From positions 124,001 to 188,000 of the forward strand of contig LSRY02000023.1 in the NCBI GenBank assembly GCA_001643675.2: a DNA stretch of 64,000 bases, given 5' to 3'. Below are positions 1 through 64,000 of the stretch, piece after piece (position 1 is the first letter of the stretch; the number at the start of each line of letters is the position of its first letter). Origin of the DNA: Monocercomonoides exilis PA203 (Eukaryota > Protista > Preaxostyla). The translations under genes and the position numbers were made by a program. The notes under the pieces are model-generated. The model ran no database searches and was not told the DNA's origin. It saw nothing but the letters and a program-made list of their open reading frames with translations.

Positions 1-438
1 GATTTGAAAATTGATTTCGAAGAGCCGTGGTACAAAGATCCACAATTTCAGGTTGGATTTGTCACCAAAAAATCACGAAAAATTCGTTTGAAGAATATGC
101 TAACGAAAGATGAACACGTACTCGAAGTATGCTGCGAAGAAACACTTGGACAAATACGTGCAAGATATCTTGCACGCAATGCACATGCACACAGTTATAC
201 TTGGAAACATCTTCGAAGAGTTTTAGACATGACAAAAACTCTGGATGGTTTGTAAATAGTTGTTTTAAAGATGCTTGTTGATAAAAAAATCTATTATGAA
301 TAATATTTTAATTGTGACATTGATATAGAAAATGGTATTCTTGATGAAGATGAGGAATATGCGCGACTTGGAATGGATAGAGATGATTTTATACCTACTC
401 TTCACTTGTACTTCAATGATGATCTTACAGAAGCATAA
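1..438 (+). CDS. CYB5D1: Cytochrome b5 domain-containing protein 1, 3' part (5'-truncated); intron 248-328
   Basis: Spliced translation PWYKDPQFQVG..TKKSRKIRLKNMLT..LEVCCEETL..I..RYL..NAHAHSYTWK..LDMTKTLD|ENGILDE..FIPTLHLYFNDDLTEA* matches the characteristic CYB5D1 C-terminus; a GT-AG intron restores the frame. Confidence 0.88.
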
Positions 439-523
439 AACAATTTAAATTAATTTGATTTTTTAGCCTTTTTTCTTTATGCATTTCGCTAGATTTTTTG
501 TTTAATCATCCCATTATTTAAAA

Positions 524-3500
524 ATGCCTTTTCACAAAAACTATGACTTTCTTTTGGAACTCCTAAAAGGACATGATTGGCAAAATGACTCGGACATCAT
601 TCAACAAAATTTATGTAATAAAATAAAAGATCATTTTTTAGCTAACGAAAGGCAGTTGACGAGAAATGAACAAGAGAAAGTTCATATTTCAGCAAAAATA
701 TTTCTAATTGAAATTGGAATTAATTTACCGTTTCAAAAAGTGCAACATTATGGCAATTTTTTATTTTATGCTGTTGAGCAAAATTTAATTTTGTTTAATC
801 ATTGCCTTGAAACTATTGAGGTTTGTTTTTATTATTTTCAACTATGATTGCTCATAAGCTTGTCATTATAACATATAATTAAAAAACATTTAAAAATGCA
901 TCAAATTCATTGCGTTCTAAAAGTTGGCTTGTTTTGTTAGGCATGATCCAACGAATGTATTTCGAATTTTTGAAGAACATTGTGATCAAATACGCCGTTT
1001 TGAATCTTCAGGTGCAGTTGCGCACAATCAAATAAGTCCATGCTTATTACGGACATGCACTTTGCTTGGAAATAGACTTGGTCCTCAAATCTATGGGCGA
1101 CTTTTGACCTTTCTTTCGTTCATTTTTCCAATGGAAGAAAGATCAGGTGTAAACATCACTGGAAGCTTTGACGAGCACAACGAAACATTTATTGATGATA
1201 AAGAAGAATCGTCTTATGGGAACTATGACGATTATACGAGTTTTTGGAAATTGCAGTCTGTATGTGCGAATCCAACATCCATATGGTCATTGAAAGACAA
1301 GCAGTCCCGAAATTTCGAGTATGAGCAAAGAGAACTAACGTCGAAGGCGCTGGAAGCTATCCGCAATTCGTTGGGGGTTATGGAGCAGTCAGAAGCGCAG
1401 GACGACTCATTAAGCCACAAAGTGACGCAGACACAGCAAAATCCAGAGGCCAAAAGAAAAGAACTGAGCGACAAGATAAAAGCAGGCATGCAAGCTGAAT
1501 CAACTGCACATTCAGAAGGAGAAGGGGAAGGAGAAGAAGATGATGGAAAAGGAGAAGGACACCAAATGGCAGAACAGATGGCTCATGGGGAAGAAAGCGG
1601 TACATTGCTACCTCCGCGAAAGAAGAGGACAAGAGGATCAAAGTCAACAGAAGAAGAAGAAAGAAAGAAAAAGAAAGAAAAAGGAGACAAAGAAGAAGAA
1701 GAAGAAGAAGAAAAAGATGATGATGATGACAAAGATGACAGCAATAATGAAGGAGATAATGAGAAGTCCCAATCGATGTCGCTTCCTCTCTTTGAAGGGA
1801 AGTGGTGGGAGCGTCTTGGCTTCCAGCCAGCTGTGACTCGTTTGTGTGCAGAGAAGCTTGTGGAAGCAGCAGAAGAGACAGCAAAAGAGGCAGAAAGCGA
1901 CTTTTTGAGCGAAGTGGCTGCGGCAGCGTCGACGAGGAAGAAGAAGAGGAGAGGAAAGAAGAATGCATGGAGAGAGGGGAGTGGAGAGGTGAAGGAGGGG
2001 GTGGAGAAGAAAGAGGGAGAAGGAGAAGGAAAAGAAGGAAAAGAAGGAGAAGGCAAAGAAGGAGAAGGAGAAAAGAAAGATGAAGTCAACAGCGATCAGA
2101 ACAAAAGCGAGGATAAAAGCGAAAACAAGACCATTTCATTTCCATTTGAGAAAGTGCTGGAATCGTCTTCGTATTCACAGCTCATCCAAATCCAGCAGAT
2201 TGCGTGCTCTCCTTTCTTCTCCACGCTCCTCTCATCCACTTCGCCATCCGCTTCACTTTCTGTCAATTCACTACAAACATCATCATCATCATCATCATCA
2301 TCATCGTCATCTTCTTCTTCTTTATCTTCTCCTTCTGTTTCCTCTTCCTTCTCTTCTTCTCCTGTGTCTGTTGTGTCTCTCATGACTCAACCATCACACG
2401 TCCGCTCAACACCAAAGTTTTTGACATCCACTTCTTTGTTTGAACAGGAGGTTTGACACGTCTCTTTATTGTTTCATATTCAAAATTTTATAATCTTTCT
2501 TTCTCTTTCTTTTTCTTTCTCTCTTTCTCTTTCTCTTTCCCTTTCTCTTTCTCTTTCTCTTTCTCTTTCTCTTTCTCTTTCTCTTTCTCTTTCTCTTTCA
2601 ATCGTTTTTGTATTATATTATATTGTTCCCCCCCCCCCCTCCTCCTCTTCTTCTCTCCTTCTTCTCTCCATCTCCTCCTCATCCAGCTGAAAGATGCCTA
2701 CATCCGTGCTGTGGTGGGTGTCGAAATTGCCATCCTCCTCCATTTCTTGTTGGATAAGCCAGCACATCCACGCACTGCCCCTTCCAGTTGGGAGCAGACA
2801 TTCCCTTTCGACGCTCGTGAGAAACGCAACATGACTTCTTTGCTTGAATGCGCCTTCAAAACAGCAGCATCTGTGCCCATCTCTTCTCTGTCATTCGCTC
2901 GTTCTGCTTCTTCTTCTGCTTCTGCTTCTCCTTCTCTTTCTCTTTCTCCTTCTCCATCACCATCATCTCCATCATCATCATCATCTTCTCCCCTCTCTTC
3001 TTCTTCCTCATCTCCCTCTCCCTCTTCCTCACTCACCCGCACTTCACCCTTCTCTTCCTACCCTCTTCTTCCTCCTCTTCTCAAGCGCCTCGTCTTCGAA
3101 AGAGAAAACCTGTGGTTCCGCTGGAAGATGGAGAAATGCAAAGCAATGAAGCTTTCCTTACAGCAGCTGGCACAACACAACATCAGCGCCTTTTCTGCTA
3201 TTCTTCGGTCGCCTTTGTCTTTTCCTCTGTTTCCGTCTCGTTTGGCTGAGCTGTCTGTCCCCACACCTCCTGCCTTCGATGCTGACTTGTCTGTCACGAC
3301 TTCATTTGACATGTCATCTTCATCATCTTCTTCTCTTTCTCTTTCTCATCCTCCACTCCACAGGAAGAAGCAGACGATGCCCTGCCGCTTCCGCTTTGCT
3401 TCATCTAAGACTGTTCTGCAAAGAATGAGTGATCTGATGGAAGTGACAGAAAGTTCCTATGAAAGAGAAGAAGACGAGAAGAAGAAGCTGTTTGAGGAAG

Positions 3501-4138
3501 AAGAAGGAGAAGAAGACGAGTTCATTGCAAAGGCGCTGGCTGAGCAGAGCAATGCGAAGGAAGGAGAGAAGGAAGGAGAGAAAATTGGGGAGAGGAGAAG
3601 AGGAAGAGAACAAAATGAGAATAAAAGCAATGCAACAAGAAAGGGGGCAATAAGTGGAATGGACGAGAAAGAAAGGGAGGAAGGAGAAGAAGAAGGAGAG
3701 GAAGAAGGGGAGAAAGAAAAAGAGGAAGGAGAAGAAGGAGAAGGAGAAGGAGAAGAAGATGATCCGATGAAGAGGTTTGCGAAGATGCAGCAGGCGATGC
3801 TGGCGACGAAGCTGCAGATGCCACAGAACAAGATGAGGCTTTGGAAGGACACACGATATGCCCTGCTGAGGATGGGCGAGGTGAGTCTGAGGGGAGCAGA
3901 GCAGCAGACTGGAAGAGATTATGACTTTGCTGACTTGGTCATGCGGTGGAAGGGGAAGGGCTCTACAAATGACAGAATCCGCTCGGCTGTTAAGAGGATT
4001 ATGAGGAAAATGCCAGAACCTGAACAAGATTTAAATCAAATGCAAATTGAAGAAGAAAAACCTGAAATTCTATCTCCGGATTCAACCAACGATAAAACGC
4101 TGGTAAAAATGGATTCCGAAGATAACACTTCATCTTGA
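524..4138 (+). CDS. THOC1: THO complex subunit 1 (Hpr1/THOC1-like) with long low-complexity inserts; introns 821-923 and 2451-2686
   Basis: Motifs LLRTC..L..RL..GRLLTFLSFIFPMEERSGVNITGSF, Y.SFWKLQ...NP, PKFLTS..LFEQE|LKD..IR and RENLWFRWK..C parallel THOC1; two phase-0 GT-AG introns join ORFs 524, 924 and 2453. Confidence 0.8.
2500..2598. repeat. (TTTCTC)n hexanucleotide microsatellite in THOC1 intron 2
   Basis: Directly visible tandem TCTCTT units. Confidence 0.9.
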
Positions 4139-4186
4139 TGTTTTCAAAATTTTTGTTTTAATTTTTAAACCCATAACAATTTTATT

Positions 4187-5207
4187 ATGAGTAAATACGA
4201 TCGTGCTCTTACAGTTTTCTCTCCTGATGGACATTTATTCCAAGCGGAGTATGCAATGGAAGCTGTAAAAAAAGGTGCTGCATCTATTGGAGTTCGGGGT
4301 GCAAATTGTGTCATTCTCGCTTTGGAAAAGTTTGAAACAAAAAAACTACAAGATTCAAGAACCGTGAAGAAAGTTGGTGCGCTTGATAGCCACATTGCAC
4401 TTGCATACTCTGGATTGTCGGCAGATGCAAGAGTAATTTTAAACAAGGCATGAATTTGAATAGATGAAAAGTGTCAATTAAAACTGTTATTTGAAATGAG
4501 AAATGTAATTTGCGTAAATTGAGACTTTTATTTGTTACTAATTTTCAAACATTAAATATTTTTGTTTTTTGAAAATAATTGTTTGCTGATATTAGGCAAG
4601 AATTGAATGCCAAAATTTCCGTCTAAGAATGGATGCTCCATGTCCTGTTGATTATATTGCAAGATACATCGCTGGAATACAACAGGTTTTTCTTTTATTA
4701 TTAACAGCATGTATTTGTGTTCGTTATATTACATTCATATCTGTAGAAATATACTCAATCAGGAGGAGCAAGACCATTTGGAATATCAACTTTGATTGCT
4801 GGATTTGATCCAGACAAAACACCTCATTTGTTCGTAACAGATCCAACAGGAACATCTACAGAATGGCAAGTATGCTATTTTATTTTGTCAATGAAATTTT
4901 TATTTTTACAAATCAATAAACTTTTTTCAAGGCCACTGCAATTGGCAGAAGCGGTGATGTTGTAAGAGAGTATCTTGAAAACCACTTCCAACAGGATCTT
5001 TCCACAAATGATTCAATTGATTTGGCCATGAAAGCGCTGCTGGAGGTTGTCGATACAGGCTCAAAAAATTTAGAAATTTGCGTTATGGAATGCGGAAAGC
5101 CGATGAGAATCTTAGCTGATGCTGAAATCACTGCATGTATTGAAAGAGTAGAAGGAGAAAAGAAGAAGGAAGAAGAAGAAAAGAAAAAGAAGCTTATGAC
5201 TGCTTAA
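4187..5207 (+). CDS. PSMA7: 20S proteasome subunit alpha-4 (alpha type-7); introns 4448-4595 (GC-AG), 4686-4746, 4870-4931
   Basis: N-terminus [20 protein letters not shown]; spliced LNK|ARIECQ..QQ|[20 protein letters not shown].|ATAIGRS..VREYLE..KALLEVV..GSKNLEI. Confidence 0.95.
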
Positions 5208-5527
5208 AAGTTTAAAGATTTTTTTTTAAAAAAAAACAAATCACATTGCAACAATGCATTTTTCATATTTATCAATCATTTTTTTAAAACAACGCAATTC
5301 ATAAATACAAGAGAAAAAAAACCTCGAAAAGAAATGAATATATAAATTAGTAGAAAGTGAATTGAGACAATCCATTTATGGCTGTTTAAACCAATATTCT
5401 CTGAAGCAAAATAAGAATTTGCCAAGAAATGATCAATTTTTTCTTCAATAATTTCAACAAATAGCCTTTTCATTTGCCCCAAAGCTGCAAAAATTCTAAG
5501 TCTTTTTGAAAGATCAAAATGTTACAT

Positions 5528-6411
5528 TCAACCCATTCTTCTCCGCTTTTCACTTCCTGAATTGCCTTCTGTTCTGCCTCCATCGATACTATCTCCGCGA
5601 CGTTTAGTTGTAATAACTCCAATTAGTCCCATTGCCTCTGACATTTTCTTTTCAAATTCTGCATTCTCGTCATCTCCCCTGGGATTATCAAATCGAATAC
5701 TTTTAAGAATTAACATAAAAAAAAGAGCAGTATATTATGAAAAATGAAGCAAACTGCGAAAATGAGCAAGTTGGACCATCTGGGCAAAATCCAGCTAAAT
5801 ACAAAGGACACGCTTGCTTTCTTATATGCAAATTCTTGCACAATGGACCTGCGAATAGTTTGATAAATATTTGTTGAATACGCTTTTTTTTGGAAAAAAA
5901 TTCTTTAAATCATACCTCGTCGACAAAATCCACGCTTATACCAAGCACATTCTTTTTGCTTTTCTTCTGGTTTTATATGGCGGAATGGGCATCCCTCTTT
6001 TGTGCATTTTCCTAGAGGAACACAATTGTCATCAAAAAAAAAATATTGGAAAATAAAGCAAACCATCTCGAGCAAAAAACTTACATTCAGGCATAAGTGT
6101 TAAATCGTAAACATGAAGAAAATCGCATTGATTTCCCTTCATGCATAATCCTTTGAACCAGTGCTTGCAAACAACTTTTTTGCTTGAAGGAAGATGTTTA
6201 TATGGGCATTTATTTTCTCTAGGGCAATGACCCGCTAAATGCAAAGCGCAAACTTCCCCACGTCGAGATTTTCCATCTAAATAAGAAGAAAAAGAATAAT
6301 GAACTCGTTTGAAAAATTCTGAATAATTTGCGAACTATCGTCAAATAATGATCGCTTAATATCGTTTTCCACATCTGTTACTGGAAATAACGATTGCAAT
6401 GAAACTTCCAT
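5528..6411 (-). CDS. CPSF4: Cleavage and polyadenylation specificity factor 30 kDa (CPSF4/Yth1), five CCCH zinc fingers, multi-exon
   Basis: Exons encode VCALHLAGHC..CPYKH, VVCKHWFKGLCMKGNQCDFLHVYDLTLMPECKFF, CPFRHI..KECAWYKRGFC and CPLYLAGFCPDGPTCSFSH|IRF; ATG at 6411, TGA at 5528. Confidence 0.9.
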
Positions 6412-6633
6412 TTTACAGATTGAAACTTTAAACAGAAAAATATTTTAGCTTGATCGTTTTAACCATTTTTATAAAAACATCATTAACAGTTTTGTCGAAA
6501 GAAAACTAATTATTTTTCACAATGAAAACTTCTTATTGATTTTGCTTCTTCTTTGAAGTTGACAAATATAAAATGATGGTTCCTGATTTGATCTTATCCA
6601 TATTAAATTTAATCAAGCAGAAAGATTTTCTTT

Positions 6634-7996
6634 ATGTTACCTTCAGAAGTGTTAAACTTTGAAAAGCTCTGGGAGAAAATTGAAAATATTAAATTTAGTT
6701 CGTTGTGTGATATAGAATCCTTTGCACGAAAACTGAAAATATCTGTTCAAATTGCAGATAAAAATATTTTGCAAAGAGTATTTCAATATACTTCAATGGA
6801 CAATTTTTATAAACTGCTGATGGTTCATCAATTTGATGATTTGATTGCGCAACAGCTATTTTCTTCATTGAATGCACTTTTATTTGGTGCAAGATTTTGC
6901 GAAATGGAGATTTTTCAAATATTTCCAATGAATTTCGTTGGATTTTTATCAGATAAGTTCATGAAGGAAATTCAAAAGAAAGAAAGAAACTTTGGGCTTA
7001 TTCATCAAATTGCTTTGAGTATTTGTTTAATTCCCGAAGATTGGCAAGATAATTATCGAGCAATAACTTTTCAGATCTTTGAACAATTTCTCCAGGATTT
7101 ACAAAATGAAAATGCTTTAAAAGATGAGATGCGAATAGAAGAAATATTGTTTTCAATGCGTCATACTATTGGATGTTTGAATTTTTTAATTTTTGAAAGA
7201 TTATCTTTTTATGTTTTTCAAAATATATTGACATTTGTTACTGAAAGACTTTGGGTATACAAAATCGATGGATAAGCTTCGCAAGGTTTTATTGGGGCTT
7301 CTTCAAAGGCAATCTATCAATAAAATTTTGTCATATCCAAGTTTTATTTATCTTTTGCAAATTATGCTTACTGAAAAAATAGATTATATGTCGTTGAAAA
7401 AAATGAATTTGGTCAACATATTTATCCGAGATTACAGCAAATTTGAAGCAGAAGATGCTCCAGGGTTACTTAATTTACGCCGTGATTACGTAATAAACGA
7501 GACAAAAGAATTGATCTTTGAAATGAAGCATCTTCTCTTCAATCCAATAGATGTCGTGAAATCTCAAGAGCTTATAAAGATTTTAGCTGTTTTCACTAAA
7601 CGCCCAGCTTACTGTGCCTCTGTTTTGAGCCTTGTTTATGATGTTTTTGAGGAGATAATGAAGTTTTGCGAACCTTGTCATTTCGAGCTTTTGATAGAGA
7701 GCGGATTTCTTCGAATGCTGCTGAGTGGCTATTCTCAGTTTTGTGTACATTCAACTCAAAATGACCAAAATGCTGAGGAAATCGCAAGGGCATTGATTTT
7801 AAAGTTTGACCACCATTCATTGCTAAAATTGGGTGCGGGACGGTGCAGCAATATGAAAGAGGAAGTGGTCAGAATTATTGAAGAAGAGTGCTTTGAGGAA
7901 GCAATTGTCGCACTTAATGTTGATTCACCTACTTTGAAAGATGTAATTAATGTCAGAGATATTATAAATTCAAAGCATTTTGCGCAAATTGAATAA
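6634..7996 (+). CDS. Hypothetical helical protein; intron 7175-7247 joins the two ORFs
   Basis: A 73-bp GTTTG...AAG intron gives in-frame TIGY-FGYTKSMDK; no recognisable conserved domain. Confidence 0.65.
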
Positions 7997-9170
7997 ACCA
8001 TGAAAGTTTTCAAAGTTTTTGTTTCTTTACAACAAAGTTTATTTTTTTTCTTGACTTCTCGTATGTTTTTATGGAAGGTTGTTTGCGATTGTTTGCTTTG
8101 TGATTTCTTATTTTTATTTATTTATTTATTTATTTATTTATTTTATTTGCGATTCTTTTCTTTTTTTAAAAGAAATATTAGTTTTCATTTATTACACGCA
8201 GCATTGCGAAATACTTGTTATATTTTGTTTTTATAAAAACAATTAAAATGAAATTGTTCTTTTTTTGTTCGGATGTCTTCAAATGTGATATGACACTTCG
8301 TTGTGAAATTATTGCTTTATTTTATTAATACTGCAAGAGGCTTTTTTAGGAATATGACATGTCAAACAATGATTTGTGATTGAAATTCTTTTGTTTGTTT
8401 GATTATTATTGATTCGAGCTGAGGAAACAATGACTTTAGAAAACGTTCAGTTTTTTCATCAAACAAGTCTATGAAGAATAATTGTGAATTGCGTTTTTGT
8501 TGAAATTTTGAAGTGTTTTGTTTATAATTGGACAAGAACTTGATTGCATTTATATTTGTTTAATTGGTTTCTTTGTTTTCTTCATTTGTTTTGTTTGATA
8601 TTATCGCTCAAAGTCTTTAGGAGATCAAACAAAGAATGCAATGGTGTTCGTTTGTCTTTAATCAAAAAAATGGAGAAAAGAATTATAAATTAGGGAAAAT
8701 TAAATTGCCAAACCAAAAGCTTTCTTTTCATAATAGTAGTATTTTTCAAATTTTATGATTCACCAAACAAAACGTAGTAGTGTTATTGACTGATTTTGTG
8801 GAATGTTTAAAATTTTTATTTTTAAGTTATTAGCCGCCCAACTGTTATTTTTCATATTCGTATTTATTAGCGTTTCAGAGCAAATAAAAAGCAAGGAAAA
8901 AAGATTAATTCATTTCACTCCTTCAAAACAAAACATCTATGTAACTCAAAAGCAAAATGATATCAACCATTTTAATAATCCAAACCAGACAAATGAAATG
9001 TTAAAAAGGTGTAAAAATTAATGTGAATAATATTTCTAAAAAATTGAAGAGAAAATATATAAAATCTCAAAAACAACATTATACAATAAAATAAAATAAA
9101 AATACAATCAAACTGTTCAAATCAAAAACATTACATCTGGAAATATAAACTTGAATCTCTCTAACATTTA

Positions 9171-10415
9171 CTAATAATGATATTCGTCTCCTTTCAGAGT
9201 TGTTCTTGGTTCAACTTCCACAGCTACTGAAGCGCTGTAAGCTTGATTGGTGAACTCGACATTTCCTGTTCCACCTGCACCAACTGACATGGCTTGCTTC
9301 ATTTGAAGCTTTTCCATTTCAATTGCAGCCTCGCGACTTAATTTTTCGTTTTCCTCTTTTTTCTTTCTTGCTTCCTCCTCTTTGTCAATCTTCTCTTCTT
9401 CTTTTCTTTCTGACCTTGTCATAACCCATCTCCACTCCTTTTTTCTTCTCCAATCTTTGTCTCGTCGTTCAACACAAGGCCGCATGCTTCCCTTCAAATC
9501 ACTCCAAAAGTCTTCTGCTGACAAATCTCTCTCCGCTCCCAATGATCTAAATCCGGTAGCACAGCATGAACAACACAGCATTACGATAGTTATAATCATC
9601 ACAATTGCACCAAGAACAATCATTATTGTTGCAGGAGCTACTGGTATTTCTGCTCCGAGCGTCAATGATCCCCCAAGGATTAAACCATACCCGATCATAA
9701 TTGCAAATGAAACATACAACGAAAATGTAGTTTCGTTAATACAACACTTTTTGTTGCAAGCAACTCTTTTCTTCTCTTTTGCCCAAACTCGTTTGAATTC
9801 AGTTATGACTGTCTTTTGATCTTCCTCAAGGCATTTGTCACTTAAAAAAGTGTTATTTTCTATTGATTTTCTCGCAACCTCTCGTTGAACGTCTGTAGAA
9901 CGTAAAAATGGTGTTTTTTCGGACTCTGGATTTTTTACTGCAGGCGTCCCTTTCATTAGCTGAAAAAAGTCTTTCCGAGACGGAATACCAACTTCGTCCA
10001 TAATTGGGGCAATAAAGCTTAACTCCCATTTATTCTTTGGAGCAGAAGCTCCTGAATTGGTGGGAGGATCACAACTGACTTCATCTACAACTGAAACTGA
10101 ATTGTTAACTTCCTCGAAAGCGGCTGGTGCAGCAGGATATGCATTAACGTTGTCAGAAGTGGGCAAACTCGGCAATGGAACAACATTTGTTGACATGGTC
10201 TGAATTTGAGACACTGCTCTCCAAAAATCTGCCTTTTCTAAAACGCTAAGAGATTCTGAAAATCTTTCCAGTTCAGTTGGCATTGGTAAATTTGGTGCGC
10301 TGCTCGAAAATAAACTCAAGCACTTTGTCTTTTGTCCCTCCGATAATTTTGTTGCAAATTCTCTAATTTGAGGTGGAACATTCACATTACCAATTCCATA
10401 CTCATCTTTTTCCAT
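9171..10415 (-). CDS. Hypothetical 414-aa membrane protein with a two-helix TM hairpin and C-terminal coiled coil
   Basis: Single long ORF; hydrophobic segments FSLYVSFAIMIGYGLILGGSL and ATIMIVLGAIVMIITIVML flanked by Cys clusters. Confidence 0.8.
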   Translation of the reverse strand: MEKDEYGIGNVNVPPQIREFATKLSEGQKTKCLSLFSSSAPNLPMPTELERFSESLSVLEKADFWRAVSQIQTMSTNVVPLPSLPTSDNVNAYPAAPAAFEEVNNSVSVVDEVSCDPPTNSGASAPKNKWELSFIAPIMDEVGIPSRKDFFQLMKGTPAVKNPESEKTPFLRSTDVQREVARKSIENNTFLSDKCLEEDQKTVITEFKRVWAKEKKRVACNKKCCINETTFSLYVSFAIMIGYGLILGGSLTLGAEIPVAPATIMIVLGAIVMIITIVMLCCSCCATGFRSLGAERDLSAEDFWSDLKGSMRPCVERRDKDWRRKKEWRWVMTRSERKEEEKIDKEEEARKKKEENEKLSREAAIEMEKLQMKQAMSVGAGGTGNVEFTNQAYSASVAVEVEPRTTLKGDEYHY

Positions 10416-10756
10416 GGTTAAAGTTATCTATAATAAATTATAAATAATTCTTTGATCAAGACTTCTATTTATTTTTCTGTTCAGAATTGTTTGCTTTCAA
10501 AAATTAAGTATCACTCAACTATTTTCTATCAACTTCGTTTTCCAAAAAATTAAAAAATTAACAAAAACGAATTGTTTTTCTCATATTGAAGAAAGATTAA
10601 CCACGATATGAAAATAAAAAAAGGAAACAAATACAAACAAATAGAGTTTTGTTCTGGAAAGCAAGAATATAGAACAGATTAAAATTCTTTTTTTATTGAA
10701 TCCATTATTTAAATTTTGTTTTCTATTAAACTGTTTGAAATCTACAAACAAGGTTA

Positions 10757-13585
10757 ATGTCTTACAAAACTGAAAAATTGTCTGCTGATGACAATTTAAA
10801 GGCTCAAGTTAAGCTGCCTTTTCTTCCTGGTACGACATTTACAGATCCAAAGGTTGCATTTTCTTTTTAAAAGTTCAATTAAATATTATGTTTTTAACAT
10901 TGTTCTAAACCATTTAATTCATAATGAAATCAAAATCATTTTTAAAAAATAACAATTAATATTTCTAAGAAAACCAATTTTGCAAAGTCACACACACTTG
11001 GATACAAAGATGGAATTCCAACTGCAAAACTGGATTATCCATCCATAGGAAATGAATTCCGGCGCACCATTGATGAAAGATTTAGCTCTGAAGAATTGGA
11101 AAAGTCACGAGATTTTACATTTGGATGGACAAGAAAATGCTTGGAATACAGCTCTGTTGGTGGTCCTGATATCAAATCAAGAGGAACAACAATTGTTTCA
11201 GCAACTGGAACAACGGCGCCTCCTACTGCAGAAACAATTCCATCTTTTATTGCATATGATAAGTTAGTTATGTGCTTTTATGCATATTTCAAAGGTACCA
11301 ATCATTTTTTTCTTTTTTAAATCGAGATTTTTGAACTATATTTCTTATTGAACATAAACATAATATAAAAATATATATAACAAACAATAGAGGCTGTACA
11401 TGAATCGCGGGAAGAAGTTTACAGAGTGAGAAATGTTGATATTCTATTTTATCTTGAAGACGATACCATAAGTGTTGTTGAACACAAGCAGAACAATTCA
11501 GGAATTGTTCAAGGAACATTTCTACGCCGCCATCGCGTTCCACGTGATGAGCGCGATCCAGATTCTGGATGCATTGAACTCGATGATCTGGAAGTTGGGA
11601 AGGATGTCCGCATATACGGGCGACTGTTCCACATATACGATGCCAATGGCTCAACACGAGAGTATCTCGAAAAGGAGTACGGTAAAATTCTGAGCGAAAG
11701 AGAGCCATTGCCTTCAGATGCGCATGCAAAGGAAAGAGAGAAGATCGAATCACACATCCGAGTGACGGTGCGCGATCCAGACACGACGACGCAGAAGTTT
11801 CTGAAGTACGACAGACAGGTGCTACGGTTCAACGCAGTGTGGAACGACACAACGATGTTTGGAGAGCAGCGCTTCTTCGCACTGCACTACTTCCTCTCTG
11901 ACAACACCATCGAGATCGTCGAGCTGCGCAAGGCGAACAGCGGGCACGAGGCGTTCCCGTCGTTTGTGCGGAGGCAGAGTGTGCCGAGGGACGGGGTGGT
12001 GCATCTGCACCACTCCGACACGGCGTATGAGCCGATGCAGCCAGAGGACCTGATGATTGGGAAGGAGGTGACAATCTTCGGGCGCACATTTCTTCTGTAC
12101 GACTGCGACGACTTCACCCGGCGCTGGTACCAGCAGAACATGGGTGTGACTGATCCGATGGACCCTCTTCCACTGGGAGCAGAGGAGACGTCCACGGCAG
12201 ACAGAGAGGTACCGCCATATTTGGGCTTCGGAGAAGAGCTGGACTCGCTCGCCACGTGCTTCCACATACAGCCCAGGCCGTGGCCGAGAGACTACTTCAA
12301 GCTGCTGGTGAAGGACAAGGACGCCTTCCATTTCCTGTGCAGAATCGAGACAGCGTCGCCAGGCGAGTCAGAAAGGCGCTTTGTGCTAACATTCCATCTG
12401 AGCGACGACACACTCTCGATTTACGAGCCGCCGCAGAGGAACATCGGCTACGTGCAGGGCAAGTTTATGGAGCGTACGAAGATGTACAAGCCAGACTCGA
12501 ACGTGTACTATGGCCCAGGCGACTTCTTTGTAGGGGCTGTGCTTGAAATACGGACGCGGCGCTTTGTGCTGCTGGACTGCGACTCGAAGACGATGCAGAT
12601 GCAGAGCGAGATGGGATGTCCAGAGCCAGATTTTGTGAGGATTGAGGCAGAATATCGTCTGCGGCTGTCGGATCTGTACAACATGCAGAGGGCGAACAAA
12701 GCATTTGACAAGTTAGGAAAGACAGCTACACTGACAAAGTTCAAGCAGATGATGGATGCGTTTCAGGTGGGGCCAACACAGCTTGAGATGCAGGCGCTGG
12801 CTGAAGTGTATGGAAACTCTTCATCTTCAGGCTATTCTGAAGGAGGAGAAGGAGAAGAGCAGGAGTTGGACATTGCAGCCTTCCGCGAAGCGATCAGAGA
12901 GGCGCCACGAATTATGGACGGCACGCTGTTCAAGACAGATGCTGCGCTGCATGTGCACCCCATCACGCCAGGCACAATCACAGTGACTGATGCCACAGGC
13001 TCGAAGACACGCAGCTTTGGGCCAGGTGGACGGATGGGGGTGTCGATGAGCGGGGCAGGCGGAGTGGGAGTGAGAGATGCGACGCTGGCAACGTCGTCAG
13101 TGTCGCTGGAGCCGACAGATCATTCCGAGCTGACGCTGACGACAAGGGCGTTTGGGCCAGTGGGGAAAGCAACACAGCCGTCGCCTTCGCTTGTGAAGAC
13201 AGTGCCACATTCATCGGGTGTGATGACAGGTACAATCAAAAGAACACTGCTGGAGGGAGAGTCAGAGGCAGACTTCAGGAAGAGGCTGGCAAAGGAGAAG
13301 CAGATTATGATGAAGGCAGTGGAAAGGATCAACTTGAAGCACGCATCACTGACGGAGGCATTCAATGCATTCACACAGAAGCAGACACCACGCCTGTCAA
13401 GAGAAAGATTCAGAGACCAGATGATTAAGTATGGTGTGCTGCAGAAGACGTCTGAGATGGAGCTGTTGGAGAGGCACTTCTTTGGAGATGCGGAGGACAT
13501 TGGTTATCAGGACTTCATCAGAGCTATGAATCCAGAAGAAACTCCTTTATCATTCACTGCGGCTATTGCTCCTGCAAGAACATAA
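10757..13585 (+). CDS. EFHC1: EFHC1/Rib72 axonemal microtubule inner protein (three DM10 domains, C-terminal EF-hand-like region); introns 10853-10969 and 11295-11390
   Basis: N-terminal LPFLPGTTFTDP|KTNFAKSHTLGY; DM10 motifs FYAYFK|EAVHES..YRVR..FYLEDDTI..NSGIVQGTFLRRH, YDRQVLRF..YFLSDNTIEI and FHLSDDTLSIYEPP.RN.G..GKF. Confidence 0.93.
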
Positions 13586-13774
13586 AAAACTTTTTCAAAA
13601 TTATTTCAAAATTTGTTTTTTTTATAAAATTCTCAAATTCTAAAACTTTTGTTATTCTTTAAAACAGCCTTTTCTCCATCTCACACTCTTGCAACTTAGT
13701 TAAATAATTTTTAAACAAAACAAACAAAAATTATTTAGTGTTCCCATCTTTATTTTTTAAGCTCATAAAAATTT

Positions 13775-15166
13775 ATGTCTCAATTTCCAACATCATCTCC
13801 GTTTATTGAACGCTATTTCAAGAATTATTATGTCACTGGTTTATTTTTCATTAATATCAGAAAAATTAATATGTTATTTGAATTCTTGAAATGGACAAAA
13901 TGACAATTATTCAAATTTAGATTGTTCAGCGCATTATGCACATGATCAATATTTGTTTATTCACTCAAACGGGTTTGACTGCTTTTTTTAATTAAAATTC
14001 TATTTTTTTAAATGGATTCAAAACGTTATTTTTTGCTTTTTAAGATTAATTGTTGTTGGACTTGCTCCATCTCACCCAGCTCTCCTTCCTCCAGAAATGC
14101 GACCTTTCGGAGTCATATCTAAAAAACCAAAGACAGATTCTTCTGCTTTAAGTGGCAGCACTGAAATAACAATGGATGAAGCAGAATCATCAAAAAAGCT
14201 GCCTAATGGTTGACTATCACTTTTTGTCATTCTTCAAATTTCATAATTTATAAATTAAAGAATATTCCATTTCTGCAATTAACTTTCAGATTGGAGGAGT
14301 TGATAGAGGCGAACAAAAAGTTCGTGGAAAGAGAAAGAAGGTTCGTAAATTATTATTATTATTCTTTTATTTAAATTGTTCATTTAAAAATGAAGGGAGG
14401 ATTGCTTCTGGAGCCTGGTACAATTATATGTGAAATTGTTACTTCAGATAGATGTTCTTTTAGAGTATATGCATCTTGTGGTGGTTCTTTGTTGGAATCA
14501 AATAAAAGACTGATTGAACAGCCAAATCTTATTTTAACAAAGGTACTTATTCTTTATCATCTATTAAATATTTTCATTGATTTATTTTCATTTAACGTTT
14601 AAATTCATATTTATTCGGACCCTTATGCTCTTCAGCCAGCAACCGAGGGATACATTTGTGTTATTCAACCATTTGTAAATTTTGTGAAGAGTGTTCGTTT
14701 AATGGGATGGGAGGATTATTTTAAACATGTAATGCAACACAGGCATCAGCAGCACTTTTGTAAGTCATTTCCCAAAGTCGAGGAGTCTATTACAAATTAT
14801 TCCGATTTTGAAGATGAGAAATTTGATGAAAAAGAAGAAAACACTTCAAAATTATCTTCTTCATCAGTCACTTATCCTCTTCCAACTGCACTTCAACAGC
14901 TCAATTCATCAATCGATTATCGGGCTTTGGCAGATTATTCGTGCCCTTATCACTCTGATTGCCCTGCTCGTGTTTCTGCTGTTTCTTTATTCACGTTTTC
15001 TACAAACAGAGCTAACAAAGCATGGGCAGAAAGTCTTACAAAGAAGATCGAAGAATTTAAAACATTTTATTCTCCCCTCAATGCTGGAAAAACGCTTGGT
15101 GATATTCTTGATGTTGAAAAGTCAGAAACAAAAACTATTACTGAAGAAATTGAAGGATCAACTTGA
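13775..15166 (+). CDS. ABITRAM: Abitram/FAM206A (single-hybrid/GcvH-like fold) with C-terminal extension; 5 introns
   Basis: Spliced ERYFKNYY..DQYLFIHSNG|LIVVGLAPSHP..QKVRGKRKK|GGLLLEP.TIIC..RVYASCGGSLLE.NKRL...PNL...|P.TEGYICVI matches the family pattern. Confidence 0.85.
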
Positions 15167-15405
15167 ATTTTTCACAAACGTTATTTCTTATAATATTACT
15201 GTTATTTATTTATTATGTTAAAAATTATTTAATTCTCAAGTTTGCGTTTTAGTTAAAATAAATAAATCAGATATACCACAATTAATAAGTTTATTTTTTG
15301 TAACATAAATTTTCAACGATAGAATAAGGTAGATAACTTGTATACAAATTTTAATCCTTTAATTTATCAAATAGTTGTTGAGATTTATTTTTTTTAACCA
15401 TTTAG

Positions 15406-18400
15406 ATGTCGAAGCAACGCAGGCTTTTGTCTCAAGCCTTAAGTGAAGGAAATATCGAGAAGTTCAAGACAACTTTGGATCAGGCAAAGTTTGATTTGAA
15501 TTCATATGACGACCTTGGTTGGTCGCTCGCTCATGAATGCGTAGAAGTTATGAGAATGGATTTTTTCGAGGAAATCGTACAAAGAGGCGCAAATCCGAAT
15601 ATAAAAACAGGTGCGCAATTTATCTTTTGAATGATTGGTATCATTTTAATGTTTTTTATTTTATTTTCTTATAGAATATACAAAAGAAACGGTCATTCAT
15701 AGACTTGTTGGAAAGGCAATTGAACGTTCTTTGAGTCGCAACGCAGAAACTACAGAGTTATCACTTGAAGAAAGTATAAAAACTGCATGGAGAATAGGAG
15801 TAAATGTGGACGAACCAAATGGTGAAGGAGAATCAGTTTGTTATAAGCTATTTATTGTAACTAGATATAAAGCATCTCATTCATTCATTCATTTTTTTGT
15901 TGCAAAAGGCAATACATATAGCAGCATATAATGGACTTGTGAGTGTGCTTAAAGTACTCGTAAATGATTGTCATGCAAATGTTAAAAAGCAGGATAGCAC
16001 AATTGGATGGACTGCATTGCATTATGCTATTGCTGGAGCATTGATTGGCCCTTCTTCATTCACAGCACAGTCTTCCATTCAGAAAGCTGACAGCACCAAC
16101 AACTCCGAGTCCTTTTCAGTGCAGTCGACCACGTTTCTGATTGAAGAGGCGCCGGAGCTGGTTGGAATGGGCGACAACGACGGGCGCACGGCTCTGCACT
16201 ACCTCTGCTGTGGGGCGGCAGCTGTCTCTCTCTTCTTCAAGTCGAAGAAGAAAGGCATCGCTGCACTGAATGCAGAAGACAACCCGTTCCACCTCAAAGC
16301 AGAGGACGAGGCAGAAGACGAGGACGAACAGAGGATTATGCTCGGCACAACACTCAGAGCATCTCCCTCTGAATACATCAACAGAATGCCTACCATCTCT
16401 TCCTCTATGCCTTCTCCACACGCTTCTCCTTCTTCCTCTTCCTCTTCCTCTTCCTCTTCCTCTTCCTCTTCCTCTTCCTCTTCATATTTGACATCGAATT
16501 CAACACCTTCAACATACGGTGCATTATCCTATGGCTCCTCTTCTGCATTCTCTTCTCCTTCATCAACATCCTCTTCTTCTTCTTCTTCTTCTTCTTCTTC
16601 TCAACTCCTTCGTCCCAATGCTCTCCTTCCTTCCTCTTCCTCTTCCTCTCTTCAGCCATCCAACCAGACACCGATGATTGGACAGCTCAGACGTGCTGCT
16701 TCGACTGTCATACACACCCCGCCAAACAGAATGATACTCACACAACATCCTTCTTCTTCATTCAACTCCCCTTTCAACAATTCTTCCTCCTCCTCCTCCT
16801 CTTCTTCTTCTTCTTTTTCATCTTCCTTCTCTTCCTCCTCCACATCTTCTTCTTCATTTCGCGCATCGCTCATCCAACAGCCTCCTATTTCCCCACCAAC
16901 TTCTTCTTCTTCTTCTTCTTCTTCTTTCCTCTCCTCTCTCCATTCACCTCGTATAGGCCTTCTTCGTCGTGCCTCTTCCACTCGTCTTCTCACTCTGAAT
17001 CCAAACTCCCAGTTGAACTCTCCAATAATACCATCAGCTTCTTCTTCTTCTTCACCAACACCTTCGTCTCCTTCATCATCTTCTTCTTCTTCCTCTTCTT
17101 TCTCAATAACAACAACACCAAACGAGCCTTTCCCTCTTCCTTCTTCCTCTCCCCCTGTTCCTTCTGCCTCTCCAATGTCTTCTGCTACTTCATCTGACAT
17201 CTCATTTCAGGAGAAGAAGAACAGGCTTCGCATCGCTCTCTCTAAACTGTCTGCGTTTCAGTCACTTATTGCTTCCTCTAAGACACGCCATTCAATGAAG
17301 CTTAGCGCTTCCCCGTCTTCTATTTCTTTCTCTTCACCTTCTTCTTCTTCTTCTTCATCCTCCTCTTCTCTTTCATCTGCTTCATTGTCTGCCTCATCTT
17401 CACTGGCCAATCTGAATGGCATGTCTTCTTCTCCTTCTCGCTCATTCGATTCTTTCCTTCAAACAGACAAGAACTCCTCTTCAAATTGCTGTTCAACGTC
17501 TCCTTTAAGAACATCCTCAGAAATACAACAAAAGAAACAAGAAGGAGAAGGAGAAGGAGGAGAAGGAGAAATAGAAGAACAAGAAAGAGAACAAGAAGAA
17601 ATTCAAGAACAAGAGCAAAGCAATAGTGAATCAGACGACGCAATTCTTCATCTTCTGCGTCTGCTTGTTGAAAGAGGCATCGATGTGAATGCAGCAGACG
17701 ATGAGCTGAACACCCCTCTTCATCTCTCCATCGCCTCTTCTTCTTTCTCCGCTGCCCGTTTTCTGCTCAGAGAAGGCAAAGCTAATCCTGATGGCATTGC
17801 TTCCAACAGATGCGAGGCAATCGAAAGAGCACTGAAGAAGCAGGAGAATGAGAAGGGCAGTCCAGCAAACGAGACGGAGAAATTCGACTCCGGAGAAATA
17901 GAAAAGAGAGGAGAAGGAGGAGAAGGAGAAGATGAAACAACAAAAAAAGATGAAGAGAAAAACGATGTTCGGAAAGTGATCCAAAACCCTCTTTCTCCGC
18001 TGGCACTGGCTGTGTTGAGCGATGAGATGGATTTTGTGCCGCTGCTGATCAGCCAAGGCGCCTCCTTTGCGCTTTTCTCGCAGCCGCCGAAAATTCGCTT
18101 TGAGACTGCAGAAGGAAGCAGGATTCAGTCACATTTTGCATTTTCAAGGAAATTCTGTGAGGAGCATTTGAAGACATTTGAGATGCACAGAATGAAATCT
18201 CCATCAACTCCATCAACAACAACAACAACAACAACAACTTCTTCTTCTTCTTCTTCTTCTTCCTTCTCCTCCACCCTCTCCCCAACCTCCTCCCGTTCCC
18301 TCAGCAAAGACGAGCGGAGGATGTTCTATTCTTCCATCCGCCTCGCTCCCTTTGAAGTTGTCCCACCTTCCCTTTGGCTGGTGTCTGGGCTGCCGAACTG

Positions 18401-21400
18401 GCTGGCAGTCGAAATCGACGAAAACCTGATGGAAACAAAGCAGAAGCTGGCAGAACGAGGGAAACAGGCGAAACAAGCGATGCAAGCGAAACAGGGGAAA
18501 CAAGGAAAACAAGGGAAAGATGCGAAGGAAGGAGGAGGAGAAGAGACAGAGAAAGGGCTGGACTCTGTTCGGATGTCGACGCTTCTGCAGCATCTGATGG
18601 GAGATTCAGCGCCTCCGCTGTTTTCGGAGTGTCTGACAGTGTTCCATTTGTGTGCAGCGCTGAACGACGAGGCGAATTTGGAGCAGCTCTGCTTTGCATA
18701 TGAAGACACGTATGACATCAGCAGAGTGGAGAGGAAGATGAAAAGTGGGGGGAAGAGAGGAGAGAAGAAGGAGGGAGATGACAATGGAGCAGATGATAGA
18801 ATGAATGTGCCAACTCCTCTTTCACATTATGATGACACAGCTGCAACAAGCATATGTCATCCTTCTCCTTTGCATTCATCGTCATCATCATCAACCTCCT
18901 CCTCCTCCTCATCTTCTGCTTCTTCTCTTTCATCGTCATCATCCCTTTCCTCTCTTTCACACAGCCAGCTCTTCTGCCCTCCGCTCCATCTTCCTCTCTC
19001 CGTCTTCCTCAACGCCATCCACCCGACCCCTCTCCACATCGCCTCGTGGGTAGGCGCTGCTTCATCTCTGAATGTTCTGCTGGCACACGGCGCTGACCCG
19101 TTTGTGGGATTCTCGCTGGAACGTGTTGTGTTTGGGAGTCATGTGCCAGAAGAGGAAGAGGAAGAGAAGAAGGAGGAAGAGGAAGAAGAGGAAGAAGGAA
19201 AGAAAGGGAAAAGAGAAGGAAATGATAATCAGATTAAACCAGAAGTGCTTGGACAAGAACACGCCTCATTTGCTTCCTCAGCAGAAAACACATCAACACC
19301 AAACACACCAGTAATACGTCCAAGCTCTTTCTCTGCTTCTCCTTCTACTTCCACTCTTTCTTCTCCTTATTTCCCTTCTCCTCTTTCTTCTCACTCACAT
19401 TCTGAGTCTTCTTCTTCTTCTTCTCTTCTCCCACTTCTTCCTGTCCACATTGCAGCTGCTGCTGGACAAGCTGAGTCTCTTTTTGTGCTTGTTGATCCAT
19501 CTTCTGTCGAGAAATCGCCTCTTCGCTTGTTCGACTGGGACGAAGAGGTGCTGCAGAAACTGAGGCCTTCATTGTTGCTTCATAGTGGTGATGGAGAGGA
19601 AGAGGCACAAAGAAAGGGAGCGATTCCAAATGATGACAAGAGATCTAATAATCATAGCATATCTTCCTCTTCCTCTTCCTCCTCCTCCTCCTCATCATCA
19701 TCATCCTCCTCATCCACTCTTCGTGTAGCCTCTCTCTTCCGCACATTCCAGTCATATCTTCAGCAGCAGACGTCTGCCCTTCTGCCGACTCCAAGGCACA
19801 CTTCGCCAACACATCAGCCCACTTCATCAACACTCTCCCACTCAGCTTCTTATTCATCCCTCATCGCTGACTCATCTGATGCTTCTCATCTGATCCACTC
19901 TCCTTCTTCTGGTTCTTTTTCTTCTCCTTCTCCTTCCTCTTCCTCTTCCACTCCTTCTCCATTCTCTTCTTCTATTTCATCTTCTGCCAACAACTGCTTA
20001 TCACCTTCATTGACCTCTTCCTCTACTCTTCCAATGCTCGGTTCAGTCGACTTTGCCTTCACTCGCATCATCCGCTTGCTCACAGCCGCTGTTTCTTCTC
20101 CTTCCTCTTTTCTCTCCTCCTTCAACGAGGTCGAAGCAGACGATGCTGCATTCTACGAGTCGCTCATCCTCCGCACTGAGAAAAGCGATGCTGAGCTGCG
20201 CAGGCGCAGACTGGAAGAAGAGATTGACAATGGATTGCGTACGATGTGTGCTCTGCAGGCAGCTGAGGCCAAAAAGGGATTCTTCCCGCGCTACTCGTCC
20301 ACACTGGCACCGAATGCAGCCCAGTCTCTGCTGAGGTTGTTGTATTCTCTGCTCTTCTTTGTGCTTGGCGGAGGACAAGGGCGCAACAGCCTCTTCCACA
20401 TCCTGTCAGCGCGGGGGAGAGAAGAAGATGCGGACACAATCACATTCCTGCTGGACGATGTAGTGGAGAGTGCAGTGGCTGACTTCATCTACTGGTTTGT
20501 GCCTTCTGCAGACGAGGCAGAGGCAGCAAGCGAAGTGACTGGAGACGAGATCGACTTGGGGCTGGACGACAAGGCAGCAAGCAAAGAAGGTTCAATGAAT
20601 GCACTCGGAAGCAGCCTGGAACACGACTTCGAGCTGAACGAAGAGCTCTTCAACAGAAAAGACGGAGAAGGGTTTGGAAGCAGCAACAGCGGAAGCAGTG
20701 GCAGCTTCGGCCAAAGTGCACAGTCAGATGCGCAGACAGACTCGCTTGTTGACAGACTCATCCAAACAGTCCTTCCGAAAGTGCAGTCGATTCTGGTGGA
20801 TGCAGTCAATGCAGATGGCGAGACATCCTTCTGCACCGCGCTCTGCTTCCGCCGGGAGTCTGTTGTGCAGTCACTGGGCGCTTGCGACCCCTGTTTCTTT
20901 GCTGTTGACAATGGAGGGAATTCGCTGCTGCACATTTGCACACTTCCTACACGTGTGAATAAGTCGTGGATGCCTCGCTTGGAGTGGGAGACAGAAAATG
21001 AAGGAGAGGCAGAAATCGAAGAGGGAAGGAGAACAGAACAGCAGAACTCTTCTTCTTCTTCCTCTTCCTCTTCTTCAACTTCATCCACATCACGAACAAA
21101 AAAATCGCATGCACTTCTGAGCATTGGGCGTCTGCTCATTCAACAGGGCGTTCCCATCGATACGTACAACGCAGCAGGAAAGACACCTCTTCTGCTGTCG
21201 ATCATCGAAGGCGAGGACAAGTTTGCACGTCTACTGCTTGCATCGTCTGCGCGTCCAGAGCTACCGGAGAAGGGAAGTGGCGACACGTGCCTTCACATTG
21301 CATGCCGGCGACAATTGGTGGATGTAGTGAGTGGAATCCTCACATTGTGCACAGCAGGGCAGTTACGGAAGGTTGTGAATAAAACGAATGCAGATAACGA

Positions 21401-22292
21401 GAAGTCGAGGGCACAGACAGCGCTGCACTGTGCAGTGATGACAGGAAACAAAGACTGTGTTGTGATGCTGCTGGATGCAAATGCCAATCCCAACAAGCAG
21501 GACAACACAGGCTCCACTCCTCTGCATCTGGCATGTGCGCTGTCTGGACGGGGAATCGAACTCACATCGTCAGGTGCTGTTTCTTCCACAGACCAGAATG
21601 AGACGGAACAAGAGGAAGCAAATGAAGGAAGCAGCGGAAGTGAGGCTACAGACGACGAGACACTGTCCAGACGCACTCAGCTGAGCCAGGCAGAGAGCGA
21701 GTGGAGCCAGCAGTCTGCGTCTGTTGTGCTTGCGAGCATCCTCCTTCGACACGGCGCACATCCGCTCATTCCTAACCGCAGCGGCTTCATTCCACTTTCA
21801 CTGATCACCAATGCAGCAGACCGCGCACCAATTGTCAATGCCATTTCTGCCAATAAGCTGCGACTGCGCTGTCTTCCACTACCTTCCACGTTCTACACAG
21901 AACCAATGGCGTATTTGCCTTCAACCACCTCACCACAACCCCGTGCCTGTCCTGTCTGCAGCACAAAGTTCGGGCTCTTATCTCCAAAGCGGCGTATCTG
22001 CCGAGTATGCGATGGCATTCTGTGTTCTGCGTGTTGCCCTCCGCTGATTCCTTTGCTGCCTTTTGGCATTGATGCCCCGCAGTGTGTATGTCCTGCCTGC
22101 TATTCGCGCCTTGCCCCGCTTGCAGAGCCGGAGCTGGTGAATGCATTCGCACACATCCACGTGGAAGACGAAGAGAACAATAAGTTGGATACAAACAGCC
22201 ACAAACAAATGTTGGATAAAAATTCATTATTTCAGATATGTGTGGATGTTGCAAAGAATCAGAATTTATTATCCTCATATCGACATAAATGA
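15406..22292 (+). CDS. Large ankyrin-repeat protein with C-terminal FYVE-type zinc finger; two 5' introns (about 15611-15673 and 15837-15908)
   Basis: Many ankyrin motifs (GWTALHYA, GRTALHYL, NTPLHLS, GKTPLLLS, GDTCLHIA, TALHCAV..DANANPNKQDNTGSTPLHLA); C-terminal CPVC..F..RRICRVC..LCSAC..VCPAC. Confidence 0.85.
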
Positions 22293-23268
22293 TTAGTCAT
22301 TTTTTTTTTTTTTTTGATAATTTTTTTATATTTTATATTTTTATTTTATATTTTATTTTTTAAAAAATCGAGTTTTGATATTCAATTTCTAAGTCATTTC
22401 AAAGCAAATCATTAGTCTGATTGAAAATACAGTATAGCTTGGATATGAACACGCATGGTTTTGTTCAATTTTTTGCGATGGTTTCCGAATTTGATTGCGA
22501 CTGATTCTACTTTTTCATTAAAAAATTTTTTCAAAACAATTTTTTGGAAGAAAACAAATTATTATTACAATCGAACTTGAAATCTTTCTTTTTGAATCGA
22601 TTTTTCATTTTATGCTGTTCGAATGCACTTCATTTTTTATAATTGAAGCAAAAAAACAACAAATATAATATTTCAGAAAAATTGTGAAAACAATGAAAAA
22701 CCAATTTCAATTTTTTGATTGAAATAATTTTCGTTTTTGGCTTGATTATAACAGATGTGAAAACAACCGAGTTATACTGCATATATTCTTAATGCTTTCA
22801 AAATATGGATATTTTCAGTAATTCTTTTTCATTCCAAAAGATTAAACCAAAAAAGGTATTCTCCAAACACAAAAATGATCGCATGGTTTTGTATCAACAT
22901 CTGCAAAGCATGCTTGAAAATTATTAGTGTGGAAGGACATCTTCTGGATTGCTGATGCAAACAATAAAATGAAGCAGCAGCAATGAAAGTCCTTGGCCAA
23001 ATAAATAATACTCAAAATGCATTTCTCACAAACTGTTGGAACATAATCATCCAATCATCAATCAAACATCAAGAAAACAAAAAAATCGAAAAAAAGAAGA
23101 TAATTGAAATGAAGCCAGACAGCGCAGTGGAAGATGTGCACTTGTACAGCGCCTTCGTAAAGCAACCCAAGCACACTCCCCCACACGCCCGCAGATGCTT
23201 TTATCGTTCAGTTCTTTTCTTCCATTTCCATCCGAATCCAAGCTCTTTCTATATTTTTATTTCAACTT

Positions 23269-26200
23269 TCATTTGCCACTCAAGCTCTCTGTTCCTGTGC
23301 TTTCAATCATGATGTTGCTTTCATCTATCGTGTCATTGTCTCTGTCACTTGTTTTGTTGTCTCCTTTCAGACCTTCAAAGCTTTCATATATTGCATCCGA
23401 TTGTGTTATCATCATCGCTGCTCCTGGCATCCGAACAAACATCTCCCTCCGAAAATCCACAACGCTCGGCCGATCCTCTCCTGCACTCAACAGACATCTC
23501 CGAGCCACTTCTTCAAACTTTCCACTTCTCATCCTCTGCACATCCGGCCTCTCCCCATTTGCAATCTTATCTCCAGCTGTCTCTGCATCATACTCCCCAA
23601 ACGGGATCTGCAGCGTCAGGCACTCCCACAGCATCATCCCAATCGAAAACACTACGGATTTTTGTGTCGCTTTCATCTTCTTGTTCATCAGAAGCTCAGG
23701 TGCTTTCCATCTTAAGCATTCATTTTTGTTGTCTTTATCATCCTCAAAGGCAGATGAGGGCAAATAGTCCTCCTTCTCCTCCTCATTACCATCACTTGCA
23801 GATGTCACAATCGTGGTTGACGAGATTGAGGATGAATCTGAATCATCAGATGAAAAATCTGAGTGGAGAGCAATGCAGATCACCATGTGTTCAGAGAGCA
23901 GAACAATATGAGGGCTCAAGTTTGATAAAGAGGGAAGTTCATCTTCCTCATCCTCAAATGAGTGGAGAGCTCCATTCGCCACCCAGAACATGATCTGAGA
24001 TGCTGTTTGCTCCCTTTCCTGCAAAGTGCCAATAGCCATTTCCTTCTTCTCGTTTCTTCCATGCAGCAACATGAACAGCGAGTCTCTCAGATCCACAATC
24101 AGCTTTTCATGTGGAGACGAGCAGGCCATTGCATCCACCAGATTTGACATCGATGAGGTGGTGGGGCACAGACTCTCCGATCGAACAAATGTTGTGTCTG
24201 TGTCTGAAGTGTCTGTCGTGGAAGTGGATGAAATGGATGGTGATGGTGATCTCTTTCTTGTCTCTTCTTCCTCAATTTCCTTTTCCTCAACCTTTTCCAG
24301 TGCCCATTCTGGGATCTTGTCTGAATCTTTTCCCAGAATGTATTCTGTTGATCCGCTCTCGCTCAGCAAATACTCTTCTGACTCCGAATGCGCCATCTTC
24401 TTTCCACACATCCTCCTCTTTGCATTCTCCTCGTTCTTCTTCTCTGCCTCTCTTTCTGCTCTTCGCCACTGCTCCTCAGGCGACATCTCCATCGTCACCA
24501 TCTCAATCAGCTTTGGATCCTTTTTCACTGTGTCTTCCACAATTATCTCCAATTCTTTTGTTCTTCTCTTTTGCTTTCTCCATCGAACAACAAATATTAT
24601 AAATCCAATCAAAGCAATAACAAACAGCACTGCAAATATCACAATCACAATCAATGCCCATGAAGACTTTCCTTCTTTTCCTCCTTCAACGAGATTTCCA
24701 TCATCTTTTGGCTCAGTTGCACTTTTGTTCTTCAGGACAAATGAATCAGTTGATGATGGTTTATCAGCGCTCCCAAACAGAATATGCACACTCACTTCTG
24801 CTTCACTTGCCACCCCTTCAACTGTCTTGACAGGAACAGACCCATGCACCTCTTCTTCGGATATGAAACCGCTTTCATCAAACGAATACTTCTCAACCAC
24901 CTCCTCATCCCCAATCGCTGCAACTGTCTTGAACGAGAGGTTGCACGGAAGGAGAACTGATCCTCTGAACACAACATCCACCACTTCCCCTGACTTTTCC
25001 GATGACACACTCTCCACCCTCGGGATGAAAAACGCAGATGCTCTTTCTCCTGCTATCCCTTCCAGTGTGCATCCTTCATTCAATATCCACAACGATGTAT
25101 TTGGCAACACTCCATCCCCTCCTTTCAAGCTCGTAACTTTCAATTTAGCGGAGCTTTCACACAAAACATTCCGCCTTGCCGATACATAATTCGCTATCGA
25201 CGGGTTGTTGTTCATGAATTCCCCTTTTTCAATCTCCACACTTCCACCTGACAACGAAAGCCCGCCTTTCTTCAAGTTGCTGATTGTTGTATCTTTCATC
25301 AGAGCATTGCTGGATTGAACATCCACAACTGACCCATTCCATTTGCAGATCTCTTCCATTCTGCCATTTCCCCCCCATTCTTCTCTTGTCTCATCTTCAA
25401 AACCTCCAAGGAAGCTGCAGGAATCAAAACCCACATCAACACAATTATCCACGGACACAATCGATCCTTTCTCCTTTGGGCTCAAACACTTTCCAAATGA
25501 ACAGTTCAACAGAATAACATTTTTCACCACATTCTGCATTTTCACCACACTTCCACTTCTTGAGAGGGCGATATTCTGAATATCCAACATTTTCATCTCC
25601 ACTCTTGCTCTGTTTCCAACTTCAATCACATTTCCCTCTGATTCCAAATTATCTATTCTTGTTTCTGAAATGGTTGCTTCAGATCCCCCAACAAATTCTA
25701 TCAAAGGCACACACAATTTCATTCTCGTGAATGCACACTTGTCCATCTCCAGTTCTCCCCCTTCAACTGCCATTATCGTGCTGGAAATGATCAATTCAGT
25801 TGTGGATGACAAACATTCGCATTCTCTCATCATTGTTGTTCCGTTCTTCACTTTCATTATGTACCTGTGATTTGCTTCGTGCAACTCCCCAAACTCAAAC
25901 ACACACCGCTCCACAACACACTCATTCACAAACACAATCACACTCCCTTCATTTCCCATCTCTTGAATTGTTGCATTGAAATGGACTGTCGCCTTCATCT
26001 TCTTAATTGACTTCACATTCAAATCTCCAATCACACATTCTCCTCCAATATCTCCTTCTTCATCAATAAAAATCACATTCATTATCGCCTTTTGAATGTG
26101 ATCCACGCTGCAGCTGATGCTTTTGCAAGGATTCATCTGCTCTCCACACTGTCGCATATCCCTCCCGTTCGCATTCACAAACACCTGCTGCCCATAATAG

Positions 26201-29200
26201 AATGTGATCAGCGGGATCAGATCAATATCTGTTTTCTCTTCATCGCTTCCACAAATCGAGTTGTTCGACTTCAATGACTCCTGGCTGAAGTCCAATGAAA
26301 ACAATTTTTCATTGATCTGCTTTTCAATCCGGTTGCATCGGATGAACACGTCCTTCCCCACATACGCATCATTCATTGTGAATCTTGTTCTTTCAATCAT
26401 TATTCCTAAAGGTGGTGCATCTTCTGTTTCTGTCTGTGCTCCATCCAAACCAGATGCATCTATCATCAGCCCTCCTCCTCTCCCCTTCACCACTGAGCAC
26501 GAGCACATCCCAAACATGCAACCACTCACTCTCAACTCACTCTCTCTGCTCTTCAAACTCACTTTCATCCCTCCTCCCTCTTCGCTCCACTCACTCAGAC
26601 ACTTCGTCATCACACACCCTTCCATCAAACATCTCATTCCACATTCAAATGAACCAGCACTCACAATTGTGGCTCTGTTTTCACTGCATGTGATGTTTGT
26701 GAATGTTGAGCTGTTGATGCTCAACAACATCACTCCATCTTCATCCACATTCTCTTTATTTCTCAACAACGTTGCTTCTTTCAATGATCTTTCTGATAAG
26801 AGAGCAGATTCACTGATTGATATCAGACTTCTTCCAGAAACACTCGTGTCACTGATCGACAGATTCATCACATCTGCCACTTTCACATCTGAGGACAATT
26901 CCATAAATCCTTGTAACAAATGGAATTCTTTCATAGCACAGTCTTCGATCGCCACTCTCCCTCCATCCACCATCACCAAACAGAAATTCGTTTCTTTTGA
27001 AGCATCCTCACTCACAAATGAGCAGCTTCTCACAAAAAGTGCCCCACCCCCTGATGATGATTTGATGAATGCCAGATGATGAACAAGCACATTTAGTAGA
27101 ACAAATGAAACATTCATAAACGAGAGAATCACTTCTGAGGCAACCATTGCTTCTTCCATCTCTTCTTCATTCTCTTCTTCAACCCTCAGCACTGTTCCAT
27201 TTTCTTCTCCTTCTATTGATATTTTTGGTGTGTCTGAATCTGTCTGAATCAAATGCAATGAATTCTGAAGAATCACAAATTCAACAATTATCACATGTGA
27301 TTCACTTCTTCCAAGTGTTCCATATCTCAGCGATATCAAGTGATTGATTGATGAGCATGGTGCTTCTGAATACCCACACCCACTGAAGTCTCCTCCTTTC
27401 TCTTTCGAAACATAACCTTTCTCGCTCCAATTTGACCACAAATACACAACCAGTGGAATCACATATCCCTCTCCTGTTGCCTTCCTCTCCCATCCACACA
27501 ACTCATCCAATGATCCCAGCTCCTGTGGACTCATCTCCCATTTGAAATGATCATCGTTCACAATTACATTCAGATCCCATCCCGAAATAAACACATTCTT
27601 CCCTTTCCAGGCATTGCACCCCTCAAATTCCATTCCTTCCAAAACAAATAATCCCATTTGATTGGGAAGTTCAACAAACATCCCTCCTCCCAATCCTTGC
27701 GCCCCACTCTCACCTTCACCAGATGACACTTCACATCCTTCAAACTTCACCTCCTTCATCTTCAAGCTCCCTCCATTTCCAACTGCTATCATTATCCCAC
27801 CTCCTCTTCCATTTGAGTCTGCTTCGTTCTCTGCCTTGCAACTATCAAATGTGGTTGACCCATTGATCACAACCTCTTCATCTTTGCCGATCGAAATTTT
27901 CATTCCTCCACCGCAACCGTCTTTCTCCTCAACACCACATTCACTGAATGTGCAACCAGAAACAACGATAATAACAACAACAGAAACATCTCCATCCTCA
28001 CTTTCACTTTCACTTTCCTCACGTATTCTTTCCAAACAGCTTCCCCCTCCAGTTCTCCTCGTTATTCCAGTGAGAACACAATTCGATAGTTCAGCAATAC
28101 CATCTCCAGTGCATTTTATAATTGAATTTGACAAGGTGTTTATTGGACCTTTGTTCGAAAAGCCTGTCATGTGCAGCTCTCCTCCATCGATATGAAAAAC
28201 ACAGTATTCAATTTCATTTGGAAAGTTTCCAGCGAAAGGCTCAACTGAACAATCACAGACACTCAAAACATTTGAAGAGGAAAGGACGAATGATGAGGCA
28301 AGAGAAAGAGTTGATGGAAGAGAAAAGCACATATCTTTCAGCAATGCTCCTGATGAAATACAAATCAAACAATCTGAGTCAAACAGAGGAGAAGGCACAA
28401 CAACATTAACGGCAGTGTCTCCAATTGATCCTGTCACATTCCAAAAATGTCTTTCCATCACAATCTCTTCACGGAGCACAAATCCATTTTTGATTCTGAT
28501 TGTTCTTGTTTCATCCCCATACCACACCCCAACCACTTTTTTGATCGATGAGCACGGATACCGCTCCATTCCACATCTGCTGAAGTCCAAGCTTTTCTCT
28601 CCTCCCACAAATCCAACATCCCCTGCTTCCATCAAAAATGGAAGAAGTGGTGCACACTCCTCCCGGCACCCATCCTCATATCCCAATAAGTCACTGTCTA
28701 TCATCCCCTCACACTCAAAGCCAAATGTGGCCTTGTTCACAACATCTCTCAAGCACTGTGCATTAACAAATATATTGTTCCCTTTTTCTGCTTGGCAACT
28801 CTCAAAAGAAGCACAATAGATACAAAAAGAACAACCCTCATCAACAACATCCAAATAAACAGCTCCACCGTATCCTCCAACTCCATTTCCCTTCCCCACA
28901 CAGCTGCAATTGCTGAATGTCACATTATCAACATTCTCATCACCACTTTCACTTGAGATATTCCCAATCTCCATCTGTGAGCCTTCATTGAGCTGAATCC
29001 ACATCCCTCCTCCACACCCATCCTCACATTCACAATTCCTCATCATTCCTCCTGAGATATTCATCTTCATCCCATACACCAGACTCCCACAAATCACACT
29101 TCCATCTCCACTCATCCGAGAAATCCCATTAACCTCGACTCCCTTCATCTGGAAAGATAATGAGTGCTCTCCCCTGATCTCGAATGCAGAAACTGATGAA

Positions 29201-31440
29201 AATGATATTCCACTAATCTCAACAGAGTCAAAAATGATAGATCCCATCTGGATGATCATAAGTGATGCTGATAATACACGTTTTTCATCGTTTGTCAATG
29301 AAGTGATTACACACTCACACATATTCAGAACTCCTTCTTCTGCCAGCACTTCCATCAGATGAGACGATGGATTCTCTCCACAAACAAATGTCATGTTTCT
29401 GAAACTTCCCATTCCTGTTCCAATGGCCACCAACGATTCTCCATTTGGTGATCTGTTGTGAACAATCACTTGTGTTTTATCTTTTCCATCAAACGATATC
29501 TTCATTTTTCCAACTTCAACTTTGTTTTCTTCATAATCCCCAACTTCAATGATCACTTCATTGCTGCTTCCATCAGTATCCAGCACACTCATTCCATATT
29601 CAATTGTTTTGCATCTCCTTCCATATTCATCTCCTGCCCTCACAAACCCACAGGCCATGTGATCCAGTCCTTCCATTGAGTTCACAAACACTGGGTTGAA
29701 GTGGATCTTTGGAATCCAATTGTTGTATTCTGTTGATCCTTTGACCACTCGATTGCTGTTTGCACTTGTGCTTGAACGACAATGCACAAACGAATTTTCA
29801 TTGATGTTTGTCCATCCCTCAACAACATAAACATCATGTCCCGGATTCACAGCTGTGTTATTCGAAAAAAAGCAGAACAATGTTGGTGAATCATTGATTC
29901 CTGTAGCATGATTCCAGCATACACCTGCTCCATTATTTTCGCTGAACCCACCACAAAACGAACAATCAGAAATCACAGCAGTTCCATTGTCAAATAACCC
30001 AACACTTCCACCTCCACTGAATTCCGTTGTGTTCTTTCTACAACAATAAAAGTGACAATTTTCAATAATCCCTTGATATTCATTGTGCTCAATCAATATC
30101 CCACCTCCAATATGTTTTGTTGAACTGTTCGAACAATTTGTGTTCTTCATCGAAAATGTTGAAACAAAAAAGAAATCAATGCAGCCCGATGATGCTTCTG
30201 CAGCGCCTGAATCAAATTTGGATGAAGTAATTTCAAAATTTTTACCACCCGTTCGAGAAGAAATTGCTCCACCACACCAAGTGCAATAGCATGAATAAAA
30301 TTTGCACAGTGTCACATTTATCAGTCCAGAAGATGTGAAAAGTATTGCACCACCATTAACTCTCGATGAATTTTCAGTTGAAAGGTTATTGAAATCACAA
30401 TCCACAAATGTTGCATCACCTGAGTCAACAACTTGACTTTTCATTGTCTTGTTTCCTATCACTGGATCTGCATTATCTCTCCGAATGCATTGAAAATAAC
30501 TCGAATTCCAGGCGAAGAAATGATGATATCCTGAACGCATCCCTTCGACCAATCCTCCACCAAGTGGAGAATCCACTTTCTCGACAACGCATCCAGTGAA
30601 AGAATAATCATTTTTCGAGTTGCCCATCGAATGGTAATTGTTTTGGATTCTTGCGCTTTGTGAGATATTCGAAAAATGGCAGTTGAAAACTGATATTTTC
30701 CAAATGTTTGCGCTTGCCAAAAGAGAAGTTGATCTTCCAAGAAAAAATGAAGAAAAATCTGAATCAATGATTTTCAAGTCTTTTTTCATTTTCTCTGAAC
30801 TCGTTTTTTCACAACCAACAAATGGTTCAATAATTTCTCCAATTTCAGCACTCAAATAAGAAGTGTTGCTCAGAATCAAATGACCTTCATTCAGTGTGAA
30901 TAAATAATCACTTGATGCTCCATATTGATGGATTGAACAACAATGAACAAGAACTGTGGACAAGTTGTTGATGAACATGAGAGATATGCTCTCTTCTTTG
31001 AAAAAGGACAAATATTTCATTTCACAACTCGAATTTCCAAAATTGATCATCGCCATCACAGTGGATCTTTGGTTGCGAAAAACTCTTTTTGAATCACCAA
31101 TTGTCTTTAACTGCCAACTCTCATTTAATTCATGATTGTTCAAATCCTTTAATTCTCCTCTTTTTTCTTTTGAAAAATATCCTCTCTGTTTTTGCATCAA
31201 CCTGGGTGTTTCAGCATCTTTATCAGTAATTTTGTCTTTATTCACATTATCATTTGCATTGAAGCTATGAATATTTAATCCATCAAGAATTTCGCCTGAG
31301 CGGTCGTAGAATAATTGTCGATTCAAAATATGTTCATTTGGAGAACAGACATCAAATTTCAAACCATTGGCCTCATGCTTGCCAACAATCTCAAAGCTGA
31401 TTAACAAGGCTATCCAGACAAACAAATGCAGCAAACTCAT
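23269..31440 (-). CDS. 2723-aa intronless receptor-like protein: signal peptide, pectin-lyase-like beta-helix ectodomain, one TM helix, degenerate (pseudo)kinase C-terminus
   Basis: N-terminal hydrophobic leader; repeated GGAI/GGGM..F..C motifs; TM WALIVIVIFAVLFVIALIGFIIFVV-RWRK; kinase C-lobe RWKAPELL..VFSIGMMLWECLTLQIPF..GERP..RP. Confidence 0.88.
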   Translation of the reverse strand: MSLLHLFVWIALLISFEIVGKHEANGLKFDVCSPNEHILNRQLFYDRSGEILDGLNIHSFNANDNVNKDKITDKDAETPRLMQKQRGYFSKEKRGELKDLNNHELNESWQLKTIGDSKRVFRNQRSTVMAMINFGNSSCEMKYLSFFKEESISLMFINNLSTVLVHCCSIHQYGASSDYLFTLNEGHLILSNTSYLSAEIGEIIEPFVGCEKTSSEKMKKDLKIIDSDFSSFFLGRSTSLLASANIWKISVFNCHFSNISQSARIQNNYHSMGNSKNDYSFTGCVVEKVDSPLGGGLVEGMRSGYHHFFAWNSSYFQCIRRDNADPVIGNKTMKSQVVDSGDATFVDCDFNNLSTENSSRVNGGAILFTSSGLINVTLCKFYSCYCTWCGGAISSRTGGKNFEITSSKFDSGAAEASSGCIDFFFVSTFSMKNTNCSNSSTKHIGGGILIEHNEYQGIIENCHFYCCRKNTTEFSGGGSVGLFDNGTAVISDCSFCGGFSENNGAGVCWNHATGINDSPTLFCFFSNNTAVNPGHDVYVVEGWTNINENSFVHCRSSTSANSNRVVKGSTEYNNWIPKIHFNPVFVNSMEGLDHMACGFVRAGDEYGRRCKTIEYGMSVLDTDGSSNEVIIEVGDYEENKVEVGKMKISFDGKDKTQVIVHNRSPNGESLVAIGTGMGSFRNMTFVCGENPSSHLMEVLAEEGVLNMCECVITSLTNDEKRVLSASLMIIQMGSIIFDSVEISGISFSSVSAFEIRGEHSLSFQMKGVEVNGISRMSGDGSVICGSLVYGMKMNISGGMMRNCECEDGCGGGMWIQLNEGSQMEIGNISSESGDENVDNVTFSNCSCVGKGNGVGGYGGAVYLDVVDEGCSFCIYCASFESCQAEKGNNIFVNAQCLRDVVNKATFGFECEGMIDSDLLGYEDGCREECAPLLPFLMEAGDVGFVGGEKSLDFSRCGMERYPCSSIKKVVGVWYGDETRTIRIKNGFVLREEIVMERHFWNVTGSIGDTAVNVVVPSPLFDSDCLICISSGALLKDMCFSLPSTLSLASSFVLSSSNVLSVCDCSVEPFAGNFPNEIEYCVFHIDGGELHMTGFSNKGPINTLSNSIIKCTGDGIAELSNCVLTGITRRTGGGSCLERIREESESESEDGDVSVVVIIVVSGCTFSECGVEEKDGCGGGMKISIGKDEEVVINGSTTFDSCKAENEADSNGRGGGIMIAVGNGGSLKMKEVKFEGCEVSSGEGESGAQGLGGGMFVELPNQMGLFVLEGMEFEGCNAWKGKNVFISGWDLNVIVNDDHFKWEMSPQELGSLDELCGWERKATGEGYVIPLVVYLWSNWSEKGYVSKEKGGDFSGCGYSEAPCSSINHLISLRYGTLGRSESHVIIVEFVILQNSLHLIQTDSDTPKISIEGEENGTVLRVEEENEEEMEEAMVASEVILSFMNVSFVLLNVLVHHLAFIKSSSGGGALFVRSCSFVSEDASKETNFCLVMVDGGRVAIEDCAMKEFHLLQGFMELSSDVKVADVMNLSISDTSVSGRSLISISESALLSERSLKEATLLRNKENVDEDGVMLLSINSSTFTNITCSENRATIVSAGSFECGMRCLMEGCVMTKCLSEWSEEGGGMKVSLKSRESELRVSGCMFGMCSCSVVKGRGGGLMIDASGLDGAQTETEDAPPLGIMIERTRFTMNDAYVGKDVFIRCNRIEKQINEKLFSLDFSQESLKSNNSICGSDEEKTDIDLIPLITFYYGQQVFVNANGRDMRQCGEQMNPCKSISCSVDHIQKAIMNVIFIDEEGDIGGECVIGDLNVKSIKKMKATVHFNATIQEMGNEGSVIVFVNECVVERCVFEFGELHEANHRYIMKVKNGTTMMRECECLSSTTELIISSTIMAVEGGELEMDKCAFTRMKLCVPLIEFVGGSEATISETRIDNLESEGNVIEVGNRARVEMKMLDIQNIALSRSGSVVKMQNVVKNVILLNCSFGKCLSPKEKGSIVSVDNCVDVGFDSCSFLGGFEDETREEWGGNGRMEEICKWNGSVVDVQSSNALMKDTTISNLKKGGLSLSGGSVEIEKGEFMNNNPSIANYVSARRNVLCESSAKLKVTSLKGGDGVLPNTSLWILNEGCTLEGIAGERASAFFIPRVESVSSEKSGEVVDVVFRGSVLLPCNLSFKTVAAIGDEEVVEKYSFDESGFISEEEVHGSVPVKTVEGVASEAEVSVHILFGSADKPSSTDSFVLKNKSATEPKDDGNLVEGGKEGKSSWALIVIVIFAVLFVIALIGFIIFVVRWRKQKRRTKELEIIVEDTVKKDPKLIEMVTMEMSPEEQWRRAEREAEKKNEENAKRRMCGKKMAHSESEEYLLSESGSTEYILGKDSDKIPEWALEKVEEKEIEEEETRKRSPSPSISSTSTTDTSDTDTTFVRSESLCPTTSSMSNLVDAMACSSPHEKLIVDLRDSLFMLLHGRNEKKEMAIGTLQEREQTASQIMFWVANGALHSFEDEEDELPSLSNLSPHIVLLSEHMVICIALHSDFSSDDSDSSSISSTTIVTSASDGNEEEKEDYLPSSAFEDDKDNKNECLRWKAPELLMNKKMKATQKSVVFSIGMMLWECLTLQIPFGEYDAETAGDKIANGERPDVQRMRSGKFEEVARRCLLSAGEDRPSVVDFRREMFVRMPGAAMMITQSDAIYESFEGLKGDNKTSDRDNDTIDESNIMIESTGTESLSGK

Positions 31441-32255
31441 TTTGAAATTTAATATGGGCTTTGAGTTTTTTCAATTTTATTTTGCAATAATGTCATATTA
31501 ATCAGTGCTTCAAAAGCACCTCAAAGTTATTGTTGCGAAAAATGTGACAGACCATAATGATTTAAATTGTGATCAATGTTAATAAAAAATGCGAAGATTT
31601 CTTGACATTTGCTTTTTCTTTATCTTGCTAGATAATAATTGGACAGAGAATAATGATGGATTTTCTATTCAAAAAATTATTGATGAATGCGTTTGTTTGT
31701 TTGTATTTTATTTTTTATTACGAATATATCGTGAATGTGAAGCAAAATTTTCATTTTATAACTTAAACATTGCTACAGAAGGTTGAAAATCAGTGTCTGC
31801 ATCTCTTAAAATGCAACCACAAAATAATGAGCAAACATCTATCTATTTTTTCAAAGCAATTCTTTTATTCGAGAAGCAATTATCTGAATTTGAATGTTAT
31901 TTCTGGAGAAACCATATCGATAAAGCCTATTGAAAAACAAGATGAGCCGTTCATTACATATTTTTTGCTGCATTATTGAAAGTAGAACGCAATGATTTAT
32001 TCAACGATGATTTCAACAATGGCAGAACGCTGTAGAAAGACGGCTCATCGTTTCTTTTCAAAGATGGGTTAAAATGATATTTGAATGTTTCCGTTTTAAT
32101 GAAGTTTTTTAAAAATCACATTGAAGGATTATCGCACTGAAACGTTGAGCATTTCGATTCATCTATAAATTCACTCTGTTGATAACAAATACACCAATTT
32201 GCTTCTTGTTCGGAGTCTTCAATATCAATCCCTACGTTGCTCATTACATCCTCCC

Positions 32256-32332
<77 letters not shown>
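32256..32332. repeat. (TTA)n microsatellite, about 25 units
   Basis: Directly visible. Confidence 0.95.
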
Positions 32333-32642
32333 GAAAAACAAATCATATCCTTTTAAAAAATAATGTATAGACAAATGAGTTTAACTAATTAACACTTTTA
32401 CACATTAATGAATGCAAAAACTAAAAGCAATCAAAATAAAGAAGAGATATTGGCCTTATGAAATGTCTTTCATTGGGTAATCAATATGAAATGAGTGGAA
32501 CGACGTTTTAATATGAAATGCTGCAAAAAAAAAATGTTTAATTTGCAATGAAATGAAACAAGTGAAAAGCAAAATCAAATGAAAAAGCCAAAATACAAAA
32601 GGAAAATTTGGGTAAATAAATGTTTTCTTTTAAATAAAAAAC

Positions 32643-35600
32643 TTAGAAAGTGATATTTTGCTGAAGTTGTATATGTGAGTTAGGCTCCATCTTTTTGAAA
32701 AGCAACTTCAAATGCGAATTGTTAAAGGAAGATTGCATCGAATTCATGTCTGTCATTTCAGGCAGTGTAGCCATTGAGCAAAAATACGATGTTGCTGCAT
32801 TCTCAATGGAATGCTCCTCATTCTGAAGCAAAGAAAGTACAGAATCCTAATAAAACATAGCAAGTGTGAACAAAATAAAAGAAAAAGAAAAGAAAGAAAG
32901 AATGAACGAATGATAGAAAAAGACTAATATAGAAACATTCGAATGATTTGTCCAAACCTCCAAGTTCCTCTTTGATTTCCTTTCGACTGCCATCACCACA
33001 ACCTGGTTGTTCTCCGTGCTGATGCGTATGTCTGACTCAACCACGCCATCAAGCTCAACCACCACAACAACCTCCTCTTCCTTCTCACTCACCTTCGGCT
33101 CCACCTCCAAAATCTCAACAAAGCGCCCTGGATTCACAAGCACAGCATCTGCATCAGAGACACATGTTTGACTATCAGCTGAGGAATTAGAAGCAGAAGC
33201 AGAAGCAGTCGAAGAAGAAGAAAATGATGATGATCTTCTTGCCAGATACTGTTCAGCTATGTGCTGAGCTGTCTGAGCTGCTCTCTTCCTCGTCAGCGCC
33301 TGCAGCATATCTCTTCTCAGAACAAACATCTTCTTCACGATGGCATCTCTTGACTCACGCGCCTGCTCCCCAGCTTCATCACTCCGTTCTCTCTCATCGT
33401 GCCCGAATTGCACAAACGGTACTGTTTCCTTTGCCAATTGCATCAGACTTCTTTCACTCGACGCGTATTGCTGCTGCAGCAACGCCAGTTCAGCAGACGC
33501 TTCTTCTGCCTCTCTCGCAGCCTCGTCTGCCAGCTCCATGTTCTCCACTGCCCTCAGCTCTTCTTCTGTTGCATACTCAATCTCATCTGGAGCGCGTGAT
33601 GATGTTTGTGATGCAGTCTCACCTGCACCACGACTCACTCCACTCTGTGAGTGCTGTGCTGATTGACGTGATTGAGAATGAGATTGTGTCTGTGTCTGTG
33701 TCTGTGTCTGTGATTGCTCCTCTTCTGCCTCTGAATGCTCACTCACCAACTTCTGCAGCATCCTCAAATCTGGCTCCTCTGGCGATCCAACCGCCCTCCT
33801 CACTGAAAGATCGCCTTTTGACCGTCTTGCTGAGAAAGACGGGAAATGCGACTGGACTTCGCCCCACGAGTCGTGCATTCCAATCAGATCGTCCACAAAC
33901 GGCTGCTCTTTGTCTGCATATGAGACAGCCCCCACTGCTTTTCTGCTCTCTTCACTCATCTGCTCAATCTCGTCTGGATCTGCACACTCAAAACGGCGGG
34001 TGATCTGCCCTGGCTGAAGGGCTGGCCTTTTCTGTGTAAATATCTTTCGCCGCTGGGCTGTTGAGAGTGGCTGTGCTTCTGCTGAAGAGGATGTTTGCTT
34101 GGCTGTCTTTTGAGGAGGCGAGGGAGGACGAGGCGGAGTCAGCAGATTGCCATTTTGTGCTTCAGATGAGGCAGCAGATGCCTCAGGAGCCGTTTGGCTT
34201 GGTTGTGGAGCTGTTGGTGGATGAGATGATGTTGGCGATGAGGAAGCTGTTGAAGTGGAAGAAGAACCAGAACCAGAAGCAGAAGCAGAAGCTGGCTGTT
34301 GAGTTTCTGCTTTCTTCTTCTCTTCTTCCTGCAGTTGTGATTGCGATTGCTGTGATTGCTGTTGAGGCTGCGATTGCTGCTGAGTGCGGAAGATGGAGCG
34401 GTATCTGTTCCTCTCCATCACCAGCTTGTTCATATTTTCTGTTGTCAGACGGAGCGAATCGCAGGCTGCTTTGACGTCTTCCACAGAAGGAACAGAATGC
34501 ATATCGATACAGTCATCTTGGGAGACGGTGGGTGGAGTGCTGGGCTCGGAAGAAGGAGGAGGAGGAGAGGAAGGAGAAAGAGAAGTAGGAGAAGATAAGG
34601 AATCTGGGGAAGAAGAGGAGGAGGAAGAGGAAGAAGATGATGATGATGGCTCTGTAGATGATGATGATAAAGAAAAGATTGAAGAAGAAGAAGAAGAAGA
34701 AGAAGATGCTGAAGATGATTCATCAGCAGGTTGATGATCATCTACTTCATGCACAGCATCTTTTGTGTCTGTTTTATTGCTCTCTTCTGAAGACGATGCA
34801 TTTGAGCTGTCTGTTGTCTGCTCAGATGAAGGAGAAGATGAAGAAGCAGAAGAAGAAGAAGAAGAAAAAGAAGATTCTGATGAAGTTGAAGAGGAAGAAG
34901 GTGAAGAAGGTGAAGAGGGAGATGAAGAAGTCGAAGAAGAAGACGAAGAAGAAGTTGAAGCAAACAGTGTTGGATTCGTCCTCCTCAGCCTCGCAATCAG
35001 CTCCTGAATCGTCTTGTCCATCTCTATTGCCCTCGCCCTCGCAGCCTCAAACACACTCACCTCTGCCGGAAACATCGCTCTTAATGCTCCTATTCTTGCC
35101 TCCACACTCTGCGACCTCCGAATCACCCCCTCCAGATTGTTCTTCTGCTCCAGCAGCTTCCTCAGCTCCGTCCGTCTCTCCACCACAGGCGCTGTCCAGT
35201 CTCTTAAACTGTCCATTCTGAGGGCATATTCACTCGCCGGCAGCAGCGGCGCATCTGCCAGCCACGCCAGCGTCGCATCCAGCTTCGCTCGCAGCGCCTC
35301 TGCCTCCAAATGGCCCATGCAGCCGTCCATCCGTGTGCTGCATTCAGACAGCAGCTCGTAGCACAGCTGCTCCAGCGCATTGCGCGCGTTCTCGCTCTCC
35401 TTCGTCATCAAGTCCTGTCTCACCATCCGCACTTCCTCGTCTGCCCACAGCTGCACAAACTGGTGGGGCGTGCGGGCAGAGAACACGATGTGCTCCTTCG
35501 GCTTCACCCGCATGGCAGGGCGGGTGCTGTCGGTGCAGACGAAGGAGGCGAAGGAGGCGGTGGAGAGAGAAGGAGAGGGAGATGGAGACATCACAGGAGA

Positions 35601-38600
35601 GACGATTTGGCGCTGGTGGTAGTCAGATGTGGCAGCACTGGATGAAGGAGGAGGGTTGGATGAGAGGGAGGAGAGGGATGATAAGGAGGAGAGCATTGCA
35701 GAGGGATAGGAAATTGGGTTGGATCCAGAAGAAGAGGAGGAGGATGATGATGATGAGGCAGAGGAAGAAGGAGAAGGTTGAAGAGCAACCGAAGAAGTAG
35801 AAGGAGTGAGGCAGCTGAAAGAAGAAGAAGCAGAAGCAGAAGCAGCAGAAGCAGCATTGTCAGTGTCAGTGGTGCCGATTGATTCGAGGACGAAAGGCGA
35901 AGCGAAGGAGAAGATGCCATTGCTGTCAACATCAACAACAATGCCAGCCATATCAGCAGTGGCATTGCATTCGATGGAGATGACACTCAAACTGTGTGGA
36001 TGGGCAAAGGAGTCATCCAACAAGCACATGCTGTGGTGGTGGCAGTGTGTGCTGCTCCCAACAAGAGAGGAGAGAGGGAGGTGGGTTGAAGAAGAAGAGG
36101 AAGAAGAGGAAGTAGAAGAAGATGTTGGGATGTGATCTTTGATTTCTGAATCTTCTTCAATCTTCTTTTCTTTGCCTTCGTCATTATCTTCTTTCACCTC
36201 TTTTTCTTCTTCTTCCATTTCTATTTTTCCTTCTTCTTTGTCTTCTTTTTCTTTTTCTTTTTCTTTCTCCTCGTTTTCTTTGTCTTCACTTGTTTCGATT
36301 TCCATTTCCTTTTTATTTGTTTCGTCTTCAATCTCTTCTTTTTTGGCTTCTCCTTTTTCTTCTTCTCCTTCTTCTCCTTTTTCTTCTTCTTCTGTTTCCT
36401 TCAACTCTGCCGAATTCTCTTCTTTCTCTTTCTCTTCAACATCCATCTTTCCTTCACTTTCTTCGCTCTTTTCTTCTTTTCCTTCCTTTTCTTCTTTTTC
36501 ACCGTCTTCTTCTTTTTCTTCTTCCTTTTCATTTTCATCTTCTCCCTTTTCTTTCTCTTTTTGCCCTTCCTCTTCTTGTTCCTCGTTTCTGTTGTGTGAC
36601 AATAAATCTTCCATCTCCATGTCTTTCTCTTCTTCTTCTTCTTCTTTCTCTTCTTTCTCTTCCTCACTCGCATTCAGTTTGTCTTTCTCTTCTTTTTCCT
36701 CTTTTTCCTCTTTCTTTTCCTCTTTCTCTTTCTCTTCGCTTGTTGTTCCTGCTTCTGCTTCCTCTGCCATCATTTCCCCCTGCTTTTTCTCACATCCATC
36801 ACACAAGTTGTCTTCTTTCTCTTTCTCCCTCTCTTTCTCTTTCTCTCTTTCTCTCTCTTCTCCATCGCATCTCCCTCCTCCACACACCGCGCACGGATAT
36901 CTTGCATCAAAGAACACTTGAATGAGTCTATTTCGATTGAGTCGTGGAGGATGAAGAAGATTGTGGCTGGACAGAGAAAGAGGAGGAGGAAGAGAAGAAT
37001 CTGTGTGAAGAGCAAGCTTTGAAATTGGATAAGAAGAGGAAGAAGAGGAAGAGGTGGAGGAGGAGAAAGGCATTTGATTCAATGAAGAATCAGAAATATC
37101 CTCCCCTTTATCTTTCTCCTCTTTCTCTTTCTCTTTCTCTTTCTCTTTCTCTTTCTCTTTCTCTTCTTTCTCTTCTTTCTCCTTCTCCATTTCACTTTCA
37201 TTTTCATTCATATTTTCGTTCTCTTTTTCCATCCTCTTCTCTTTTTGTTGTGTCTCTCTCATCTGCTGCTCATATTCTTCTTGTGCTCTGTCTCTCATGT
37301 CAAATCTGATTGTGTGGTGCGAAGGGAAGGGTGTGAAACGGGGGAAGGCTACAACGCATCTGCGCACTGGAAAAGAAGAAGAGGAAGAAGAAGAGGAGGA
37401 GGAGGAAGAGGAGGAAGAAGAAGGAGAAAGAGAGAGGGAAGAAAAGGAAGAAGACAAACTGGTTGTTGGGCAGGTGCATATGTGAGGATAAGAGACACGA
37501 GGACAAGAATGAAGAAGATGATGATTATGATGATGTTGATATGTGCTATGTTGGATGGAAGATAAAGAAGAAGATGAGGAAGAAGAGGAAGAAGAAGCAG
37601 ATGAAGAGGAAGAGGAAGAGGAGGAAGAAGAAGAACATAATGAAGGTGATGTTATTTCGAGAGTGTCAGAAGAAGGAGATGAGGCGGATGTTAATGGTGA
37701 AATGGCTGTGAGCGAAGGAGATTCAGAAAGAGGAAGAGGAGAAGAAGAAGCAAATGGCATATCATTTTCATTGGAAGCGCAGTGAAAACAGAGAGACTCG
37801 AATGGATTGATCACAATTGATGAAGGAGGAGAAGAAGAGGAAGAAGAGGAAGAAGAGGAAGAATTAAGAGACAAAGGAAGAGAAGTTGGCTGATGGCGTT
37901 CTTCGTGTTCAGACTCGAAGACGTAAATGCTGTGTGGAAGAATATCATGAAGCTCAATCTGAATGAATTGAATGAAGTGAATAAAGTGAATAAAATCGAA
38001 AATGATTGGAAAAAATTATTAATCATCAAACACAAAACATTCGAATATCAAATAAAAGATGGCAAGAAACAAAGAAAAAGCAAAGAATAAACAGAACATC
38101 ATCTTCATTCAAAAACAAAAGAAAGAAAATGACTTTATCTCACTCAACAAACAGTAGTTCTCTTCGGAATCTCCTCGTTGAGTGCTCTGTTAGCAGCAGC
38201 GATGGCCGAAGGCAGAGGAAGATGGCTGTTTGCTTCCTTTGCCTTCTGAATGGCCCTGTCCATTTCTAATTGGGCAGCATATCTTGCACAGCCCCAGGCA
38301 ACAGACTCGGCGGCATTCAGTTTGTGTGAGAGAGGAGGCGACGAGGCAGAGAAAACTGATAAGGAAAAGAAGAAGAGGAAGAGAGAAGAAAGGAAGAGAG
38401 AAAGGAGATAAGGAATAAATAAGTGACGAATCGATTGTTAAAAAAAAAAAATAAAGAAGGAATTGAATAAATATGATGCCAACAGTTGGAAATAAAAATA
38501 AAAATAAAAGTTGAATGTGGTATGCAAAATCCAATGAACTTCAACAAAACCTTCTTTCAAGGCAGACTCCAACACATTCTGAAGGAAAGTTATTCGACTT

Positions 38601-40536
38601 GACGCTCCGACAACTTCAATCACATCCAAATTGATTGGAGAATTTGAAGAAGAAGAAGCAGAAGCAGATGATGATGATGAAGATGAAGTTGTTGTTGCTG
38701 TTGTTGAAGGTGATACAGCTGTTGCAGTTGCTCCTGGTTTTGCTTCTGAAAGGTGAGCAAATATTGAAAGGACGAACAAATAAATAACAATAAGTTCAAA
38801 TTTCAAAAATCAATAGGAAAAAAAAATATCAAATTAAATTCACAATAAATTTTCTATTTCCTTTCAAACACTCTCAAAATACAATGAACTCCTCTAATCA
38901 ACCCATCCTCTCCCATCCTCTCCCATCCTCTCCCATCCAATCAAACCTTCTCTGTGTCTCGCCAGATCCTCCCTAGTTCTCTGCACCACGCTCCTCACCT
39001 CCCTCTCCACTTCCTCTGTGATCAGCGCAACCATCTCCTCCCTCCGCATCGAGAACGACACATCCACCTCTCCCCCAAACTCCACCGTCTCGTTCGCCAT
39101 CGGCGTCGTCGACAGCATCCGCTTCATCGCCTCTGCTGCCCTCTCCACTTTCATCGCCATCCGCCCGTCGCTCTCACTCAGCGCGGCCTGCTCTGGATGC
39201 TCCTTTCTCAGTGTCTCCATCAGCCGCTCCCGCACTTTCTCGGTTATCCGGTTCCCGCTCACCAGCTGGCTCCACTCGTGGCTCAGCGTCTGGATCTTCA
39301 ATGTCTTCTTCTCTTTGCTGCTGCCGTTATTCTCCTTCTCTCTATCTCTGTCTCTTTCTCTTTCTCTATCTCTATCTCTTTCTCCATTTCCGCCTTCTGC
39401 CTCGTCTGTCTTGCACGACAGCTCAAACACAGAAAATTGGAAGCCGCTTGAGCCAAAGTCAGCAATTGCCAACGTGACACTCTTTTTTTGGTTGAAAAGG
39501 CTGGTCATCTGACTGAATCCATACGATATTGCACCTGGTTATTAATTCAATATCAAGCATTCGACAAATTTTCACAAAATGAACAAGAAGAAAAAACAAG
39601 ATATTTGGCAAATGCTTATTCTAAAAAAAGATGAAATCATGTTAAAAGTGTATACTTGCAGTTGTGTCATGCAGAATGGCAAGCAAATCCACAGCTGCAA
39701 TGGAACAAGCAGTAGCGAGCGATTGCTTTTGTGATTGAACCCAAAAAATGGGAGCGTTGAGCACAACTGCAACTCGTTGCATTTGCGTTAGCGACTCAGC
39801 CTCACTTCACAGAATCATTTTTTAAAATATTATTCATTAACATTTTCAAAAAAAGGTTAATCATTTGAGGAGAATGGAACATTAAAAAGGATCGGGAAAA
39901 TTGACAAAAAATGTACTAAAACAATAAAGCAAACGGTGGTATTTGTGTAAATTCTGGTGGAATATCTCCTGGATAATTTGAACTCTGAATCAATTTCCTC
40001 AAAAAAGATGCTAAAATAATATCAGGGGAAAAAAGTAACATTCATCTTCAACTGATAAAGATTAACCTGTTAATTGCTCAACGGAGAATGTTGTCATTTC
40101 TCCTGTTTTTCCATATTGAACTTTAAAAGTGGGTTGCTCCAATCTATATCGATCGTGAAACAATTCCAATCGTTTTGTTGCAGAATTTTTGTATTTTCCT
40201 ATTTTCTGTTTCAAGGATGAGACGGCTGATTGACGTTCCGATTGCGAGCCAATTATTCTATCTCTTCCAGAGAAAAATATGCTTGTAGGAGTTGATCTTT
40301 TTCTTTCTTCATTCAAGGCACAAGAGACAAAATCACGTACATCAACTGGAACTTGGTCCGCATCGAAGAATGTTCTCATTGGAGCAAATACAATGCTATT
40401 ATGCGTTCCGAAATCAATTCCATATGCTGAACAATTTTTAATTCAATTAAATTTTATACAGATAGCAACAAATTTAATATTTCAATTCATGAAAAATTAA
40501 GAAAATAATAATCATACTTTTCCTGGGTTGAAGCAT
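32643..40536 (-). CDS. Hsp110/Sse-type Hsp70-superfamily chaperone with huge low-complexity inserts and a C-terminal alpha-crystallin (Hsp20) domain; 9 exons, roughly 2,250 aa
   Basis: Spliced NBD motifs MLQPRK|TYGIDFGTHNS, NEERKRSTPT, FSVEQL, VLNAPIFW..AILHDTTA|SAISYG, IADFGSSGFQ, AEAMKRMLST, IEVVGASSRI, LSHKLNAAESVAWGCA; SBD IELHDILPHSI, AFPRFTPFP, VDVDSNGIF; lid EVRMVRQD...NARNALEQLCYE..KLDATLAWL..Y..RMDSL...PVVER; terminal ACD split by intron 32847-32957. Confidence 0.87.
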
Positions 40537-40579
40537 TTTGAGATTCTATGATTTGGTTAATGGTAGTGATCAAGAGAAA

Positions 40580-43500
40580 ATGACAGAATCAGTCGAACCT
40601 ATCTGGGATGAGGCAGATCCCCGTCTTAATTTTGAGAATACCATAGCAGTTATGAACTTGCCAATTATTGACAAGAATAAGGAAGCAAGTTTTCATTTAT
40701 ATCTGAGAAAAGTGGCAGGAGAGATTCCAGTTCATTCTATTGAGCTTCCTTTCACCGAAGAAAATAAATCAAAAGGGTACTTTTATTTTACATGTGAAGT
40801 AGTTTTTTATATTTTGATTAATTATTATTAGAATTGCAATTATAACATTTAATTCAAAAAAAGAGGCAGCTGAAGCATTGAAGAAATATCATCTCAAAAC
40901 CGTTGGGAAAAACACGTTCAATGCATATAGCTTTACCAACTTTCTGAAAGTTCGTTCGGTTCCAGAAGAATTTGTTGAGCCAGAATTCCATCCATTCACA
41001 CCAATAGTTTGATTTGTTTCTTTTGTTTGTTTTTTGCAAGATGATGCGCTTTGATTTACCTCAGCCTGAATTGTCGTCATGGATGTGTGACTCATTTGCA
41101 CGTTCGCAATATGTACTTGTTCATCAGGGAGGCATCAAGATTGACAGTTTTGATTCAATAAGAAAGCGCCAACCTGTTGCAGAATGTTCAAATACTGCAC
41201 GTGGAAATTCTCAGTATTGGTCTCCAAACGGCTTGTTTCTTGGGGGTAGCTCACAAGATGGAGTTATTATTCGAGGAGGTCCAAATTTTGATGTATTATA
41301 CAATTTTCCAAATCCAAATCCGGGACAAAAAATGTTCTTCCAATTTGGCGGAAAAGAAAAACATATTCTGACTTGGGCACCTGTATGCACGATGATTTTT
41401 TAACTTATATTTTATATTTCTCACAATCACTTGCATTCAAATTATTTTCGACGATTTTTTTATTTTGAATTAATTTTTTTGATGCAATCGAAATTTTATA
41501 TTTTGCTTTTGCATATGAAATTAATTTCTTTAACTCTTTTGTTCATTTTATTAATTTTTTTATTCATTCTCCATTTCCAACCCAGACTCATGTTCTTGAC
41601 AAAAAGAAGTATGTTGGAAAGCCTATTATATGGCGATTCGAGCCACTTGAGCGCTTTGAGCTTCCGATTGAGGTGGACATGCGCATTAATCCGATCTACT
41701 GGTCATCATGTGAGCGCTACTTTGCATATGCCGAAGACGAGACGCTGAGGATCATGGAGTTTCCAAGCATGAAATCGACTTATTTACAAGTCCCGCGTCT
41801 GCAGAATGTGCTGAGCTGGTCTCCAACAAAGCCATACCTGGCGCTGTGGACGAAAGGCAAGGACATGCCATCGCAGGTGAAGATTCTGAATGCGAAGACG
41901 ATGAACTTCGAGCAGGTGAAGCAAGTGTTTGATGCATCGTCCATCAGATTTTCGTGGTCGCCGGCAGGTGACTACCTGGCAGCGATGTGTGTGCTGACGA
42001 TGAAGAAGAAAGTTGCTTGCACGTTGGAAGTGTTCAGGTGCAAAGAGAAGAATATTCCAGTCGACACACTGGAGCTGAAGGAGCATGCAAGAGCATTCGA
42101 ATGGGAGGTTTGAAATTGGATTTTGATAGAAAGTTAAGAGAAAGAGAAGGAGGTGAAGGGGAAGGGGAAGGGAAAACTGTCATTTCTTCTATGAATGAAG
42201 AGTCTTCGTATTTGTAATATTATATTAATGTTTATTTGTTACAATGTTTTTGTTTTATTATTTTAATTGTTGTGCGAATTAATCCTCATCACAATAATAA
42301 TATCAACTTTTCTTTCATTCTCTTTCATTCTCATCCTCATTCAGGGCAAAGGCGACCACTTTGCACTTCTTGTGGGAGAAGAGCGCCGTCCAGCGACAGT
42401 CATCTACTCAGTGAAGAAGACAGGAACCATCGAGAAAGTCGCAACACTCGATGCTCGCCAGTCTAACTGCATTGTCTGGTCACCAACTGGAGAAAACCTG
42501 GCGATTGCTCATTTGGGCGACCCCCAGCGCAACCAGAACGGGACAGGTGTGGTTGAGATCTACAACGTGGGGCTGAGGCAGAAGATCGGCTCTATTCAGC
42601 ACCCTCTGGCCACGCAGATGGAGTGGGACCCTTCGGGAAGGTTTCTGGCAGTGAGTGTGCAAGGCTCACAGGATGCATCAGCATATTCCATCTACAACTG
42701 GAAGTGCGACACTGTTTATGAGTCGCCTCTGATTGCCAGTCTGACGTGCTTTTCGTGGAGGCCGCTGCTTCCGCCGATCATTTCGCATGAGAAGCTGAAG
42801 GAGTTGGACAGCAGAATGGACAAGATTGCGAAGAGATTCGCAGAAGAAGACAAGAACGAGCTGATGACGGCAGAGTCAAGAAAGTGTGTGGTTGAATGGA
42901 CATATTGGTGATTGTTGTGGTTTTTATTGAAATGTATAGAAATATTTTTCGTTTAATAACTTGATTGTATCCAAATTGCATTTAAATGATTTATCAAATT
43001 TTTATTTTATTTTCATTTAATTTTCATATTCTTCTGCTGTTGTCTTTTTATCTTCTTGATCTAAAAAAGAGTGAAAGAGAGAGTGGAAAAGAAGAAGTCA
43101 TATGCGGAGTGGAGGAAAGCCACCGAAGAATATGCCGCCAAAATGAAGGTGCTTTTGGAGAAAGCGGGCATTGGAATGGAAGATGATGTGCAGGTGATGG
43201 AATATGAAGAGGAAATACTGATAGAGTCACTGGAGGAAGGCAAAGAGGAGAAGAAGGAAGAGGCAGAGGAAGAAAAAGAGAAGGAGAAAGAGAAGGAGAA
43301 AGAGAAAGAAGGCGCTGAAGACGTAGCAGCTGAAGAAGAGAAAGGCAAAGGAAAACAAGATATGCCACTGAAGCTGAAGAAGAAAAGCGAGAAAGAAGAG
43401 ACGCCAGCTGTGCAGAAACCTTCGATGGCCGATCAACCAGGCTCAATTTCTATCACTTCTCCATCTGCTTCTGCTTCATCATCATCATCTTCTTCTTCTT

Positions 43501-44474
43501 CTTCTTCTTCAGAGTCTGAAGCACCAGCAGAGCCGAAGGAGAAGACGTTTGCAGAAATGTTGAGAGAGAAGCGGATGCAGAGGATGGCAGAAGAAGGAAG
43601 AGGAAGCGGCGGAATGGGCGAAGCTGTTTCAGCTGGGCAGCCAATTAACTTACTTGACTTTGCCGATCCAGCGCTGCCGGTGAAGAAAGGGAAAGGAGAG
43701 AGGAAAGTGATGACGCCGGAGGAGAAGAAGAAGAGGGAGGAAGAGAAGAAGAAGAGGAAAGAGGAGGAGAGGAAGAAGAAAGAGGAAGAGGAGAAGAAGA
43801 AGAAAGAGGAAGAGAGGAAGAAGAAGGAAGAGGAGGAGAGAAAAGCGAGAGAAGAAGAGGAAAAGAAGAAGATAGAGGAAGAGAAAGAGAAGAAAAGAGA
43901 AGAGAGTAGGCAGAGGTTGTTGGAGAAGAAGAGGTTAAAGCAGCAAAAGGAAGAAGAAGAGAGGAAGAAGAAAGAAGCAGAAGAAGCAGCTGCAAGAGAG
44001 ATAGAAGGAGCAGACAAGAAGAAAACAGAAAAAGTAGAGAAAGAAGAGAAAGTGGAGAAATCAGAAAAAGCAGAAAAGACAGAAAAGGTAGAAAAAGCAG
44101 AGAAAACTGAGAAAACAGAGAAAGTTGAAGCAAAAGAAGCAAAAGCGGCTAAGCCACTGTCGAGAATGGAGCAGATAATGTTAGAAAGAGAGAGGAAGGC
44201 GAGAGAACAAGAGGAAGCGAGGAGGAAAGCGGAAGAGGAAGAAGAAGCGAAGAAGAAGGAGGCAGAGAACAAGAAGAGTGCAAAGAAAGAAGGAGGAAAC
44301 AAGAAGGAAGCGAAGAAAGAGACAAAGAAAGAAGCAAAGAAAGAAAAAGAAGGAGTTAACAAGAAAGAAGAGAAGAAGGAGGAAAAGAAAGAAGAAAAGA
44401 AAGAAGAAACTGCAAAGCCTTTATCAAAAATGGAACAAATCAAACTAGAAAAGGAAAAGAAAAAGAAGAAGTAA
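40580..44474 (+). CDS. EIF3B: Translation initiation factor eIF3 subunit b (Prt1): RRM, WD beta-propeller, very long charged C-terminal tail; multi-exon
   Basis: IAVMNLPII..ELPF..KSK|GIAIITF (RRM), YWSPNGLFL, WSSCERYFA, WSPTKPYLA, WSPAGDYLA..LEVFR.KEKNIPVD.LE, FEWE|, WSPTG, EWDPSGRFL, FSWRP.LP. Confidence 0.9.
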
Positions 44475-44626
44475 TTCTTTTTCTTTCTTTCTTTTTTTTT
44501 CATTTTATTTTCCATTTTTATCAAACTAGTTATCCTTTCATAAACATATTTCCTTCCAATTGTTTTGCTTTTTCTTCTTTATTTTCATTTCATTTCAATT
44601 GAAAACTCCGACTTCATCTTCTTCAT

Positions 44627-44627
<1 letters not shown>

Positions 44628-44681
<54 letters not shown>
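44628..44681. repeat. Poly-A homopolymer, about 54 nt
   Basis: Directly visible. Confidence 0.9.
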
Positions 44682-44683
<2 letters not shown>

Positions 44684-45228
44684 GAACATCAAAGTTCTCT
44701 TCATTTTGTTTTGCGACAAATTTTAAAGAAGTCACAAAACAAACGAATTTATCTGAAATCTTTTGAAATATCTCTCGAAATAATTTAAGTAAAAAAATAT
44801 CTTCAGAGAAAACATTTAATTGCAGTGCAAGGGCATTGTCATTCTTGTCTTTAAGCGATATGAATATCCGGAAAAGACAGAAACAATGCAAAATATTTAG
44901 ACTTTATAAACTTGTCAAAACATACATCAAAGTTCATGTCAAATAAAGAAAAGCAAAAATAACAAAATAAAAGTTAATTGTAATCTTAAAAAAAGAAGTT
45001 GAAGGAAAGTTAAAAGAAAAAGAAATAATAAAAATCAACAATTGTCTTTTCCGCAGCAAACATAAATTCAATAAATGAATAACAGCCATGAAAAAAAATA
45101 AAGAAGCAATAAAAAATCAAAACATAACGGATTAATTAAATATTTTCGAATATCAATCAAACTATTAACAATTAAAAGAGTGAATTTTTTTCAAAAATAA
45201 TCATGAATTAATTTTGTTATTCACCGTT

Positions 45229-46047
45229 TTACTTTGAAGTTGAAAATCTAAAATAAAGAGCAGGGACTCGTCGTTGATATAATTCATATTCTGGATATTT
45301 TCCCTTCGTAATCTTTTCTGTAAACCATGTCGACCCAACGAATAAAGAAGACAACAGAAACGGTCCAATAATTGTCCAATTAAAAATGTTCTTTGAAGCT
45401 GATACAGAAAATAAATAGAGAATCCACCACTGCATCTGTTCAAAAACAAAGTTTGGATGACGGCAATATCTGAATAATCCTGTTTCGCAAAATTGTGCCC
45501 GTGGTGTGCGACCATTCAAAAGTTCTTTTTGTTTCTTTTGATGAAAATTCCATTGTTGTTGATCCGCTATAAATTCTCCAAACAGTGAAAATGCAAATAA
45601 TGAAGCCAAAATGTAATCAATTTTGTGCAACGGCAATTTGCTATCTGAAATTATTTGCATTGGAAATGTAATCGAACATATCAAATAACTCTGATAAATG
45701 CAAATAAATAGAACATGGAAAAACTGCCACAGCAAAGGATGCATTTTCTTCCTGAGAATTGCCCAACGATAATCTTCTCCTCCCTTTTGATATCCACCTT
45801 TACGCGCAAAGTTAAACGTGAGACGGATGCCCCACAATGCTATCAATAAAGTGCACAAATTTGTTCGCGGATCTGCAAAATGTTTTCCAATTGCATAAAT
45901 TAAACAGTATATGACAGGAGAAATTGACCATGATCTATCAATCCACGAATAATTATTGGTAATTAAATCCAATGTAAAGGCTGCAACAGATGTTGCACTC
46001 GCTAATTTCAATGTAGTTCTTAAGGAGGCACCGATTTGAATAAGCAT
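45229..46047 (-). CDS. DUF1295-family (steroid 5-alpha-reductase-like) integral membrane protein, intronless
   Basis: NYSWIDRSWSI, WGIRLTFNFARKGGY..EDYRW, EFIADQQQWNF, GLFRYCRHPNF..EQ..WW, STWFTE.IT..KYPEY..YQ; start placed at MLIQ (46047), though the ORF extends upstream to 46140. Confidence 0.88.
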   Translation of the reverse strand: MLIQIGASLRTTLKLASATSVAAFTLDLITNNYSWIDRSWSISPVIYCLIYAIGKHFADPRTNLCTLLIALWGIRLTFNFARKGGYQKGGEDYRWAILRKKMHPLLWQFFHVLFICIYQSYLICSITFPMQIISDSKLPLHKIDYILASLFAFSLFGEFIADQQQWNFHQKKQKELLNGRTPRAQFCETGLFRYCRHPNFVFEQMQWWILYLFSVSASKNIFNWTIIGPFLLSSLFVGSTWFTEKITKGKYPEYELYQRRVPALYFRFSTSK

Positions 46048-46237
46048 ATTATCAAAAACTTTAATCTTGGTAAAATTGATCAAAAAATAATGAATAAACA
46101 TGTTTTCTATCGAAAATGAACAATAGTGAACGTTCCACATTTTTCTTGATCAACCTATAATTGTTCCAATTTTTATTTGTCCAAAATAACAAGTGGAACG
46201 TTTTTTAATCTTTTTCATTTATGTCGACCCTTTATAA

Positions 46238-49200
46238 TGGAATTATGTTCTTCTTTTTATCCTCTTTTTGTGTCAATAGATGAGTTCCTTTTAATAATTA
46301 TGAGGTGCCGCTTGCTAACAGGAAAGGACTTGTTGAATCCTTTGGTACAGAAAATTTTGTTGCCTTTTAGAGATGCTGAAACATATTTACAAACAAAATC
46401 GAAACTTGATGTGCAATATATTTTATCAGACAAAATCTTATACGTCCATCCTTTTGCTCAACTTTCATATTTGCGTGAAATGTTCACAAGATTGGTGTTT
46501 CGACTTGTTCTTTCCTGGAAAGTTTCAGACAATAAATCATTACCATTTTATCGATTGGTTGAGTTGATGGCAACTTTAATCTCGTGCACTTTGCCTAACT
46601 CCAAAAAGATAAATGATTCAGTGGATTTTCAGAATTCAACAAACTATTGCAAACAATTTCCAATTATTTCGCCATTACTCCTAAATCCTGTTCTTCGTGG
46701 AGTCCCTTTGCTTTCTTCCGTGCATTCACGTATTTTGTTGTTTATATATTCCCTTGCTATTACTAAAGCTGCACATAGAAATTGCAGTGAGCTCATTTCC
46801 TATGTGTCTTTAACGGAAGAGAAGCCACTTCAGACATGCGAGCCATATAGCGATCTGTTTCACTCTTCACTTCTATTTTACTCTCAAATTCATCCCTTCT
46901 TATTTTCAGTTGTGCAAAATACAACTTGTTATATTCCACATTCGGATGAGTTGCGACATCTTTTTATAGTATTCGAAAGTCTTCTTCTGAGTGTAAAGCC
47001 GGAAGTACTGCAGACAGCTGCACACACTTCACTGGCTTCTTCTGCTTCTTCTCTTCGCTCTCCTCTTTCTCTGCGTGCAGACACAAAATCTGGCCCTTTT
47101 GCATCAGCGCTCCTGCAAAAGCAGATCAGCAAGCTGCAGGCGATGCTGCAAACGCATCAGGAGAACAAGAAAGAGAGAGAGCTGAAGGCGATGACAATAC
47201 GCAGCTACAGCAACACAGAAGCCATGACCGAGCTGATGAACTCTCTGAAGCCCCGCGATCGCAGCCTGTTTCGCAGAAAAGAAGACTTTGCCTCGCTTTC
47301 GAAGCAGATTGATGTTCTATCACTGTTTTGTGACGGCAAAGGGGGAAATGACTCGACTGATGATGAAAAAGTCTCAACTTCCTCTCTTCATACAGAAGGA
47401 TTGCATCATCAATCACCTGTTCATTTGCCTCCAGCTGCATTTGACATGAAAGCTGACGATCTTCTTGACTCAGATCTGCTGCATTCGACATCCTCTGGCA
47501 TTTCAAATGGTTCTGATGGTACTTCTAATCTACCGTTCTTATCAACATCGCCATCCTCTTCTTCTTCCTCTTCTTCTCTATCTTCCTCTTTCTCAGCATC
47601 ATCGCTTCATTCTTCTGCCATTCTTCCTTCTCTTCATCTGTCTAACTCGTCTTTTCTGTTGCCTTCATCATCTTTCACATCTGATGAATATTTCATTCAA
47701 ACAGAAGATGTTACTCCACAAGTGTTTTCATCAAAGAGCAGACAAGAAGATGAAGAATACCTCTCTTTTGAGCAGTTTTGTGCACAACGCGAAAAAATCT
47801 CTTCTTCCTCCTCCTCCTCTTCTTCTTCTTCTTCTTCTTCTTCTTCTTCTTCTTCTTTTGAGATTTCTATGCAAAAAGACACTTCACATTCTGTTTCTGT
47901 CAAATCTACTTTTTCACCAGAAAACAATGTTTTTTCGAACAATCACTTCTCAAAGCCAACCAAACGAACAGCTCATTCAGAAATAAATGATTCAATTGAT
48001 GAAAAGGAAGAAAGTGCACAAAAAGGAAAGAAATCTATTAAATCTTCATCAGTTTTAGCTTCTTCATCTCAATCGTCTTCCTCTTCTTCTTCTTCTTCTT
48101 CCTCTTCCTCTTCCTCTTCCTCTTCCTCTTTCTATCTGACAGAAGCATTGAGCCATTCATCCATCACACCATATCTCCACAGGATGTTATCTCTGCACAA
48201 ATCACAGCTTTCTCGAAAGATCTTCTCAAATGACGTGTTTGTGGCTGAAGCAATGCTCATTCCTGGTTGGATGATAGAGAAAAGGGAAGAGGAGGAAAAG
48301 AAAGAGAAGGAAGAGGAGAAAGAGGAGAAGGGGAAGAAGGGGAAGAAGCAACAGACAGAAGATTGTCACAGAAGCAGCGGCAATGAAATGAATGAGCAGC
48401 CATTTAGACAGCTAACACCATTGGCAACTGGTTCAGATAAAAACAATTCTTCTTCTTCTTCTTCTTCTTCCTCTTCCTCTTCCTCTTCTTCCTCTTCCTC
48501 CTCTTCCTCTTCCTCCTCCATTCAACCCTCTCACCCAATCAACTTCTTTGACCCCAAAAGGGATGATTTGTGTGTCTCCTCATTCATCCCCTGCCAAACC
48601 CCTCGTCTGCTCCTCACCCGAAACCCTTCTCTTTCTGAGCTGTTATCCTCAGAGCAATCAACACTCAAGCCTTTTCTTTCTCATTGGAACACCTCTGAAA
48701 TCATTCATGTTCCTCGTTTTCTGTCTCCTTTTGCTTCTCCTCTGTCGCATCTGGTTGCTCTTCTTCTTTCTTCTCTTTCTGTTTTTGATGTGCCATTGAA
48801 AAAAACAGTATCAAATTCTGATTCTTCCTCTTCCCCTTCTTCTTCTCCTTCATATTCCTCCTCCTCCTCCTCTTCTTCTTCTTCTTCTTCTTCTTCTCTT
48901 TCCCTTTCCCTTTCTCATCTTCTCCCCTCCATTCAGACACAAATCTCTCTCTTTCGCGAGCTCAAACATTTTGCTTCTTCTGATCCATCTTCTTTTCTGC
49001 TTCAGATGTCCCTGCCTTTCTGTTACATTGTTGCACTCTTAGGGAAATTGAGTATACGCAACACAACAATATCCTCTTCGTCTTCTTCTTCTCCTCATCC
49101 TTTTTCTTCTTCTTCCTCTTCTTCCTCTCTATCTTCTATTTCATCTCCCATTGAATTCATCGAATTTGGCCTGGCATTTTCGAATTGGCAGTCGCTTTTT

Positions 49201-50771
49201 CTGTCTCTTGCGCCTTTTGTGGCTGCTCCTCTTCCGCTTTCTCTATTCACTTTGGATGGGATGAACGCGATGCTTCATTCAAAACAGAAGTTGGGTGAAG
49301 AAATGATGACGAATATGATGACGATAATGATGATGCAAAGAGGGCAAAGTGTTTATGACGGTGCAGAATCAAATTCTTCTTCTGCTGCTGCTTCTTCTGC
49401 TTCTACTTTTCATTCTTCTTCTTTCTCTCCTTTCTCTTCTTCCTCCTCTTCTTTTCCTTCTCCTCTTTCTCTGTCAGATCTCCTGAACAACATCAACACC
49501 ACAGTCACATCTTCTCCTTCTCTCCTGAAAACTCCAATTTTTATGTACTTTCTTCTTCACTCGCTTGTTCCACTGACTTCAATGGACCGTCCATTCAAAA
49601 CACAAAACAGCTCAAATGAATCTCAGACAGGTGTTTGTCAGTCAGATGGGGTGAACGCTTCTTCTGATGCAACTTCTGTTAATGTTCAACAAGGAAACAT
49701 GAATAATTCTCAATCTACTTTAGAAACATCATCTTCTTCCTCCTCTCTTTCTTCTTCTTCTTCTTCTCTTTCCTCATCATCTCAATCGTATCAACCAAAC
49801 AGCAGCATTTCAGGGCACAGCATTGTCTACCACGTCACCTTCCTTTCAATGAAATGGCTGTCCATTCTCTCAGAAAACATGTCCTTTGAGCATTCACCTC
49901 GCGCATCTCACTCAAACAAGTCCCAATCAACCAGATCTGACTCTCTTCCTTCTTTCTCGTCCAATCGCGAATTCTTCTCATTTCTCTCTTCCTCACTCGA
50001 ATACACTTCATCCCCCTGGCACAACACACAGGCATCGGCACAGCTGCTCTGTTCTTTCCTCAACGGCATCTTCATCACCCACCCTTCCTTCATCTCCTCC
50101 CTCCTTTTAACACATTCTTTCTTCACTGAGTCGCTTGTCCGCTGCTGTGTGGAGAGCATCCCCACGTTTCACGTGTCTCTTTCTGCCCTGCCCTTTCTGC
50201 TGAGAGATTTGGAAGACACAAAGAGAAAGATCCTGTCTCAGCTCAATTACACTCCCAATCCCAGTTTGTCTTCAAAGGAGCAGCTGTTGAACCAGCCGTC
50301 GGTGCTGACAAATCTGATCGAATGGAAAAACTTTTCGGAAAAATTGAAGCTGTTTTTTGTGCTGCTCTCGGAACTTGTGGCAAAATACCCGATGAAATCG
50401 AAGTGTGCTAGCGAAATAAAAATTGGAAGAATCAATTTTTTTTTATGAATTTTATGAAAGAGAAATTGGATTGTTATAAAATTGTTTATCTTCTGAACGT
50501 TATCTTTTTCGTTTATTTATATTTCTTTATTATCTTATATTTCTTTTTCTCTTTTGTATTTAATTCTTTCTTTCTCTCTCTTTTTTTCTTTCTCCATCAA
50601 AGTCTGGAAATCTGCCGAAGTTCACTCGAGTTCTACAAGACCACCAGAACTGACACACCCTCCCAATATCTGAGCGATTTCGACATTTCTGACTCTCTCA
50701 AAGTGATCACTCAAGTCTTCCCTTCTGTTTTGCAGCTGCTTCCTCAGTCAATAAGCCGCTCGTTGAACTGA
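46238..50771 (+). CDS. INTS2: Divergent Integrator complex subunit 2-like protein; intron 50403-50602; start uncertain
   Basis: C-terminal LLCSFLNGIFITHP..L..F...LV..CVESIPTFHVSL..LP.LL...LFFVLLSELVAKYPMKS|NLEICR resembles the INTS2 pattern (IC..LHQM+I..P..L.HFQ.Y..LL...V..IPSMH.C...L..L..QY.+PKSL); the N-terminal part is not recognisable. Confidence 0.62.
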
Positions 50772-51182
50772 AACTGATGGTTGAATAAATTAATTAATTA
50801 ATTAATAAAAGCGAAAAGAGAAATGTTGAAGTGAATTGTTGTTTTTATTTGATTGTGTTTTTTAAGAAAAAATGAAGTGAACATTTCTGTTTTGTAATGA
50901 AAAAGAAGTTCGGATAAAATCCAAGTCATTTGCACCACCAAAAGGAAGAGATAAAAGAGTTCAAAAGATAAGTCGAAAGCCAAGAATTAAAGAATATAAC
51001 ATGAGCTCTAGCATCGGACATTGTTTGAAAAGAACTGGTAAGTGAAGAGATGAACATCAACCTTGAAACAGAACAAAACAAAATCGAACACATAAAAGCA
51101 ATATTAAAAAAATACAACGAACCACAAGCAGAAATGTGAGTAAAGATAAATAGAAAAGAAACAGAACGATTTTGTGATGTGT

Positions 51183-52358
51183 TCATTGCTCATCGTCCAT
51201 CAGCACTCCATCATCTCCGTCTCCTTCATACCCTTCTCCTCCTGCACTAAACCCTTCTTCCTGCTCCATTCCTTCCATCCCTTCCATTCCTTCCATTCCT
51301 TCCATCTCTTCATCCAGTTCTCGGCTCATGTCCTGGTCATATTCCTGTTCAACATCACCTTCTTCTCCTTGCAATCTCTCCAGCTGCTTCTGCTGCTCCA
51401 TCGCTGCAAGCATCGCTTCCTCTTCTTCCTGAATCCTCAGCTCGTTTTTGCCTCCAGACGACCCAACGGCAAACGTCCCCACATCTGTGATGCTGTTCAT
51501 CAGATCTTCTCCTTCAATATACCCCATCTCCTCATCTTCTTCGCTCCTTCCTTTTCTCTTCATTGCTGCCCTCATCTCGTTCCGTCTCTCCGCTGCTGCA
51601 GCAAGAGCTTCATAGTCTTCAGTATCAATCTCTTCTTCTTCTCCTTCAACATTGAATGGATCAGAACTCTTCAGTTTTGCGGGAGCAGAAGCAACACCTA
51701 TTGACTCGTCATAGTCCCCTTCGTCATTCTCTGAATCAGCTGTAATACGGCGTATGCTTGGTTCTTTGGATGATCGAGTTGTAACTCTCGTTCCATATTC
51801 AATTTGGCACTGTTTAGTTGCTTCCAAATCTGGATCATCTTTCTCGCAAACAGCTTCATCGGGTGATCCGATAGTTGTTTTTTGATTTTTCACTGTTTCG
51901 TTTAAGACTTCATCAAGTAGTTGTTTTAAAACTTTTGGTTCAATAAAGTCTGGAAGAAGACTGGGACTTTTGATTGGAGCATCAGGAGGGAGAAGAGTTT
52001 TAATTTGCAGTGAAATGGATAATAATATATCTTGAAGAAATGATGTGATCCCAAGTTCATCAAGATTAAGATCTGTTATCCTTTCTTCTTCTGATGCGTT
52101 AACTGGAGCAAGTTTTGATGAATTTAATGACATCCACTTAAAGTTTTCAAAATTATAAAAGAGAACAATAAATGAAAATCAATATACCGATTCTCCATCC
52201 CATGAGCCCAAAAGATAATACAGATATTCAATTGGATTTTCTGGCTGGAACTGATAGAGTCTGGAAAGAGCCGTTGTAAAAAGTTGCTCAGTTATCGTTG
52301 TTGTGAGATCCATTTCCCAACCAAACAACGGGGCATCATCAGAATGGCTATTTGTCAT
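51183..52358 (-). CDS. Acidic protein with N-terminal Dpy-30/RIIa-type dimerization-docking motif; one intron (about 52137-52187)
   Basis: Exon 1 MTNSH..EQLFTTALSRLYQFQPENPIEYLYYLL splices GT..AG in phase 0 into ORF 52133; Glu-rich tail with (EGM)n. Confidence 0.7.
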
Positions 52359-52474
52359 TTAGCTAACGGATTTCAGATTTAGTATGGTTGTTTTATTTAA
52401 TGTTATGGAAACGATTTTTGAACAATTTATTCGAAAGCTTCAGGTTATTGAAGGGAAAATATTCTTTTTAGAAC

Positions 52475-53261
52475 ATGTCTACTGTGGAAGCTCTTAAAAA
52501 AGGTTGAATTTTACAAGACCTAATCTTTGGAAGCATCAAATTTTAATTTTTGTTAAAAAAATATATTTGATTTTTTTATTTTAATTTTTGTTGATAATTA
52601 GCTCTCAATGGGCGCTTAGAGGAAAATGGTGCCTTACAAAAGTTGCGCGCACAAATCAGAGCTGAAATTTTTAAGGTAATAAATGATTCAGAAGAAAAAA
52701 AGCCTCCAACTGTAACTGCAGAACAGTTTCTTATGAATGAACTTATAAGAGGTAATTTTAAAAGACATTTTCGATTTTTAAGAATTTAGCTCAACTTCTA
52801 TAAAAATTAGATTATTTAAAATGTTCAGAATTAGATCAGACGCTTCAAGTGTTTATGCCTGAATCTGAGCAACCGGAAGGTCCAATTGATCGTTCATTTC
52901 TTCGTAGAGAGCTTGGACTTCCTGATGATTCAAGTGACAGGTGTGTTATTTGTTTTTGAAATGTTCATCCTTATGTTTTCTTTTGTTAATAATTATTAAC
53001 ATTTTTTCATTCAGGCCTGTTCTTGAATCGTTAATTGCTCTTATTCGTTCATTAAGAATTCCACTGTCAAGTCAGCCTCAACCGTCTGCATATCAGTCAT
53101 CTGCATATCCTTCAACAGCTCCGGTATTACCTTACCAAATGCAATTCCCTGCAACTCCAGACGTTCAATCTCAGCCTCTTCAGCATCTTCAAACAGCTCC
53201 AATGCTTCACTATCCTTCGACAGATCCACGCTCACAACACATAATTCAAGAAGCAAGATGA
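52475..53261 (+). CDS. FOPNL: FOR20/FOPNL (CEP20) LisH basal-body protein; 3 introns
   Basis: MSTVEALKK|AL..RLEENGALQKLRAQIRAEIFK..FLMNELIR|DYL....D.TLQVF.PES..P..IDR.FL.RELGL...|PVL..L. Confidence 0.9.
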
Positions 53262-53464
53262 AATGTGGTAGCTCTTCTTTTTTTGCCTTTTTCACATCGC
53301 ACGTCATTCCACTTCAAATTATTAAATTTTTTAACAAAAAAACAAATCATTTTTATTTGAAAGATTTGAAAAAATTATATTTTTTGGCGAATGAAAGTAA
53401 AGAAAGATAAATTTATACGCGATAGATTGTGCACAAAAAAGTTCAAATTTTCGAGGTTATTAAC

Positions 53465-54237
53465 TTACAATTCACTATCGGTGAGTTCTCCACTTTTAAC
53501 AATCTTAACATCCTTCACTGGACGATCATTTCTTCCTGTTGGATTTGTTTCAATCTTTTTCACTACATCCATTCCAGAAACAACTTCTCCAAAAACCTTC
53601 AAAAATCAATACAAATAAAATTTAATATTTTAGGAAAAAAAAACATACGACGTGCTTTCCGTCTAACCATGGAGTTGCAGCTGTGCAAATGAAAAATTGG
53701 GAACCATTTGTGTCGGGTCCTGTCAAATTGTAAAGTTAGAACATAATAAGATGGAAATTGTTGCAAATTAATTATGAATAGTTGTTGGCAAACCTGCATT
53801 AGCCATTGAAAGAGTACCTGCTCCAAAATGTTTAATCTTGAAGTTTTCGTCAGCAAAACTACGTCCATAAATGCTCTTTCCTCCTCTTCCATCTCCAGAT
53901 GTGAAATCTCCTCCTTGGATCATGAATCTTGGAATGACGCGATGGAATTTGCTTCCTTCATATCCAAATCCCTTTTCTCCTGTAGCAAGTGCTCTAAAGT
54001 TTTCGACTGTTTTTGGTACGGTTTTTCCATATAATCCAAGAACAATTCTCCCTGAAGTAAATAATGAACAAAATGAATGAACAAAAAAATACAGCAAAAT
54101 CAAAGTAATTTTTAACCTGCAGGCTTTCCTCCGATTTCAATATCAAAATAAACTTTATTAGTAACTTCGCGAAGGGCCTCTTGCTTAACGCATTGGGTCA
54201 ATCCAAAAAAGATTCCGAACAAAAACGCTTTCCACAT
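53465..54237 (-). CDS. PPIB: ER-type cyclophilin (cyclophilin B-like PPIase) with signal peptide and C-terminal -DSEL; 3 introns
   Basis: [16 protein letters not shown]|[40 protein letters not shown]|[18 protein letters not shown]|VFGEV; hydrophobic leader [13 protein letters not shown]. Confidence 0.95.
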
Positions 54238-54380
54238 ATTTGAATGTTATAATGCCTATGATCAATTTTGATCACACAAAGAAAAGAATCAGTAACAAAT
54301 AATATTTATCAAATTGCATAAGCTATTAGCTGAAGAAAATAAAAAGAGAATAATCGAAATAATTACTACCTTAATTAAAA

Positions 54381-57033
54381 ATGAGCATATTATATCAAGC
54401 TGCACCTCAAACTTCAGTCAGCCAATCTTCAGCACAACAGGCTCCCAGACTGTTGTTAAGCTTTCAAGCTGGAAAGATGATTCGTGAGGGTCGTGCGCTT
54501 AAGGCTGAGCCATCTTTACGAAAAGGGAAAATAGAGTTTATTGATGCAAATGGACTGGTAACGATGTATTGGAAACTCAGAACTGATAATAGCATTGTGG
54601 ATGAACTTGTAGTTTTACCCAATGCTACCACACTACGTACTATCCCTGGATGTGAGCCGACTTTTGCTTTTCAGATAAAAAATCCTGACATAAGTCTGTT
54701 TTATTGGATACAAGAACCAAACACAACAAAAAGCAAATTTGAGGAATTAGTATTTCAAATGAAAAATATTATAACAGAGCAAGCGCAAACTCTAACCTCG
54801 TTTACTGCACCTTCAGGTTTCTCCGTTTATGATTTTGTATTGTAACATTTTTGTGTTTTGAATTTTTGTTTTTGTTTTTGTAAGCACCACTTGGTTCGAC
54901 TTCATCAGTTGCAGTTACGTCGACCCCTCGCGCTGCTGCATCGTCTTCTTCTCAACCAACTTCCACTCCTGTTCAGTCATCTACTGGAAGGGTACAGCTT
55001 CATCCTCAAACGCAACCAAGTGCAGCTAGACCTCCTTTAACATTTGACATTGATGCAATTCGTAGAGCTGTTGCGCAGAATCAGGCAAGAGGTTCATCGG
55101 CTGCAAATAGAGACTCAAGCACTGTAATTCCAAATGAAGAGCCAACACATAACGAATCAACAGCTCAAAGAACATCTCATCATTCAACTTCTTCTTCTTC
55201 TTCTTCAGCACATCACCCATCAAGATTAGCTACCTCATCTTCTTCGTCGTCCTCTTCTTCTTCGTCGTCGTCTTCTTCCTCCTCCTCTTCCTCTTCCTCT
55301 ACCTCTTCCTCTTCTTCAACTGCGAGCGATCCATCCTCCATCACTGCCGATGATGTTTTGCCGTCGAGCGAGGAATTTGTGTTTGAGGACGAAGATATCT
55401 ACGACACCACACCAGTTGCGCACTCCGAGATCGGTATCACGTGCAACCCGTACAAGTTCTACCGCGACGTCCACAAGCTTCCCATCCACCCGTCTCGCAT
55501 GCCGCTGAAAGGGGAGCCCTGGCGAAGGAGGCTGCAGAGGCTGACGCAGGTGCCGCCGGCTGCTGCGAAGGAGAAGGCGCCGATTGGCATTCCTGTTGGC
55601 CCGCAACCGCCGTACTTTCTGAACCTGCACGAAGGCGACGACGACGGCGATGGCGATGGCGATGGGGAGCACGAGAACATGGAGCGGATTCTGCAGCAGC
55701 TGGTGATGAACAGACAGGGCGCACAGCAGGGTGAAGGAGGGAGAGGCACTGGCGGAGGCAGAGGCGGTGCGCCTGGTGGTCCAGGCAATTTGTTGAGAGG
55801 GGGAGAGCAAGGGAGAGCGGGGAATGCGGCAGACGAGACAGAAAGGCAGAGGAGAGGGAGAGAGCTGAACTATCTGGCTTCGCTGGCACCAGAGTTTGAC
55901 GTGATATTCAGGATGCATAATTTGGCAGTATGAAATGTGGATGTGAGCGTATTGGAGAGAAGAAGAGAAAGAGAGAGAAAGAGAGAAAGAGAGAAAAGGA
56001 AATGGAAGAGAAAAACGTGTTTTAGGGTATTTAATAACTTATTTATATAAGTTTATTGTTTTTCATTTTGTGTTTGTATATTCTTTTTATTTTCCTATTC
56101 AACATAATGTTTATATCAAATTCATAATTATTAATATAATAATTATTATAAATCTCCTCTAATTACAGCCCATCCTTCAGAATCCAGCTGTGCGTGCCAG
56201 GCTCCTTCAACAAGTGCCTCGGCAGTTTCGCAGTCCCGACAGATTGGACGATGTCCTTAGATCACCCCACTTCCATCATCAGGTATTGTTTTCTACTGTT
56301 TTGATTCTTTTATTATTATTATTTAATAATCTTTTGATTGTGCTTTGATTTTGATATTCCCTATTTATAAAATAAATTTCTTTTTTCATATGCATTCTTC
56401 AATTTTATCATTCATCATAATTTATTTCTGGAATGTATTTATCAATCTATTTTTTATTTTTTATTTTTTTTTTTATCATTCTATTTCTCAATCAACTTCC
56501 ATTCCCATCAGCTTGCCGAGCTCAGCCGAGCAGCGATGCAGATGGAACCAACCACCCTCTTCAATTACTTGGGCCTCCCCATCCAGCCAGTGAGGCACTC
56601 CATGTTTCCCCCAGGCACCGATGCTGACTTAGAACACCACGGCTTCTTCCTCAACTCCTTTCTGGACCATCTGAACGCATATAACACTCGAGGAAATGCT
56701 GAAAGAGCACATTCGGCTGTTCAGCCTGTATCTGCTGCTTCTTCTGCTTCTGTCTCTGGCTCTGTTTCTGCTTCAACTCCTGCACAGGATGGAGCAGTTG
56801 ATGTGAGTTCTGCTTCCACTACTGCTTCCACTTCTGCTTCTTCTCCTGTTCCTGTTGCGTCTTCCTCAACAGAATCAGCATCGCCATCATCATCTCCTTC
56901 TTCTTCTTCTTCGACTTCTTCGACTTCTTCTCCTTCTCCTTCAACGCAAATCAATATGGCAAATTATGCTTATGATGTGTCTTTGCCAAAGTCTTCAAGA
57001 AATTCTGGAAATAAAAGCAATAACGACAAATAG
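54381..57033 (+). CDS. ADRM1: Proteasome ubiquitin receptor Rpn13/ADRM1 (Pru domain, low-complexity linker, DEUBAD-like C-terminus); multi-exon
   Basis: LLSFQAGKM...KAEP..RKG.I....GLV.MYWK.R....DELVVLP...LFYWIQEP (Pru); PILQNPAVRARLL...DVLRSPHFHHQ|LAELS.A....LF..LGL (DEUBAD-like). Confidence 0.85.
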
Positions 57034-59118
57034 AAAATCATTCTTTTTCAACAAGTAATTTTTATTTTATTTGATGTTTTAAAAAAATACATTATGAAAA
57101 ATAAAATATTACTCCTTTTTAACAATTTGGGGAAAAAAGGAGAAGTTGTTTTAAGTCCAAATATGGGTCTGGTTTTGTTCATTCTTAATTTTTTTTCCAC
57201 CAATTTGTTTTGAATATTTTTTAAAAAGTTTTATTTTAGTAAAATTTGTAACGAAATAAATTTATTAAATAAAAATTTATAAACCAAAAACTGCAGTTTA
57301 ATTTTGCAAAATGGTGACAATTTTTGAAATCATAACTAATTGAGGAGAAACATTTTTTTTTTCATATGTTTTTATATTTTTCAAAAAGTTAATCGTTGAA
57401 ATGAAAAATATGTGCAACTATTCCAAAAGCCAAAGTTTGAGATAAGCACAAAATTAATTATTCTGCAAATTGTTTAGTTTCTAATCAGTGTTCATTTTGA
57501 ATATCAAAAGAAATGTTTCGTTCCGAATTCATTGAAACAAAATATATTATTCCGAAAATAATAGCCAACGTTTTATTAAAATGAAAGAAATATGTCAGTT
57601 TCCTGAAGAAAAAATAAAATAAAAATTGCTTGATCAAATATTAAACAAAGGTGTGATTACGAAAAAGATGGACAACGTAGCTTTGAAAATTGACGCAAAA
57701 GGCTGCGTTGAGGGAACCAAAAATATTAAAAATAATTTTTATAAAAAGGCAAAAAATTTTCAGTCCATGAAGCATCGACACTCCTTGGTGTTTATTATAC
57801 GTCAAAATTTTTTGAAAAGTTTTTTTTGTATTATTTTCTAATGAGAAAAAAATTTCATATTTCGATCAAATTTCTGTTTCCACTCAATAAATTTTGCTGT
57901 TATGAAAACAAAATCTCCACAATGTAATCATTTCCATTTTAGTGAAGTTTCCTGAGCAGGAACAGATATTTGATCGAAGTTTAAAACTATTATCTTATTT
58001 TAAAATTTAACAAAAGGAACTTTTCAAAATAATTTCGACATATGTTTTAAATATCATTTGGGTAATTATTTTAGAAATCATAACTTTTTTAGAAGTATTG
58101 ATTTTTCAAAAGTTGAAAGTCATTGTTAAAATGTTTTGTCTTCAAATACTAAATTTCTCACAGCTACTCAGAAAAAATAATGCGAAAACTGAAATAAAAA
58201 TGCAGATATCTTCAACAAATCTTTTCACATTTCTAAGTTCATTTGTTTATTTTCAAGGGAAATTTTTGGATCGAAATATTTGAAAGAAAAATTATGATAT
58301 CAAAAATAATCACTTATTTAACTTTTTTTAAGGGTTTTCTTATTCAAAAACAACTGTCCCCCCAATAGAATTTTTTTAACAAATTTTTTTGTTAAATTAT
58401 TTAAGAAACAAAAAAAGACATTTTTCGATTTAGTAATAAGTTTATGAAGGCTTATTGTTGATGTCAGGGTTGATAATAACTCAATTTATGTATTTCGATG
58501 AAGTTTGAAAAAGGCATTGAAATACTATATATTTGAATAAAAAACAATTCAATCATTTTTTGTTTTGATTTATAGGCTATTATTAACCTTACACTTTTTC
58601 AATATCTAAACAATGCATTTTTTTGTTATTTATTCATGGATTTAACGAAATAATTGGGTATCCCAAATGAAACCTCTTGTAACAAATGAAATGTGAAATG
58701 AATTGGATTTTCAATTTGGGACAAAATATTTGACTTCATGCATTTTCATTGAAATTTTATGAACATTTAATGAACTTTTTGTGAACATATAAGTGATTCT
58801 TTTTGAAAAGTCGCAAATGTTTAATTTTCAAATAAATCAAAAATTTCATATTATGCTCATATTTTCGTTGGCAAACACTAAACTTCACAAATATGGAATC
58901 TATAAAAGGATTATGCTATATCACACATTCTAAAGAAGATTCGAAAGTGGAAACGAAATTTTGAGCAAAATATGAAATTTTTGATTTATTTGAAAATTAA
59001 ACACTTGCGACTTTTCAAAAAGAATCACCCATATATTTTCAACATAATTGGTTCAATTTTCGATATACGTTTGAGATCACATTTCATAATGTTAATATAT
59101 AATTTACGTTTGCATGCG

Positions 59119-60206
59119 GATATGAAAATCAAATTTATTTTGAAATCTGGTTAAGTTCAAAAATGTTATAAGCGAAACATTATTATTTAACTTTTTGCAT
59201 AAAAAGCTTTTTCGTCCATATTTTCCTCCATTTTAACATTCATTTAATGCAAAATAAAGATGATAAATATCATGATCATTGTTTATATTTTTTTCTGGTT
59301 CATTTTCCCATAGTTCCAACATATTTTCTTTGCGAAAAGTCTTTTTTTGGGGTAAAAATATTATTTAACAAGTACAGATATCGCATAAAATACCGGACAA
59401 GATCGATTCCACAATAACAGTAAGAAGAAAAATTCTGACTATTTTCCTCAAAATACATCTTATCAGTACAAACTCATTTGTCATACAAGACTTTCAGTAC
59501 AGCTTCGCTTGAGCTCAGAATAAAATATTTTATAAATCTCGGAGAAATAGGATTTTGAGTTTCTCCGAGATTTCGATATTAATTTCTCCTGAGCACAAAT
59601 GAAGCTGTTTTGAAAGTTTTGCATATAATATGAGTTTGTATTGATGAGATACATTTTAAGGAAAATAGTCAGAATTATTCCTCTTGCAGTTGTTGTGAAA
59701 TCGATCTTGTCCGGTATTTTGTGCGATGTCCGGTATTTTATGCGATATCTGTAATTAAAATTACTGTTGGATTTAAAAAAATAGGTTTTCTCAGCTTTAA
59801 ATCACTGTTAAACGAAAATCACTTTCGAAATGTCATAATTGCATTTATTGAAAATTGTATAAATAAATAAAAACATGTCAATCGATTTTTTTTACCGGTC
59901 GTTATCTGCCCACTCACCAAGATCTTTGTCATTTGGGGAAAAATATTTTTCTTCAGGCATTTTCATAGAAAAATTGTGCACTTTTCATTGACTTTTTGAG
60001 ATCAAAAAATATAATGAAAATGAACACATTTTTTGACGTTCGTGAAATGTTGGAAAACTTTATGTTTTGATTTCATCGATGCCCGTTTACAGATATGAAA
60101 ATCAAATTTATATTGAAATCTGAGAAAGGGAATAAAAGTTACGAGTGAAGCAATTTTTTTGTGTTTTGTGCATGAAAAGCTTGAAAGTCCATATTTTCTC
60201 CCATTT
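59119..60206 (+). repeat. Pair of diverged 115-bp direct repeats (59119-59233 and 60092-60206) flanking the MITE
   Basis: Both start GATATGAAAATCAAATTTAT.TTGAAATCTG and end GCAT.AAAAGCTT....GTCCATATTTTC..CCATTT, with equal length. Confidence 0.7.
59375..59751. mobile_element. Non-autonomous foldback MITE, Tc1/mariner/pogo-like (TA TSD, CAG...CTG ends), palindromic over its whole length
   Basis: TA|CAGATATCGCATAAAATACCGGACA ... TGTCCGGTATTTTATGCGATATCTG|TA is a perfect 25-bp TIR; imperfect arm symmetry continues to the central stem AAATCTCGGAGAAA/TTTCTCCGAGATTT with a 12-nt loop; no ORF. Confidence 0.85.
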
Positions 60207-60616
60207 GAAGAATTTGAGATAAAAAAATCTAATAATTAATTACTAAAAGAAATGGGAAGAAATTTTTTGCTTTATGAATTTTGTTCCACTCAATGATTTT
60301 TTAATATTATCTTTAATATAATGCGTGGGAGTGTTGGACTTTTTATGATTTGATGGAATAAAAAATTGGAACAAATTTGAGTTTTTTTTCAAAAATGCAA
60401 AAATTTCGCCCCAAATCTGTTACACTTTTGGTGATCAATATTTTTTTAAAACTTTATTCAGTATTTTTTTGTTTGGTTGAAAATTGGATGGTGAAACAAA
60501 AGCACTCATCCACATTTCATAAAATGAAAGCATTTATGAAATGAAGAAAAAAAGAAGTCATTTTAATATAATCTTTTGAAATGAGGCTACAATATTGATT
60601 AAAATTCGCTAATTGT

Positions 60617-61862
60617 TCAGTCATCATCCTCATCATCGCTATCATGCTCAACAATCTATAAAATTATAATTTAAGTCCCAAATAATACATAATCAGAAAA
60701 AGAAAAAACACAATAATAATTAATCAATCAAAGAAATAGTTAATAAGAGACAAACAATTCCTGTAAAAGCCTTTGATTTTCTTTGAAAAGCAGAGCCATC
60801 CAAAGAACGTGAATTGGAAATAGAAGATACTTTTTTTGGTGCTGCAGATGATATTTGAGATGTTGACATGTGAGATGATGATTGAGCTTGTTGATTCATT
60901 GCAGAAGAAGAACTTGACGTGCTGTTAATAACAGAAGTTGAAGGAGATTCACTGTTCAGAGAGATGGCAGAAGGCGATTGGGGTGAGGGCGAAGAAGAAG
61001 AAGAAGAAGAAGAAGAAGAAGGCGTGGTTGATGATGAAGTGCTATCATTAGAATTAATAGGTCGCGTGACAAGATGATGTACTGGCTGAGTTTTTGATTG
61101 ATCGGGATGTTGAGCTTTGTAAGCCTTATAAATGTCAGATGGAGTTCGGATTTGAGTTGATAAAAGAGATGGTTTGCTGTCTTCTTCCTTTTCATCATCA
61201 TCTGATGTTGATTCTTCTGATATATCGCCTCCGTCAAGCTCTTCTCGCTCCAATTTTTCCAAATGATCCGCATATTCCATCAACTCTTCCCAATCTTTTT
61301 CTTCTTGTTCTTTTTCTTCATTTGTTTTAATTTTCGGCTTTGTTGATTCTGTTATCGGAAATGATTCTTCCTCTTCTTTTTCAATTATCTGAAAAGGTTT
61401 TTCCTCAAATCCAGTCTTCTCAGCTTCAGCAAAGGGAGCAAGTGCTTCTCTTAGTTCGCTAGTCGTATATTTTATTTTTTCCTTTAAAATATTGAGAACA
61501 TCTCTCTCATTTTCTAGTAATTCTTCATTTCTTTCTATTCTTCTTTTTACAATTTCAATTGCATCACAAGCAGTTTTTTTTAAATATATACCAGAGCCAA
61601 TGTACACAAAAAGTTCGTTTGTGTGAATAAGTTTTCCTGAAGCAAAAGCTTTACTCCCAATTGGAATCATTGCTGATTTTGTTTGGCAATGTTTCATATC
61701 TTCAAGAATATTCACAAGCTCTTGACATTCACTTTTTGTATCTTCAAGTTCTTTTATTCGTTGGGACGATATTAAAACCCTTTTTGTCAAAGAATCAAGC
61801 AATTGATTCATCAACAAAAAATTCAAATTGTTTATTCTGGGAGGAAAGAAAAATTTTTGCAT
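60617..61862 (-). CDS. URI1: URI/Bud27 unconventional prefoldin (RPB5 interactor); short terminal exon
   Basis: Alpha-prefoldin domain AMIPIGSKAFASGKLIHTNELFVYIG.G..L.KTA..A.EIV.RR; acidic middle; IRTPSDIY; spliced end KAFTGI|IVEHDSDDEDDD*; start may be 61811. Confidence 0.85.
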
Positions 61863-62030
61863 ATACCAATTTCATGACCGAGAACAAATATCAAAATATT
61901 GTTCCAATGACAATTTCCAAAATGCAAACAAAGGAAAAACTATTGGATATATAATTAATTAAAGTTAAATTCTCTAATTTTTGTCTAAAAAGTGAGTTTA
62001 CAGTTTTAAAACCTAAGAAACAACACATAA

Positions 62031-64000
62031 ATGTCTACAAAAGAAGAAAGTTCAGATGATGATGAGGAATCACAACCAATTGAAGAACATGAATACGTAT
62101 TGCTTTTGATATTTGATTTTTCTTTAATATGATGGTTTTATACTACAGTATCAGCTATTTCCCACATATATAAATCAGCTTAAAGAAGGAAATGATTTAC
62201 TTATCAGAGGAGCTGCTGTTAGTTTGATTGCAATAATTCAGGCTGGTATGATGTTTTTTTAACTAAACATTTTTTCAACACTTAACATGTTCCAATTTAA
62301 AAATCATATACAGAGCATAGATTTCTTCCTCTTTTAATTGAAAGTGATATTTTAAAGTTAATTACAGATATTTTACAAACTGATTTAAAAGTGGAAACAA
62401 AGGTATTGAATTTTTGAAGATAACCACAAATTAAAAAAAACTTTAAATTTAAAATGATCAATAAGCTGTGCTTAAAAGCACTGCTAATGCATTTAGAGTG
62501 TTTTAGTCATCAAGTTCTTGATGATGATAAGACATTTTACGCCTCAGCACTGTCGTCGTGCTCTCAAATGATGGAGGTATGAGAATATTTAATTAATTAA
62601 AGCTTGAGATTATTTTTTGACACGTTGCTTCTTATGAAAGTCTCCAAGTGCGGAATTTGCAGAAAAGTCAAAGAATTGTGTGAACAATTTACTGAAAACA
62701 CTTATTTCCTCAGATGTTTCACTCGCTCCGAGCGACGAAACGCCTTTCCACAACAAGCTGAGCGACATAGTTGTGGAAAGCGGGCTTATCATCCGTCTGC
62801 GCCGCCTTCTGTTCCGCTCGATGCGAGCCAGCAAAGCAGAACAGGCGCCGCTTCCTCTGATTGAGCTCTTGGGGATGGTGATGCTGCTGATACGCGGAGA
62901 CATCGATCCTTCGGCGCTGGCGCCGCTGCGCGACCCGCTCAAGGAAATCGAAGAGAAAAGCACAGACTTGGTTGCCCAACCGTATGCGCTCTTCATGCGG
63001 AGGCAGTACCCGGCCCTGAATTCTGACTTGCAGATGGCGGAGCCCACCGCCCCACCGTTTGGCTATTACTCGCAATCAGCTTCTTTTGCAGCACCGCAAT
63101 CACTTCCTCCTTCGTCATCGTCATCTCCATCTCCCTCTCCATCTTCGTCGTCATTGTCTCAACCTCCTCTTCCACAGCTGCAGCACCACAGAGCTGCTTT
63201 AACTTCTCATGCTTCTTCTTCCCCTTCTTCCTCTTCCTCCTCCTCCTCTTCTTCTTCCTCTTCTCTTCCACCACCGCCGTTGTATGCACAGCCGATGAAT
63301 GCGCAGTATGAGCGCTCTCAGAAAAACGAGTCTCAAAGTCGATATCCTCACTCAGCTTCTGACAGAAAGCGGTTCAAACAATCTTTTGCACAAGAACAGG
63401 CAAAGATTGCATCGCCATTCGCTTCTCGACAGTCTGCCGAACAAGCAAATTCTTCTTCCTCTGCTTCTTCTACATCTTCTGCTTCTTCTTCGACTTCTTC
63501 TGCAATGTTGGCAGGACAGACGCCGTTTGTGATGTTTGACAAGAACACCCAAAAGAAGCAGAAGCAGCTGCAGAAAAGACAGCAGCACAAGAGAAAAGCG
63601 CAAAAGGGGGCGAAAGAAGCGAAAACTGGAAAGGAGCAGAAGGCAGAGAAGGATGTTGACAATTTCAGTAACATCAACGATGACTTGTTCGCATTCAACG
63701 AGGCAGACACCACTTCACATACTGGTCGCAATGCTTCTTCGGCGTTTCCTTCATCTTCGTCTTCTTCATCTTCATCTTCTTCTCTTTCAGCTTCTGTTTC
63801 TCCTCCTCTGTCATCCTCTTCCTCCTCCTCCTCTTCTTCCTCTTCTTCCTCCAAAACTCCCTTCTCTTCATCCTCTTTGGACTCTGCATATCGTTCCATT
63901 GCCCGTTCCCTCCGCTTTGTGAAGCCGCCGCGCGAGCAGATTGAGTCTTTTACTGGTCTCCACTGCTTCGAAGTGATCAGCGCCTTCTCAAAGACAGCAG
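62031..64000 (+). CDS. Hypothetical protein, N-terminal helical (ARM/HEAT-like) region then Ser-rich segments; 3'-truncated, at least 4 introns
   Basis: ATG 62031; short GT-AG introns join in-frame exons (..LLIRGAAVSLIAIIQA|EHRFLPLLIESDILKLI..|LCLKALL..|SPSAEFAEKS..) into a frame that stays open to the window end. Confidence 0.6.

Follow-up and report, generated by a model that had tools for sequence, protein, structure and literature searches.

The minus strand of the window, the 64,000-nucleotide stretch of the Monocercomonoides exilis PA203 genome analysed here, carries at positions 40536-32643 a gene for a chaperone of Hsp110 type with an alpha-crystallin domain (ACD) at its C-terminus. 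Its parts are ordered as an Hsp70-superfamily nucleotide-binding domain (NBD), substrate-domain (SBD) blocks, an Hsp110-type lid, a linker and the ACD. That one gene unites Hsp110 and an ACD had been proposed in a first-pass annotation, and it is borne out by an orthologue in Blattamonas nauphoetae, a paralogue on contig C91 of the same genome and a common ACD intron. The annotation also knew of no described example; literature searches likewise found no paper describing an Hsp110-ACD fusion, although the Blattamonas protein has already been deposited publicly with a generic Hsp70 name. With a probability of roughly 0.6, the locus is one expressed gene for a cytosolic Hsp110-type protein whose ACD tethers Hsp70 nucleotide exchange to assemblies of small heat-shock proteins (sHSPs) with their substrates.

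Gene structure and the open frame

Phase arithmetic on GT-AG pairs joins nine exons into one frame, as had been claimed, with 6675 nt corresponding to 2224 codons and a stop. Phase is kept throughout this model, which is colinear with the Blattamonas protein KAK2962467.1 (1137 aa), as determined by tblastn and a check of the junctions. The features, in window coordinates, are as follows.

40518..40536, minus strand: exon 1, start codon and first 19 nt (MLQPRK..)
40067..40426, minus strand: exon 2, NBD lobe I (GIDFGTHNS..); Pfam HSP70 profile positions 25-95, E 0.0035
39935..40010, minus strand: exon 3, ..FLRKLIQSSNYPGDIP..; tblastn match to KAK2962467.1 residues 120-147; donor choice approximate
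39656..39804, minus strand: exon 4, NBD segment ending in ..HDTTA
38947..39534, minus strand: exon 5, NBD lobe II; contains an E/R-rich insert and DFGSSGFQ, a second phosphate loop of Hsp110 type
38551..38718, minus strand: exon 6, adenosine-binding segment (..VGASSRI..); acceptor at 38719 or 38698
38153..38355, minus strand: exon 7, NBD end (..ESVAWGCA..) and a lineage-specific conserved segment
32958..37889, minus strand: exon 8, SBD-beta blocks, lid, linker and first ACD half in one open frame
35871..36008, minus strand: conserved SBD-beta end (..DMAGIVVDVDSNGIFSF..), 50% identity to KAK2962467.1 residues 597-642
34680..35516, minus strand: Hsp110-type helical lid, 37.7% identity to KAK2962467.1 residues 646-820, E 9e-34
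33101..34679, minus strand: linker of 526 codons, rich in S/A/Q/E/P and in part helical-looking
32958..33095, minus strand: first ACD half (beta2-beta5), by Pfam HSP20, hhalign and BLASTP
32823..32957, minus strand: intron 8, inside the ACD, 135 nt, GT..AG, phase 0, AT-rich
32643..32822, minus strand: exon 9, second ACD half (beta7-beta9), I-Q-L tail motif and stop

Spliced to exon 2, exon 1 provides an N-terminus that aligns with the start of the Blattamonas orthologue and opens directly with the NBD, without a leader sequence. Exon 2 is 40% identical to residues 8-127 of KAK2962467.1, exon 5 matches residues 202-341 by tblastn, and exon 7 displays 61-65% identity to residues 416-476. The motifs quoted in the annotation (HDTTA, DFGSSGFQ, LSHKLNAAESVAWGCA, the lid motif ..SENARNALEQLCYE and the two ACD halves) are all present in the minus-strand translations. 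Large inserts, some Ser-rich and others Glu/Lys-rich, interrupt the SBD-beta blocks of exon 8.

According to the paper on the published assembly (PMC8767320), certain earlier gene models were erroneous fusions, which lends some weight to an artefact here, be it a misassembly or a pair of neighbouring genes, in which a small ACD gene would stand separately downstream of an Hsp110 gene. We consider this very improbable, since the first ACD half lies in the open frame of the lid (1675 codons, with a stop-free run of 1644 codons), as had been noted in the annotation, since the order of parts is identical in two further genes, and since both domains occur in the single public gene model of Blattamonas. 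Moreover, the linker (34679-33101) contains 0 in-frame stops vs 6-33 in the other five frames, and 1000 shuffles yielded a mean of 24 and a minimum of 10. The linker had been put at about 650 aa, but it is nearer 530-580 aa, depending on the lid end chosen. RNA runs contain 84-87% of the 31-mers of 32500-35300, from the lid to the 3' end; this thin RNA support, counted as 31-mer shares, suggests together with the frame that a single gene of about 2224 codons is expressed from this locus. Transcripts that stop short of the ACD, or splicing within the linker, may nevertheless occur.

The Hsp110 part and the alpha-crystallin domain

The Hsp70-superfamily NBD, the SBD-beta and the lid of Hsp110 type claimed for this gene find support in profile matches and in colinearity with Blattamonas. 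Searches with the window gene were made exon by exon, and on PF00012 (cut-off 20.6 bits) its exons, scored per piece, reach 16.1 bits (profile 25-95) and 20.5 bits (profile 228-314). The Blattamonas protein is above the cut-offs in both domains, with HSP70 at 6e-28 (97.8 bits) and full HSP20 at 2.4e-11 (44.1 bits, profile 3-101). The window lid aligns with residues 598-699, the lid, of an 841-aa fish Hsp110-like protein, and residues 666-765 of KAK2962467.1 align to 599-698 of the same protein (E 4e-5). Furthermore, a large acidic insert separates the SBD-beta blocks of the window gene, and the SBD has the layout of Hsp110, with an SBD-beta insert and an extended lid, rather than that of Hsp70. 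Among solved structures, the N-terminal part of KAK2962467.1 best matches Sse1 (67 bits), with the best Hsp70 at 57 bits and the human Hsp105 NBD at 37 bits; because the latter falls below several Hsp70s, membership in the Hsp110 family rests mainly on architecture and the lid. According to our reading of the alignment, the catalytic Lys of Hsp70 is replaced in the window, C91 and Blattamonas genes, making ATPase activity doubtful for all three.

The two ACD halves match consecutive positions of Pfam HSP20 (PF00011), 3-40 at 16.4 bits and 44-93 at 14.6 bits, each below the cut-off of 20.8 bits when taken individually. The first half matches an ACD profile by hhalign (E 6.2e-5) and the C91 paralogue by BLASTP (9e-7), and its best sequence matches in the PDB are sHSPs. 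The second half matches C91 (5e-5) and KAK2962467.1 (2e-4) by BLASTP; it is weak by hhalign (E 0.1), and a sequence search of the PDB with it returned no match. The genome-wide HSP20 search did not recover the window ACD. In the alignment, neither the beta7 Arg nor the N-G-[VIL]-L and P-[KR] motifs are present in it, the sequence reading ..SYFCSMATLP.. and ..FNNSHLKLLFKK.., whereas the C91 and Blattamonas ACDs retain the beta7 Arg, N-G-x-L and I-P-R. The tail motif is I-Q-L in the window gene, I-N-I in KAK2962467.1 and I-S-I in C91, at equal spacing from a conserved Pro. Thus, of the proposed match to the alpha-crystallin consensus, the assignment to the ACD stands by consecutive profile hits and by the relatives, but the hallmark Arg and N-G-[VIL]-L are lost and the halves score below cut-off; judged from its sequence, the domain is ACD-derived but atypical. 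A p23/CS domain as the C-terminal fold is ruled out, as Pfam, PDB sequence matches and the fold matches of the Blattamonas ACD all lead to sHSP ACDs.

Relatives and the chaperone set of the genome

Among other oxymonads, Blattamonas nauphoetae has the same design, and its gene carries a 31-nt intron at the same place in the ACD and in the same phase as window intron 8. The Hsp110-ACD architecture dates back at least to the common ancestor of Monocercomonoides and Blattamonas. The public Blattamonas gene model unites both domains; it is named by NCBI after HSP70-15, and this annotation, ‘Heat shock 70 kDa protein 15’, obscures its two-domain design. The best solved relatives of its C-terminal part are S. 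pombe Hsp16 and wheat Hsp16.9, and the predicted model of its ACD (pLDDT 83.9) has only sHSPs among its best 50 fold matches.

In the Blattamonas model, the N-terminal region of an sHSP is replaced by two long helices. ACDs generally dimerise, and IxI tails bind the grooves of neighbouring ACDs. Both the generality of these contacts and the absence of the sHSP N-terminal region would fit an ACD that, in a genuine fusion, serves only to oligomerise or regulate Hsp110, either as a dimerisation module or with the IxI-like tail as an intramolecular latch, and makes no bridge to free sHSPs or aggregates. We regard such a restricted role as rather unlikely and favour the tethering of Hsp70 exchange to sHSP-substrate assemblies.

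The second paralogue, at 344288-350164 of C91, has the same architecture. Pairwise identities of the NBD exons are similar (40-45%) among the window, C91 and Blattamonas genes. Linker and ACD tie C91 much more closely to Blattamonas, with 47-52% identity between the two there. With its huge low-complexity inserts and degenerate ACD, the window copy is the more divergent of the two paralogues. It may even be decaying or neofunctionalised, its chaperone domains no longer working and the ancestral function residing with C91: the Ser-rich and Glu/Lys-rich inserts break the SBD and extend the linker, hallmark residues of the ACD are missing, the domain escaped the HSP20 search, and C91 is the nearer to Blattamonas in linker and ACD. 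However, the frame of about 2224 codons is intact over nine exons, the RNA runs contain the stretch (as 31-mer shares), and the window copy is closer to Blattamonas than C91 is at the NBD end (61% vs 45% identity) and in the lid (129 vs 92 bits). Loss of chaperone function is thus quite improbable, and we retain the reading of a tethering Hsp110-type protein.

The matches listed in homologous-protein searches were KAK2962467.1 and one fish protein; low-complexity words filled the candidate lists, so these searches are uninformative on distribution. Neither the NBD exon nor the conserved segment after the NBD picked up a relative in metagenome scans, and the ESM Atlas contributed nothing beyond ordinary Hsp70/HYOU1-type clusters.

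Apart from the fusion genes, no cytosolic Hsp110 was detected in the genome, where the search otherwise turned up Hsp70s and a Grp170-like gene that terminates in EQEL. Two free sHSPs with I-x-I tails (on C14 and C40) are possible partners of the fusion. A full-length ClpB/Hsp104 homologue is encoded on C69, which rules out the fusion as compensation for a missing Hsp104; its retention also leaves a special disaggregase without an evident purpose.

Proposed role and comparison with known systems

From the gene structure, the two domains and their conservation, we infer the following activities and binding partners. The Hsp110 part would act as a nucleotide-exchange factor and holdase for Hsp70, and the ACD and tail might dock onto ACD grooves or dimer interfaces of free sHSPs or of the protein's own copies, an arrangement that would place exchange activity on sHSP-substrate assemblies. 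The capture-and-handover function proposed in the annotation is likewise hypothetical. Tentatively, oxymonads may have replaced the stand-alone cytosolic Hsp110 by ACD-bearing versions, the exchange factor thereby being built into sHSP assemblies as an independently evolved, covalent counterpart of BAG3-HSPB8, which in animals connects sequestration with Hsp70-driven release; we would not yet bet on this wider proposal. The mechanism of substrate transfer from sHSPs to the Hsp70 machinery is not settled, and for this question a natural single-chain Hsp110-ACD protein, conserved in a lineage and apparently its sole cytosolic Hsp110, would offer a ready test. Removal or swapping of the ACD could show whether release is faster when the exchange factor is tethered to sHSP assemblies; the Blattamonas protein, compact at 1137 aa, would lend itself to such experiments.

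With the Hsp110/Sse1 family (yeast Sse1, human HSPH1/HSPA4, Arabidopsis HSP70-15), the fusion has in common the NBD with a second phosphate loop of the D-x-G-[HS]-S type, an SBD-beta insert and a long helical lid in register with that of Hsp110. Unlike members of this family, these proteins have a C-terminal linker and ACD with an IxI-like tail, as well as a conserved additional segment after the NBD, and the window copy has hundreds of residues of low-complexity insert. Canonical sHSPs (S. pombe Hsp16, wheat Hsp16.9 and the genome's own on C14 and C40) resemble the fusion in the ACD beta-sandwich, as predicted for the Blattamonas orthologue, and in a C-terminal motif of I-x-I or, in the window copy, I-x-I-like type. 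By contrast, the fusion is without the sHSP N-terminal region, having Hsp110 and a helical or disordered linker in its place, and the beta7 Arg and N-G-[VIL]-L motif of canonical sHSPs have been lost from the window copy. An ACD-like domain is already found joined to an ATPase in the ArsA/GET3-type proteins that carry an HSP20-like domain (Pfam PF17886), although the ATPase fold and the pathway are different there. The ACD of the Blattamonas orthologue also scores on PF17886 (26.2 bits), which only reflects ACD similarity.

The BAG3-HSPB8-Hsp70 complex of animals is alike in principle to the role proposed here: in it, an Hsp70 nucleotide-exchange factor is physically coupled to sHSPs. BAG3 binds sHSPs via IPV motifs and Hsp70 via its BAG domain (PMC6297355). 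It is unrelated in sequence and not a member of the family, and its binding of sHSPs by short motifs is non-covalent, whereas in the proteins described here a putative exchange factor of Hsp110 type shares its polypeptide chain with the ACD.

Gene structure and domain content

The product of the window gene combines an Hsp110-type body with a C-terminal domain derived from the alpha-crystallin domain (ACD), and this design is shown below to be conserved. A 1675-codon open frame on the minus strand contains recognisable blocks of the beta part of the Hsp70-superfamily substrate-binding domain (SBD-beta), followed by a helical lid carrying the motif ..SENARNALEQLCYE.., a long Ser/Ala/Gln/Glu/Pro-rich linker and then the first half of the ACD, ..VVVVVELDGVVESDIRIS..AVERK. 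The lid and the first ACD half share one exon, as the first-pass annotation had proposed from sequence alone. An Hsp70-type nucleotide-binding domain (NBD) is spread over minus-strand frames further upstream, in segments that include GIDFGTHNS, ..HDTTA, DFGSSGFQ, ..VGASSRI.. and ..ESVAWGCA... Phase arithmetic on the GT-AG pairs agrees with the proposed single frame of nine exons, which total 6675 nt (2224 codons plus stop). Removal of the last intron places ..KRNLE directly before NEEHS.., in frame with exon 9. After splicing, the N-terminus reads MLQPRKTYGIDFG, in agreement with the start of KAK2962467.1 (P0001), a relative from the oxymonad Blattamonas nauphoetae, and a leader peptide would not fit ahead of it. 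The segment 36682-36726 lies inside a Glu/Lys-rich insert of exon 8.

Features of the window gene (minus strand), with Pfam matches obtained exon by exon
32847-37874: open frame, 1675 codons; SBD-beta blocks, lid, linker, first half of the ACD
32957-32823: last intron (135 nt), inside the ACD; GT..AG, AT-rich, phase 0
40065-40379: NBD exon; HSP70 profile 25-95, 16.1 bits, E 0.0035
38897-39508: NBD exon; HSP70 profile 228-314, 20.5 bits, E 0.00016
ACD first half: HSP20 profile 3-40, 16.4 bits, E 0.01 (under the cut-off of 20.8 bits)
ACD second half: HSP20 profile 44-93, 14.6 bits, E 0.037 (under the same cut-off)

Two independent pieces matched consecutive parts of HSP20, the best or sole relevant match for each, but each half scored under the 20.8-bit cut-off. 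Against a small ACD profile constructed without the window rows, the first half matched with an E-value of 6.2e-5 and the second weakly, in the correct register (E 0.1). The linker (526 codons) has no in-frame stops versus 6-33 in the other five frames, and 1000 shuffles of it gave a mean of 24 stops and a minimum of 10. Of the 31-mers sampled from 32500-35300, 84-87% are present in four RNA runs of one study, roughly the share expected of a spliced transcript that covers everything between the lid and the 3' end, and more than RNA lacking the 1579-nt linker could give.

Relatives and origin of the fusion

An exhaustive HMMER search with the lid, linker and first ACD half as query matched one protein, P0001, which provides the orthologue in another oxymonad. 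This protein of 1137 residues, annotated as 'putative Heat shock 70 kDa protein 15', contains both Pfam domains: HSP70 (97.8 bits, E 6.4e-28) and full-length HSP20 (residues 1031-1136, 44.1 bits, E 2.4e-11). Colinearity between P0001 and the window gene extends over the NBD, a post-NBD segment, the terminal part of SBD-beta and the lid, with E 9e-34 for the lid. The post-NBD segment, ..QLEMDR..ANSHLPLPSA.. (window 38150-38350, minus; P0001 430-476), is 61-65% identical, far above the remaining protein, and no alignable counterpart was found in ordinary Hsp110s.

Among solved structures, Sse1 lies nearest to the N-terminal part of P0001 (E 6.7e-18), whose last 128 residues are closest to S. pombe Hsp16 (3e-9) and wheat Hsp16.9. 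The first reading had named a p23/CS fold as one alternative for the C-terminus. For P0001 this identity is ruled out, since the best 50 Foldseek matches in the PDB to the AlphaFold model of the P0001 ACD (mean pLDDT 83.9) are all small heat-shock proteins (sHSPs). In the model of residues 850-1137, the ACD is preceded by two long helices of 54 and 82 residues (pLDDT ~90).

When the M. exilis genome (82,301,135 bases in 101 contigs; the published ONT assembly is 82.3 Mbp in 101 contigs, PMC8767320) was searched with P0001, two colinear exon sets were found, the window gene on contig C18 and a paralogue on contig C91:

G000:C91:343500-351500, about 789-6664, plus strand: Hsp110-ACD paralogue (L018), colinear with P0001

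The C91 gene tracks P0001 from the first NBD exon through both the lid and a linker rich in E/R, and its closing ACD has the terminus ..RRISIW. The two halves of this ACD share 47% and 52% identity with their P0001 counterparts, with the canonical motifs retained, and match those of the window gene at E 9e-7 (38% identity) and 5e-5, respectively. At the level of sequence, these relatives settle the question of an Hsp110-ACD fusion. A short motif, N-P-F followed by aromatic and Gly residues, is kept in the Blattamonas (P0001 ~905-925) and C91 (L018 ~5800-5860) linkers, where it occupies the disordered gap separating the two long helices; the window copy shows no obvious equivalent.

The ACD intron is in phase 0 in all three genes. 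In the window gene, as in Blattamonas, it lies six residues past the conserved [EP]-R-K; the C91 intron falls within the same loop. The ACD module therefore arose once, and the fusion is older than the divergence of the two genera.

Full-text literature searches found no description of an ACD fused to Hsp110 or Hsp70, in line with the initial statement that no example was known; the fusion is unmentioned in the Preaxostyla genome paper, and look-ups for relatives in metagenomes and the Atlas were blank. P0001 itself is public, and its precomputed Pfam matches include both domains, hidden by the protein name. We rate Hsp110-ACD as an undescribed, lineage-conserved pairing of two well-known chaperone modules.

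Genomic surroundings and other chaperones

The window gene is flanked by the following genes:

start near 40580, plus strand: eIF3b/eIF2A-propeller gene, head-to-head with the window gene
23269-31440, minus strand: intronless ORF of 2723 codons (start 31440), membrane protein with a kinase-like tail

The start codons of the divergent pair (40536, minus, and likely ~40580, plus) are ~44 bp apart (window 40534-40582), implying that the two genes share a very short promoter region or overlap at their 5' ends. The 2723-codon ORF comprises a region rich in Cys and Gly that looks extracellular, a single hydrophobic span and, at the C-terminus, a partial protein-kinase domain (PF07714, E 3.8e-9).

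Probing the genome with a fish Hsp110-like protein revealed about eight ordinary Hsp70 genes and the Grp170-like gene listed below. Since no stand-alone Hsp110 was present among the best candidates scored, it appears that the genome has no cytosolic Hsp110s other than the two ACD-bearing genes. Two canonical sHSP genes (C14 and C40) terminate in I-T-I and I-S-I motifs. Two further chaperone genes were located:

G000:C15:504500-512500, 833-4570, minus strand: Grp170-like gene (L019), Hsp70-superfamily ORF of 1245 codons with K/E-rich inserts, ending in EQEL; probably an ER-lumenal relative of the Grp170/HYOU1 type
G000:C69:379598-382195, minus strand: full-length ClpB/Hsp104 homologue, single frame of 972 codons (TIGR03346, 1135.6 bits, profile 1-843)

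Proposed function

Among the cytosolic exchange factors for Hsp70, Hsp110 is the main one. In the alignments, phosphate loops 1 and 2 and the adenosine-binding segment are retained, and the catalytic Lys of Hsp70 is substituted in all three fusion genes (Glu in the window, Gln in the other two), a combination more in keeping with a nucleotide-binding exchange factor than with an ATPase. ACDs form dimers, and I-x-I motifs bind in ACD grooves. From this general knowledge, the ACD and tail could dock the exchange factor on free sHSP oligomers or on its own copies, and such docking would concentrate Hsp70 cycling at sHSP-substrate assemblies. In contrast to its C91 and Blattamonas relatives, the window copy has several hundred extra residues, a Ser-rich and Glu/Lys-rich insert; its ACD no longer carries the beta7 Arg or the motifs N-G-[VIL]-L and P-[KR], and its tail carries I-Q-L instead of I-x-I. 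Because of these inserts, lost motifs and tail, the function of its ACD may be changed or weakened. The closest working analogue is BAG3, in which IPV motifs bind sHSPs and the BAG domain binds Hsp70 (PMC6297355), forming an sHSP-to-Hsp70 link of the kind proposed here for the Hsp110-ACD protein.
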